Position numbers and translations under genes: made by a program
Part shown: positions 1 to 64,000 of the stretch, one piece after another
Numbering within the stretch: the first letter of the stretch is position 1
Layout: each line of letters starts with the position of its first letter
The notes under the pieces: generated by a model
What the model was told of the DNA's origin: nothing
Database searches by the model: none
The model's input: the letters and a program-made list of their open reading frames with translations, nothing else
DNA from: Eledone cirrhosa
Taxonomy: Eukaryota
Direction: 5' to 3'
Length of the DNA stretch: 64,000 nucleotides
Assembly: GCA_964016885.1 (NCBI GenBank)
Contig: OZ024741.1
Location: forward strand, 347,510,001-347,574,000

Positions 1-38
1 CTTATTCTTCCTCAATCGTCACTACAGCAGAGAGAAGA

Positions 39-2100
39 TTGTCTCTCTCCCTCCCTTCTCTAAATGTGTCTCTCTCCCTCCCTTCTCTTTCGCAAGCGAC
101 GCCAGAAAAGAAAAATCACGTGCAAAGCGAGCAAGATTTCTCCACGACGACAACGACGAAAAAGGTGTGCGGAAAATACGAAAACCCATTTTATTCGTCT
201 GACGTCAGGAATAATAGCAGTAGCAGCCGTAATAACAGCAGCAACAGTGACAAGAAAAACAACAGTAGCAGCCGCAACAGCACCAGCAGCAACATAAACA
301 ACAACAGCATTAGCAGCAACAACAACAGCAGCAGCAGCAACAACATCAACAACCACAGCAACAGCGGCGGCGGCAGTAGTCGTAGTACCTGCAGCAACAA
401 CAAAAGTAACAGCAGCTCTGACGACAACAACAACAACAACAGCAGCAAAGAAAAAACAATCTCGTTTGCAGGTATCGCAAAGAACCTGGAAACCATCCTC
501 ATAACAAATGAGGAATTAGAGGAAGCGAAGAAGATGGTGACAAAAACTGGACACCGAGCAATCTGCAAGGTAGCGGAAACATTTTTCGAAACCCAACAGC
601 ACTGTACGGTCACGTACCGTACAGTAAGTACAAAATCCCGTAGGGTTGAAAGAGCCACAGAGGCTCAAATACAAAAAGCCTTGGGGTATGTGTGGCAGCG
701 GAAAACGCACATCACCCGAGGCAAGAACTATGCCACCGTAGACGTACTTTTTGCCACACCCCAGGAGGCAAAGGCTCAATCCTTAGTGACCTTAAGGAGC
801 GAGGAAATGGTGTTGGTGCCCTGCTACTGCGGGCAAAAAATTGCGAGGGTCAAAATGACCCACGTCCCCCCCGGGATGGCCCCTTCTTGGCTGGCCTCGT
901 CTGTCCTCGTCGGAATCGAGGACAAAACAACTATACTGCAAGTACAGAAAAAACTAAGAGAAGATTGGGTCGGCACCTCCATTGAGATGTTAATCCAAAC
1001 CAACCAGGAGTGAATCGAAGCTATCCCGGATGTGATAGACTTCGATAGCGGCACTCAACTGCCCATAAGTGTTGAGGGCAAACGCCCGAAATGCTTTCGC
1101 TGTGGATCGAAGACTGACCTCAGGGCCTTCTGCAACGAAAAGACCCTGAGAAAGGAGAAAAAAAACACTCCTTCCGAAACCAGATCCACGGCTACCAGCA
1201 ACAGGACAAGCGGCAACCAGGAACGATAGGTCCGTGGCACCCATACCCACGCCAAGGAAATCAAAAACAGCAGCAGCAGTGGAAGTATTAACAACAACAA
1301 CAGCAATACCAAATACAGCTGCAACAGAGACACCAGTGCAAAGATCACCAACAACAACAAGTGAAAGAGTGGAGCTGGTACCCCTCCCCGACCTCACAGA
1401 ATCAGACATGGAGTGTGAGGTGGGAGAGGGGTGGCAAAAGGTCGTAAGAAGGCACAAACGCAGAAGCAGCGCATCGTTGCCTTCGAAAAGGGAGGAAAGA
1501 AATGAAAAATGGGTAAAGGCTACTGCAAAGAGACTCACAGCAGCAACACCACCAACACCATCACCACCCACACTAGCACCACCATCACCACCGGCGACAA
1601 CCCCACCGCCAACAACAATAACACCTTCAACACCACCACCACAACACCAACATCGCAAACACAACAACAAAACACACACACCCAGCAACAACGACAAGAA
1701 AATAGCAGAACCACACCCCACCCCCAGAAAAACAAATGCACGGCAATAAATACACACAACAAGAAACTAATGACTTACATAATTGAACACACAGACATTT
1801 CACAACACGACTACATAATACCAGCACCAATCAAAACGCCAACTAACATAAGACTGCTAAAAATAGCACAGAAACAGTACACAAACACTAAAACGAAATT
1901 CCCCAACGCAGTTGGTGATTTCAGAGAACTAGGAGGGACTCTCAATCGAAGAGTATATTCGGACATACTCATAGAAGAGCCGACGACCAGCCGAAGGGAC
2001 GATTCAACGGTCCCTTCAGCAGACGATCAAGTGAAAAGGGATGGAAAAACCATCCCTCCTCTACGAAAAGTACGGTAAGTGGTCTTTTCCATCTTTTCCA
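39..2100 (+). pseudogene. Tx1 copy 1 ORF1 (gag-like; Asn/Ser-rich N-terminus, zinc knuckle), interrupted
   Basis: ORFs 39-1013 and 1032-1229 are in the same frame, separated by one TGA; knuckle CFRCGSKTDLRAFC; further pieces 1234-1749 and 1509-2078 are frameshifted; homologous to ORF1 of copy 2 (SFAG/TFAG, REDW motifs). Confidence 0.75.
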
Positions 2101-2113
2101 CTCTATTTTAAAC

Positions 2114-5100
2114 ATGACCTCACTCAGAATAGGCAGCATAAATGCGCGTGGCTTGGGGTCGTCATGGATGCAGGGTCACCTGCTCAACGACCTCAGGTCA
2201 CTAAACATAGATGTAGTGGCCATCAGCGAGACAAGAATCTCCGAAGCACAGGCTTTCGCACCGATCTTCGGCGGCTACGATGTGTACGCATCTCCCAGCC
2301 GTCCGGGATCGGGGGGAGGATTTGCTGTGCTTTTTCGGAGAGGTTTGGATCTTGCCATACGGGCCATCTTCCTGGACCCAGAAGGTAAGTTGGTGGTGCT
2401 GGACGTGACCAGCGGAGACGGGCAAGCTTTCAGGTTAGTGGCCGTCTATGCCCCGACAGGAGCAGGGCGGCCTGATTTCTTCCGGCGTCTGGAGACCTTT
2501 CTTGGAACGTCCCGCTCTTTAGTGTTAGTGGGCGACTGGAACGGTATCTTAGATGCACGCTGGCACTGTGTGGGATTAGCGGATAGGGGTGGAGGATGCA
2601 ATAGCCTCACCAACCTGCTCAGGCGTTTTGAACTGTCTGACAGCTACCGATTGGATTTCCCGAATGTGCCAATGTGGACTTGTACAAATCGCATAAGGTC
2701 ATCCAGTTCATATCTAGATAGAGTATTTTGTAGGGAAATCGAAGGTCTAGCATAGGATGTCCACAATTCAAGATAGTCAGCTACACGGACCACAAATTCG
2801 TGATATGTGTGCTTGACTTAGATAGGCTTCATAGACAAGGACCCGGCTACTGGCAGCTAAACGCGTCCTTACCAACATGCAAGGCCTACAGAGACCGGAT
2901 TAGGGAAGTAGTTAAGCGGACGTTGACCGGGGCCATCGTCAACAACAAGTGGTGGTTTGCTCTGAAAAGAGCGATTAGAATAGAATCCATTAGGTTTAGT
3001 AAGGCTTTAGAAATAGAGAAAAATAGAGCAGAGGGAGAATTAGTTAGAAAATTAGACGAGGCGCTTAGCAATCGCATTGCGACCGACGTGCTTGCGGCGA
3101 AATTGGCCCTTGACCAATTCTTCAATGCAAAGCACGAAGGCTGCGTTGTCAGAGTTAGAGTGCGTGCTCTCAGATACGAGTGGACGAAAGCCGTTCAATG
3201 GGCCCGAGTGGCGGAGGCGCGTCGTGGCAACAAAGCCACGATCCGGTCTTTGGTGGACCACGACGGGCACATGCTACTCGATCCCGGGCAAATGTGTGAA
3301 GTTATTCAGCGACACTTCACTCAGCTGTTCGGGGGCAGCGGTGGGCCGGATCGAGGGATGGACTTTAGTGTATACGACGACGGACTGCCGCGGCTCTCGG
3401 CCACTGAGGCGGAGTGTTGCGAAAAGCCGATAAGGGAGGCAATGACTGACTGCACAAGGGGAAAATCGCCTGGTTTCGATGGTCTGCCCTATGAACATTA
3501 CGTACAAATGCCAGACATGTTCGGAGGCCTCTTGGCGGACGTCTACTGCAACTGGCAACAGAACGGGAGAATTCCCAGCTCTGTGAGCCGAGGAGGGGTG
3601 GCGCTGCTGAGAAAGGATCCGAACAAGGGGGATAACTTAGATCATTTTAGGCCCATAACTCTGCTAATCACAGAGTTCAAGATTTTGGCCAAGGTGCTAG
3701 CAAAGAGATTGGCGCTTGTCGTTGGTGGTCTGATGGGAGAGGAACATACATGCGCCATTCCTGACAGATCCATCCACGACAACCTCCACCTCATGCGATA
3801 CATCGTAGAGAGGGTAGCTAGGGAACCTGGCACGGGTGGGTCTTTGATCAATTTAGATCAGTCGAAAGCCTTCGATAGGGTCGACCATCGTTACCTAGCC
3901 GCAGTCCTGAGGGCGGCTGGATTTGGGCCCGTCTTCGGAGGCTGGATCGCTGTCATGCGCAGCGACATCTGCTATGTAGTGAGAGTAAACAGTGACCTTT
4001 CGGAACCGTTCAACATCATGCGTTCGGTCCGCCAAGGATGTCCCCTCTCGTCCCTATTGTACGTATTGACTCTCCTGCCATTACTGCACAAACCGGAGAC
4101 GTTGAGGGTCGTCCCGCGTGAACTAGGATGCGGAAGATCCGTGTCAGCTTTGCGGACGATTTCACCGTAGTGGTGTCGAACGCCAAACACATCGAGGCGA
4201 TCGTCATTACACTAAGTGAATACGAAGCGGTGACAGGAGTAATGATCAACCAGGAAATGTCAGTGGGCCTGCAGCTCGGCACCTGGAGAGGCAGGTCCAT
4301 GCCGTTCAACAGCGTCGTCGGGCGCTGGACGGACGGACCGGTTAAATTGCTAGGCGTCTGGTTCGGTCCGCATCTCCAGACGGACAAAATCTGGAAAGAG
4401 GTGACGAGCAGGGCGGCTTCTATCACCCAGAAATGGGCGCAGAGGAAGCTATCCCTGAAAGGTCGAGCGGAGGTGGCTAACGCGTTCATCGCGTCCGTCA
4501 TCTACTACCGCCTGACCGTCGTACCTCGTCCTAAGCCCCGCCTAACTGCGTTGAAGCGTTTGCTCTTTCGCTTTTTGTGGAAGGAACGCGCTCCGATGGT
4601 CAGGCCGTCCATCTGCTGTCAACACCCGCTACGTGGAGGGCTTGGCTTGCCGTGGCTGATGATGCGCAGATACGCGCTCAGTAAAGACATCTCCACCTCT
4701 TCCACGGCGGTGATCAGGTATGGTCGCCGTTTGTTAGACACGTCTTTCCCCAGCTCGTCTCCTTGACGGAGCTGCAGTCCTGGGTCAAGCGAAGACCGAG
4801 AGGGAGCGCTTGGAGACTGGAATGTCTTCAGGCGCTCACAGCCCTCGACCAATCGGGCAATATGAACGGTGGAAACTCCACCTTGGCGTTCTATAGATGA
4901 TTAGTGGAGGGGAAGAGCGACGACGTTCTTGTAGAAACTCTAGGCGTCGACGAAAATCAACTAGCCAATCTCTTCGGAAGGACGTTCGGCCCGGGGCTAG
5001 TACAACTTCCAGAAATCCCTGGCCTGGCAGTGCTTCCGAGGAGCTTTGCCAGTTCGGGATAAACTCTACAGGCATGGAGGTGCCGTCAGCTGGGCATGTC

Positions 5101-5512
5101 CGACAGCGCGCAAGACAACGAAACCGTCATGCACGCACTCGTCCAGTGTCCGGACATTGCTGACTTGTGGGTTTATGTCGAACACCTGCTCTCACGTATA
5201 GGACGGATCCAGCTATCAGCTGAGTCCATCGTGAGGATTTCCCCGCCCTCTTCCTCTAGCCGGGAAGGGCAGGCAGTTTTTATCTGTCTGGTGGCCATGG
5301 CGAAAGAGATAGTATGGTGGACACGTTTGAAAGGGCTGAAGACGAGCACTTACCTTTTCGGTGATGCCCTGATTAACTTTTTCAAATTTCATTTGAAAAG
5401 GAAAATCAGGGTAGAGAGGGAAGTGCTCTCTTCCCAACATTTTGTTGAAAGATGGGTGAGAGAAGCAAGTATGGCCCGAGTGAATGGGCCTACTCTGAGT
5501 ATGTGTCTGTAA
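2114..5512 (+). pseudogene. Tx1 copy 1 ORF2 (APE endonuclease - reverse transcriptase - zinc finger), frameshifted
   Basis: MTSLRIGSINARGL, SETR, VYAP, GDWN, YLDR (APE); KSPGFDGLP, FRPITLL, DQSKAFDRVDH, RQGCPLS, FADD (RT); ETVMHALVQC near the C-terminus; split over ORFs 2114-2755, 2800-4170, 4128-4766, 5096-5512. Confidence 0.92.
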
Positions 5513-5979
5513 ATTAAAGGTGGAAAACTGGGAGAGGGCACTTGCCCTGGTGGTCAGGGTCACTGTGGCCTTTTAATGGGCTTTCTCCACAAATGTGCCT
5601 CGGACTCTACCCCCTATTGGGGAATTTTTCATTGTTATTTTTTTTATTACATCTGTTTTTTTACACGCAGAAATGCCCATTTGTACCGTCCTGTATTGTC
5701 CTGTACTGTCCTTAATGTCTACTTTATGTAAACCCTTGTGGTTAATAAAGAAAGCATTATTATTATTATTATTATTATTGGTTTAAGCGGACGTATTTTG
5801 CTCGCTCACAGTAAATCGCTTTATTTGCATGTTTAAATTATTTGTTGTTAAATATTTCTTGTTGTGTAAAGGATATAAGCCATTAGACTTTGACCCGTGA
5901 AGGGAATGTATAATATTTGGGCCTTTTGGCCCAAATATTTGAACTTTTTTTACATGTTAAAAAATTCACGAAGAAAAAA

Positions 5980-7967
5980 ATGATGGCTGAGCCACGCGCC
6001 CCAGCGATATGTCGGCTGTCGTGCGACAACGACGTAGAAGTTGAGACGAGCGCTACAGCGAAATTAACACACATTGATAACACAAACACCCCCACAAACA
6101 AGGTAAACAAAGACACCATTGATACCAATAAGAACTCTACTTTGAAAAAAAATGACACTAACAGCGACAATAAAAATACAGATACCAAAAAAAACCAAAC
6201 AAATACAGCAACAATATCAACACCACTAACATGAAAACAAATAGCGACAACACCAACAGCAACAATACCAACTGCACTGAGAACAACGGTGGCAGCAAAG
6301 ACAACAATGATAACAGCGACAGTGCTAACAACAACACCAACAAGAACAACGATAACAAAACCCCCAACGAAAAGAAGACCACTTTCGCTGGGGCAGCAGC
6401 AAAAAAGAGGCCATGCTTCAACATGGACCTATCAAACAAAGATGAAAAGTTGGCCCAGGCATGGAAGCTCATCAACCAAACTTGGGCCAACTTAACTGTC
6501 CCGGTACAAGCTATTGAGGCAGTGGAGCGCAAAACGGTGCATTATAGATGCATCTCAGCACAAACCAAAAGGGCAGCGTTAATCCCACAAGAAGATATTG
6601 AAGTCGCGCTGAGGTGCATCAGAGAAGACAGACAGTACATAGAGAGGGGCAGACAGTACGGTACCGTTTCGGTGTTGTTCAAGTCAGAAGCCCTCGCGAT
6701 GAAACACGCCATGACTCCTTGCAAAACCAGCAAGGTCATAATGTACCCCTCCCACATGGGAAAAAGAACGGCCCGTCTCCGCATTCCCAGAATCCCACCA
6801 GGACTTGACATGTGGTGGCTTCTGGGATGTGTGATTGTGGAGGGGACGGATACAGTCCCTATAGAAGTGACCAGAACGGCCAGAGAGGACTGGTCCGGGG
6901 TTGACCTGGGGATCCTTCTCCAGATCAGGCCCGAGAATGTGAAGACAATCCCAGACCACATGCGCCTTCAGAATGGGACTGTCATTCACATTATGACCGA
7001 AGGCTAAAGGCCGCAGTGTTTTGTTTGTGGGGAAAAAAACAATTTGTGAGCCTTCTGCCCTCAACTGCTGAAAGAGGCAAGGGATCGAAAAGCTCCACTG
7101 TTGCCGACGCCGGGGCGAGGACCACACCGAACACCTGCACCGGCAAACCCACCAACAACAACACCAATAGAAAGACCACCACTAACATTGACCACCCAGG
7201 GGGGAAACGAGGAAAGCTGTCAAATTCCCCCTCCCCCCCAAAATACACACACCAATAAAACCTTAAACATACAGATACACTTGCAGACACAGACCCCTCA
7301 TCTACCAGTAGTGAAAATGAGGGAAAACCCAAATCCCCCAAAATAAAAAAGGAAAACACAAAAAGAAAAAAAAACTCAACAAAGCACAAAAGCACCCACA
7401 ATTAAAAACACAGACACCACCCACGCAAACATCTCTCCAATAACACCAACAATCAACACCACCATCACCATCACCAGAATCCCCCAAACGCAAAAAACCG
7501 AAACAGACGCAAGAACAAATATACACACAAACATGTGAAACCACACACACCGCATTCACAACAAACACAGATACAACCGAAACAACACCACAAAAATCAT
7601 CACCACCACAGCCACGCAAACAAATAAAATCACACCAACAAAACATACAAACTTCGTGCTCGTCAGGAGGGCCAACAAGGAACTAATGGGCCTCGTAGCA
7701 CGAAGTGAAAATATACAAAAAGAGGGGGAAATCTTTTAATCGAGCACATTTCGCGTGCCTGAAGATTTGGTTCTGGTGCGAATGTCGCTCGATATATTCA
7801 AAGAAATACGAGACAGCTTTCCTCGGGACGTGGGAACCCCGAACGTAAAACCCACTTCAAGACTTTTAAAGAGGTTCCCAAAAGAAACCCCACTAACTAT
7901 GGAGGTCGAACAACCCACCTTCACTAGAGCCCGGAAGGTAAGTAAACCTCCCTCTCTCTCTGTTTAA
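5980..7967 (+). pseudogene. Tx1 copy 2 ORF1, frameshifted
   Basis: ORFs 5917-6234, 6231-7007, 7755-7967; Asn-rich N-terminus, TTFAGAAA, REDWSG, knuckle remnant PQCFVCGEK at ~7011-7040. Confidence 0.72.
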
Positions 7968-7976
7968 CCTGCCAAC

Positions 7977-10900
7977 ATGGCCGTATTAAGAGTAGGATGT
8001 TTAAATGTTCGAGGCCTGGGATCGTCCTGGAAGCAGGGTCACCTGATCAACGACCTCAGGTCTATAGAAATGGACGTAATTGCAGTCAGCGAGACCAGGA
8101 TTTCCGATACGCGCGCACTAGCCCCTATTTTCGACGACTACAGATCTTTACATCTGTTAGCCGGCCGGGAATGGGAGGCGGGGTGGCAGTGCTGTTTAGG
8201 AAAGGCCTGGATCTCGAGGTAAGGTCAATCTTCCGGGACCCGGACGGGAAGTTGGTGGTCCTTGACGTGAACAATAATGAAGGTGGTGCCTTTAGACCGG
8301 TGGCCGTCTATGCTCCTACTGGGGCAGGACGGCCGGTTTCTTTAGACGCCTGGAAGCCTTTCTGGGTACGTCTCGCCCTTTACTGTTAGCGGGGGACTGG
8401 AACGGCATCTTAGACGCAAGCTGGGACTGTGTAGGAGTATTCGGTAGTGCGGGGTGTAAAAGCCTCAAGAACCTGATCAGCCAGTTCCAAGTGTCTGACA
8501 GGTACCGACTAGATTTCCCTAATGCGCCAGTGTGGACCTGGGCTAACCGCATAGAGTCATCTAGATCGTATATAGACAGGATATTCATTAGGAAAATAGA
8601 CAGAAATAGTGTAAGCTGTCCACGTTTTGAAACGGTCGCCTATTCATCTCACAATTTTGTCGATCTAGATAAGACGCTTAGGTTAGGACCTGGTTACTGG
8701 AAGCTAAACATGTCATTTCCGGCACATAAGGCTTACAGGGACCAGTTCAAACTTTTAGTTAAGAAAAAGTTGACAGGGGGAGTCGTCAACAATAGATGGT
8801 CGGGGGCTCTCAAAAGAGAGATTAGAGTAAGTCTATAGAGTTTAGCAAAGAAGTAGCATTAGAGAAAAATAGAAAGGAGGGCGAGTTGGTAGATAAGTTA
8901 GACGAGGCTATTGGTAATGGCATTGCAACTGATGTGCTAGCGGCGAGAATGGCATTAGACCATTTCTTCAATGCGAAACACGAAGGTTGCATTGTCAGAG
9001 CTAAGGCGCGTGCTCTGAGAAACGAGGGAACCAAAGCTGTTCGATGGGCCCGCGTGGCTGAGGCGCAGCGTGGTAATAAAACCACGATTCGGTTTTTGAC
9101 GGACCGAGACGGGCACGAGCTGAACGATTCCAAGAGGATGTGTGAGGCCTTTCGCCAACATTTTGCTCGGTTGTTCGGGGGAAGTGGCGGGTCAGAGATG
9201 GTGGCGGACTTCAGTTCCTACTTCGATGGCCGCAACTCTCGACGGCTGACGCTGGGCGCGGCGAAAGACCAATTACTTCAGCCGAGATTCAGGATGCCCT
9301 TGTAGGATGCATGAGGCGCAAGTCACCCGGTTTGGATGGTCTGCCCTACGAGCTTTACGTAAATATGCCCGACTTGTTCTCCAATCTCCTCGAAGCCCTC
9401 TACTGCAACTGGCAGCAAAACGGGAGTATTCCCAGTTCTGTGAGCCGGGGCGTAGTGACGCTGATAAGGAAAGACGAGAACAAGAGGTACACATTAGACA
9501 ATTTCAGGCCCATAACTCTGCTCAACACAGAGTTTAAGATTTTGGCCAGGGTGTAAGCGAAGAGGTTGTCGCTTGTCGTCGGGTATTTGGTTGGGGAGGC
9601 GCAAACTTGCGCAATCCCAACCAGGTCTATACACGACAACCTCCATCTAATACGATACATCATAGAGAGGGTAGGGTGTAAACCTGGGGCTCTGATCAAT
9701 TTAGATCAATCGAAAGCATTCGATAGAGTCGACCATCGGTACCTGGATCCTGTCCTCAAGGCGGCTGTCTTCGGTCCCGTCTTCAGAAGCAGGATCGCTG
9801 CAATACACAGCGGCACCTGATCGATGGTCAAAATTAATGGCCACCTCTCGGAACCGTTTCAGGCTCCCGATCGGTCTGTCAAGGGTGCCTTCTCTCCTCT
9901 CTTCTGTACGTATTGACTCTCGAGCCTTTACTGCGGAAGCTGGAGCTGTTGCAGGGCATCCCGCTCGAACAGGGACGCGGAAAGGCCGTGTCGGCTTATG
10001 CGGACGACATCACCGTGATGGTGTCGGACACCTCAGAAATCGAGGTTGTCGGCAACTTATTGGAGGAATATGAAAGGTTGACGGGAGCAAAACTTAACCC
10101 GGAAAAGACAGTAGGCTTGCAACTCGGCACCTGGAGAGGCAAGTCCATGCCGTCCAACAGCGTCATTAGGCGCCGGACGGACGGACCGGTAAAGTTGCTA
10201 GGGGTTTGGTTCGGGCCAGACCTACAGGTGGATAAGAATTGGGACGAGGTGACGGGCAGGGTAGTCAGTCTCACCCAGAAATGGGCTGGGATGAAGCTAT
10301 CACTGAAAGGTCGGGCGGAGGTGGCGAACGCGTACATCGCGTCCGTCATCTACTACCGTCTGACTGTCGCTCCCTGCCCCCGTCCGCGCCTCGCCATCTT
10401 GGAGCGGCTCCTCTTCAAGTTCTTGTGGAGGGGTCAGGTTCCGCTGGAGAGGCGGTCCATCTTCTGCCAGCACCCTCTACGGGGAGGGCTGGGCATGCCG
10501 TGGCTAATGATGCGCAGGCACGCGCTGAAGCTGCGGCACCTCCAGATATTCTGCCTAAACGGTGAACAGGTGTGGTCGCCGTTTGTCGGATGGGCTTTTC
10601 CGCAGCTCGTTTCTTTGACTGAGTTGCAGTCGTGGGTCAAGAAGAGACCGAGAATGGGTGACCGGCATCTGGAATGGTGCCAGGCACTCACTGCCCTCTA
10701 CCAGGCGGGCAATGCGGTCAGTGGAACTTCCCCCAAGCGAGTTCTATAGAGGATTAGTGGTGGGCAACTGCGACGACGCATTCGGAGAGGCTCTGGGAGT
10801 CAACGAAGTCGAACTAACCAGTCTGTACCGGAGGACTTTCGAACCGGGGACGATGGATAATTTCGGGGGGCACTGCCGGTTCTAGATAAACTCTACAGGC

Positions 10901-11338
10901 ATGGAAGTGCTGTCAGACGGACCTGCCCGAGATGCGTGCAGAGCGACGAAACCGTTCTACACGCACTCGTCCAGTGTCCGTGCATTACTGACTTGTGGAG
11001 TTACGTTGAACAGCTGTTGTCACGTGTAGAACGGATCCGGATATCGTGAAGTCCATAGTGAAGATCGACCCACCGCCTTCTTTTGGCCAGGAAGGGCAGG
11101 CAATTTTCCTCTGTCTGGTGGCAGTAGCGAAAGAGGTTGTATGGTGGACGAGGTTGAAAGGACTGAAGACAGACACTTTTCTCTTCGGCCAGTCCCTCAT
11201 CAACTTTTTGAAGTTTCACTTGGGAAGGAAGGTGAGTGTGGAGAGAGAAGTGCTGCCCCCCAGTACATTTGCTGAAGGTGGGTGAATGTGGCGAGAATGG
11301 CCCATGTGAGTGGGCCTACTCTGGTCATGCGGCTGTAG
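7977..11338 (+). pseudogene. Tx1 copy 2 ORF2 (APE-RT-zinc finger), multiply disrupted
   Basis: MAVLRVGCLNVRGL, SETR, KSPGLDGLP, NFRPITLLNTEFKILA, DQSKAFDRVDH, AYADDIT; many stops and frameshifts. Confidence 0.92.
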
Positions 11339-11632
11339 GTAGGTAAATTTGAAGAGGAGAGGGGTGCCCTTCCAGGGTAATCTCGCATCGTCGGGTCGTT
11401 CAGGATTGGTGGGGTCCCTGAGCGAACCCTAGGTGGTCATCCCCCCTATTGGGGAATATTTTTCTTGTTGTAATTTTATTGTTACTTTATTGTTACTTTG
11501 TTATTGTTACTTTGTTTATTCATATTGTTTACTCGATTCTTCTGTAAAACCCCACTGGCCCAGTCTTTTTATTGTCCCCTATATGTCGGCCCTTGTGGCC
11601 AATACATGAAATCACTATTATTATTATTATTT

Positions 11633-11690
11633 CAGTAATGCACTTGAATATTTGCTGGCCTTGTGCCAAAAATAGAAACAATTATTATTA
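11633..11690 (+). mobile_element. tRNA-SINE family 1, 3' fragment, directly after the Tx1 copy 2 tail
   Basis: cagtaatgcact...tgctggccttgtgccaaaaatagaaacaattattatt matches the 3' end of the SINE at 45974-46160. Confidence 0.7.
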
Positions 11691-12382
11691 ATATTAATAA
11701 TTATAATAATCTCACGAAATGTTGATGTTGGCCAAAACATTTCTTATTGTTCTAAATAGTTAATGAAATTGCTTTGTGTCGTTTATTTCTGTCAATTGTC
11801 CTAACGTTTTCTTTTATTTTCTTGTCATTATAGTGTTTTTAAACAATATTTTGTGAACTCTATTAACCGTTCAAAAGTACAATAGACGTCTGTATCAGTT
11901 TGCATATCTTTTTAAGATTCTACCGTTCTTTTTTCCTGTGTTTATTTTTATTGATTTACCGGTTCAAGTTCAAAGGTTTCTCGCTTGATAAACATACTGC
12001 TGAACCAAGAACGCTTGCACCTGGTCCAAAACACTAGAGCCTTTTAATTTAAAGATTCAACATTGTATCCACAACAAAACGATATAATAACAACTATGAT
12101 AAAATAGAATCAAAGAAATATGTACATTGTTGATGTTGCCGGTTGTTTTCTTATGTTTTCCTTTATAATTCTTGGGCGTGGTTATATGAATAGCATGAAC
12201 AACATGGTCGTCATTTTCCTTTTTTCAACCATCTCTCCCTGAATATAATCATCAATAATTTGCATCACCATATTTGAAATCATCATCATCGTTTTCTATT
12301 CGATATCGTGTAAATTATTTCCCTCCTATTCATCTTCATCATAACTTTCTGAGAAACATCCAACATCATCTATCTGACTGGC

Positions 12383-12490
12383 CACTATTACTACTACTAC
12401 TACTACTACCATCACCACCATCACCACCACTACTGCTACGACTACTACTACTACTACTACTGCTACTGCTGCTGAACTGCTGCTGTTACT
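12383..12490. repeat. (CTA)n/(CCA)n/(CTG)n compound microsatellite
   Basis: Direct inspection. Confidence 0.9.
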
Positions 12491-12580
12491 TCTGTTACCT
12501 CTGTTTTGCTCCGTTATAAACCAATATTTACTTTGACATTTCATATTGTCTTGACCTTAGTAATATTAATGGTACTGTAT

Positions 12581-12738
12581 ATAATAATTGTTTCTACTTT
12601 TGGCACTAGCCCAGCAATTAACCAGTACATTACTGGTACTTTATTTTATCGACCCTGTAAGGATGAAAGGCAAAGTTGACCTCGGCGGGATTTGAACTCA
12701 GAATGGAAAGGGCCGTAATTCGATACTGCCAATCCACC
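12581..12738 (-). mobile_element. tRNA-SINE family 1 copy
   Basis: Reverse complement of the B box (gggatttgaactc) and the conserved body tactggtactttattttatcgacc...gatgaaaggcaaagttgacctcggc. Confidence 0.85.
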
Positions 12739-12827
12739 TCCCTGTATATAATAATAATGGTTCCTACTAAATCTATGCCTTCTGTTTGAGTTAGGAAGCA
12801 GGACATTATAATATTATTACTTGCAGA

Positions 12828-12967
12828 GTTACGGCTCTTTATGGTCTGAGTTCAAATCCCGCCAAGGTTAACTTTGCCTTTCATCCTTACGGGGTCAATA
12901 AAATAAAGCACCAGTAATACACTGGGATAATTGCTGGCCTCGTGCTAAAAGTAGAAACAATTATTAC
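12828..12967 (+). mobile_element. tRNA-SINE family 1 copy (5' truncated)
   Basis: gagttcaaatcccgcc B box, conserved body, gtagaaacaattatt end. Confidence 0.85.
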
Positions 12968-15336
12968 TTAGAGGTTTATTTCCTAATACCACTTCATTTT
13001 AAGTTCCTATATGCTTTGTATAAAATAACCCATCATTTCTTTTATTAATGTATTTCCATCCAGCATATCAGGTACTCATAAGTATTACACACTCTCCTTG
13101 GTACCTTATAGTATAAATTTACTCCAGTCTCTCAGGTTCACAGAAATGCGTACTATTAACGTTGTTTTCTTTCGAGTCTTGTCATACTGATATGCCTTTT
13201 AACCACAGCTATTCACATTTAATTTCGAGGCGGTTTGATTTATTTATCAGAGATTAGTCCGTAATTACTATTAGATCATACATCAAACTCGATGCTGCTT
13301 CGTTGACTTAGACGAAAATGTCGAACTAGCATATACAGTATTCAATATATCTTGCAATTTTCTTTCAAGAGAGTTGGGTGTAATGCTACAGAGTATTATA
13401 TTCTAATTCAAACAGGTCAAAGAAACAATCATATAACTGTGTCTGTATATGTTAGGTTGATTAATAAGATATATGCGTGATTTATATGTCGATGGAGATA
13501 CGGGTCAATATACCGTGCGGATTGTAAGAGAAAGTGATGGATATTTTGTTTCAGATGAAGGAGTAATTCATGAAATATGGAGAGAAAAATACTGGCAGTG
13601 AGATATTCCTATCATGAATATTTCATATGGTATATTTCGGCATTTGAAATATTTTTGGTTCTCCTCACTGTTTTATAAATAATTAGCACTATTCAGATAA
13701 CACTTGGGTGTTTGAAAGTCATACATAATTTAAGATAGAGAGGCAATCATGTACATGTGTCTGTTAAAAACTCTGTAAAGATTACAAGGTAGAATTACTG
13801 AATCAAAATATGAATATTTGTTTATCATTTTACATCGTTGTCTTTTGTCTCTTCAGGAACAACGTTCACCTAGAAATCCCATCATCAGTCATTATGTGTT
13901 AAATGGATATGAATGTAGTGGCAGCAAGATAAATCTCAATGAAACACGGCCCAGAATTGAAATAGATCTTGAATATAACAAAATATATCTGCAATCTGAG
14001 ATAGCGATAATACACAAATGATAAAGTTGCCAAATATCTTTTACTGAGAAAATTAATTTTTATCCTATTACTATTTCACACATTAGAATTGTGTGCACAT
14101 ATTCTCTTTGATGATCCTTGTCAACTCTGAATTATATTAGTGATGGCATGCATGGTATTTGTTTCAATAAAACGGATCCGGAATACATTTTATATTAAAA
14201 TGTGCTTTTTTAATTTCGCAACTAATGTTAAGGTGTTTGAAATAAAGGAAGATATGATTGTATCAGTTACTTGGGGATGAATTAAAACGTTCAAAGAAGT
14301 AGAGTAAAGAATGGAAGGAATAAGAATGAAAACAAAATGGTCTGTAGGGGCGTTAAAGGAAATGTAAACCACACAAGCTAATTAAATATACACATATATA
14401 CACATACACAAACACACACATACATGCATATATAGTTAAATACCGCAACATATATAGGAAAAGGTGTATATATTAGTTACTGTCATGTTGTAAAAGATAC
14501 AACCCATTCCTTTTTAAGTACATATGTATATATGAACACCGAGAAAGTATCTTTGATCCGGAATACGAGAAGAGATATTCCATTCTATACTTGCATATAT
14601 ACATAAATATATGATACGTTTGATGAATAATCAGATGCAATGCATAAATATATTTTTAGTTCAACATATTATTACGGAAAATATATAATGTTAACAGCGC
14701 AAAGTAAACCTCGAATTACGAAACACGTAGTTTCAATTATTTGCAAATATTTAAATTTGATACCATGACATGTTAAATTTGAAATATCAATTGACGTCAA
14801 TATTCGAAGATTATGTCGTGATACAAATTATTAAATACTAATATTTTAATACTTACGTACATTCCTATATTCTGAATAGATGTATATAAGAAATGTATAA
14901 TAAATAATAAATACGACGAATCATAACCTGATATATTTCCTGAAAATTATTCCTGGCACGAATATCAAACTGAAACAACTCATACACTATATGATAGCAA
15001 TTATTTTAAAAATTAGTGTTTAGACTGGGTTTAATAATTATTTACCTAATAATTTTAACAATAATCTACATAAAATTCTATTATATCTAATTGTGTTTTT
15101 GTTGTTGTTTTTTTCTCTTGTCTAAAATAGTGTAGGAGTAATGAGACAACGAAAAAAATGTGCAAAATAAAAATTGTGGAAATGTGAACTAAATAGAAAT
15201 CTGGCGAAAGAAGCCATGAGTATTACGTGAGTTTCAAAGCTAAACTAAAATTTATAGCAATTGCTCAATATCTTTTAAACTCACTCAGATTTAAATTAAG
15301 TACTATATGGATCATTAGTAACTATTTTATTAAACA

Positions 15337-16283
15337 CTACCAGTAAAGCCCGGCGTTGCTCGGGGTCGCTCAGTAGCTGTGTTAAAGTTACAATGTTAAG
15401 TTTCTTTCTTGGCTTAAAAACTGTAGTGTCTACTGTGCAGACTTGCATGTGGTGTTTTTGATTAATATTCCCTCAACCAACAATATGCCTTATGAAGTTA
15501 AGAAAACATAACGATAACCCGAATGTTATAACAAAAGAGGATGCTGGGGATAGAAACTGCACTGGTTATTTATTAACAAAGATCGAAAATGTAAACACTG
15601 CAACGCAGAGAAAAACATTAGCGTAACCAAATTATCAGTTATGTCTGTCTGCACGCCTATATCACCTCTCTGCACGACTGTCTGTCTGCACGCCTATATC
15701 ACCTCTCTGCACGACTGTCTGTCTGCACGCCTATATCACCTCTCTGCACGACTGTCTGTCTGCACGCCTATATCACCTCTCTGCACGACTGTCTGTCTGC
15801 ACGACTGTCTGTCTGCACGCCTAACGACGAAATATTTGCTTGTTTTACGTAGTCTTTAAATAGACTTGTTTTCAAGTAAAAATATTGTTTTAAAATGCTT
15901 TTAAATGGAAATGAAGCAAAACGGAAGCTTAGTGTTCGAACTGATGAATTTTGCAGGTCAATATTTTGCTGGCTCGACAACTGTTCGTGTATTGTGTTAA
16001 TGTCATTTTAAACGCTGAGAAAGCCAGCGTAATTTTTTACGTAAGACGCTCAATGTAAACAGAACAAAGGGAAATGACTGATAACTTACGCTCAAAAATC
16101 GATACATTATATTCGATTACGTCACATAGGATGGGTCAATTTGAAATATTTTTTTCCGATGTCTTCGCTAGGGCTCAATGTACAAGTATAGCAATTTCGG
16201 TGCAATTCCGTGAGAGATTCTAAGAGGAGATGTGTGCCAAAAATCGATAGACAGACAGACAACCACAGTTTTATATATATAGA
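15337..16283 (-). mobile_element. Non-autonomous Helitron, copy 1
   Basis: Minus strand starts A|TCTATATATATAAAA and ends with hairpin CCCGAGCAACGCCGGG then GTAG|T (CTAG in copy 2); near-identical to 59467-60281. Confidence 0.82.
15642..15822. repeat. 37-bp minisatellite inside Helitron copy 1 (4 full units plus partials)
   Basis: Unit tgtctgtctgcacgcctatatcacctctctgcacgac. Confidence 0.9.
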
Positions 16284-16515
16284 TTATGGTACGTAACTTA
16301 TACATACATTCATCCATACATATGTATATGATGAGAGCCCCTCGTTATCGACCATGCGATAAGTTGCAGTGGGTTATATATTACCAGTAGCACTCAAGAG
16401 TGACCTGACATAACATATATATATATATATACATACGTACGTACAGATTGGCTTCCCCCTCGTTATCAAGTATGGCCATTTCACCTTATACCATTATTAA
16501 TAATAATTAATATCT

Positions 16516-16790
16516 ATTGTGCAATGCCTGAGCGTGAAGATATTTTTTAAAGTGAGGAAAGACTGTGCACTGAGTCAATCCCCCTCTCTGAGCGACAGTA
16601 GCTATAACCCGAAAGGAAGAAAAGATCATCATCGGTAACTACTGAGCCGCAGGTTTTATATCAGAGTTATCCCAGTTTCCTGAGTTGCCTTCTCCTAGAA
16701 GAATGCCCTAACATATGCCAGGGCTCCTTCACTCCCAGTGGCTTAACCGCATGACCGGGTGTCCAGCCCGACTATTTCTATGTCCCCGAG
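16516..16790 (-). mobile_element. Dispersed repeat resembling an RTE-type 5' UTR module
   Basis: Inverted homolog of 45499-45760; contains ctaggagaaggcaactc...taaaacctgcggc, recalled as an RTE 5'-UTR-like motif. Confidence 0.55.
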
Positions 16791-16951
16791 CATATACATA
16801 CACATGCACACAAGTATATACACATATACACACACACAACACACAAAGAATGGTGTATTTTAAATTCTTCTCTTTTAATGACCTTATGAGCTGTGATAAA
16901 GACGTGGATGATTTCCTCTTTGATATACTCATTGAATTATGTTTAACTATT

Positions 16952-16997
<46 letters not shown>

Positions 16998-17151
16998 TGT
17001 TATACTTTGGGAGTGTCATGTTGCCAATAGGAAACACACGCACCAGCTGCTTTCACTTCAATTTATTATATATTTATAAATTTACAAATTTATAAATCTA
17101 TAAATTTCTGGTTGGTTGGTTGGTTCCACAGCCAGATAGTTGTTTATATAT

Positions 17152-17196
17152 AGTCATAGTTATTTCGTCACACACTCTGTGACCTCTTCAGTGACT
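17152..17196 (-). ncRNA. Minimal type I hammerhead ribozyme (family A; stem III mutated)
   Basis: AGUCA-CUGAAGAG-GUCAC(agagugu)GUGAC-GAAA-uaac-UA-UGACU. Confidence 0.7.
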
Positions 17197-17317
17197 GGGG
17201 ATTCATTTCTTTGTTTCTGGTGATTCCTTTCTTTGTTTCTGTGCCTCTCCTTTGCTCTGTCCTACGCCATTTGGCGTAGGACAAAGGAGAGGCACAGAAA
17301 CAAAGAAAGGAATCCCC

Positions 17318-17362
17318 AGTCACTGAAGAGGTCACAGAGTGTGTGACGAAAGAACTATGACT
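17318..17362 (+). ncRNA. Minimal type I hammerhead ribozyme (family A)
   Basis: AGUCA-CUGAAGAG-GUCAC(agagugu)GUGAC-GAAA-gaac-UA-UGACU; stems I and II pair perfectly. Confidence 0.82.
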
Positions 17363-17644
17363 ATATATAAACAACTATCTGGTTGTGGAACCAACCAACC
17401 AACCAGAAATTTATAGATTTATAAATTTGTTAATTTATAAATATATAATAAATTGAAGTGAAAGCAACTGGTGCGTGTGTTTCCTATTGGCAACATGACC
17501 CTCCCAAAATATAACAATATCGGTTTCAACACACAATTTCAGATAAAGAATCTTGCTAAACAAATTCAAAAACGAAATATATATATACAGATATAGTAAT
17601 GTTAATTATTGTGAAGACTAAAATCCGAAGAGGGTTGGATAAGG

Positions 17645-18529
<885 letters not shown>

Positions 18530-20046
18530 GAACATGTAAATAAACGAATGTACGTACGGCCGAACATTAATTATTGTGCGTAAGAAAAAATGTTTTCAAA
18601 TTATTTTGATTAGATAAACATATCACACATTTTTATATAACTATTACCAAACGTTTCCATTTAGAATTGTGTTTTGTTCCTTTATTTATGATTTGCTGTT
18701 ATTGAAAATTGTCAAAATCACACACATCTGCAGCGAAAGTAATCAATACAAACAGTATCTTTATTTGTATCAGTATCTTTATTTGTATACTTTATTTGTG
18801 ATAATTATTATGATCGAGAAATGTCGTATAAAACAATATATACGTATATTTTATATAGATTCATGAGGATATAATGAATTAATTTATTTGTGGCATATAT
18901 TAACTGTACTGTTTGAACAGAATGCTTACGCACACAATAGATTGTATGTATATATATATATATATATAGATATATATATATACTCAGGTTAATAGGAGTT
19001 AGGTATTGTATACCAGTGTCCCATTAAAGTATTGGCAGTATAATAATTAGCTCAATGCTTTGGAGCAGAGCCGTATATATTTAAATATATATGCTATTGG
19101 TATTGGAGGAGTTGAGGACTACTTCATTTGGTTGTATTGATTCTCATGAAAATTATTTACCTGAATAGCATCGAACTTTACAAATATTTTAATATTTTTC
19201 CGCTGACCATTTCTTTATGTAGGAACTGAACTCAAAGGTAAATAATCGGGTAATTTGTATTCTATGATACAACTATCATTAGACACTTACAATCAATTAT
19301 CAGTAATGCCAATCCTTTCGCAACACAATTTGCTGTCAAATTAAATGTGACGCGTGGGGATTCTAACATCTGTTGTCAACTAAGTTCTCACCCATTTTCT
19401 AACCCTATTGTATCCTTATATAAAACAGGTTCTCTATGATAACTTAGAGATTTAGTCCATGACGAATTCAAATCCTATGATTTGCCAATGTCAGAATGTA
19501 TTCCTGAAATTGATGAATATGTTCCCATTCGGTTGCACATTGGACATATTTATTCCTCACACCATTCATAGCTGATCATTGCTATTCATCGAACAGCACG
19601 GATATTTTATCCAGAGCATCCCATAATGATCCAATTTTCCCTAAAAATTGTATCTGTTATTTGGTGTGATATTTGTAATTCCTCATAGAAAATGAGTTTA
19701 GCTGTCACATCATCATTGGATGAACGAGATGAGATATACAAGATATCCCTTCAAGCATTTCCCTTTTTCATTAACGGGGGAAATAAAATGAATTTGTTTC
19801 AGCTGACATTCATTATTATTTCTATCATAGGTAAATTAATCGGCAATATAATAATATGTGAATGAGAATGTGTTCCGATGCTATTCAGAAGAAACAGCCT
19901 CAGCACTCTATTTGAGATTAATTACTATTTACCTTGAGCTGAAATCAATTTGCTGGCAACATTTATCGAAACGTTATGTTGTCTTAAATCACTGGATCCT
20001 GCAATAAATATGAAACATGAATAACTCGTTGCAAAGCTTAACGCCT

Positions 20047-20069
20047 CCTCTCTCTGTCTCTCCCTCCCT

Positions 20070-20143
<74 letters not shown>

Positions 20144-20166
20144 CTCTCTCTCTCTCTCTCTATCTT

Positions 20167-20212
<46 letters not shown>

Positions 20213-20246
20213 CCTCTCTCTCTCTGTATATATATATATATATATC
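20047..20246. repeat. (CT)n followed by (TA)n microsatellite
   Basis: Direct inspection. Confidence 0.95.
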
Positions 20247-21179
20247 ACGATAGATTAACGGAGCCATAGACTCTCGTTATTCCCTGTTAATAATGTGCTG
20301 AAAGGAGAAGTAATCTTGAGCTCTTTAAAATACAATATGTTGAAAAGGTAACACACTAGAGAGAGATAGAGCACCATCAATAAAACAGGGAAAAAGCACC
20401 AGTGTATGGAATCTATAATCTATGAAAAGCAGGGTAGACACACGGTAATTAAACATATAAATTAAAGTGTATATACGAACCTCTATAAATATATAACACA
20501 CACGTACAAATCCATCCAAAGAGATCTATTTCGCCAATAATTTGTTGACAGAAATAAATAGCCCATGGTTCATCAGCGTGTGTAATGCCATACATTTCAG
20601 ACAACTCTAAGAGAATTTAAAGCAACTGTCCAGCTACACGTGTCAGAGAGAAGTCACAACGTGTTTATATATATATATATATATATATGCCTTTGTGAGT
20701 GTAGTTGCCATCACATCAGGACATTGCTTTTTGTATTTCGAAGATTTCGCTTACGGAGTAGGTTTTATCTTTAATTCAAGTTACGCTATTTTAGCTACTA
20801 CGGCGAGTCAACTATGAAATTTCCAACTAGTAAAATATACCGATTTTCTTTTATTGACGCAATTATCCAAACATCAGATGAATACATTGTTCATTAGTTA
20901 CTCTGTGTCCCAAAGTTCTGATATAATGTGCAAAGCTTGAATCTGTGAAGAAATTAAAACGTCAATGGATGCACAAGAGGGAAATATAGAAATATGTATA
21001 TATTAGTGATGGCTCATGAATAAAGGAATAGTTGTAAATTTATTGTAATTGGATAGCAGAAAAATATAAGACAACAGCTATAATCATACGGTTGTAAACT
21101 GAACGTAATCTAAATAAAGTATTATTAGATACACTGTCAGCTGAGAAAGGAGTTATCTCGTGAAAACAGAAGCACATTA

Positions 21180-21870
21180 ATGGCTCTGCCAGTGTTTACC
21201 ACGTTGAATGACGCTGTGTCCACCACAACAACACTAGGTGCGGCGAACACCACTGGCAACATACCCAACAGCACCACCACTAAAACAACGTAAGCGAAAA
21301 ACAAATTTAATACTAATATACAACAAAAACAAGGCCAGCATCAACACGACATCAACAACAAGAAATGCCTACAAAATGATAACAAGGACAGAAAAAAACA
21401 CAAGCGACCACAACGACATCACCACCAACAACAGCAACACGATCAATGACAAAAATTATGCAGCAGCAAAAAAAAAGAAAGAAAATAAGAACATGCTTTA
21501 GCATTGAGTCAAAGAAAAGGATTCCAATTTGGCCGAGGAATGGAAGCTAAGTAAACGTAAGACACCTGGCCAACTTATCCGCTCTGACACAGACGATAGA
21601 AGCGGTGGAAACGAGGACTATTTCAGATGCATTTCGGCAGGTGGTTCGGAGACATTGGCGGACTTCAGTACCTACCTGGAAGGCCTCCTGCGACTCCCCC
21701 CACTTGATCCTAAGTGCTGCGAAAGTCTGAGAACAGCAGACGAGATTTGGGATGCCCTAATCAGCTGGACGAGAAGCATGACGTCCGGTTTTGCTTGGTC
21801 TGCCCTACGAGATATACGCAGGAATGCCAGACTCGTTCACGGATCTCATATAAGCCACCTTCTTTTGTCT
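21180..21870 (+). mobile_element. Old, internally deleted Tx1-like remnant (ORF1 5' part fused to mid-ORF2)
   Basis: AEEWKL..acctggccaactta..YFRCISA match copy 2 ORF1 (AQAWKL..WANL..HYRCISA); the following GGSETLADFSTYLEGLLRL matches ORF2 GGSEMVADFSSYFDG / DGLPRL. Confidence 0.65.
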
Positions 21871-21935
21871 GGAACGTGCAGGTACTTTTCCTCTTCTGCC
21901 TAGTGGGCATAACGGAAGAGGTTATGTGTGGAGCA

Positions 21936-22098
21936 GGCCAGCAATTACTCCAGTGCATTACAGGTGCTTTATTGTATCGCCCTCGTAAGGATGAAAAGCA
22001 GTTAGCCTCGGTGCGATTTGAACTCAACACATAAAGGGCCATAACTCTATGATACAAAGCGTGTCGTGTGACACTCTACCGATACTGACAATCCACCA
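21936..22098 (-). mobile_element. tRNA-SINE family 1, diverged copy
   Basis: gatttgaactc B box (rc), gatgaaaagc body, ctctaccgatactgacaatccacc head (rc). Confidence 0.75.
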
Positions 22099-22693
22099 TA
22101 ACAATAATAATTATTATTAAAAATATTATTATTTTTATTATTTTCTTTAAAGCTATTACTATTATCAATGCTAGTAATACAAAACGTGTTTGAACATTAT
22201 TATCTCTATTAATATGTATATGAATTTAGTGCACACACATACACGCACAACAACACCCATATGTACACACCTATTTCTTATATATGCGTATGTAGAAGGT
22301 GAACAGAAACACACTTACGTCCATTGCTTCAATCATTAAATCGATTAACTGAAATTAATATAATCATACTTCAAAACGACTTGGAAGAAATTCGGAAGAA
22401 ACCGTTGACATAGTACATCATACTGTTAGGAAAAAACGTTATTAGATTGAAAATATATTATCGGTTTTATGAAACGAATATTGCTGAAATATTGAAATAT
22501 CTTTACATACTCTTTTGTAAAAGATTTCTGAATCTTTTCGTCTCCTTATCTATTATTTCGATTTTCGTCTTGCAAGGTATAATATAAGCTTTAAAACATT
22601 AAATAACCAGATTCATACAAACGAATATGCATACATATGTTGATAAAAACACACACATACAGACACATGTATACACGCACATACACACACATA

Positions 22694-22759
<66 letters not shown>

Positions 22760-22760
<1 letters not shown>

Positions 22761-23673
22761 ATAAACATGTCTATAGAATCACCAGATAAAATATATACAA
22801 TTTCCTATCCCAATTAGCATAATTAACCATATAAAAATCGATTAGACCAAGCTATAAGAATAAAGGCTTCTATGAAGAAATCTCCGAAAAATAACCGAAA
22901 GCAGCCCTTCGCGTCGGTTGCGATGGAGTATTTACCGAGTATTTCGACAGCGTGTATAAATCGCTCAGATATACAGTCAACTAAACAGAATTAGGTGTAA
23001 AATAAACAAGGAGAAAAGTGAACATATTTAGTTTCCTCTACCATGGTTTCGTCTGCATTTTAAGATATCCGATAACATTGGACATCTAGAGCACCGGACT
23101 CTTCAGGAAGTTAGCTCAAATTTAGACAATAAATTTTTCAAAGTGATTGCGCCAAGAATACATTAAAAAATGGCTAAGAATCGTGACGTAGCAGCGGTCA
23201 GGTTAGAAATAATGTGATTAGTTGCTTACGGCTGGTGGCCTTTTGCTAGAAAGCGCATCACAATACAGCCAAAATTGTATCTCAACCTAAGGGAGATTAT
23301 TACATATAAAGGTTTACATATATATATATGTGTGTGTGTGTTTTGCAACGGGTCACTTTGTGGCTCAATGAAGAGTTAATAAATTAAATAATCAGAGCTA
23401 TATACCATAAAACATGTCTATAGAATCACCAGATAAAATATATACCATTTCCTCTCCCAATTAGCATAATTAACCATATAGAAGCCTTTATTCATAGAAG
23501 CCTTTATTCTTATAGCTTGGTCTAATTGATTTTTTATATGGTTAATTATGCTAATTGGGAGAGGAAATGGTATATATTTTATCTGGTGATTCTATAGACA
23601 TGTTTTATGATATATAGCTCTGATTATTTAATTTATTTACTCTTCATTTAGCCACAAAGTGACCCGTTGCAAA

Positions 23674-23709
<36 letters not shown>

Positions 23710-23718
23710 GTAAACCTT

Positions 23719-23724
<6 letters not shown>
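22760..23724. mobile_element. Non-coding hammerhead-bearing element (family B): ~647-nt monomer on minus strand joined head-to-head to an inverted partial copy, between (TA)n tracts
   Basis: Direct repeat 22763-22832 / 23410-23480; inverted repeat ~23304-23481 / ~23536-23724; hammerhead at 23035-23110. Confidence 0.75.
23035..23110 (-). ncRNA. Type I hammerhead ribozyme (family B) with long stem II and palindromic stem III
   Basis: cuuc-CUGAAGA-GUC...agaugucc/ggauaucu...GAC-GAAA-CCAUGG-UA-gagg. Confidence 0.75.
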
Positions 23725-23753
<29 letters not shown>

Positions 23754-23774
23754 ATGTATGTATATATATACATA

Positions 23775-23868
<94 letters not shown>

Positions 23869-23949
23869 CATATATACATAGGTAAACATACACACCACCG
23901 CACACAAGCGTATATACTCACACACACACATATATATATAATATAATAT

Positions 23950-24031
<82 letters not shown>

Positions 24032-25733
24032 CAGAGACACGCGCTTACATATAAACGCATATATACATATGTTTATCTATGTATGAATGTATGTATATGT
24101 GTAAGTATTTGACAGAAAAAACTGAAAGTACTAATGTTTTGTTTATAGAATGATTAATATATTCGATGTTGATAGATTTCCCTATTTATCAACTTCGTGT
24201 TCTTCTCTTCTTATCCTTTGTATTTTTTCCCGTTCGTTGTTGTAATATGTTTTTGAATTTATTTTACATTAAAAAAAATCATGTTTTCAAAAATTATTTT
24301 CAGGCATCTCAAAATAAACTATTTCATAAATTCGACTAATGCCACCGAGAACCACCTCCATCAAATTTTGAGTTCACCAATACTCTATGTTCAAATTCTG
24401 TTGCACTCAAATATGTATTTTTAAAATAGATATTTTTCTGGAAGCATTTTTATACCGTAGATTAAATATGATCATTGATGTAGCAGAACAATAATGTATT
24501 AATGAGAACTCTCTTTAGAGTTATGTATATTCACCACCACCAATTTTCCGAATAAATTTGAAGTCTACAATGCCGAACGTTATCGAATTGTACCATGTCA
24601 TTTCAAATCCTTTAGAAATCCCGTATTGCTTTACCTGAAACGTTTATCTTATTCCCGTAAACATCTAGTTCAACGTTACATCTATTTACATTGCACATAT
24701 TTCATTTCGGCCATTATGTCCTATTTTCTAAATTAAAACGGACGAGATGAATGTGTTCTACAGAAGAAATTTTAACATGACACATACTAGAAACCTTATA
24801 GCAAACAAACCATCTTTCACTCGTTTAAATCTAATTGCTATATAATGCATACTATGAGTAACGTTTGTGAATATTTTAATCAATATTATCTAGTTTTCCT
24901 GTAGAGAATCACATATATGTTAGATAATACACAGTACATAAAGTCTAGCGTATGACTGCACAGGAAGATAACACTGGCGTTTCGAGGGAAAACGGAAATA
25001 ATGTTCTAAATAATAGAATATAATTGAAGCCATGAGTATGTAAGATGATAGAGGGATCGAGGAAGAGGGAGAGGAAAATAAAAAAGCGAATGTTTAACAT
25101 ATGACGGGAATATATACTAGCAAATGCAGATAGGAGTTCCACTAAGGGTTAACACGACATATCGAGTGTATTATTTATACAAACATATGCACATAATCCC
25201 CTGTACATTCGCCGACACACGTGCATACTTGGATACATATATGCATACACATACATAACCATACACACACATATATACATGTGCATGTGATTTTGAGGGG
25301 TCTCCGTGTGTGTATATATATACCATTATGGATGTCTCCTTAAATCTGTATATTTCGATTAGCAACATACACACCTGTATTCTGCTTCGCTCTGCTTAAG
25401 GGCAAATCTATAAGCATAAACCGAGGTACACTGGAGAAAAATCATAGCGCATATGTTTTACACCACATTCTCATTATAAAAAAAGGAAAAGGTTCTGTAG
25501 CAAGTCTTGGTAAAATAGACTCTCACACTATGTAGCCGGTACGAGTGTCAGACAGCATGAGTCGCCACTGAAGTTAAGACAATTGTTAAGACAATTTAAA
25601 ATCTTTTCCACCATCAAATGTTAAAAAACAAGTTAAAATCATTTACTCATCATCTTATTATGATTCTGCCTTTATTTTGTTCGTTTGTAACGTACACTAC
25701 GCTTTAGTTATATACACACATATCTCCAGTGTT

Positions 25734-25875
25734 TGGCGCATGGCTTAGTGGTTAGAGCATTGGGCTTGCAATCGAAAGGTTATGAGTTCAATTCTCGGAC
25801 CGGGTGATGTGTTGTTTCCTTCAGCAAGACACTTTATTTCACGTGGCTCCAGTTTACTCAGCTGTAGAAATGAGA
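25734..25875 (+). mobile_element. tRNA-SINE family 2 copy
   Basis: A box tggcttagtggttagag, B box gagttcaattctc, then cagcaagacactttatt core; homolog at 50993-51190. Confidence 0.75.
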
Positions 25876-28800
25876 TGATAGGACTGGGGTCCCTATCATT
25901 AAATTACCCAAGACACCTCCAACGAGATATACCTTGGAGGAGGCCAGCTAAACCTGCATAGGTGTGAGCTGTCACACACACATATCTAGTGAGTTTACCG
26001 GTAAAATAAGCTTTAAAAGGATGTTTGTCTATTTTACTGGGAACGGCTACGTAGCATATTTCTATAAAAAAAAAGAGAAAATATCTACTGTATAGATTGC
26101 AACTATGAGGAGTCACGTATTAATTCATTAATGCGATTTGGAAGTGCATTTGGTAAAATGGATATAGCTATATGATTTTTAGAGGAAATTGATACATACA
26201 AAGAAGCAATGCAATCGTATAAGGAAAGATGACAATTTGGTTACTATATTGTTTAAATACCTATCTTTCAAATAATCTAACATCTTGGAATCGACTTTAC
26301 CGTCACAGACTACCTATAGGTTATGATATACTATTAAACAGTAGAAAATAAAAATATTGAATTTAGTAAAATAAAAACAAAATCAACGTTGTGCTCTATT
26401 CTTGTTTGAAAGTTGAGTAATAATTGAACTGAGTACAAATTTCTGTTTTTGTTTTGTATAGTATGGAGGTGCACATTTTGACTGGATTTAATCCGTTTCG
26501 TTTACACTCTAAAGATCATATCATTATTATCCTCGTGAAAGCATCTAAACTGACTAACCCAACATTTAGTTTCTAGTCAATCCAGATCTAAAGACCACCC
26601 CATTTCGGCAAATCAAACCAATATTGCTTTTATTAATATAAATATAAATATAAAATGACACTAATTATGATTTTAAAAAATACATTAATGTTTTTTTCTT
26701 GTATTTAATTAGGTATCCTTCCGCAAAATGCATTGATTGACATCAAGCTTATTCGGTGTTGTTATTTTTTTCTTTTTTTGATGACCATAAACAACATGGA
26801 TAAATCATTTTCAGATGGTTGACAGTAGTAAAATATATATTAATATATTATACGTCGGAATTATTAAAAAGCATATAGTGTAATTCATTATTCATCGACG
26901 CGTATGGAAATAGTTGTGAATGACATTTGTTTACAGAAGTTTATCTTTTAAAGATCATGCGAGGTGTGCTATTTCCGTCTCAGTACATACGGCAAACTAT
27001 CAGTTGAGTGTGATGATTAATATAAATTAAAACCTCGAGGTAATCTTTTAAAAATTCAAATTTGTGTGGTAAGTTAGATGACTACGTCAGCGGAAAAAGG
27101 TGATTTGTATTATTACAACATAATTTTCTGCACCCGCATCACCAGCATACAACGATGTTGGTAGTGCCTTTTGTATTCATTTTTTTTTTCTAATATTTCT
27201 GTGAATATAGATATGATAGTTTTCACAAGCTATTTCTGTTTCTGATAACACACTGTAAATTTGATAACGACGAAGTGTAATCGTATCTATCAATCGTAAA
27301 TACTGAGAGCATCAGTAACAATCTCCTTCAGATTCTCGCAGCAGCAGAGGATAATTACAACATATTACAGTAAGAATCGGTGTAAAGCTTCCTTCATATT
27401 CCAGAATATTCTATGATTTATAGGATAGGATCAATTTGAATACCAATAGTAAAAACAAGAAAATCACCTCACAAAACCCTTATTTATTGTTGAATAATAG
27501 CATCGTTATTTCGAGCAAAATCTACTTCATAGATTATAGTGCAATTCCAATATTCCTCTATACACGTTGCTCTGTCTTAATGGTTAAGGTGGAAGATATC
27601 ATATAAATTGCAGATAATCTCCTGTTTTGCTCGTTAATATTATATTTCTTGTATTTGTTTTGTATTTTTCATGTTAGAAGAAATGACTTTCTTCGTCTCT
27701 TTTTGACAGAACACATAAAGTTTCCAGTGAATATCTTTAATATCCCTGCAATTTCTTATATATACTGAGATAAAATTACGTGCTCTATTCTTGAAAACAT
27801 TGATTGATCGCTATTTGCATGAGAGCAAATTTTAAAAGAAACACATGGACCTAATCCACTAAAGTATGTTCAAAGACCAGCCAGCATAATATTGGTTAGA
27901 CGAGAAGTAAATAGTAACCCTGTTTTATATTTTAGTTTCACAACCGTTTACACTACCTCTCTTCATTTTATATGGCTAGCTTAATTGAACTAAGTTTGCT
28001 TGATCGAATTCGAGCAGAGGAAGAGAACTGCGGAACGTGCATTATAATATTGCATTAGTTCTTGAACTAAGTATGTTTAGTACACATTTCAATATATATA
28101 AACCTAAGAAATTATAAGGCATAGTTCCAAAAGAGAAAAAACTCCCATTTGTTTCAATCGCCAATATAATAGTTTCGTCAGTGTAGCATTTTATTGCGAG
28201 ATCTAGCATTTAATCTAAGCATTTAGCATTTAGAACAGATAATACTAGTTTCAATATTTTATTTAGTATTATGTTTTTACCATTTTATTCTGATCATGAT
28301 ATTTGTAATAGTTACACTTTTTTCATTTATTTTAAATCTAGTTTTCTACTCCTCTTTTGTAGCTTATGCTTTAAGAATCGTATAGTTGAAAATTAATACT
28401 ATTAGTTATTGTTGAATTTTATTTTTAAAATTTCATGATACTCCATATAAAAGGTTATCAAGTTTTTTATTATTACCCTGGCCAGATGATGGGGAAATAA
28501 TTCCTATCGGTACCGGTGGTCCCCTGCGAAAGTCTAAAGTATTCCTGAAGCAATAGGTTCATCAGACTAGGGTTTATCCTGTTTTAGGTGGCGTTAAGTG
28601 ATTAAGAGTAAAGGACGCCAGTCCAGCACAGCATTAAACTTTCAGGTACATTTATATGTCATTTATATTTTAGTATACTAACGCAACGTGAAATGAGATG
28701 TTTTGCTTAAGAAAAATGTGTTATATAGACATTTTTTATATTTAATTTCTAACAGCCTAGATTTTAACAAGTGAAGAGATATACCACGTATAGGTATATA

Positions 28801-29015
28801 TATTTCAATATGTAATTACATAATATCCCTGCAACCAAACGAGTGATGAGTGCGTACAAGCTTCTCTACTTTTATCTGTTCCTATTTCTTTCTCTGTCAC
28901 ATATTCTGTAGACGCACACCCACACACACACACACCGAGAAACAAACATTCACATATATATAGAAATATATATATATATGTATACATACTTACATACATA
29001 CACACATATATATAT

Positions 29016-29047
<32 letters not shown>

Positions 29048-29069
29048 GTGTATTTCAAAAACATAATAT

Positions 29070-29241
29070 TTGGTTCTACTTTAGGCACAAGGCCAGCAAA
29101 TTACCCAGTTCATTACTGGTACTTTATTTTATCGACCCCGTAATGATGAAAGGCAAAGTCAACCTCGGCGGGATTTGAACTCAGATCGTAAAGGGACGTA
29201 ACTATGCTGGAAAGCATGGCGTCCGACCCTCTACCGATACT
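29070..29241 (-). mobile_element. tRNA-SINE family 1 copy
   Basis: Near-exact reverse complement of 45974-46160. Confidence 0.85.
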
Positions 29242-30095
29242 GATAAGTTTGTATGCATGTATACAATAAACATAGAGGAGGTGACGATGCAGATGGATTT
29301 CAAACAATAACCAATGTTTAGACATTCGCTGTGGCTGCTGGCACACATAGTTTCTTTTAGTTTTCAGCATATTAATGAAGGTAATTGTAATGCTTCTGTT
29401 CGAACACTAACAAGTGGGTAATACCTTGCAAATGAGGCAAAATATTGCATAGGGTGATATAACGAGATAGTATAATTGTTACAATACATATGCCAACTTA
29501 CACGTAAAAGATGAGAAAAATGATTTACACAAAGCCATGACCAGATAGAAGAAACTTGAAAGTAGTGTTAAACTGTTTAAAAAAATTAAAACTGCTGGTA
29601 TTTAAACGGAAAGTGAAAACAAGTAGAATATAGACAAGACAGAGGAGTAAATGAATTGACGCTGCGTCATGCTACTCTGATCGGTGACAAGAGGGGGAAA
29701 TTAAAAACAGCAGTAAGTAAAAACGAGTGGACATAATGTTGGCATATACGTATGGTGATATATACAAATTAGACCGAATGGTATCTTCATGATTGCTTTC
29801 ATAAATTTGCATATTCATAGTATTTAAAGATGTAAACATGTATTTCCATGAAAATTGATGTTATGATAAACGATTTTTCAGACGCAATTGTTTCCTATGG
29901 AGTCAGTGTGTATATCATCAAAACTACTACAAGAGAATAAGTTGACAACATGACTAAATATCCTCTCATTTATTGGAATAATGTAAAACAGATATATTAT
30001 ACTAATTTACATGTTATTAGCGCCAGCCTGTTACATTAATTCTGATCATATGGAAGCGGTTAAATCTCTATACCCATAATGTGTATGTTTGCATG

Positions 30096-30160
<65 letters not shown>

Positions 30161-30515
30161 AAAGAACGATGAAATCGAAAATGCAACTGGAGTCTTTTTT
30201 TTTTAAATATATATTTATTTGGTCCCTTTACCGGTTTCGCAGTTCTTCTGCTTTTCAAAAGTAAAATTGAGATGGAGGGTTTGTGTTTTTTCTCATATAT
30301 ATATATATATATATAAATTGGCGAGAATCGTATTTCGGCTATTGGAAATTAGCGAAAAACAACTTCCGAGATGTGTGGCAAGCGCTCAATAGAAGCAAGT
30401 GAACTAGAGCTACATCATAAGTTAAAAGACCAAACACACTGAGACGACGGTTAAACAATCATCCGCACAGCCATAGAAACGACTAAGTAATTCAGGTCAA
30501 ACAAATAAATTATGA

Positions 30516-30587
<72 letters not shown>

Positions 30588-30887
30588 GTTGTGTGTGTGT
30601 GTGTGTGTATGTGTGGGTGTGTGTGTGTGTGTGTTCCTCTGTGTGTGTTTGTGACAGAGAGTGTGTGTGTGGATGTTTGTGTGGAATACAACTATTATCG
30701 TTCGTAGCAGTAGTAGCAGCAATACCTGCTGCCGCAACACCAGTACTAGTAGTGCATTGGTACGACAATAATTAAAATCTCCCAAAGTTTCGTATGTCAA
30801 AAATCTGTTTATAGTTCCTGCTCGACACGTTTACACACACACACACAAAACACACAAACCCACACATACAGACACACATACTCATTC

Positions 30888-30943
<56 letters not shown>

Positions 30944-30948
<5 letters not shown>

Positions 30949-31001
30949 AGTATGTATGTATACGTACATACATATATGTATACAGACGTACAGTAGCATG
31001 C

Positions 31002-31003
<2 letters not shown>
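30944..31003. repeat. Outer left arm of an older fold-back (inverted copy at 39621-39680)
   Basis: 60-bp reverse complement match with one mismatch (tagcatgcat vs atgcatgata). Confidence 0.85.
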
Positions 31004-31061
<58 letters not shown>

Positions 31062-31204
31062 ATACTTTGGGAGGGTCATGTTGCCAATAAGAAACACACG
31101 CACCAGTTGCTTTCACTTCAATTTAATTTAATATATATTTATAAATTTACAAATTTCTGGTTGGTTGGTTGGTTCCACAACCAGATAGTTGTTTATATAT
31201 ATAT

Positions 31205-31249
31205 AGTCATAGTTCTTTCGTCACACACTCTGTGACCTCTTCAGTGACT
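31205..31249 (-). ncRNA. Minimal type I hammerhead ribozyme in left pseudo-LTR
   Basis: Exact reverse complement of 38637-38681. Confidence 0.82.
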
Positions 31250-31546
31250 GGGGATTTCTTTCTTCGTTTCTGTGCCTTTCCTTTCTTCTATCCTACGCCA
31301 TTTTGTTTGTGTGTGGGTTGCGTGCTCAGTTTGCGCATGCGCCACATCCGGGTGTCTGTGTGTGTTTGTGTTCATTTTTCTATTTTTCTATTTATATTTG
31401 TTTGTTTATTTATTTATTTATTGTTGGTTGGTTGTTTGTTCTATGTGTGTGTGTGTTTTCATTTTGTCTTGTGTGTGTTTTCATTTTGTGTGTGTTTTCA
31501 ATTGTAAGTTGTTTGTTCTATGTGTGTGTGTGTTTTCATTTTGTCC

Positions 31547-34500
31547 TTAATTGTAAGTTGTGATGTTGCTGTTCCACTCATATTTTCTATTTAATTTTGG
31601 TTTTAATTCTTTTATGCTTACTGCCTCTGTAATTTGCCTAAACATTGCGTCTTTCTTGTGTGTGGATTCTATTTTTATTTCTATGCTCTCTAATTTACCC
31701 CTGTGTTCTATCTTAGCATGTTGGTAGAGCACAGATGATTCTTTACTATCTTGGAGGTCTCGCCAGTGTTCATTTATTCGTTCCCCTATACTACGAGCTG
31801 TCTCACCTATGTACACTATATTTTTGTTTCTACATTGTCCTTCAGTACATCTTATGCTATATACTACATTTCTAGTTTTACAGTTAATATGGGGGCTTAT
31901 TTTACAGGTTATACATTTCTTATCTATACATGAGGGTCTTTGGAACGGGTATGTCTTGCTAATAAGTGTTTTTACGGAGGTACCAGGTCTTTCTACTATC
32001 TTAATATTGAGATTATGTTTCTTTAGGGCCCTTCTAAATTTGTAGGCTAGTTCGCCTCTAGGGGTTGTATTGATGAACATTACACTCTGGTATTTATTGC
32101 TATCATACCATGAGTTTATTCTATTGGCCTTGTTCTTAGTTCTTTCTATTCTATTCCAAAATTTGCTCCTATACAAGGGGCAGGTCCCATTTATGTCATT
32201 ATTTACCATTTTTTCCCATTTGGTTCTGGCTCCTTTATACACTCTGATTCTATCTCTCTGATTGTAGCCGGAGAACTGCATACGGTGGATAAAGTGTTGT
32301 ATGTGTCTCTCTAGTTCTTCGGGGTTGCACATGCGGGACACATTTCTCATCACCCGTATCAAATCCGCAATCAGTATGTTGATTTTGGTATGGTCCGAAA
32401 TGGCCGAGTTTCGGTGGATCAGATGTTTGGAAGTCATGGGTTTGGCATAATGGGAATGGAGGATTTGTTTTTGGTTGTTAATAGTATCTAACCAGAGCTC
32501 TGTGTCTAGTACAGGTAATCGATGGTTGGTGTGTCTACTTGGGTATTCTATAGTAACTCTAATGCTCTGGTGGATGGAGTTTGCTATTTGCTGGATGCTT
32601 TCCATTGTGTTTTTCTCTGGTTCCTGACTGTTCTTTAGTGGGGGTGTCTTAACTACGATGTTTATATCATCTACGTAGCGGGAGTACATTATCAGGGTTA
32701 AGCTGTCTTCTAATTGTTCTTTAAGTTTTTGTTTAAGTCTACTGTCCCACCATACCATGAACAAGTTAGCTATGTCGCCTGCAATGCTAACACCAATGGC
32801 TGCTCCTTCCTCTTGGGCATATGTTTTACCATTAAATTTGAACATATGTTCCTTAAGGGTTAATTTTATGCTGGCCCCTACCGCATGTGCAATCATTTTC
32901 TTCAGTTCATCGTGGTTTTCGGGTGTCCGTATGGCTCTGGTCCACCCGTTCCATCTATCTGTGTGGCTTTTCTTGGCCATTGAGGTAATGGTAGGTGGTC
33001 TGCCTCTTGCTGGTCTTGTAGGGCACAGGTTGCTAAGGTCATAAGTGTCTAGGTAACTATTACTATGGGTAAGCTTAAGTAGAAGTCCCAGCTCACTGGT
33101 ATCAATCCCACGGAACTCAACCTTGCTCTCGCTGATCATTTCGACGCATTTCTCCACAGCAAAATCCACGTCAATAGATGGATACAGGGACACAACATCC
33201 ATACTGCCTATTATGCAGTTTGTTAGGTCCCCAGATCGGTTACCCGCGCCGATTCTGCTGAGGAGGTCCTCCGTGCTGTCACACACATCTGGGGACATCT
33301 CAATGATGGGGCGTATGATCAGGGAGAGGAAGTAGGACAGTCTGTAGTTACTAGCAATGTTAGCCCCACAGACTGGCCGTGTTGGTGGTCCCGCGGCAGG
33401 GTCCCAGCCCGTTTTATGGTCTTTTCGAAGCCCATACAACGCCGGCACGTCATTGTTCCAGGCCTGGAAGTTGTTGGCAGTCCTTTTGTTGGGCTGCATT
33501 ATATTTGTCCACATCACCATATGGGCATTGAGGGTTTTTTCTCTATCCTCATGCTCCTGTGGTGTTACCTCTCTTGTGTTAGTGATGTGGGGTTGCATTG
33601 CCTGGATGTAGTTTGGCAGGCTGACAACCGACATTCTGCCAGACTTGTCTGTTGGAAAGCATGCTATCTCTCCATTACGCGAGCGCTGCATGAGCTTACG
33701 CAAGCCATTTGCAGATTCTTCTCCCAGTTGCTGGGCCTCTATTCTATTATGCTTCTTGCTATACTGTTCTATAATATTTCTAAGTTCGGATTTAGCTATA
33801 CTAAATTGTGCTTCTGTTTGTTCATCGACCTGCGACGGCAACTGCGTGCGTTTGTTAAATGGCAAAGTCGTGGCGTGGACTCGTCGTAGGTCGAATGATT
33901 TATCGGAGGGGTTATAAAACGGAGAGTTCCAGGCTGCTGCTTTATGTGTACTAGTGCTATTGTTAGTTGTGTTGTTTCTATTTCCACCAACAGCAGCAGC
34001 CTCAGCTTCATGGTTGTTTCTATGTCTCTCATAATTACTCCTGTCTCTTTCCACTGGCTCAATGTTGTTATCTACCCTATTTTGTGTGTCTGTGTGTTCG
34101 TCTTGGTTATTCTCTTTGTCCTTAGTCTCCCTACTCCTTTTAATCCTATTACTTTCTCTTATTTCTCTGATTTCTGTGCTACTGTCATTACTTGTTTTCT
34201 GTGTCTGTGTGTTTGTTAAGATTGTAGTGGTGGTGAGAGGCATTGAATGTGTGTGTGTTGTTGTTGTTGATGTGTGTTGTTGTTGATGTGTGTTGTTGTT
34301 GATGTGTGTTGTTGTCTCCGTGTGTGTGTGTGTTATCGTTGTTGTGTGTGTTGTTATTGTTGTTTGTGTTTGCGTGTCTGTTGTTGTTGTATCTGGGTAT
34401 GTTGCTGTTGTTGTTGTTGTTGATGTGTGTGTTGTTGTTATTGTTGTCTCCGTGTGTGTTGTTATTGTTGTTTGTGTCTGCGTGTCTGTTGTATCTGGGT

Positions 34501-34950
34501 ATGTTGCTATTGTTGGTGTTGTATCTGGGTATGTTGCTATTGTTGTTGTTATTGTTGTTTGTGTCTGTGTGTCTGTTGTTGTTGGGATGTGTGTTGTATA
34601 TGTGTGTGCGTATATTGTTGCTTTTGTTTTTGTTTTTGATGCTCCAGCGTAGTTTCGTAAATGATTTTTCTATTTCTGACAGACAACTAATCATATTTAC
34701 CTTCTTGAATGTCGCAAATTTGGGTGGCAGACGTAACACAGACATTTCATTATTATCTATTTTCGTGTTTCCATAAATGTTGGTATTTTCATTGTTGAAC
34801 TCTTCAGATAATGAGGTGTCGGCCATGTTGATACCGTCAATTTTGTCGGGATATCTATTGGTATACTCTATAGTATCCCGATTTAGCTTTGCCTGTTTAA
34901 GCCACTTTAATTTTCTGTTAAAGTGCTTATTACATTCTTGAGTAATATAC
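31547..34950 (-). pseudogene. Penelope-like RT/GIY-YIG ORF, left arm; frameshifted by a 16-bp repeat indel near 34265-34300
   Basis: Split into ORFs 34188-34979 and 31547-34243 (898 aa, RT and EN intact); mirror coordinates shift by 16 across the Asn-rich repeat. Confidence 0.9.
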
Positions 34951-37900
34951 AGTACATTACTCAAGAATGTAATAAGCACTTTAACAGAAAATTAAAGTGG
35001 CTTAAACAGGCAAAGCTAAATCGGGATACTATAGAGTATACCAATAGATATCCCGACAAAATTGACGGTATCAACATGGCCGACACCTCATTATCTGAAG
35101 AGTTCAACAATGAAAATACCAACATTTATGGAAACACGAAAATAGATAATAATGAAATGTCTGTGTTACGTCTGCCACCCAAATTTGCGACATTCAAGAA
35201 GGTAAATATGATTAGTTGTCTGTCAGAAATAGAAAAATCATTTACGAAACTACGCTGGAGCATCAAAAACAAAAACAAAAGCAACAATATACGCACACAC
35301 ATATACAACACACATCCCAACAACAACAGACACACAGACACAAACAACAATAACAACAACAATAGCAACATACCCAGATACAACACCAACAATAGCAACA
35401 TACCCAGATACAACAGACACGCAGACACAAACAACAATAACAACACACACGGAGACAACAATAACAACAACACACACATCAACAACAACAACAACAGCAA
35501 CATACCCAGATACAACAACAACAGACACGCAAACACAAACAACAATAACAACACACACAACAACGATAACACACACACACACGGAGACAACAACACACAT
35601 CAACAACAACACACATCAACAACAACAACACACACACATTCAATGCCTCTCACCACCACTACAATCTTAACAAACACACAGACACAGAAAACAAGTAATG
35701 ACAGTAGCACAGAAATCAGAGAAATAAGAGAAAGTAATAGGATTAAAAGGAGTAGGGAGACTAAGGACAAAGAGAATAAACAAGACGAACACACAGACAC
35801 ACAAAATAGGGTAGATAACAACATTGAGCCAGTGGAAAGAGACATGAGTAATTATGAGAGACATAGAAACAACCATGAAGCTGAGACTGCTGCTGTTGGT
35901 GGAAATAGAAACAACACAACTAACAATAGCACTAGTACACATAAAGCAGCAGCCTGGAACTCTCCGTTTTATAACCCCTCCGATAAATCATTCGACCTAC
36001 GACGAGTCCACGCCACGACTTTGCCATTTAACAAACGCACGCAGTTGCCGCCGCAGGTCGATGAACAAACAGAAGCACAATTTAGTATAGCTAAATCCGA
36101 ACTTAGAAATATTATAGAACAGTATAGCAAGAAGCATAATAGAATAGAGGCCCAGCAACTGGGAGAAGAATCTGCAAATGGCTTGCGTAAGCTCATGCAG
36201 CGCTCGCGTAATGGAGAGATAGCATGCTTTCCAACAGACAAGTCTGGCAGAATGTCGGTTGACAGCCTGCCAAACTACATCCAAGCAATGCAACCCCACA
36301 TCACTAACACAAGAGAGGTAACACCACAGGAGCATGAGGATAGAGAAAAAACCCTCAATGCCCATATGGTGATGTGGACAAATATAATGCAGCCCAACAA
36401 AAGGACTGCCAACAACTTCCAGGCCTGGAACAATGACGTGCCGGCGTTGTATGGGCTTCGAAAAGACCATAAAACGGGCTGGGACCCTGCCGCGGGACCA
36501 CCAACACGGCCAGTCTGTGGGGCTAACATTGCTAGTAACTACAGACTGTCCTACTTCCTCTCCCTGATCATACGCCCCATCATTGAGATGTCCCCAGATG
36601 TGTGTGACAGCACGGAGGACCTCCTCAGCAGAATCGGCGCGGGTAACCGATCTGGGGACCTAACAAACTGCATAATAGGCAGTATGGATGTTGTGTCCCT
36701 GTATCCATCTATTGACGTGGATTTTGCAGTGGAGAAATGCGTCGAAATGATCAGCGAGAGCAAGGTTGAGTTCCGTGGGATTGATACCAGTGAGCTGGGA
36801 CTTCTACTTAAGCTTACCCATAGTAATAGTTACCTAGACACTTATGACCTTAGCAACCTGTGCCCTACAAGACCAGCAAGAGGCAGACCACCTACCATTA
36901 CCTCAATGGCCAAGAAAAGCCACACAGATAGATGGAACGGGTGGACCAGAGCCATACGGACACCCGAAAACCACGATGAACTGAAGAAAATGATTGCACA
37001 TGCGGTAGGGGCCAGCATAAAATTAACCCTTAAGGAACATATGTTCAAATTTAATGGTAAAACATATGCCCAAGAGGAAGGAGCAGCCATTGGTGTTAGC
37101 ATTGCAGGCGACATAGCTAACTTGTTCATGGTATGGTGGGACAGTAGACTTAAACAAAAACTTAAAGAACAATTAGAAGACAGCTTAACCCTGATAATGT
37201 ACTCCCGCTACGTAGATGATATAAACATCGTAGTTAAGACACCCCCACTAAAGAACAGTCAGGAACCAGAGAAAAACACAATGGAAAGCATCCAGCAAAT
37301 AGCAAACTCCATCCACCAGAGCATTAGAGTTACTATAGACTACCCAAGTAGACACACCAACCATCGATTACCTGTACTAGACACAGAGCTCTGGTTAGAT
37401 ACTATTAACAACCAAAAACAAATCCTCCATTCCCATTATGCCAAACCCATGACTTCCAAACATCTGATCCACCGAAACTCGGCCATTTCGGACCATACCA
37501 AAATCAACATACTGATTGCGGATTTGATACGGGTGATGAGAAATGTGTCCCGCATGTGCAACCCCGAAGAACTAGAGAGACACATACAACACTTCATCCA
37601 CCGTATGCAGTTCTCTGGCTACAATCAGAGAGATAGAATCAGAGTGTATAAAGGAGCCAGAACCAAATGGGAAAAAATGGTAAATAATGACATAAATGGG
37701 ACCTGCCCCTTGTATAGGAGCAAATTTTGGAATAGAATAGAAAGAACTAAGAACAAGGCCAATAGAATAAACTCATGGTATGATAGCAATAAATACCAGA
37801 GTGTAATGTTCATCAATACAACCCCTAGAGGCGAACTAGCCTACAAATTTAGAAGGGCCCTAAAGAAACATAATCTCAATATTAAGATAGTAGAAAGACC

Positions 37901-38339
37901 TGGTACCTCCGTAAAAACACTTATTAGCAAGACATACCCGTTCCAAAGACCCTCATGTATAGATAAGAAATGTATAACCTGTAAAATAAGCCCCCATATT
38001 AACTGTAAAACTAGAAATGTAGTATATAGCATAAGATGTACTGAAGGACAATGTAGAAACAAAAATATAGTGTACATAGGTGAGACAGCTCGTAGTATAG
38101 GGGAACGAATAAATGAACACTGGCGAGACCTCCAAGATAGTAAAGAATCATCTGTGCTCTACCAACATGCTAAGATAGAACACAGGGGTAAATTAGAGAG
38201 CATAGAAATAAAAATAGAATCCACACACAAGAAAGACGCAATGTTTAGGCAAATTACAGAGGCAGTAAGCATAAAAGAATTAAAACCAAAATTAAATAGA
38301 AAATATGAGTGGAACAGCAACATCACAACTTACAATTAA
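34923..38339 (+). CDS. Penelope-like polyprotein (reverse transcriptase + C-terminal GIY-YIG endonuclease), open but 5'-truncated at the palindrome axis
   Basis: 1138-codon open frame (first ATG 35076): PTDKSG, LYGLRKDHK, RPVCG, SMDVVSLYPSI, GAAIG, RYVDD, LPVLD; Cys linker CIDKKCITC..C; VVYSIRC..C..YIGET..RINEH..QH..H..E..LN. The called GTG start lies in the opposite arm and is not a real start. Confidence 0.93.
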   Translation: MLITFLSNIQYITQECNKHFNRKLKWLKQAKLNRDTIEYTNRYPDKIDGINMADTSLSEEFNNENTNIYGNTKIDNNEMSVLRLPPKFATFKKVNMISCLSEIEKSFTKLRWSIKNKNKSNNIRTHIYNTHPNNNRHTDTNNNNNNNSNIPRYNTNNSNIPRYNRHADTNNNNNTHGDNNNNNTHINNNNNSNIPRYNNNRHANTNNNNNTHNNDNTHTHGDNNTHQQQHTSTTTTHTHSMPLTTTTILTNTQTQKTSNDSSTEIREIRESNRIKRSRETKDKENKQDEHTDTQNRVDNNIEPVERDMSNYERHRNNHEAETAAVGGNRNNTTNNSTSTHKAAAWNSPFYNPSDKSFDLRRVHATTLPFNKRTQLPPQVDEQTEAQFSIAKSELRNIIEQYSKKHNRIEAQQLGEESANGLRKLMQRSRNGEIACFPTDKSGRMSVDSLPNYIQAMQPHITNTREVTPQEHEDREKTLNAHMVMWTNIMQPNKRTANNFQAWNNDVPALYGLRKDHKTGWDPAAGPPTRPVCGANIASNYRLSYFLSLIIRPIIEMSPDVCDSTEDLLSRIGAGNRSGDLTNCIIGSMDVVSLYPSIDVDFAVEKCVEMISESKVEFRGIDTSELGLLLKLTHSNSYLDTYDLSNLCPTRPARGRPPTITSMAKKSHTDRWNGWTRAIRTPENHDELKKMIAHAVGASIKLTLKEHMFKFNGKTYAQEEGAAIGVSIAGDIANLFMVWWDSRLKQKLKEQLEDSLTLIMYSRYVDDINIVVKTPPLKNSQEPEKNTMESIQQIANSIHQSIRVTIDYPSRHTNHRLPVLDTELWLDTINNQKQILHSHYAKPMTSKHLIHRNSAISDHTKINILIADLIRVMRNVSRMCNPEELERHIQHFIHRMQFSGYNQRDRIRVYKGARTKWEKMVNNDINGTCPLYRSKFWNRIERTKNKANRINSWYDSNKYQSVMFINTTPRGELAYKFRRALKKHNLNIKIVERPGTSVKTLISKTYPFQRPSCIDKKCITCKISPHINCKTRNVVYSIRCTEGQCRNKNIVYIGETARSIGERINEHWRDLQDSKESSVLYQHAKIEHRGKLESIEIKIESTHKKDAMFRQITEAVSIKELKPKLNRKYEWNSNITTYN

Positions 38340-38636
38340 GGACAAAATGAAAACACACACACACATAGAACAAACAACTTACAATTGAAAACACACACAA
38401 AATGAAAACACACACAAGACAAAATGAAAACACACACACACATAGAACAAACAACCAACCAACAATAAATAAATAAATAAACAAACAAATATAAATAGAA
38501 AAATAGAAAAATGAACACAAACACACACAGACACCCGGATGTGGCGCATGCGCAAACTGAGCACGCAACCCACACACAAACAAAATGGCGTAGGATAGAA
38601 GAAAGGAAAGGCACAGAAACGAAGAAAGAAATCCCC

Positions 38637-38681
38637 AGTCACTGAAGAGGTCACAGAGTGTGTGACGAAAGAACTATGACT
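38637..38681 (+). ncRNA. Minimal type I hammerhead ribozyme in right pseudo-LTR
   Basis: AGUCA-CUGAAGAG-GUCAC(agagugu)GUGAC-GAAA-gaac-UA^UGACU; predicted cleavage after 38676. Confidence 0.85.
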
Positions 38682-38884
38682 ATATATATATAAACAACTA
38701 TCTGGTTGTGGAACCAACCAACCAACCAGAAATTTGTAAATTTATAAATATATATTAAATTAAATTGAAGTGAAAGCAACTGGTGCGTGTGTTTCTTATT
38801 GGCAACATGACCCTCCCAAAGTATAACAATATCGGTCTCAACACACGATTTCAGATAAAGAATCTTGCTAAACAAATTCAGAAA

Positions 38885-38944
<60 letters not shown>

Positions 38945-38951
<7 letters not shown>

Positions 38952-39565
38952 TATATACACATATGCATACAGGTACACATACATATATGCACGCATCAGT
39001 TTAGCCGACGTTTATTATAACGCCTGCTTTGTTCGTTTGTTTGTCAACAAATCGAACAGCCTGAATTTATGCCATACGGTGTTAAGGCAACCACGTCACC
39101 TTTTTGTTCAACACTGACACAGGAACGATGTACTAGTTTCAAGCTTGTTAGCTATCATCAGCACCGTTTACCCATCTGCCAGATAGTTGAACGTTCGAAA
39201 GTATATACTTTACTTATGAAAATTAACAGCTGAGCAGCCTAATTTGCATATTGAGTGAGTTAAATCGGTCTGGCATACCGAAAACGATAAGTTGAAAAAA
39301 ATGAAAACGAAATTTCACTTTCGAACGTTCAACTATCTGGCAGATGGGTAAACGGTGCTGATGATAGCTAACAAGCTTGAAACTAGTACATCGTTCCTGT
39401 GTCAGTGTTGAACAAAAAGGTGACGTGGTTGCCTTGACACCGTATGGCATAAATTCAGGCTGTTCGATTTGTTGACAAACAAACGAACAAAGCAGGCGTT
39501 ATAATAAACGTCGGCTAAACTGATGCGTGCATATATGTATGTGTACCTGTATGCATATGTGTATA

Positions 39566-39625
<60 letters not shown>

Positions 39626-39680
39626 TGATACTGTACGTCTGTATACATATATGTATGTACGTATACATACATACTTACAT
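38945..39680. repeat. Older fold-back: inner arms ~38945-39202 / 39317-39575, 114-bp spacer, (TA)n, outer right arm 39621-39680
   Basis: ~258-bp arms are reverse complements with one difference seen (gttaagg vs ccttgac). Confidence 0.9.
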
Positions 39681-40024
39681 TTAAGTAAGTGCCATACTAA
39701 GAGTGAGAAATGAAATTTCGTTTTCATTTTTTTCAACTTATATATATATGCATACATATATATATATATAAATACATCAATATCTCTCTCAATATCTCCC
39801 CACACGTACACAATTAAGTGCTGAATGTATAAATATGTTAATTAATATTAAGTATCGTGAGTACAAAAAATTCTTTCAAAATACGCTTTCTAATGATATA
39901 AACATCTAAATTCCTGTCATAATTTATTTGGTTTCTCCGATAAGACGAAGAAACTGAAAAAGTTCGATGGTGATAGATATAATCTACTAATCCTGAAAGT
40001 AGAAGCATAGAATAATATAAATAA

Positions 40025-40213
40025 TGCTTTCTGATATAGGCACAAGGCCAGCAATTTTTGGGGAAGGGAAAGTTCAATAAATTGATCCCAGTGCGTGACT
40101 TGTATTTTATTTTAACGACCTCGTAAGGAGGAAAGGCAAAGTTAACAAGGGCCGTAACTGTATGCTGCAAAGGATAGCGTCCGACCAGCTACCGATACTA
40201 CCTTTCCACCGCC
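40025..40213 (-). mobile_element. tRNA-SINE family 1, diverged/deleted copy
   Basis: ggcacaaggccagcaa 3' end (rc), gaaaggcaaagtt, ctaccgatact head (rc). Confidence 0.7.
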
Positions 40214-41587
40214 CTGTACAATAAGATAAATAATGAAACTGACGCTAACATTATACATTTTTAAATGTATATAATGGTGAAGGCCTAGTCAAATTTGAAA
40301 TCTTCAAGACTCCAACAGTTCTATATGTTTAACTTCACAAACAACCGAAGCTGTAGATTACTAAGCACTCCCCCAGAACAGAGATAGGAAGAAGCAGTAA
40401 AACATTAAGAATTGTAAATATAATCATTAGGACAAAATACTAACATTTTGCTACGAATTAATACCACCAATCCATGTCATATCCTTTTTAAGAGGCATTC
40501 AAATGATGAATCTGACTAGTTTCATCCATTCTGAACACCAGGTTCTTTAAACCCTGTTGTCTGAGCCAAAATTAGTTAGCGTCTTTGACTACTTTCGGGG
40601 GTTTATTACGATTAATTGACATTCGGTACGTCCTCAAAACAGTTTTTCAAACACGTGTCGGAAAAAAACCCCTGAAAAAGAGGATCCATTTGATGTCGAT
40701 AGGTATATATGACTGCGCTGAAAATAATTGTAGAACCTAAAGTATTTATGCAGTTTTTAAAATGAGTGCGCAAACGTTTCCCCACTTAGCACACAAGTTG
40801 TAAGATATTCAGCAGTCAATGCATGAAAATGAATTATCCAGGTGGTCATTTAATAAAGTCAATGTTTATAGGAAGACCAAGGTCTACATAACCAAAGCTA
40901 ATCCATAGACAGGAAAATGAACCAATTCACTTTTCTATAGGCTTATAACATAATCAGAATTTACATTTGAGAATACAAGTAATAAGAACCCCCCCCACCC
41001 CCCACACACACACACACACAAACATACATGGTCGGCTTCACCGGTTTGATTTATTGTGAGCGTTGAACCCGTGACTAAACCACAATTGTCCATGTTTATA
41101 TAATATTAATTATACCTAAACGAAGAATGCTGTAATTTCAAAGAATAACTTAAACATAATATAATATGCGCTCTTCCTGGAACACTAACACCGAAATGTA
41201 CAGCACGCACAGCAAAACCCATCAAATCCAAGTCATTAAAACTTTACGATGTCACAAGCCCTAACCTTTTCCCATTTCCCAACATATTAGTCATCCATGC
41301 ATACACACCTAAACTAGGACGAGTTTAACAAATATGAAGATTATTTCACTGAGCAGAGACATACCATTATTATGTTCTCATGTTAGATTCCTCATTCTAT
41401 TTTTTTTTCTCCAAACTTAGTTGTACTCAATATAAGTCTTACTTCTACTTTGTATACAAATAATTATAATTCTATAAGGTAAGAAGATTGACTTTCATAT
41501 AAATATCCAATTCTATTTTATGCAGATAAATACCGTGATGCCCGAAAGTTTCAGTCTATACGTGACTGTGACTACTGATATATATTC

Positions 41588-41710
41588 ATAATTGTTTCTA
41601 CTTCTGGCACAAGGCCAGCAAATACCCAGTGTATTACTGGTACTTTATTTTATCGACCCCATAAGGATGAAAGGCAAAGTTAACTTCGGCGGGATTTGAA
41701 CTCAGAATGG
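41588..41710 (-). mobile_element. tRNA-SINE family 1 copy (5' truncated)
   Basis: Conserved body and B box (rc). Confidence 0.85.
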
Positions 41711-41994
41711 CAAGATATATATTCATAATATATTGTTTACGTATGACTAGGTATAGAACACGCAAGATTTCAATATGAATCTATAAAAAGGGAACACATT
41801 TCCATAGCAGCCTTTCACGCTCAATATCATTATAGTGCTTTCATATTGTTTCCCATAATTCTCAAACTTCCCCCGAGAACTTTCCCAAACTCAACACCTG
41901 TTCAGTTGATTGTATGCATTTATGCAAGGTTTCTTGGATCATGATACCTTCGGTTTCAAATAATATATTGTTATATCCTAATTATAAATCATGA

Positions 41995-42046
<52 letters not shown>

Positions 42047-44042
42047 GGGGGGGGGGTGAATGTGTGTATGTGTGCGTACCGGTGTGTGTACATGCAAATA
42101 TCCTAATAAAAAAAAGAACTATACAATAAGATAACTGTACATGCTCAAACATTCCAGATAACGATTTCCAATTTAGGGACCTGTATATATATATATATAA
42201 CTTTGAATAACTTTGAAATGTTTTGGCCAGTATTAGCCCAGGCCAGGTCTAACTTAATAGCACCACCTGGTTATATTCTTTATGTATCATAGTATAGTAT
42301 TTCATTCCGATTCCTAATTCAATAATTGTATATTTTAGAAATAGTTTCGCTATGATTGTTCCTTGATAACTGCATAGAAATATTAGATATAACAAAAACA
42401 TTTCAGTCATTTTTATTCATATTAATATATCATTTATGATTCCCAATTTGTTCTTTTATTTTGCATTTACTTATATTTTTTATGTGTGTGGCTTGCATCG
42501 AATTCAATCATTTTTACCCGCTGATTGAGATACACACACACACACACACCCACACACATATATATATAAACACATATATATACACACATATATATATATA
42601 TATACACACACACATATTTATATATATATATATACAAGTATATATATATACATATATATGTATATATATATAGAGAGAGAGATAGAGAGAGAAAGATTAT
42701 GCGTGAGTGTGTTGCTTTCTGTATTTGTGTTTGTCTGTATATATATATACAGTGGTTACTACTCTACATATTTTCCTCTCCCTGCAATCCCTTTATCGTT
42801 TCCTATCACGAAAATATCTGAAAATAAGCCTCACCAGAATTGTATATATTTTATTTCCGTTTTTTTTATTTTATTTTATTAATCATGCCATTCTTTAATA
42901 TATGGTATGTTTATATCTCATACTTTATTGTTTAATGCTGCAATTTGTTTTGAGATCCCATATATTTTTACTGAAATTTATTTCTGATTTTGTATTTTTT
43001 CTCTCCATATTCTTGCTTATTAATAGATGGAATATAATGCTTTTAGTGTTTGCGTATGCGTATATCCTGCATACAAATGCCTGCTGCAGTTTTCTTTGGC
43101 GGGTTATACAGTTCGGAATATATGCTACATCAGTATTGTCTTTTTGATATTGTTTTTATTTTGGTTCTTCATTTACGCTAGTGTGACGTCTATTCAATGT
43201 GTTGTATATGTACAACTTTGAGTGTTATTCTGTATGAATATGACTGGATTTCACCATTACAAACGTCGTGGAAGAAATCTAGGGATATGAGGAATAGAAA
43301 TTATGAGATGCTTTCACATAGAATTTAAACATCCTTATTGATACAATTTTTCCGTGGAACATCTACATTTGTGCCGGTGAATAAACATGTCATACCTGTT
43401 AATATCTCGGTGGCCCTCTGATATTCACAGTAATAGGCTTCAGTTTGCCAATAAACAGAACAGCACACAGGGGTATATATATATATATATATTTGGTAAA
43501 GTATGTATTAGTTAATCACAGAGACTATTGTATGCAGGATAGAGCAAACAACGAAGTATACATGTAGATCAACAGTATAATTACAATAGGTTTAAGGCAC
43601 CTGATTAGAATTTACTGCATTTATTCATAATTGCAGTTACATATATTTCGATGCTAGCTGTTATGTAAACGTTATGGACTCATCAGACAGATAAAAAACC
43701 TGAAATATCATGCAGAAGAAATTACTACTGTTGTTTCAATTCATTGACATATCCTGGGCTGGTACTTGGTGTCTGAAGCACAGGTAACGTATGCATTTAG
43801 GTATGTACTTATGAATTGATTGGTGTATGTATGTATGTATTCTTGAAAAGAGGAGAAAACGGACAAATGAACTAGATACATCTCACTGACAACCCCCCCC
43901 CCCCCCTCCACCACAATAATGTCTACACTCTCTCCCCACCACCACATTTACATTTACACAAGTATTTACCCTATCTAGACTGTCAATTGAGGTGTCTCCA
44001 GCAAGTCACTGACCTGTGGCCAAACTCTCTACTCTGTGTTGA

Positions 44043-44092
<50 letters not shown>

Positions 44093-44098
44093 ATGTAA

Positions 44099-44688
44099 TA
44101 CTCTGGTAATGTATCTTACATTGCCCATTGAGTGCATTGAGATACGACCGGTATTGGCATTGATAAATATGCTGGGTCCGTCAACCCTTATTATTATTAT
44201 CTCCCAGCTACCGGAATATTGAGAGTAAGTTAAACAATTTTTCACTTTTTACTGTGTTTTTGTTTTGATATGCACTCCTTTTCCTGCTATTAATTTTGTC
44301 TCTCACTCTTTTAAGTTGTGAATTGGACTGGTTAACTACGCACGTGGCTGACACATTTCAGCTCGCTACTATATTGTTATATAATGGACGATCGCATTTA
44401 AAGTCCGTTAAAGGTTCTTGGCACTACCATTGTTACCATCGCTTTCCTCTAGCCACGGGGCTTGGAGACATGAACCGAATGCTACCATTCTATTACACAT
44501 CGATGTAGACTGTTATTTCTAATAGTCATCTTTTCACCCTTATAGGCACCCGCTTTACGTGTGTTGTGTTGAAGCAAATAACTATGTGTATACTCTGGTA
44601 ATGTATCTTACATTGCCCATGGAGTGCGCTGAGATACAACCGGTACTGACATTGATAAATATGCTGGGTCCGTCAATCCTTATTATTA
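44099..44688 (+). repeat. Two ~100-bp direct copies (44099-44200, 44591-44688) of a (TTA)n-tailed retroposon 3' end
   Basis: tactctggtaatgtatcttacattgccc...gctgggtccgtcaa(c/t)ccttattatt present twice. Confidence 0.7.
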
Positions 44689-44962
44689 TATATGTATATA
44701 TGTATATATATATATCACTCAGTCAAAACGACCAAATTTCAACGCCAACATCTAAAACATCTACAACAACAACAACAACACCGGCACCAATGTCTACAGC
44801 AACAACAGCATCAGAATGAAATGAACATTTACAACAACTCCGCGGCATCAAATGATAAATAAACAAAACAAAACAACAACAACAACATCAACTGCCACCA
44901 CCATCCACCACCACCACCACCATCACCATTACCAGCGATCGAGCCTTAAGAAAACAACAACT

Positions 44963-45235
44963 ATAATAATTGTTTCTAATTTTGGCAGAAGGCCAGCAAT
45001 TACCAGTGCATTACTGGTACTTTATGTTATCGACCCCCGTAAGGATGAAAGGCAAAGTTAATCTCTGTAACAACTAAAATTATAATATTTTCTCTACTTT
45101 GGGCACGGGTCCAGCGATTGTCCCAGAGCATTACTGGTGCTCTGTTTTATCGACCCCGTGGGGATGAAAGGCAAGGTTGACCTCGGTGGGATTTGAGCTC
45201 GGAGCGTAGAGGGCCATAGCACAATGCTGTGAAGC
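44963..45235 (-). mobile_element. Two adjacent tRNA-SINE family 1 copies (44963-45060, 45085-45235)
   Basis: Both carry ttactggt.ct...tatcgacccc..gatgaaaggcaa body. Confidence 0.8.
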
Positions 45236-45498
45236 AATTATAATAATACTGAACAGTAACATGAACGGCTTCAATTATACGAACTCTTTCGAAAGTCAAC
45301 AGTTGACATAATCCTTTATCAGTAATGACGGTAATATATGTATATATATGTGTGTGGGTGTGTGTAAGTGAGTGGCGTGTGTGTGTTTGTTTTTATGCAT
45401 CAGTGTTGGTGTGTGCGTGTGTGAGTGAGTGTGTGTGAGGGTGGGGGGGGGGAGTTGTAGGCATCGGTGTCAATAAGTGAGTTTTTTTGTTTTTTTTC

Positions 45499-45760
45499 CA
45501 TGCGCGGGGACATAGAAATAATCGTGCTGGATACCCGATCGCGCAGTTAAACCACTGGGAGTGAAGGACCACTAGGACATGTCAGGGCATTCTTCTAGGA
45601 GAAGGCATCTCAAGAAACTGTTAACTCCGACATAAAACCTGCGGCTCAGTAGTTACCGATAATGTTGATCTCAGAGAGTGGGATTGGCTCAGTGCACAGG
45701 CTTTCTTCACTTTAAACATATTCTTCACGCACAGACATTGCACAATTGCATTAATTAATA
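45499..45760 (+). mobile_element. Dispersed repeat resembling an RTE-type 5' UTR module
   Basis: Homolog of 16516-16790 (inverted). Confidence 0.55.
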
Positions 45761-45859
45761 ATTATTAATAGTGCTCTTATTATTCTTTTTTTTTTATTGT
45801 TTATAGATATATATGTTTCTATGTCTTTTTTTCTTTTCTTATATAAATAATAAAAATCT

Positions 45860-45973
45860 TTACAAGCACAAAACCCACATCGTACCGTCCTGTATCGTCC
45901 TGTGCGCTCTGTAATGTTTTTCTTGATGTCAGACCTTGTGGTCAATAAATAAATCATTATTATTATTATTATT
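45860..45973 (+). mobile_element. Tx1-like extreme 3' fragment with (TTA)n tail
   Basis: gtaccgtcctgtat.gtcctgt...gaccttgtggtcaataaa..attattatt aligns with the copy 1 3' UTR 5682-5779. Confidence 0.7.
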
Positions 45974-46155
45974 GGTGGATTGGCAGTATCGGTAGAGGGC
46001 CGGACGCGCCATGCTTTCCAGTATAGTTACGTCCCTTTACGATCTGAGTTCAAATCCCGCCGAGGTTGATTTGCCTTTCATCCTTACGGGGTCGATAAAA
46101 TAAAGTACTAGTAATGCACTGGGTAATTGCTGCCCTTGTGCCTAAAGTAGAAACA

Positions 46156-46188
<33 letters not shown>
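45974..46188 (+). mobile_element. tRNA-SINE family 1, most complete copy, with (TTA)n tail
   Basis: A-box-like tggcagtatcggtagag, B box gagttcaaatccc, 3' cttgtgcctaaagtagaaacaattatt; TTA on both sides. Confidence 0.88.
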
Positions 46189-46709
46189 TTTCTTTGAGTC
46201 TCAGTCATTGATGTTATTTAACTGGAAAGTTTGTTGAAATGAATATCAAGGAACTCATGCAGCCTTAGATATTCAGGACGTATCGGAGGGTTCTTGCTGT
46301 TCCCAGCAAGGATGCCTTTTGAAGTGTTCCAAAAAGCGGGATCAATTATTTTTAACCATCCTTGGAAATTCTTTGAGATAGTACCTAGTGCGCCTATGGC
46401 AATCGGGACCACTTTGACCTCATGGCAGTTCCAAATCCTTTTTACCTCCCACTTTAAGTCATGGTATCAGTTAATTTTCTCCCTCTCGTTCTCTGGCACT
46501 CTCGTGTCGAATGGGCACGCTACATCCACAATTAGGCACGATCTTTTCCCCTTGTCCAAAACCACCAGGTCAGGTCTATTGTGTTCCAGATTCGTGTCCG
46601 TCTGTATCCTAAAATCCCACAGCACCTTCACCTGATCATTTTCTATCACCGACTCTGGCTTATGCTCATACCACTTCTCCCACTTCTCAGAATGTGGTAA
46701 ATTGTTTAC

Positions 46710-46710
<1 letters not shown>
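46189..46710 (-). mobile_element. R4/Dong-like non-LTR retrotransposon 3' fragment (restriction-like endonuclease)
   Basis: KWYEHKPESVIEN..LWDFRIQTD..HNRPDLVVLDK..IVDVACPFD..EK..VVPIAIGALG; (TAA)n on both sides on its own strand. Confidence 0.85.
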
Positions 46711-46745
<35 letters not shown>

Positions 46746-46758
46746 ATTATTATTATTA

Positions 46759-47933
46759 TCTGCTGTAAACACCCGCTACGTGGAGGGCTGGGCATGCCGT
46801 GGCTAATGATGCGCAGTCTTGCGCTCAGAGTACAACATCTCAACATCTTCCTCGACGCTGATCAGGTGTGGTCTCCGTTTGCTAGACGCGTATTTCCCCA
46901 GCTCATCTCCTTGACGGAGCTGCAGTCATGGGTCAAGCGAAGACCGAGAGGGAGCGCTTCGAGCCTAGAATGTCTTCAGGCACTCACAGCCCTCGGCCAA
47001 TCGGGCAATGTGATCGGTGGAAACCTCACCTTGACGTTCTATAGCGGGTTAGTGGAGGGGAAGAGCGACGACGTACTTGGGGAAACTCTAGGCGTCGACG
47101 AAACTAAACTAGCCAATCTCTTTGAGTGAAATTTCGGGCCCGGGCCTATGGACAACTTCCAGAAGTCCCTGGCCTAGCATTGCTACCGAGGAGATTTGCG
47201 AGTTCCGGATAAACTCTACAGGAATGGAGGTGCCGTCAGCTGGGCCTGTCCGAGATGCGCGCAGGGCGACGAAACCATCCTGCACGTACTCGTCCAGTGT
47301 CCGAGCATTGCTGGCTTGTAGATTTATGTCGAACACCTGCGGTCGCGTGTAGAATCGATCCGACTATCAGCTGAGTCCATCGTTAGGATTGCCCCGCCCT
47401 CTTCCTTTAGCCGGGAAGGACAGGCAGTTTTTATCTGCCTGGCGGCCATGGCGAAAGAGATTGTATGGTGGACACGTCTAAAAGGGCTGAAGACGAGCAA
47501 TTACCTCTTCGGTGATGCCCTGATTAACTTTTTCCAATTTAATTTGAAACGGAAAATCAGGGTAGAGGGGGAGGTGCTCTCTTCCTAGCTTTTTGTTGAA
47601 AGATGGGTGAGCGAGGCAAGAATGGCCCGAGTGAGTGGACCTACTCTGTGTATATGCCTGTAAATTGAAGGTGGAAAACTGGGAGAGGACAATTACCCTG
47701 GCGGCCAGGGACACCGTGGCTTTTTTTAATGGGCTTTCACCACGATGGCCCTCGGAAGTTTCCCCCTATTGGGGAATTTTTCATTGTTCTATTATCATAT
47801 CCTCTATTTTTTTTCTTTTTTACACGCAGAAATGCCCATTTGTACCGTCCTGTATTGAACTGTAATGTCCTTAATGTATACTTTATGTAAACCCTTGTGT
47901 TTAATAAAGAAAGCAATATTATTATTATTATTA
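46759..47933 (+). mobile_element. 5'-truncated Tx1-like copy A (copy-1 subfamily) with (TTA)n tail
   Basis: Aligns with ~4611-5779; GMPWLMMR.., VWWTRLKGLKT. Confidence 0.9.
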
Positions 47934-49418
47934 ATGCCGTCCAACAGCGTCGTCGGGCGCTGGACGGACGGACCTGTTAAATTGCTAGGGGTTTGGTTCG
48001 TTCTGGACCTCCAGACGGACAGAAACTGGGACGAGGTAACGAGCAGGGTGGCTTCTCTCACCCAGAAATGGGCGGAGAGGAAGCTATCCCGGAAAGGACG
48101 ACGGAGGTGGCTAACGCGTACATCGCGTCCGTTATCTGCTACCGCCTGACCGTCGTACCTTATCCTAAGTCCCGCCTGACTACGCTGGAGCGTTTGCTCT
48201 TTCGCTTTTTGTGGAAGGGACGCGCTCCGATGGTCAGGCGGTCCATCTGTTCTCAACACCCGCTACGTGGAAGGCTGGGCATGCCGTGGCTGATGATGCG
48301 CAGACACACACTCAGGCTACGTCATCTCCACCTCTTCCTCGACGGTGATCAGGTGTGGTCGCCGTTTGCTAGACGCGTATTTCTCCAGCTCATCTCCTTG
48401 ACGGAGCTGCAGTCCTGGGTCAAGCGAAGACCGAGAGGGAGCGCTTCGAGCCTGGAATGTCTTCAGGCACTCACAGCCCTCGACCAATCGGGCAATGTGA
48501 TCGGTGGAAACCCCACCTTGACGTTCTATAGCGGGTTAGTGGAGGGGAAGAGCGACGACGTACTTGGGGAAACTCTAGGTGTCGACGAAAATAAACTAGC
48601 CAATCTCTTTGGAAGAACTTTCGGGCCGGGGCCTATGGACAACTTCCAGAAGTCTCTGGCCTAGCATTGCTACCGAGGAGATTTGCGAGTTCCGGATAAA
48701 CTCTACAGGAATGGAGGTGCCGTCAGCCGGGCGTGTCCGAGATGCGCGCAGGGTGACGAAATCGTCCTGCTCGTACTCGTCCAGTGTCCGAGCATTGCTG
48801 ACTTGTAGGTTTATGTCGAACACCTGCGGTGCGCGTCTAGAACGGATCCGACTATCAGCTGCGTCCATTGTGAGGATTGCCCCGCCCTCTTCCTTTAGCC
48901 GGGAAGGACAGGCAGTTTTTATCTGTCTGGCGGCCATGGTGAAAGAGATAGTATGGTGGACACGTCTGAAAGGGCTGAAGACGAGGACTTACCTCTTCGG
49001 TGATGCCCTGATTAACTTTTTCCAATTTAATTTGAAAAGTAAAATCAGGGTAGAGAGGGAGGTGCTCTCTTCCTAGCTTTTTGTTGAAAGATGGGTGAGC
49101 GAGGCAAGAATGGCCCGAGTGAGTGGACCTACTCTGAGTATATGCCTGTAAATTGAAGGTGGAAAACTGGGAGAGGACAATTACCCTGGCGGCCAGGGAC
49201 ACCGTGGCTTTTTTTAATGGGCTTTCACCACGATGGCCCTCGGAAGTCTCCCCCCTATTGGGGAATTTTTCATTGTTCTATTATCACATCCTCTATTTTT
49301 TTTCTTTTTTACACGCAGAAATGCCCATTTGTACCGTCCTGTATTGAACTGTAATGTCCTTAATGTTTACTTTATGTAAACCCTTGTGGTTAATAAAGAA
49401 AGCATTATTATTATTATT
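47934..49418 (+). mobile_element. 5'-truncated Tx1-like copy B (copy-1 subfamily) with (TTA)n tail
   Basis: Aligns with ~4299-5779; MPSNSVVGRWTDGPVKLLGVWF. Confidence 0.9.
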
Positions 49419-50169
49419 GGTGAGTGTGTATGCTCCAACTACGAATTCTGTCGATGAAGAAAAAGTATGTTTTTACCATGCCTTGAAAGGTGTATTAAAA
49501 AATATCCCTCAGGCAGACAAGGTCATCGAGCTTGGTGACTTTAATGCTAGCGTGGGCAGGGATTTTAACACATGGAATGTAATCGGAAGGTATGGGCTGG
49601 AAAGTGTAACAACATTGGTATGCTCCTGCTGCACATATGTGTGGAACTGGATATGTGTGTTTCCGACACTATGTTCCAGCAAAAGAACAAATTTAAGACC
49701 ACATGGATGTATCCTGCATCTAAAGAATGGCATCTTTTGGACTATGTCCTTGTCATGATGCGTGACAGACGGGATGTGAAGTGTGTTCGTGTTCTTCGTG
49801 GGGCTGAGTGCTGGAGTTGGCGAGATATATTCAAGAAGACAAACCTAAAGGGGTACAAGACATGTGTGTTCTCTTCTCTTCTTTATGCCTGCGTGACCTG
49901 GTTCACATATCGACACCACCTTAAGCAATTGGAGCGTTTCCATCAGATGTGTCTCAGACCAGGCTGCTGCTGGAGAAGCTACTCATCATGCCTGCCAAGT
50001 ATGTGGTAGAGAAAGTAAATCAGCAGGAGGGCTCCACCGGCATGCAAAAGTACATGAACTCCAACCACAGCCGGCTTCTGACATTGAATGTTTTGGTTGC
50101 CAAATCTGTGAAAGACATTTTATATAATTGGCTGGGCTAAAAGGCCACATTATATCGCATCACTGTTAA
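49419..50169 (+). mobile_element. RTE (BovB-like) LINE remnant with large internal deletion
   Basis: VSVYAPT..EEK..FY..LGDFNASVG..TTWMYPASKEWHLLDYVLV..ECW (APE) jumps to SSLLYACVTW..LERFHQMCLR and a terminal C2H2-like CQICERHF..GLKGH. Confidence 0.8.
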
Positions 50170-50275
50170 ATGTTATCGTGTGTCTGTGTGTGTGTGCCTG
50201 TGTGTGTGTGCGTATGTGTGTGTGTGTGTGTAGATGTGTGTATATGTATGTATATATGTATATATATATTCATGT

Positions 50276-50720
50276 CAGGTCACCAGCTGGTGCTACTGGT
50301 CACATGTATCCCAGTACAACCTCTCTCATGGTCGGGTCGTTGGCGACTAAACTGGCAACCCCACCAAGGTTTCTTGGTGAAGAGGGTGACTTTGGACATC
50401 CTGCAGGACTAAAAACAAAACCTGTCAAAGGGTAAAGGAGTTCTTAACAGTCAATGGCCATCCAAAATCACCGAGAGAGATGACCCCTTAGCCTTTGTTA
50501 AGGCAGAATTGTAGAAGGAAAAATCATATCTAACACCTGCAACCCTGATGGTATCCAATGATATTGACTTGTTCTTCTTTTTGGTAAATATCATCTTGGT
50601 TAAGAGAGTGGGACTGGCTTTGTGCAGTGCCTTTGCTCACTATAAAAGCTTCACGGCACAGGTATTGCTTTATAATCTGGAGATCTCTCTGCACTTGTCG
50701 TCACATGGTACCATGGGCCC
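50276..50720 (+). mobile_element. RTE-like 5' UTR remnant
   Basis: gtagaaggaaaa..acacctgc and agagagtgggactggc..gcctttgctcact motifs shared with 45499-45760 and 55360-55500. Confidence 0.5.
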
Positions 50721-50992
50721 AAAACTATGTGTCAATAATTGTCACAAATGTAGTGTTTGAACCAGATTTTTCAAGTCGCAGACTGGACTAAAAAGTCACA
50801 CTCGTTCAGCGCATCGGTAGAGGTTCTCCTACATGGATATAAAGTAGTGGCTGTACTCGAAAACGAGTTGGCAGCCACCATATATATATATATGTGTTAT
50901 TATTATTGTCGTTATTATTATTATCATTTTTTTTTGGTGCAATGGCCATACACGATAACGATGGGGCAGCCATCATGTATGTATGTATCGGG

Positions 50993-51190
50993 AGGTTGTT
51001 AGTTAGATTCCTGGACCGGGCGATGTGTTGTGACCCTCAGCAAGACACTTTATTTGGCGTTGTTCCAGTTTCTTCAGCCCTAGAAATGTGTCACAACGTG
51101 ACTGGTGCAAAGATCTATCGACCATTGCCTTTCCCTTGGATAACATCGGTGACGGGGAAAGGGGAGGCTGGAATACATGGGCGGCTGCTG
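50993..51190 (+). mobile_element. tRNA-SINE family 2 copy
   Basis: ggaccggg.gatgtgttgt...cagcaagacactttatt..ccagttt.ctcagc shared with 25734-25875. Confidence 0.7.
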
Positions 51191-51318
51191 GGAAACAACC
51201 TTTCTTTTTTTTTGGGGGGGGGGAGGTTCTAAGGCATCTATAATGTTATCGAAGGGGGTTTTCATCCTATATATAAATATACATATATAGAACTAGTAGC
51301 AACAGTTAGATCACTTTA

Positions 51319-51359
51319 CCAGGAACAATTGTTTCGCCTTATGCGTATCTTCAGCTTGG
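51319..51359 (-). ncRNA. Degenerate minimal hammerhead (family C, inverted pseudo-LTR)
   Basis: ccaag-CUGAAGA-uacgcauaaggc-GAAA-CAAUUG-UU-ccugg; palindromic stem III. Confidence 0.55.
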
Positions 51360-51967
51360 ACCGGCAGGATGCTCTCGCCGAAAACCTGAAGTTGTCCCCT
51401 TCAAAGGCAATGCAACACACCCGCTGTAGTTTATGAAGCTGTGGTCAATTCCAACCGACCAAATCAACCACAGCAAGTCAAATCCTATGTGGGTATGGCG
51501 TAGGGCCAATTTAAGGAACACTTCCTGATCCATCAGTCGAGCTTTAGGTACCCGGCCGATCATCCACGAAGCCCGCGAGCCGCGTATGTTCCCTCAAAGA
51601 CTCAGGTATAAACTACTCCATTCAATGGAAAACTAGCACGCAGAGGGTAATCCGTCTTCTGGCCTTTGTATTGAAGAAAAGATAAATATCCTAATGTGTG
51701 AACGCAATAGCGATTGCCTAAATTCAAGAAATAAAATCTTATCACGTTGTCCACATGTCTGTAAACACCTCTTGAATAACTACAAAGCTCCGGATTGAAT
51801 AACAACATTCTAATTTTCTGATCAACTAGAACATTTTATTCCGGACACTTGCAGTTATCTCCCTTACACCTTTCGCTCGTGGTCTTGTATCGCTTGGGTG
51901 AAGCGAGCGTTTCTGTGCATGCGCGTTCTTGCGGTTGTTCTTCCTGTTCCGTATAGACATTACCAGT

Positions 51968-52008
51968 CCGAGCTGAAGATCCGCATAAGGTGGAACAATT
52001 ATTCTCGG
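51968..52008 (+). ncRNA. Degenerate minimal hammerhead (family C, direct pseudo-LTR)
   Basis: CCGAG-CUGAAGA-uccgcauaaggu-GGAA-caauua-UU-CUCGG; stem I perfect, core mutated. Confidence 0.45.
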
Positions 52009-52075
52009 TATGTTGAACTAACTGTTGTGTTACTACTTCTACCAAACTTGTCTCACATACTGATTGCTCTACCCC

Positions 52076-52189
<114 letters not shown>

Positions 52190-52840
52190 ATATTGAAACG
52201 AAGTCATCCGAAGAAACCATGTAACACCGACCGTTCAGTCACTCACTAAATGCTTTACTTAAGCCAGCATCATTAGGATACCATCCAAAAAGGAAGGCAG
52301 AGTGTACACGTATACGTTAACAGTGAGAGAAATTATTCTCTGTAAGATATTAATCCCTATGTTTGAAGAACACGATGGGCATTTATGGAATATCATAGAT
52401 TGAGTTATAAACTCAAAATCGTCTTTTACAATTACATAGCTCAAAGAAGGGAATCTTTCCGAACCGTATAATACCTTAGTCTCATAAACCCAGCTGCTAT
52501 TTTTAGCGGAATGAGTATGAGATGCGCTAGGCCCTGCGACATGTGCGTTTATATCAGCATATCATGCAGTCTTCTTAGATCTTTTGCAATGAAAGGTACG
52601 AATTTTCCTGGATACCCGCAGATGAGCACAGGAATTCTGTCTTTTACTTAATAATTCCTGTGAAACAGATTTTGGTTAAACGCTCGATATAGGTTTGTTA
52701 TTTTTATTAATTTATTACTTTAAATCGAGTCAGGCAAACCATATTGTTTTAAATTAGTATTTGTTCAACCTATCTAACGTGGTCATTAGCAACTGGAACA
52801 CATGTATACTTATATCTGTGATCATCCTTCTCATATATCC

Positions 52841-52882
<42 letters not shown>

Positions 52883-52884
<2 letters not shown>

Positions 52885-53565
52885 AGGGGGTGTAACTAGG
52901 AGTTACTGCAGGTTCACCCGGGTGAGCACTCGATGTTTAGGTTCACTTCATTTTTCTTATAGCATTTTAAGAAGGTCCATCGAGCTGCGGGTTATTGAGT
53001 CGGGTAGGATCGATATAGATCGAACCTTTAGCTGATCAGTGGCGAAACGCGCGTCACCTATCAATAAATGCAATGAGGGAATAATCAATCGTCCTTTTAT
53101 CCTTTTATCCTTTTATCGAGAATCTAATTGTAATACGTGACGTATTCTATTCTATAGCGATTAGGTCTTCAAAATGTTTATTATAAACATACAGAATATT
53201 TTCGAATATTCTATGTCTATATTCACATATATATCGCTATTTCAGAGCATTTATTCCAATTTCTAATTTCTGCCGGACCGGCAACCGCTCTTTCAAACCA
53301 GTTCCTGTACACGGCTAAGTATTCTATAAGTCTCTAGCTGTGTCATTCTCGATAAAAGCACTGGATATGTAGTCCTGATGAATTCTAACAAGAATGAAAC
53401 GCGTAGACTTACTTCCCTTGCTTTTATCGAGAATCTAATTGTAATACGTGACGTATTCTATTCTATAGCGATTAGGTCTTCAAAATGTTTATTATAAACA
53501 TACAGAATATTTTCGAATATTCTATGTCTATATTCACATATATATCGCTATTTCAGAGCATTTAT

Positions 53566-53571
<6 letters not shown>
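52883..53571 (+). mobile_element. Composite non-coding hammerhead element (family D, retrozyme-like) inside a (TA)n tract
   Basis: 151-bp direct repeat 53110-53260 / 53421-53571 (period 311), no difference seen, enclosing a hammerhead; (TA)n 52845-52882 and 53571-53637. Confidence 0.78.
53345..53434 (+). ncRNA. Extended type I hammerhead ribozyme (family D)
   Basis: Core 53371-53409 AGUC-CUGAUGA-AUUCU(aaca)AGAAU-GAAA-CGCG-UA^GACU; distal stem I 53345-53360 pairs with 53419-53434 (16 bp) across an internal loop. Confidence 0.88.
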
Positions 53572-53640
<69 letters not shown>

Positions 53641-55359
53641 AAAACACTCATGGCACCACCTTCCGTTCCGTGATCAAAGATTTACGCCAATCTACTCCCT
53701 CACCTAGTATGTTGCTATCTCGTCGACTAAAGTTGAAGGCCCAATTTGACCTCAGCGCAAATTCCGTTGCCAGCACACATACATGTCATCTTGCACTAAC
53801 TTGCAACGATATTTTAAATTTGTAATATATGCATTATTCTAAACAAAGAACTGTGTGGAAAATTTCCTAACGTATGGTAATAAATAAGTGGGCCAGTGAT
53901 TATTGCGCCGTATTGTTTCTATAATGCAGAATTTCAGTGGGTGTTTGAGAGTTGGTGATACTAATGATAAGTGTATTAGTAATTTGCCATCAAATTAGGT
54001 AATGTGAACTAACGTATTGAGTCTGTTAAAAGTCTATGCAAAAGTTTAGAAGTTTGATCGTTTAAAAAGGAAATTTTGCTGTATATATGTGCCTTTGCCT
54101 GTGTGTATGCGTACCCATTCCTGCATTTCTAGACAGGTATTGGTAGTAAATTTGTTTAATTATTCTTTTTTCAATCTTCTATTCTTTTTTTTTTAAATTG
54201 TAGATCTAATTATTTTACTCGCAATCGTGTTAGCTAATATAAAATAACAATAAACAAATATTTCAAAAAATGGTACATAAGAATTACAGAAAACGGAGAA
54301 ATAGGTGTCCAATATCTTGTTTGGGAGAATCCATCGATTGGTTAGACATGCAAAAACAAGTTTGAGGAATTGCTTTAGGTAGAAACCAATTACAAAATGC
54401 AAAACAATCGAAAAAAAATATGATTACAAAATAGTGTAAAACTTGTACTGTCAATAATTGTAATAGATTTACTAATAAACTTATTTAATCAGTGAAAGAA
54501 GAGTTTGGCCATATAAGATACATATGTTTGATATTGTTTATTCATTGTTTTTCTTTCTTTTTATTTTTATTATAACAAATGTTTTAAAAACACGAACACA
54601 AATATAACTCGTCATGTTGAAAACGCACAAAAACAAAAATTTGGAATGATATAAGGGATTTTAAGAAACAAGTTACATTACTGGAAAGAAAGACCACAGC
54701 ACACACCACACCTAAGTAACTTCATAGAAGAACGAAATGAAAGCAAAATATAAAACAAGAACATGTGAAAGAGCCAATAATCAAAAACATACGCGTACTT
54801 ATTTGAAAAACTTAACTTGATTAACTCTGATATGTAATTAATTAAGATAAGTCTATTTTAGTGAAGCGATGTTGAATAGGGAATCAATAAACGGGTGGAT
54901 AAAGTACTCTGTTTTGCTTCAATATTATCCAAACGTCTGTACTATTTGAAGCGGTATAGTAGCGTTTTTCATTTTATGTCCTTTTTGTAATATTGTTTAG
55001 TATACTGGAAAGTTTTATGGGTGCCGACTTCGCCGATTGAGGAATTGCTTTAATGTGTTTCTTGGCGTTCATCACACAACCGTGCGTGTTACAAAAGTGT
55101 GTTACCACACACCTCATTTTGCGCTTACCTTTGATTTGAATTTGCTCGAAAGTATATTAGCAGATATACACTGAGTACATATACAAATGTATTTATGTAT
55201 GTATGCTTATTTTTTTTTTTTCAGTTTTGGAGCGCGAGACGCCTAGCCTTCATTAAAACATCTCTCTACGAGAAGGTCACTGTGAGATGAAACCTGTGAC
55301 TTCGTTTGAATCCAACGATGTAGACCAGTCGTTCTTTTGGAGAAAATGCATTCGATGTT

Positions 55360-55500
55360 CAGAGAGTGGGAATAGCCTCGTGCAATGCCTTTCCTCACTT
55401 AAAAAAGCTTAAAGCATAGGCATCACTTGATATGTGACATTTTAGCGATGCGTGGTATTGTTGGACATTGGCGAGTCCCTAGCAGTACTAAAAAGCCACG
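55360..55500 (+). repeat. RTE-like 5' UTR motif fragment
   Basis: agagagtgggaatagcctcgtgcaatgcctttcctcacttaaaa, homologous to 45673-45716 and 50603-50646. Confidence 0.45.
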
Positions 55501-55847
55501 CCCATGATTCTTAAGTATCATACTTAAGTATCAAGCGATGACATTAATCGAAATCGAGTGGCAGCTGTCATCTATGTCTATTTTTATGTACGTATGTATG
55601 TTTGTATGTATGTATAAATGTATGTATGTATGTAATGTTGGTATGCTTGTTCTCCTGGTTTTATCATTTTATAAATTTTCCTAATAGAGCAAGAGCCGGT
55701 TTCTACAAGACTCTTCCATTGAAATTTAAACAAAATCAACAATGCTAATATGTATGTTTGTCTACGTGCGTGCGAGCGAAGGCAGGCATGGATGTTATTG
55801 TATGTGTGAATTTGTGTGTCTTGATTTATATATGTACATGTGCATAT

Positions 55848-56923
55848 GTCCACTACGATGATAAAAAGGTAGGGAGCCAATGTATCTCCTTGGAGCACTC
55901 CAGCCAGTATCTCAAAAAACTTTGTCATCTCACCATATCTTGGTGTAGAGCAGTAATATCAGATCCACTATCGTCTTGGGGATTCCATAAGCCTGTAAGA
56001 TCTTCATCAGGCAGTGACGGTCCACACAGTCAAAGGCCTATCGTAGTGGACTACTTTATGCGCCTTGCACTGGAGAAACACCAGGACTCTAGCTTTACTG
56101 TAACACGGGCTCCGAGCAGGAGAGTTAAGGCGAAAAAGATATTGGATGCTGAATTTGACGACGACATAATTTTGGTGACAAACACAGTCAAGGAGGCAGA
56201 GGATTTGATTCAGGAGGTTGAGACTGTGTCGATGAGTCTGGGGCTGAGAATGAATGAGACAAAGACAAAATATCTGGTAGAGAATGTTGAGAAGCCAGAC
56301 GGGATTACTAAAGTAGGCGGGAAGCCGCTAGAATAAATTGAGGACTTCCTGTACTTCCTGTATTTGGGAGCAATGATTGGGAGTACGGAAGATGATGTGG
56401 TTGAGAGGAAGAGCAAAGCCTGGGCGGCGTGCCACAGCTTGAGATCGGTGTGGAAGTCGGACCATCGTTAAGACCTGTAAATCCACCTCTTCATTGCTGT
56501 AGTGGAGTATGTGCTGCTGTACGGGTCTGAGACTTAGACGCTGACAGAGAAACTCACTCAGATGGTGGATGGGTGCTACACGAGAATGCTGAGGATGGCT
56601 CTGAACATTAATCAGTATAAACTGAGGATAAAAAACTCAGAGCGGTATGGGAGCTTCGCAAAAGTCAGCTCAAAAGTGACACAGAGGAGACTGAGGTTAG
56701 CTGGACATGCTCACCGACATCCAGAGTTGACACTGCACTCAGTGGTCCAGTGAGAGACCCTGCATGGACACACTGGAAGAGGAAGACCAAGGTTAACATA
56801 TGTTGATGCCCTAAGGACAGAAACTGGTCTGTTGGAGACGCAGGACAAGGCAGCGATAATGAAGGACAGGCCGCTCTGAGAACTCGTCCATGGATCTCGG
56901 GAATTTTACACGCCCTAGATAGA
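55848..56923 (+). mobile_element. RTE-X-like LINE, 5'-truncated with 5' inversion and target-site duplication
   Basis: 55848-56039 inverted (KAFDCVDR..AYGIP..GVLQGDTLAPYLFIIVVD); 56040 onward direct (IVVDYFMR..EFDDDI..GLRMNETKT..LLYGSET..DGCYTRMLRMALN..RRLRLAGH); TSD tacatgtgcat(a/c)t 55835-55847 / 56924-56936. Confidence 0.87.
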
Positions 56924-59466
56924 TACATGTGCATCTGTGTTTTTATCTATACATGTGTATATGCAGTTACTATATGCATAATCTTTGAAATGGTTTACAT
57001 ATTTTTGCAGTTTCTTTTACTTGTAACCTCCTAACTAGTCATTATCTTTCTGGTTCTGTGAATCCTATCCCAGGTTCTCAATATTTGTGGGAGCCAGTGA
57101 GTAACATATCCCAGAGCCTCAATAATCCCAGTTATGAATCTAAAGGCATAGTAATGCTGGAGTATCTTCAGATTCCTCATTAGTTATGTATAGATATTTT
57201 TATTTTTGCTAATCTCTAATATTATACTGACATCTACTGAACATCTGACTTCCACTACTAGGCATACCTTCATGACAGAATATCATACATAATATATGTT
57301 ATTATACCTCAGATTTTATATAACAGCTCCAAATTCTCGTTTTGCTGAGCTGCTTAGACTACGACTATTTCCCACATCTTTCTAACTGAAGTGACGTCCA
57401 GTTTTGTTCGTACCTGCAGGCTTGGGTTAAATGTTAACACACCTTGCTGTCTGGCATATTGGGGTAACTTGTTGATCATGATATAGAGAGGCATTCTGTA
57501 CAATATACTTTATTACAACTTTATTTAATTGATGTATTTCGCCTGATGATTGATTCGCGTTTGCCACAACTTAAATAAAATCGATAGTTGGTGATACATG
57601 ATCGATTGCTTATATTGATTTTAAGTTGTTTTTCTTCTTGAATCAAGATATGAATATAAGGAAATAATCAGTTTTTTTCCAATAGTAGTACGTATTTTTC
57701 TTAATATTGTGTGCCTTTTCTGTATGTACAAAATACTTAAAATACATATGTCTCTGTCTCTCTTGCTCCATATTCATACATCTATAAATTTGATGCTCTG
57801 GGCAAATGTCCATTGCGCTTTTCAACTGAGAAGCATAAATATCATACATAGCATATATGTTATGATACCTTAAATTTGTATATATTTATATGAAACGGAC
57901 AAGTAGGACAATTGAGCAAAATCATTTATTTGATTCTTCTCCAGCCAAATGTTTGCCAATGCAATTTTGTGCATAATTTGGTGTTCCATAATATTGAGTC
58001 CAAGCTGGTGAATGGTGGCTTAGAACATGACAGTGAGTGTATGTGTGCAAAGATAGATTGATAGATAGATATATGATAAATAGATAGAGAGATAGAGAGA
58101 GAGAGAGAGAGCGCGAGAGAGTGGGTGAAAGAGAGAAGGAGAGAGAGAGAGAGCAAGAGTGAGAGAAGTTCTTGAGATATGGGAATGAAATTACCAGGAA
58201 AGTTGTGTGTGTATTGAGGCGGTGTGTGTCGGAAAAGTATATTCTTTTGTTTCTTTATACATATATTTAAATTTTATATTTTAAAGTTCTCGAAACTACA
58301 AACAAGATATCATGTTGCTGCAATTATTGTGGATTATATTATAATTTCGCTACATGTTCTGGGATTGTTATCTGACCCCTTGCAGGGAAAAATAATTCAT
58401 TTTAAAAATTAATTTTCATATCAATTTTCATATAATTGTTTACACATTTCATCATAAATCACAACTATTCCATTAAAGTTCTCTGTATGTATTCGTCTAT
58501 AGAATTTACTGTCTATTCTGCATTTTGTGTCTATCGCTACCTTAATATACCTATTTAATTGAATGATATGTTGGAGCCTAAATCTCTTTATTTTCAGAGT
58601 TTTGTTCAACTAAATACGAATAGAATTTATTCTGTATAGACTTCGATTAATTTCATTCTATTAGATTCGAAACATTGCAAGTAGAAATCATTTATAAAGA
58701 AAGAAAAAACAATTATCAATATATGGAATGTTATGACAATAGGATATTTATTATTCACGCTGGAGTCGATTTGTCAGATAAAGTGTATTACATTTCATAG
58801 GTGTTTATAGTTTCTAATCCAGGCTTAACAGTTATCGAATAGAACTATGAAAAAATATCGCATGGCTGTATATAATCATTATTTTTATTTATTCCATCAC
58901 ATTTCATTTTTAGATATATAGTGTCTTGAAAAGGAAAACAACTATTTTTTTAAAGTTTTAGACTTACCATAATATTGTATATGTCTACATATTCAGTTTG
59001 TAAATATAACAATGGAATCACTCCAAATGGCAAAGTAATCCATCCTTGTTCACATATTCTTATTACAATGAAGGGCTCAATGGAGAATATTTGGAAGCTA
59101 AATGGTCAGAACATGATAGATTTCATCAAGTGTACATAAAAAATCTGGTGAAGGTATAATGACCAATGGTAGCATTTCAGCGACGAAACGTAAATCAATG
59201 ATTCTACGCAGTTGCTCCACATACAGACAATTTGTTCTCAAATCACCCATTTTCAATGTTATGAAGTCATTTGAACTTTCAGATAATGTATACAGTAAAA
59301 CATAACTAATGTCAACATGACATTCTTCACGGTCTCACTTGAACTATTCTAACCAGAATCTAAACTACATCAATACATTACTTATTTTCGATTTTGTAAG
59401 TTACGGATGCAAGCTCATTTTGTTAATGCTTATGTAAAAGCCCGAATAATGTTGTAATATATTGTA

Positions 59467-60281
59467 CTAGCAGTAAAGCCCGGCGTTGCTCGGGGTCGCT
59501 CAGTAGCTGTGTTAAAGTTACAATGTTAAGTTTCTTTTTTGGCTTAAAAACTGTAATGTCTACTGTGCAGACTTGCATGTGGTGTTTTTGATTAATATTC
59601 CCTCAACCAACAATATGCCTTATGAAGTTAAGAAAACATAACGATAACCCGAATGTTATAACAAAAGAGGATGCTGGGGATAAAAACTGCACTGGTTATT
59701 TATTAACAAAGATCGAAAATGTAAACACTGCAACGCAGAGAAAAACATTAGCGTAACCAAATTATCAGTTATGTCTGTCTGCACGCCTATATCACCTCTC
59801 TGCACGACTGTCTGTCTGCACGCCTGAAATATTTGCTTGTTTTACGTAGTCTTTAAATAGACTTGTTTTCAAGTAAAAATATTGTTTTAAAATGCTTTTA
59901 AATGGAAATGAAGCAAAACGGAATTTTGTGTTCGAACTGATGAATTTTGCAGGTCAATATTTTGCTGGCTCGACAACTGTTCGTGTATTGTGTTAATGTC
60001 ATTTTAAACGCTGAGAAAGCCAGCGTAATTTTTTACGTAAGATGCTCAATGTAAACAGAACAAAGGGAAATGACTGATAACTTACGCTCAAAAATCGATA
60101 CATTATATTCGATTTCGTCACATAGGGTGGGTCAATTTGAAATATTTTTTTCCGATGTCTTCGCTAGGGCTCAATGTACAAGTATAGCAATTTCGGTGCA
60201 ATTCCGTGAGATATTCTAAGAGGAGATGTGTGCCAAAAATCGATAGACAGACAGACAACCACAGTTTTATATATATATAGA
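59467..60281 (-). mobile_element. Non-autonomous Helitron, copy 2
   Basis: Minus strand A|TC start, subterminal hairpin CCCGAGCAACGCCGGG, CTAG|T end, no TSD. Confidence 0.85.
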
Positions 60282-61903
60282 TAAGTAAAATTCATAATCA
60301 TGAGAGAACCAACTATTTACAAACAGATATATATGTTAAGGTTAAGGAATTTTTTTTTTGCTATTGCCAAATCCTTTTCAATTATTAATTTGATCTCTTC
60401 AAGTAGCAATATTCAATTCTCTGCTGCCTTTGCCTATTTCAACAGCATTGTTCGTATATCATTATTTGACATTGCGTAGCATTTTTGCAATGTATTAGAA
60501 AATTTCTAGAAGATGAACATTTATGCAATGCATTTTTTATTCATATTCCTAATTTACAGCTATCAAACTACAGGAAACCAAACTTCTATCCAAAAGATAT
60601 TGTCTTCTCATATGGTAGCTCGAAATAATGGTTGAAATACTGATAATAATAACAATGAAATCCAATCACCTGTTTTGCTTATTTTTACAAATTATTTTTA
60701 TTTCGTTCATTCGGTTACAAATATTATAGGCGAAATGCTGCACGAAAATAGAATATATTACCCTATATTTTAAGTGATATTTCAGACGGAGAATCGTAAA
60801 GCGAAGATTACCTGTCTGTACAGGGGACCCATCGAAATTCACAGTAATACAATTTGACAATACCCTGTTAATTATGATTTCACATCGAAAGTTAATGTAA
60901 CAATTATGATTTTAAAATGCAGAACTAAGCTGTTTATTTATGTAAGCGTCATGTAAATAATTATCATATGGATTAAGTCTTACTTCAACGAATACTTTGT
61001 TCTATAGTTCACCCGTAAATTTTCAAATACATATTTATTGTGATTGATATATAACGTGTATGAATTCATATCGAATCATACTATATAACGACATTGATTC
61101 ATATATATTTTGCATCGCTTGTAATTTAACCTTGCGTCAACAACGACTGTGTAGCATACTCCATTATAACTTTCCCCACCCTGTCTTTTTCATTTCAGAA
61201 TTAGTTTATATAACATTACATGAATCCCAAACTGATTAATATAGGTGGGTGATTATTGTAATGTAGATCCCGTTCCTATTGTTTGCAGGTTTTGGAACAT
61301 CTTTGGTTTAATATTAATTTTATTATATTATGAAATGAGAAAGAATGTGATTTTTATATATAATGCTTCAATACCATTGCGCAAGTTTAATAAGCATTCA
61401 TCGATATTACCATATAATGTAGAGAAATTGCAATTTAGACATTGATGTTCAGCTGCTCTTTGCAATAAATTTGATTCTTAAATATTCCCTGACCAAAAGG
61501 TTCTATACATATATATGCAAATCCTAATTTCAATCCATTCAAATAACAATACTATGTTCGGTGTATTTTACTCTAATTAAATCAATTCGCTTTAACCATA
61601 AATTCAAAATAAAATTTAACAAATTGGATAAAATATATGATATAAAAATGCAGCAGAATATTAAACAGATCCTTAAAATCAAGTACTGTACCAGTTTTTA
61701 AAATATCCTTATATTTACATTTACACTCTTTTGTTTGTTCTCTTTATTTTGACATTAAAAGTGAGTTTATTTTGCATATTTTCAAGATTTCTTGTAACGT
61801 TGTTACTTATTGCTTTCATTTAGCAAGAAATAAAGTGTTCAGCTTTTATCTATTGTTTATTGTTTACATTTGCTACATTCACCTGTAAGTGAATTCATTA
61901 TAG

Positions 61904-62096
61904 GAAAATGTAACTTCTTATCTTATGACTGTTCTGAAACAGCTGTGGAATCTCTAATTGGATGTATTTGCAATCACATTAAACAGAAAATAGAAGAAGC
62001 TACAAACACACTGAAATGTAGAATGATATCGTCACCTACGAAGAAAGTTGAATTGCAATTGTTAAACGAATTAGTTGCTAGTTCTCTTAAACTAAG
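61904..62096 (+). other. Possible host coding exon (unidentified)
   Basis: Stop-free, normal-composition frame KCNFLSYDCSETAVESLIGCICNHIKQKIEEATN..LKLR between attatag| and |gtatag; no homology recognised. Confidence 0.2.
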
Positions 62097-62633
62097 GTAT
62101 AGTATGTAAGTTCTAAACGTTGATCCATTACACTAGTAATTGCTTGAACTGTTTTGATCTAGATCAGGCTTCATCTTATTGACCAATGAGCAAATTCCTA
62201 TTAACATGACAATAACATTATTACCCATTTTTAAACCTTCAATTTCGTACAGTACGTAGGTTCGTACACGCCGGCTTCTCTCTTTCTAATGCAGTGATTT
62301 ATCATTGAATTAAGTAGGAAGACGTTTGTAAGAACTTGTTCAACGCTATTCACTGTCTAGGAAACGACTGTAACAGAAATGTGTCTTTATTGTAACTCCG
62401 GTGACAGAGTATAAACACGAGAATATATAAGAAAGATTATATTTGACCAATGAATTATTCATCGAGAAGAGATGGAGGTAAAGCAAAGATCAGATGAAAT
62501 TGATTTAAACTGAGAATGCAACGTACATTGATAACTATCTCAAGGCTTTTGCTGACACTTCAAACATTCTAATAATCGAACGACTTTCAATACCCTATGT
62601 GGATTTTACATTTTAATATGTTACGCTGGTTTG

Positions 62634-62702
<69 letters not shown>

Positions 62703-62711
62703 GTAGTAGTA
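62634..62711. repeat. (GTA)n microsatellite
   Basis: Direct inspection. Confidence 0.95.
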
Positions 62712-63329
62712 ACAATTCATTTTAGTGTTGGTGCTTCCGTTCTTTTTCTTCACACTCAAGCCAACAATGATCAAATTTATTCTCGCTTTGAACTCACACA
62801 CTTTCTTTTAATCGTGTAGTATCTATGAGTACAATATCCTACGTCTCATTCCTTTACGTAGGATGGTTATGTATAAAGTAACTGATATTTGATAATTAAT
62901 TTTAGGAACCATTTTAACAGTATTCAAAAAGCTGTTATTTGTTTCTTTTCTTTATCACTATGACCCTAATGTGTTATGATCAAATTATATCAATCGCTAG
63001 TTTTGTATAAGTGTGAAAATAATTTGCAGTGACTCGTTTGACTTTTTATAAGCTGCGGAATTTAACATTGATTGCTTATTGAGAAGAGATAGATGTTCTG
63101 CCTGTGGATCCTCTACTTGTGAAATGAAATTCCATTAAGAAGGCTAATATAGGGAATCAAAATACCTCGCAACAAATGATAAAATTCTATGTAAAATGTT
63201 TGTAAGTATGAAGGGATTATACGCATTGCCCTCAGTCAAACATCTTCAATATTGTTACTGTGCAAATATATGTACACATAAATTCATACATGCATACATA
63301 CACACACCGATACACATCAATATGGGGTA

Positions 63330-64000
63330 ATGAGTACTCCTGAATTGGCACAGGCTGATGGACACAAGCTGGAGGTCGGATTTGCACGTGGGTGCACACA
63401 ATCAGTTATATGGTTTGTGCTCATAATGAAAATCATCCTGCGAGGTTCAACCATTCACGACACTGAATTGAAGATTCGCTACCGGAAGAATGCCTACGTT
63501 GATGACACGGCGTTGTTGGCAAAATATAATAAGTCAAACGAAAGCAACAAAAACGGAAGTATGCAGTACCAGGCAAAATCATGCCAATGGCTGCAGATAA
63601 TATTCTGAAAAGTCTTGGGTGACTGTATTATATATCAAATCAATAGTTGAGCAGTAAATAAATAGTAAAGAGGAGACCGTGCTGATGCTGTGACATTTAA
63701 ATGATCAAATCAACCGTGCTTTCCCACTAGTTCTTATCACTCAGAACATACAACGTCATGAATCAGAAGGAGAAAAGCGTTGCGGTAATCGACCACATAC
63801 AGAATGAAATAATGAGAAGTCGCTCTATGGCCTTGGTGCAATGCGCCCAACAGGGACTCTGTGCGTCTTTGATAGCATTTGTGGTTGAAATGAAGCCATC
63901 CAGCAGCAATTTTCTGATTCGCTCTATCTATGACATGCCTCCTAGTCTGACAATTCTAAAACGTTGAAAAGTACAATAGATTGGGCTGCGCAAATGGGGA
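63330..64000 (+). mobile_element. Highly decayed HERO-like (RLE-group) non-LTR retrotransposon remnant
   Basis: LEVGFARGCTQSVIWFVLIMKIILR..AYVDD (RT motifs) and VQCAQQG..MKPSSSNFLIRSIYDMPPS..LKR resemble HERO-clade segments from memory. Confidence 0.6.

Follow-up and report, generated by a model that had tools for sequence, protein, structure and literature searches.

Head-to-head terminal repeats of a Penelope-like element in Eledone cirrhosa and their possible origin from two joined cDNAs

Insertions of Penelope-like elements (PLEs) have been described that carry an inverted, 5'-truncated copy next to their 5' end and a tail of 30-40 bp, which is often one-sided (PMC8557442). Inverted repeats and short extensions also serve as features for PLE curation (PMC8969392), and (TA)n targets have been linked to the presence of a CX2-5CxxC linker (PMC8557442). 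Palindromes at inverted junctions were noted and read as the result of self-priming (PMC3846280). For a Poseidon PLE it was found in vitro that both target strands are cleaved and extended, that two internal start sites of reverse transcription bound the tail, and that these start sites are not homologous to the cut DNA; a dimer was predicted (PMC11167929). The formation of tandem and inverted structures has been called unexplained (PMC8557442), and the steps after initiation were left unvalidated (PMC11167929). Both the layout and the self-priming idea are already published for PLEs, and the structure described here is ordinary for this group. Its value is the evidence that it provides on an open mechanism.

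The miniature palindrome and its large relative

The analyzed window is a stretch of 64,000 nucleotides from Eledone cirrhosa, and the coordinates of its features are collected in Table 1. The 579 bases at 16996-17574 form an inverted pair with a tail, and it is nearly certain that this pair is the terminal repeat (pseudo-LTR) of a PLE, present twice and head-to-head. The inverted, 5'-truncated copy adjoins at the 5' end, and the tail is one-sided. The initial annotation had stated that this miniature palindrome shares both termini with a much larger one (together called family A). This was indeed the case: the start motif of the left end was found at 16996 and at 31056, respectively, and the 54-nt unpaired tail is present in both copies. 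Base 16995 is a C, and the large element has a T at this position. As described before, both ends of the miniature copy are embedded in (TA)n, a sequence type that makes up 2.6% of the window as (TA)5 or longer; a target-site duplication is unreadable within TA runs. The axis is nearly spacer-free, as had also been noted, and the loop has the sequence TT. With the large element as reference, the two loop bases extend the left arm's reading of the element, and base 17272 is common to both arms, i.e., the arms overlap by 1 nt at the axis. The fold point lies about 250 nt inside the element, in contrast to 3.9 kb in the large copy, and the arms are 87-90% identical to both ends of the large palindrome. 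The miniature copy is without coding capacity, and it either depended on an autonomous copy for its mobilisation or is a truncated derivative of one.

The two miniature arms pair at 241 of 247 aligned bases, i.e., they differ by six substitutions. The arms of the large element differ by ten substitutions in 3877 aligned bases and by one 16-nt gap. The miniature arms are thus more diverged, as had been claimed, and the miniature copy is the older one. An indel of about 21 bp had been annotated in addition to the substitutions. It turned out to consist of two parts, namely a tandem duplication of 22 nt in the left arm and, apart from it, a difference of 5 nt at 17255-17259, where five nucleotides retained by the left arm and by the large element are missing from the right arm. 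Twelve sites join the two miniature arms against both arms of the large element, indicating that one template from another subfamily gave rise to both. With the large copy taken as outgroup, the left arm has four private substitutions in addition to the 22-nt duplication, and the right arm has two private substitutions in addition to the 5-nt loss (an alternative count by columns gave six and three private differences, the excess being alignment noise beside gaps). From the distribution of these variants, separate decay of the two arms after a common origin was shown. The common variants together with private mutations in each arm also confirmed, at the level of sequence comparison, that the miniature palindrome is an older, independent, non-coding insertion and not an artefact.

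All ten substitutions of the large arms are located within the middle 1.8 kb (35780-37616), and the inner 0.8 kb and the outer 1.2 kb contain none. This clustering is due either to chance or to gene conversion. Repetitive sequences of other types were also observed in the window. At 12582-12966, an abundant short repeat forms an older inverted pair, and further copies of this repeat are found at about 11633, 21935, 29063, 40080, 41573, 44950 and 46000. LINE-like elements with an AP-type endonuclease and an RT (Pfam) are present at 1919-5770, 7974-11337 and 46758-49418, the last of which is a partial tandem of 3' ends.

Table 1. Features of the miniature palindrome, the large element and the family B and C palindromes
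Feature	Position	Strand	Remarks
Left (TA)n target run	16954..16994	.	41 nt
Left arm, without tail	16996..17269	-	274 nt; inverted PLE pseudo-LTR, ending at site 1
Minimal hammerhead motif, left arm	17152..17196	-	predicted with own descriptor; private helix III substitution at 17162
Tandem duplication	17205..17226	.	22 nt; left arm alone, not in right arm or either large-element arm
Axis loop TT	17270..17271	.	2 nt
Right arm	17272..17518	+	247 nt; direct pseudo-LTR copy
Minimal type I hammerhead motif, right arm	17318..17362	+	predicted with own descriptor; predicted cut after 17357
ATG-opened frame spanning repeat end and tail	17495..17575	+	27 codons
Unpaired tail, site 1 to site 2	17521..17574	+	54 nt
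Right (TA)n target run	17577..17587	.	11 nt; read from the sequence
Family C palindrome	22758..23721	.	both ends in (TA)n
Family C long arm			723 nt; more than one tandem unit
Family C hammerhead, in long arm	23035-23110	-	predicted
Family C short arm			241 nt; includes 54-nt spacer
Family B palindrome	30944..39739	.	layout as family A, unrelated sequence; left-arm TA run occupied by the large element
Large head-to-head PLE insertion	31054..38886	.	both ends as in the miniature copy; tail 38833-38886
Large-element hammerhead motifs	31205-31249 and 38637-38681		predicted; one in each arm
Parent-family ORF, 5'-truncated	34950..38339	+	RT, CX4CxxC linker, C-terminal GIY-YIG-type endonuclease with CCHH
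Family B hammerhead-like cores	39358 (+) and 39161 (-)		unusual U-U closing pair
Family B spacer	39203-39316		114 nt
Family B tail, right end	39681-39739		59 nt

Coding and ribozyme features of the parent family

The large palindrome contains one ORF twice, in diverging orientation. Full-length relatives extend about 130 N-terminal residues past the axis, and thus both copies are 5'-truncated. The motifs of a PLE-type RT, i.e., DKSG, motif A, motif B and YVDD, are present in this order. The Pfam model RVT_1 matched the trimmed region with an E value of 2.6e-4, which is below the curated cut-off, and a Pfam search with the whole ORF yielded nothing at E 0.01. The Pfam GIY-YIG model gave no score on the protein, and the GIY-YIG and CCHH motifs at residues 1038-1091 were recognized by eye in comparison with Figure S2 of PMC8557442. 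A search of the PDB resulted in weak RT matches only and no telomerase. The best relative was a protein of Octopus vulgaris (68%), a species for which 31 recently active PLE families have been listed (PMC13282606), and canonical PLE-like proteins (P0111-P0116) were distant matches. By its motifs, the parent is an endonuclease-bearing PLE. A tblastn search with 113 relatives revealed no other piece of a PLE ORF in the window.

The CX4CxxC linker at residues 1016-1024 conforms to the CX2-5CxxC linker of Nematis and Neptune, and the linker pattern was found somewhere in 95 of the 114 relatives. About 70 extra residues are present between the RT motifs A and B (36684-37090, ORF residues 593-728), at the place where the insertion-in-fingers domain of telomerase lies. 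The distance between the two motifs is 128 residues; it is at least 120 residues in 103 of the 109 relatives that could be parsed (114 examined) and 47-58 residues in six distant matches. Canonical PLEs, i.e., those with a C-terminal endonuclease, have been described as devoid of an insertion-in-fingers between motifs A and B (PMC8557442), and a search of the literature for such an insert in canonical PLEs retrieved no further paper. Because Nematis and Neptune are defined by the absence of this insertion, the parent was filed under neither clade. Membership in Naiad/Chlamys was rejected, as the endonuclease is C-terminal and a hammerhead is predicted. The Hydra clade was also rejected, as CCHH, DKSG and CX4CxxC are present instead of DKT, CxCX5C and a missing CCHH.

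Three side observations concern this ORF and its relatives. First, its N-terminal part contains an in-frame stretch of about 230 residues that is rich in Asn and Thr (35265-35960, 67 Asn); the 16-nt gap of the left copy lies in this stretch and shifts its frame. Second, the first approximately 150 residues of an Octopus vulgaris protein annotated as "dynein regulatory complex subunit 6-like" (P0106) are 79% identical to the RT of this PLE, which represents either an exonisation or an error of the gene model. Third, a scan of prokaryotic contigs detected a relative with 34% identity (L001:38-2292) in a bacterial metagenome-assembled genome, where it lies on a contig of 2.7 kb. The contig lacks usable ends and is likely a eukaryotic carry-over.

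The end of the repeat and the tail likely contain the start of the PLE ORF (27 codons), as judged from comparisons of the putative peptide. When the peptides were anchored at the N-termini of four close full-length relatives, which had been inspected beforehand, the score was reached by 22 of 3000 shuffles for the large and by 9 of 3000 shuffles for the miniature copy. With further anchored sets this was the case for 2 of 300 shuffles (34 proteins) and 12 of 1000 shuffles (27 proteins), and the two tail peptides took ranks 1 and 2 among the 784 ATG-started peptides of the window. The best score of an unanchored alignment with 114 relatives was matched by 16 of 100 shuffles, and a database search with the 41-residue frame gave no match at E 10. 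The two tails differ by two silent and two replacement codon changes, one of the silent changes being private to one arm, and these numbers are too small to indicate constraint. The reading agrees with the placement of the repeat in A. vaga Pen2a, where repeat and tail span the first 22 codons (PMC3846280), and in D. virilis, where a 34-bp repeat is located at the ORF start (PMC2377424). If it is correct, a tandem transcript would contain both priming sites shortly after the start of the ORF.

A hammerhead search was performed with our own descriptor, the core pattern of which was taken from general knowledge. Motifs were predicted in all four family A arms; the window contained five matches, compared to none in 100 shuffles. 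The motif in the right miniature arm has a helix I of 5 bp, an extra base ahead of helix II and a helix III region of 4 nt. Helices I and II appear in the predicted fold, and the folding energy was no better than that of shuffled sequences. An Rfam scan of the window had no hammerhead family among its 73 matches at E values up to 1. The predicted motif would provide the hammerhead that is characteristic of PLE pseudo-LTRs. Another such motif is located at 53375, in a direct partial tandem at 53110-53571 (151 nt identical, 311-nt period). It ends rightward in (TA)n and represents a fourth ribozyme-bearing family, which is non-palindromic.

Further palindromes and the origin of the two arms

Two additional palindromes in the window are unrelated to family A in sequence or differ from it in arm length. 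The family B palindrome is embedded in (TA)n on both sides and has no tail at its left end. Its left arm resumes past the large element and matches the right arm, in which the TA run is unbroken, i.e., the empty site is preserved. The inner arms match at 254 of 257 bases. On the strand of the tail-less arm, the first bases of the spacer repeat the tail end, and about 85 nt found nowhere else follow; the spacer continues like a tandem unit, a reading that is based on one copy. The tandem unit of family C has a length of about 650 nt, and its predicted hammerhead has a long helix II region and a palindromic loop 3. A long inverted arm is combined with a short direct arm, and a 15-nt duplication is found at the axis, a retrozyme-like arrangement. 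With the extra unit of the long arm as reference, the spacer reads as short arm, and at diagnostic sites the short arm corresponds to the near-axis unit, not to the terminal unit. The mobilization of families B and C may depend on other PLE families and start from circular RNA.

The initial annotation had regarded fixed ends with a variable fold point as a product of the integration mechanism. This is well founded, and the layout has already been described for PLEs. The equal length of the arms was likewise seen in both family A copies, but it is not universal, as the unequal arms of family C show. With two assumed length models, independent stops of two cDNAs would make both of two copies symmetric within 10 nt with a probability of about 1e-4 to 2e-5, a value uncorrected for the preselection of palindromes by the initial annotation. 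The symmetry thus needs an explanation.

We regard the chances as roughly even that the head-to-head repeat pair arose in one insertion from two target-primed cDNAs that were joined end to end. The enzyme of the element would nick both strands of the (TA)n run. Reverse transcription would be initiated at two positions of the RNA separated by 54 nt; the cutting and extension of both strands and the two internal start sites that delimit the tail are adopted from the Poseidon PLE in vitro (PMC11167929). The first cDNA would originate from the upstream site, and the cDNA that starts downstream would then displace it. Both would stop near one 5' point of the RNA, so that the fold point would be the place where the RNA or the RT ends. 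The 3' ends of the cDNAs would anneal via 1-9 nt, or the RT would jump from end to end, and each cDNA would copy the other. The displacement, the common stop and the joining are steps that we infer here. End-to-end template jumping by RTs is a known precedent. In L1 twin priming both target strands prime as well, and the cDNA ends are joined by microhomology; however, the L1 segments do not overlap, whereas both arms described here copy one sequence. A cluster of sites in the 3' UTR at 38535-38590 (and 31296-31351) resembles ETS, NRF1 and YY1 motifs. The miniature copy folds inside the YY1-like site, and thus its axis may mark the start of a transcript from a repeat promoter. A literature search for a double-priming model of PLE integration found none; subscription literature outside the reach of the search may contain one.

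The formation by snap-back, which had been proposed in the annotation, is a possibility that we would sooner doubt than accept. The cDNA primed at the tail end would stop, fold back and copy itself, the endonuclease would cut the hairpin at site 1, and this end would be joined to the target, leaving the tail unpaired. The near-perfect symmetry of both family A copies fits this scheme. At the large axis, a 9-nt imperfect palindrome is present, which is the signature that was used for the proposal of self-priming at palindromic junctions in 2013 (PMC3846280), and the closest relative (P0117) favors the tail-bearing arm as the longer one. In addition, the tail has been ascribed to resolution by the endonuclease (PMC8557442), and the antisense strand of site 1 contains ATT, the motif that was cut most frequently in PMC11167929.

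The two explanations differ in their predictions for the axis. The strand that snaps back has to be the tail-bearing one, because the other is devoid of the tail, and thus unpaired axis bases are predicted to read as the tail arm. However, the axis bases belong to the tail-less arm in the miniature copy (2 nt), in family B (114 nt) and in family C (54 nt), and snap-back would need non-templated additions or extra template switches at these three loci. The polarity is therefore against plain snap-back in three of the four palindromes, in one of them by 2 nt, and the large element fits both models. This observation, which may be new, stems from four insertions in one window, and it favors two joined target-primed cDNAs. 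The two axis bases of the miniature copy could also be non-templated or represent a subfamily difference, as the reference is about 90% identical. Furthermore, the last 12 nt at the two family A axes are not predicted to form a hairpin, while two identical 12-nt ends of the large axis pair as a dimer with -4.2 kcal/mol. Both ends of the tail are start sites of reverse transcription in vitro (PMC11167929), which also argues against snap-back.

The annotation had further proposed that two ATAT-like sites in the element pair with the TA target. One half of this proposal was borne out: site 1 of family A ends in ATAT within the element, and the RNA sequence that follows site 2 is not represented in the window. 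At both family B sites the overlap with the TA target is 2-3 nt. A match between the 54-nt offset and a stagger of the target nicks was also considered, as the empty run of family B has 50 nt and the runs around the large element have 53 and 59 nt. This idea was dropped in view of the instability of TA runs and of the run lengths at the miniature copy, i.e., 41 and 11 nt.

It is improbable that the miniature copy is the remnant of a larger palindrome after a central deletion, in which case its fold point would be uninformative on integration. The miniature copy is older than the large one, and long palindromes are generally unstable. However, deletions that stabilize palindromes usually leave a larger, asymmetric spacer, whereas the 2-nt loop continues the element's own sequence and the arms overlap by one base. 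Moreover, opposed ribozyme pairs at distances of 100-700 bp have been reported for PLEs of S. mansoni (PMC4209133).

An artefact of the assembly or the library, i.e., fold-back chimeric reads, can be dismissed almost completely; amplification and long-read libraries are known to yield palindromes without a spacer, but the substitutions and indels are polarized to both arms, and neither tail nor flanks are mirrored. The annotation had used the miniature copy as the best argument against an artefact. It does argue in this direction, yet the stronger argument is the nested position of the large element, which splits one family B arm that resumes beyond it and matches the unbroken arm with the empty site. 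Kilobase-scale perfect palindromes in such assemblies can thus be real insertions. Equally remote is a MITE-like DNA transposon or a microRNA hairpin gene, for which a long inverted repeat in TA could be mistaken and to which the scores of Rfam microRNA models at the axis would point: all these matches are below the gathering score, the sequence corresponds over its entire length to a retroelement 3' end, and the symmetry of the ends is broken by the one-sided 54-nt tail. Short PLE palindromes can be mistaken for MITEs or microRNA hairpins.

As a generalization, we tentatively propose, with slightly less than even confidence, that in PLE integration two cDNAs are target-primed on a single RNA and fused 3' to 3', and that the parent may represent an unnamed lineage with a C-terminal endonuclease and an insert that corresponds in size and position to the telomerase-like insertion-in-fingers. 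If true, a single step, double priming with fusion, would account for the tail at one end, the inverted copy and the lack of a spacer at the axis, and double priming would be legible in genomes from the arm that owns the axis bases. A genome rich in young, spacer-free PLE palindromes would offer an inexpensive test of self-priming versus double priming.

Comparison with known systems

The closest described systems are the canonical EN+ PLEs (PMC8557442), including Penelope of D. virilis (PMC2377424) and Pen2a of A. vaga (PMC3846280). As in family A, the copies are head-to-head with a one-sided tail, a palindrome is found at the junction, the targets are (TA)n, the repeat contains a hammerhead motif and the ORF has an Asn-rich insert. 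Their repeat and tail extend over the first codons, which is the reading proposed here for family A. N-rich inserts like the Asn-rich stretch found here have been reported for A. vaga PLEs. Differences concern the tail, which has 54 nt here compared to 30-40 bp in PMC8557442, and the arms, which are almost equal and have no ORF body between them, whereas the published inverted copies vary in size. Nematis and Neptune share with the parent the C-terminal endonuclease with CCHH and the CX2-5CxxC linker, and the spacing of seven residues after CxxC equals that in the Nematis rows of Figure S2 of PMC8557442; the insert of approximately 70 residues in the RT, between motifs A and B, sets the parent apart from both.

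Non-LTR retrozymes (PMC7229834; bioRxiv 10.64898/2026.07.22.740005) are short, non-coding, hammerhead-bearing and derived from PLE repeats, like the miniature copy, and families B and C fit this description. The assignment of the miniature copy itself to the retrozymes was rejected, as head-to-tail tandem units, each with a type I hammerhead, are required and it is an inverted pair homologous to an autonomous family. The Cercyon PLEs of S. mansoni (PMC4209133) contain opposed minimal hammerheads 100-700 bp apart, compared to about 120 nt here, and their hammerheads have the same extra base ahead of helix II. In the available part of that source the pairs are given without ends, axes or a mechanism.

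The Poseidon element PAc of Anolis (PMC11167929) resembles family A in its AT-rich target. In PAc, two start sites of reverse transcription bound a tail inside the start of the ORF, and both strands are cut and extended, as is proposed here for family A. PAc belongs to another clade, and its start sites are located 111-118 nt inside the ORF, compared to about 26 and 80 nt for the putative sites here. They are not homologous to the target, in contrast to the ATAT overlap at site 1 of family A, and the available text of PMC11167929 contains no account of inverted copies such as those described here.

Follow-up and report, generated by a model that had tools for sequence, protein, structure and literature searches.

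In mammalian LINE-1 twin priming, both target strands prime cDNA synthesis and microhomology joins the products into an inversion; there the second primer pairs at an internal site, and the two parts cover no common sequence. Among Penelope-like elements (PLEs), cited here from the accessible parts of the respective papers, the Poseidon element PAc of Anolis carolinensis cuts and extends both target strands in vitro, and two RNA start sites flank its tail (Frangieh et al. 2024, PMC11167929); in the accessible text the term "head-to-head" does not occur and "inverted" describes only a blocking nucleotide, so two-strand priming is not tied there to inverted arms. Inverted copies, tails, and self-priming have all been published, the last of these from junction palindromes in Adineta vaga (Arkhipova et al. 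2013, PMC3846280). The accessible parts of the survey of EN+ PLEs by Craig et al. (2021, PMC8557442) do not say how many arms are tailed or tail-less or how many joins are symmetric, and our literature search, mostly outside subscription papers, found no explicit two-ended model and no such arm counts; the accessible parts of 10.64898/2026.07.22.740005 and PMC13282606 added nothing on inverted structure.

The locus described here lies in a 64,000-nt stretch of the Eledone cirrhosa assembly GCA_964016885.1 (contig OZ024741.1, positions 347,510,001 to 347,574,000, forward strand), hereafter the window. Self-BLAST of the window returned one inverted match (31054 to 38832, 99.3% identity), and global alignment of the two ∼3.9-kb arms of this 7.8-kb palindrome identified 10 substitutions and one 16-bp indel, without A-to-G bias, on either side of a 9-nt spacer. 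Arm length, spacer, axis (34951), the tally of about 10 substitutions and one indel, and the lack of bias had all been read correctly in a preliminary description. The spacer can also be read as a 1-nt center with 2 nt of microhomology and an eleventh mismatch (34947/34955), at which the left-arm letter is carried by none of 41 other arms. On a natural 4,279-bp unit, our reference for unit coordinates, the arms start at positions 340 (left) and 337 (right), and both therefore lack ∼140 of 1,268 codons and an upstream pLTR. The symmetric whole-element duplication proposed earlier thus stands as regards its mirrored arms but not as regards equal or whole ones, given these missing codons and a 54-nt tail that is confined to the right arm (Table 1); the tail region folded no better than shuffled sequences.

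Table 1. Features of the head-to-head insertion and its flanks, in window coordinates
Feature	Position	Strand	Basis
Left flank: end of host repeat with 491-bp unit, plus (TA)n target tract	30941..31053	.	
Left arm, tail-less, unit 340-4225	31054..34950	-	self-BLAST, arm alignment, unit mapping
Left-arm hammerhead motif, identical to right-arm motif	31205..31249	-	pattern match
Left-arm RT and GIY-YIG frame, out of frame with its own 5' part	31547..34669	-	
Axis and spacer, center 34951: 7 nt native to the element plus 2 nt	34947..34955	.	junction sequence unique in assembly
Right arm, tailed, unit 337-4279	34949..38886	+	arm alignment, unit mapping
5'-truncated ORF, open to stop: RT (YVDD ∼37209), C-x4-C-x2-C linker (∼37956-37982), C-terminal GIY-YIG (from ∼38019)	34956..38339	+	
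Minimal type I hammerhead motif with 5-bp helix I and 6-bp helix II but no stable helix III; cleavage predicted after 38676	38637..38681	+	pattern match
54-nt tail, right arm only; with the pLTR end encodes the first 27 ORF codons, ATG at 38807	38833..38886	+	
Right flank: remaining (TA)n tract plus host repeat, itself head to head	38887..39741	.	

The RT and GIY-YIG domains, previously called intact in both arms, are indeed open in both, but the left arm is frameshifted ahead of the RT: its extra 16 bp, a tandem duplication near 34300 to 34316, ends the frame after 252 codons and so separates the RT and GIY-YIG frame from its 5' part. Pfam returned nothing for the whole 1,127-aa arm; when the arm was split into parts, RVT_1 matched with an E value of 1e-4, short of the Pfam cutoff, and GIY-YIG with 2.7e-5, which passes it. 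A natural copy (L047) has an ORF of 1,268 aa, and the best named one among 249 homologs is from Octopus vulgaris (69%). The locus copy is unable to make the full-length protein and is most likely a dead-on-arrival by-product rather than a selected silencing locus.

One ORF encoding an RT followed by a C-terminal GIY-YIG domain is the arrangement of canonical EN+ PLEs and differs from the N-terminal endonuclease of Naiad/Chlamys. The C-x4-C-x2-C at arm residues 1001 to 1009, together with C, C, H, and H in the endonuclease, corresponds to the CX2-5CxxC linker and CCHH of Neptune/Nematis; Penelope/Poseidon elements have no Cys linker, and Hydra elements combine a CxCx5C linker, DKT, and RWK with the lack of CCHH, whereas here we found DKSG, no RWK, and CCHH. 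Nematis is set apart from Neptune by a reduced linker and by RT phylogeny; the Cys cluster of the Eledone element lies close to GIY, which resembles the Nematis rows of a published alignment when compared by eye.

The palindrome is one insertion within the (TA)n tract of another repeat. Its flanks are collinear with empty copies of the host repeat, in which both adjoin across (TA)n (26 matches in 5 partly overlapping loci), and they are not mirrored; an inverted duplication extending into the flanks was suspected from a mirrored 50-nt motif and rejected because that motif is part of the host repeat, with 31,616 matches. The axis sequence is single copy in the assembly, and copying of the palindrome as a unit was accordingly rejected.

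Both arms descend from one template lineage. All 11 arm differences are private (5 left, 6 right) and are found in none of 39 to 65 other arms, and the two arms agree at every lineage site, which led us to reject an origin of the two arms from different source elements. Lineage alleles are common to both arms in nearly all of 50 long-overlap insertions, and young insertions have 0 or 1 private difference per 2 to 3.3 kb of overlap. Three variants are common to both arms of the locus, and no other copy has all three; they may be source alleles, RT errors, or products of gene conversion. Two single-armed copies, L184 and L038, lack these shared variants and were rejected as its offspring. Separately, asymmetric older insertions have similar numbers of variants shared by both arms.

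The structure is not an unusual one: head to head is the commonest form of the family in our sample. The assembly holds 13,642 exact matches to the tail and 13,874 to the tail-less end plus (TA)n, and the same two end points are used throughout the family. Insertions were sampled in order of position on C1; the first 100 tail matches yielded 95 regions, and 80 of these make up the sample. Head-to-head arms are present in 59, and 21, as scored, have no inverted arm; the 59 comprise 47 that pair a tailed with a tail-less arm, 2 with both arms tailed, and 10 with a cut or altered end. Among the 47, the tail-less arm reaches further 5' in 21 and the tailed arm in 17, with the remaining 9 within 10 nt. 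Symmetric joins (within 11 nt) number 11 of 59, against 1.6 expected from random re-pairing of pooled stop points (0 of 20,000 shuffles reached 11), and the offsets are bimodal, eleven lying at 0 to 11 nt and the next at 41. Four of the 11 fall in a hot spot at unit 3950 to 3975 (16 of 139 starts) and three at a natural AT palindrome near unit 4117; with hot spots dropped the excess is 7 of 51 versus 1.2 and, after removal of two hot spots, 4 of 42 versus 0.8 (P = 0.008). Junctions show 1 to 3 nt of microhomology or short templated duplications, and where the offset is 3 to 11 nt the extra bases lie on the tailed arm in 7 of 8, a weak trend read by eye. Long insertions are symmetric in 2 of 55 cases, and two near-full-length symmetric insertions were seen, the present locus and L065; a larger palindrome of 8.1 kb exists elsewhere in the same genome. 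These proportions, together with the larger palindrome, identify the locus as a long case of a common class. Other fetched loci contained 38 unit starts with an upstream pLTR, a feature lacking at the present locus, and 15 of the 38 tandem starts sampled have an ORF of >1,200 aa; the family thus has the partial tandems, inverted 5' copy, and optional tail of canonical PLEs.

We interpret the locus, with a probability of roughly 55%, as a single young Penelope-like insertion in which both cut (TA)n strands primed reverse transcription, at sites separated by 54 nt, and the two copies then became linked head to head, probably via fold-back of the tailed copy at unit 337. The GIY-YIG endonuclease would nick both strands of (TA)n, after which one 3' end would prime at unit 4279 and the other at 4225; the head-to-head form with a one-sided tail likely arises because both cut target ends prime copying of the element RNA. 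Both products would be minus strands unable to pair at length, and the usual join would therefore be made between independent stop points by microhomology of a few bases. In about one-fifth of cases one cDNA may instead fold back, and the resulting plus strand could anneal to the second cDNA to give a mirror-symmetric insert; the 11 arm differences would have arisen after insertion. Several observations count against this reading: the two start sites served each strand alike in vitro (PMC11167929), so one tailed and one tail-less arm are not predicted by that result alone; of the 11 symmetric cases, four lie at the hot spot and three at the AT palindrome; no more than 2 of 55 long insertions are symmetric; and 21 of 80 were scored as having no inverted arm. 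For PLEs at large we propose, tentatively and at slightly less than even odds, that integration is obligate two-ended reverse transcription in which the RNP assigns one start site to each cut strand, making most insertions tailed plus tail-less head to head, and that a separate fold-back produces the roughly one-fifth that are perfect palindromes of up to 8 kb.

The alternative that survives best, though we judge it unlikely, has two-ended priming without a hairpin: both cDNAs would halt at unit 337 to 340, where the RT meets a strong stop or the RNA is broken at its 5' end, and join via the 2-nt AC/GT microhomology. This position is a recurrent stop point, at which two cDNAs could halt independently, and it counts against fold-back that two unrelated copies with a single arm end there, L184 at 337 and L038 at 340; stops at 195 to 199, 224, 76, and 86 also repeat among 28 listed starts, and the arms of L056 carry different alleles at 7 lineage sites and have no private differences, pointing to a direct two-template join. 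However, the symmetric excess persists after re-pairing of stop points and removal of hot spots, and with 571 arms matching exactly at unit 430 against >13,000 ends of each kind, two independent near-full-length cDNAs would be expected to end 3 nt or less apart only rarely, but two such cases were seen.

Less probable again is the model of the preliminary description, in which a tail-primed cDNA snaps back and self-primes its second strand, the tail-less end resulting from later cutting. At the locus the tailed arm includes all of the tail-less arm and a further 3 nt, and a single cDNA trimmed afterward would therefore fit as well; moreover, the bottom strand forms a stem capped by a 3-nt loop, and Craig et al. 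attribute the tail to endonuclease resolution (PMC8557442). Snap-back cannot, however, yield the 21 of 47 insertions with a longer tail-less arm (e.g., L060, 224-4225 joined to 2506-4279), in which neither arm contains the other, so a single hairpin-primed cDNA is not the general route of the family; the tail ends coincide with in vitro RT start sites (PMC11167929), and a second mechanism would be required for the same two end points. What endures of the model is fold-back as a means of joining, in agreement with the symmetric excess and the single template lineage. Self-priming on an antisense template, put forward for rotifer Penelope from head-to-head junction palindromes (PMC3846280), appears very improbable, as it is the two 3' ends that are fixed and the 5' ends that vary, which sense RNA templates predict, and the in vitro work used sense RNA (PMC11167929). 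Least credible is an assembly artifact from fold-back chimeric reads: in the 4 of 24 runs compared, possibly from other individuals or species, reads over 34900 to 35260 gave no joint and no clear axis support (over 34900 to 34938, left of the axis, three contig sets had zero depth and one RAD-seq run a depth of ∼1), but the flanks are unmirrored neighbors across (TA)n in empty host-repeat copies, the arms differ by a tail that matches the family rule, and their 11 private differences split 5/6, against 0 or 1 in young insertions.

The outward-facing hammerhead said to close each arm is present as a motif near each outer end, but our custom pattern search placed it ∼210 nt inside the tailed end, and an Rfam search found no hammerhead match. 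The core CUGANGA/GAAA with helices I and II has 223 matches in the fetched loci, and the motif, a candidate ribozyme, matches the pLTR hammerhead of canonical PLEs; there is one sense motif per strand, each preceded upstream by a perfect 66-nt antisense copy. Metazoan PLE minimal hammerheads (PMC4209133) share its short helix I, long helix II, vestigial helix III, unpaired base at the 5' end of helix II, and G-C first pair; the loop 3 bases are non-palindromic in the commonest variant. The proposal that double-stranded transcripts are trimmed by the ribozyme and silence the family is unsupported, as no RNA run is among those listed as carrying the sequence, the locus lacks an upstream pLTR, the 66-nt antisense copy lies upstream, and minimal hammerheads are reported inactive as monomers (PMC4209133). 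A hammerhead cut as the main template 5' end was likewise unsupported, with 5 of 139 starts at 4058 to 4075 and no symmetric join there.

By itself the locus is of minor importance; it has the shape usual for Penelope insertions, in a long and non-autonomous copy. The young family, in contrast, supplies junctions by the thousand and a countable rule that connects the in vitro result with genomic structure and makes clear predictions, and it bears on how PLEs form tandem and inverted insertions and the tail. If two-ended priming with fold-back is correct, about ten thousand inverted repeats would have been seeded in one genome, 1,500 to 2,000 of them hairpin perfect (extrapolated from 59 and 11 of 80). 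The family could also be a large source of hairpin RNA and unstable palindromic DNA.

The EN+ PLE insertion units of Craig et al. (PMC8557442) share with this family the 5' truncation, partial-tandem pLTRs, adjoining inverted 5'-truncated copy, often one-ended tail, Cys-linker-linked (TA)n targeting, and pLTR hammerhead; their tails are 30 to 40 nt rather than 54, and the inverted arm of the Eledone locus, unlike theirs, is near full length and symmetric. Adineta vaga Penelope (PMC3846280) likewise has head-to-head inverted repeats with junction palindromes, a pLTR and tail encoding the ORF start, and long inverted structures that hinder assembly; small-RNA data exist for it, whereas the Eledone element is known here from sequence, and in place of antisense-template self-priming our data favor two sense-templated cDNAs. 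PAc (PMC11167929) has the same two tail-flanking RT start sites, cutting and extension of both strands, AT-rich targets, and a tail inside the ORF start; it belongs to a different clade without the Cys linker, and its hammerhead overlaps the start codon, whereas that of Eledone lies ∼140 nt upstream. In contrast to LINE-1 twin priming, both starts of the Eledone element fall in the final 54 nt at its 3' end, so that one sequence is copied twice.

The palindrome is most likely real. Self-BLAST recovered an inverted repeat at 31054-38832 with 99.3% identity, where the preliminary description had placed it, and an arm alignment reproduced its count of 10 substitutions, one 16-bp indel, and a 9-nt spacer. 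Seven of the nine spacer bases are native element sequence; on this reading the starts of the right and left arms lie at positions 337 and 340, respectively, of the natural 4,279-bp Penelope-like element (PLE) unit (from tandem copy L047), with a 2-nt overlap, while the 3' end of the right arm is 54 nt longer than that of the left (tailed end, unit 4279, versus tail-less end, unit 4225). The axis sequence occurs once in the 3.0-Gb assembly. The flanks are two halves of a 491-bp-unit host repeat that adjoin across (TA)n in copies lacking the insertion (26 matches across 5 partly overlapping loci), and the locus is therefore one insertion with collinear, unmirrored flanks. None of the 11 arm differences (5 left, 6 right) is present in the 39 to 65 other arms covering each site, and the youngest insertions carry 0 to 1 differences per 2 to 3.3 kb of overlap, which sets an upper bound on assembly error. 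We take the 11 differences to be mutations acquired after insertion (about 0.14% per arm), so that the lack of A-to-G bias, which we also find, is uninformative on RNA editing. At the axis, 4 of 24 listed runs gave no direct read support, with zero depth left of it in three contig sets and a depth of about 1 in one RAD-seq run.

The complete ORF has 1,268 aa and starts within the preceding pLTR; missing from both arms are therefore about 140 codons and that upstream pLTR. RT and GIY-YIG, previously called intact, are recognizable in both arms, but the left frame is closed after 252 codons by the extra 16 bp. Each arm does carry a minimal type-I hammerhead motif, albeit with no Rfam score, and the cut predicted by pattern matching lies ∼210 nt inside the tailed end.

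The assembly (G000) holds 13,642 exact matches to the tail, 13,874 to the tail-less end followed by (TA)n, and 571 to unit 430; an ORF of >1,200 aa is present in 15 of 38 tandem starts among fetched loci, some of them overlapping. Our census covered 80 of the 95 regions that the first 100 matches to the tail define on contig C1, taken by position, and found a head-to-head partner arm in 59 insertions, with 21 scored as lacking one. Among these 59, 47 join a tailed to a tail-less arm, both ends carry the tail in 2, and an end is cut or altered in 10; tail anchoring misses tail-less/tail-less pairs, one of which (L036) is in a second set of 75 loci picked for reach near the 5' end. In 21 of the 47 pairs it is the tail-less arm that extends further 5', and in 17 the tailed arm; the other 9 are level within 10 nt. 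The second set includes 55 long head-to-head insertions, 2 of them symmetric (5' starts near-level).

Junction offsets in the census are bimodal, at ≤11 nt in 11/59 insertions versus 1.6 expected by random re-pairing; symmetric cases number 7/51 (1.2 expected) once a truncation hot spot at unit 3945-3990 is removed and 4/42 (0.8 expected; p 0.008) when another at 4105-4135 is dropped as well. The symmetric census insertions span 160 to 1,645 bp. Locus L065 (G000:C1, about 66.668-66.676 Mb) is a symmetric palindrome of 8,138 bp starting at unit 195/199, and at L034 (G000:C369) an inverted insertion of 8,646 bp contains two near-complete units. The first 100 unit-430 matches include one symmetric pair, which suggests a handful of palindromes of focal size per genome. 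Unit 3950-3975, ∼50 to 70 nt upstream of the hammerhead, receives 16 of 139 starts and may be the template RNA's 5' end.

In both arms the outer end is a fixed 3' position and the inner end a 5' truncation that varies, the pattern expected of arms that are each a first-strand cDNA. We infer two priming events, one per target strand; the resulting two minus-strand cDNAs would need joining, for which short stretches of microhomology or templated duplications would mostly serve. In symmetric insertions one cDNA probably folds back, giving a plus-strand product that can anneal to the other cDNA. Short tandem duplications of junction sequence occur at L184, L062, L065, and L192, and presumably resemble templated insertions of polymerase-theta end joining. 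Snap-back of one cDNA, the mechanism initially proposed, survives as the probable fold-back of the symmetric class but cannot yield cases such as L060, where 224-4225 is joined to 2506-4279; neither arm contains the other, and a single folded-back cDNA thus cannot explain it. Three observations count against fold-back at the focal locus: stops recur at unit 337-340 (L184, L038), hot spots hold 7 of the 11 symmetric cases, and L056 (G000:C3:173634236-173644235) resembles a direct join of two templates. Between the L056 arms, 7 lineage-polymorphic sites differ and private differences number zero, reflecting either the use of two template RNAs for a single insertion or subsequent conversion. Of 50 long-overlap insertions, almost all have lineage alleles common to both arms, and the focal arms have in common three variants found together in no other copy, which fits one template and is compatible alike with fold-back, two copies of one RNA, or gene conversion. 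In an in vitro study of an Anolis PLE (PMC11167929), both target strands are cut and extended, with two RNA start sites flanking the tail; those data give no reason for different start sites on the two strands.

Hairpin-RNA silencing with ribozyme trimming, also suggested earlier, is doubtful at this locus, which has no upstream pLTR and only one sense hammerhead per strand, a minimal type described in PMC4209133 as inactive as a monomer and weak as a dimer; an antisense copy (66/66 nt identical) would precede the sense motif in the transcript and, being transcribed first, would likely leave it base-paired instead of folded. A hairpin-RNA effect, if any, would be shared by thousands of loci and not specific to this one.

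The host repeat (also loci L217-L221) has an internal (TA)n and forms long tandem arrays, and its motif has 31,616 exact matches. At the focal site it lies head to head, with one short end and another ∼60 nt longer, in which it resembles the PLEs; it is possibly a non-autonomous PLE-mobilised satellite, and a hammerhead pattern search of it gave no match.

Positions of features in the window
Feature	Position	Strand	Remarks
Left arm	31054-34950	-	Tail-less
Right arm	34949-38886	+	Tail at 38833-38886
Axis	34951		
Truncation hot spot, unit 3950-3975	about 38565-38590		
Host repeat	30941-31003, 38915-39741		
Same-family symmetric head-to-head insertion	16996-17574		580 bp; one tailed, one tail-less arm; ∼90-93% identical to reference unit
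Imperfect palindrome	23329-23686		358 bp, about 91%; MITE-like, between microsatellites
Decayed LINE copies	1900-11300, 46758-49418		AP-endonuclease-like and RT-like frames in ORF translations; second is a 1.2-1.5-kb tandem duplication
Different hammerhead-like motif	53371-53410	+	Adjoins 151-bp exact direct repeat (53110-53260, 53421-53571); may belong to another PLE or retrozyme family
Weak tRNA match	25741-25798	+	29.2 bits; probably a SINE head

By its C-terminal EN, C-x4-C-x2-C linker, and CCHH motif, the element goes with Neptune or Nematis, while Penelope/Poseidon, Hydra, and Naiad are excluded; by eye, the short linker looks Nematis-like. Our literature search, in which older work was incompletely covered, returned no counts of tailed versus tail-less arms and no two-ended model, and the family-wide arm rule is a modest, testable addition to an open mechanistic question. 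Head-to-head junction palindromes are described for rotifer elements, with self-priming proposed, in PMC3846280. The focal locus is a genuine insertion of known type, long and not unique. According to PMC8557442, PLEs typically have a 5'-truncated copy in inverted orientation next to them and a tail at one end, and the focal element likewise has an inverted 5'-truncated copy and a tail on one side.
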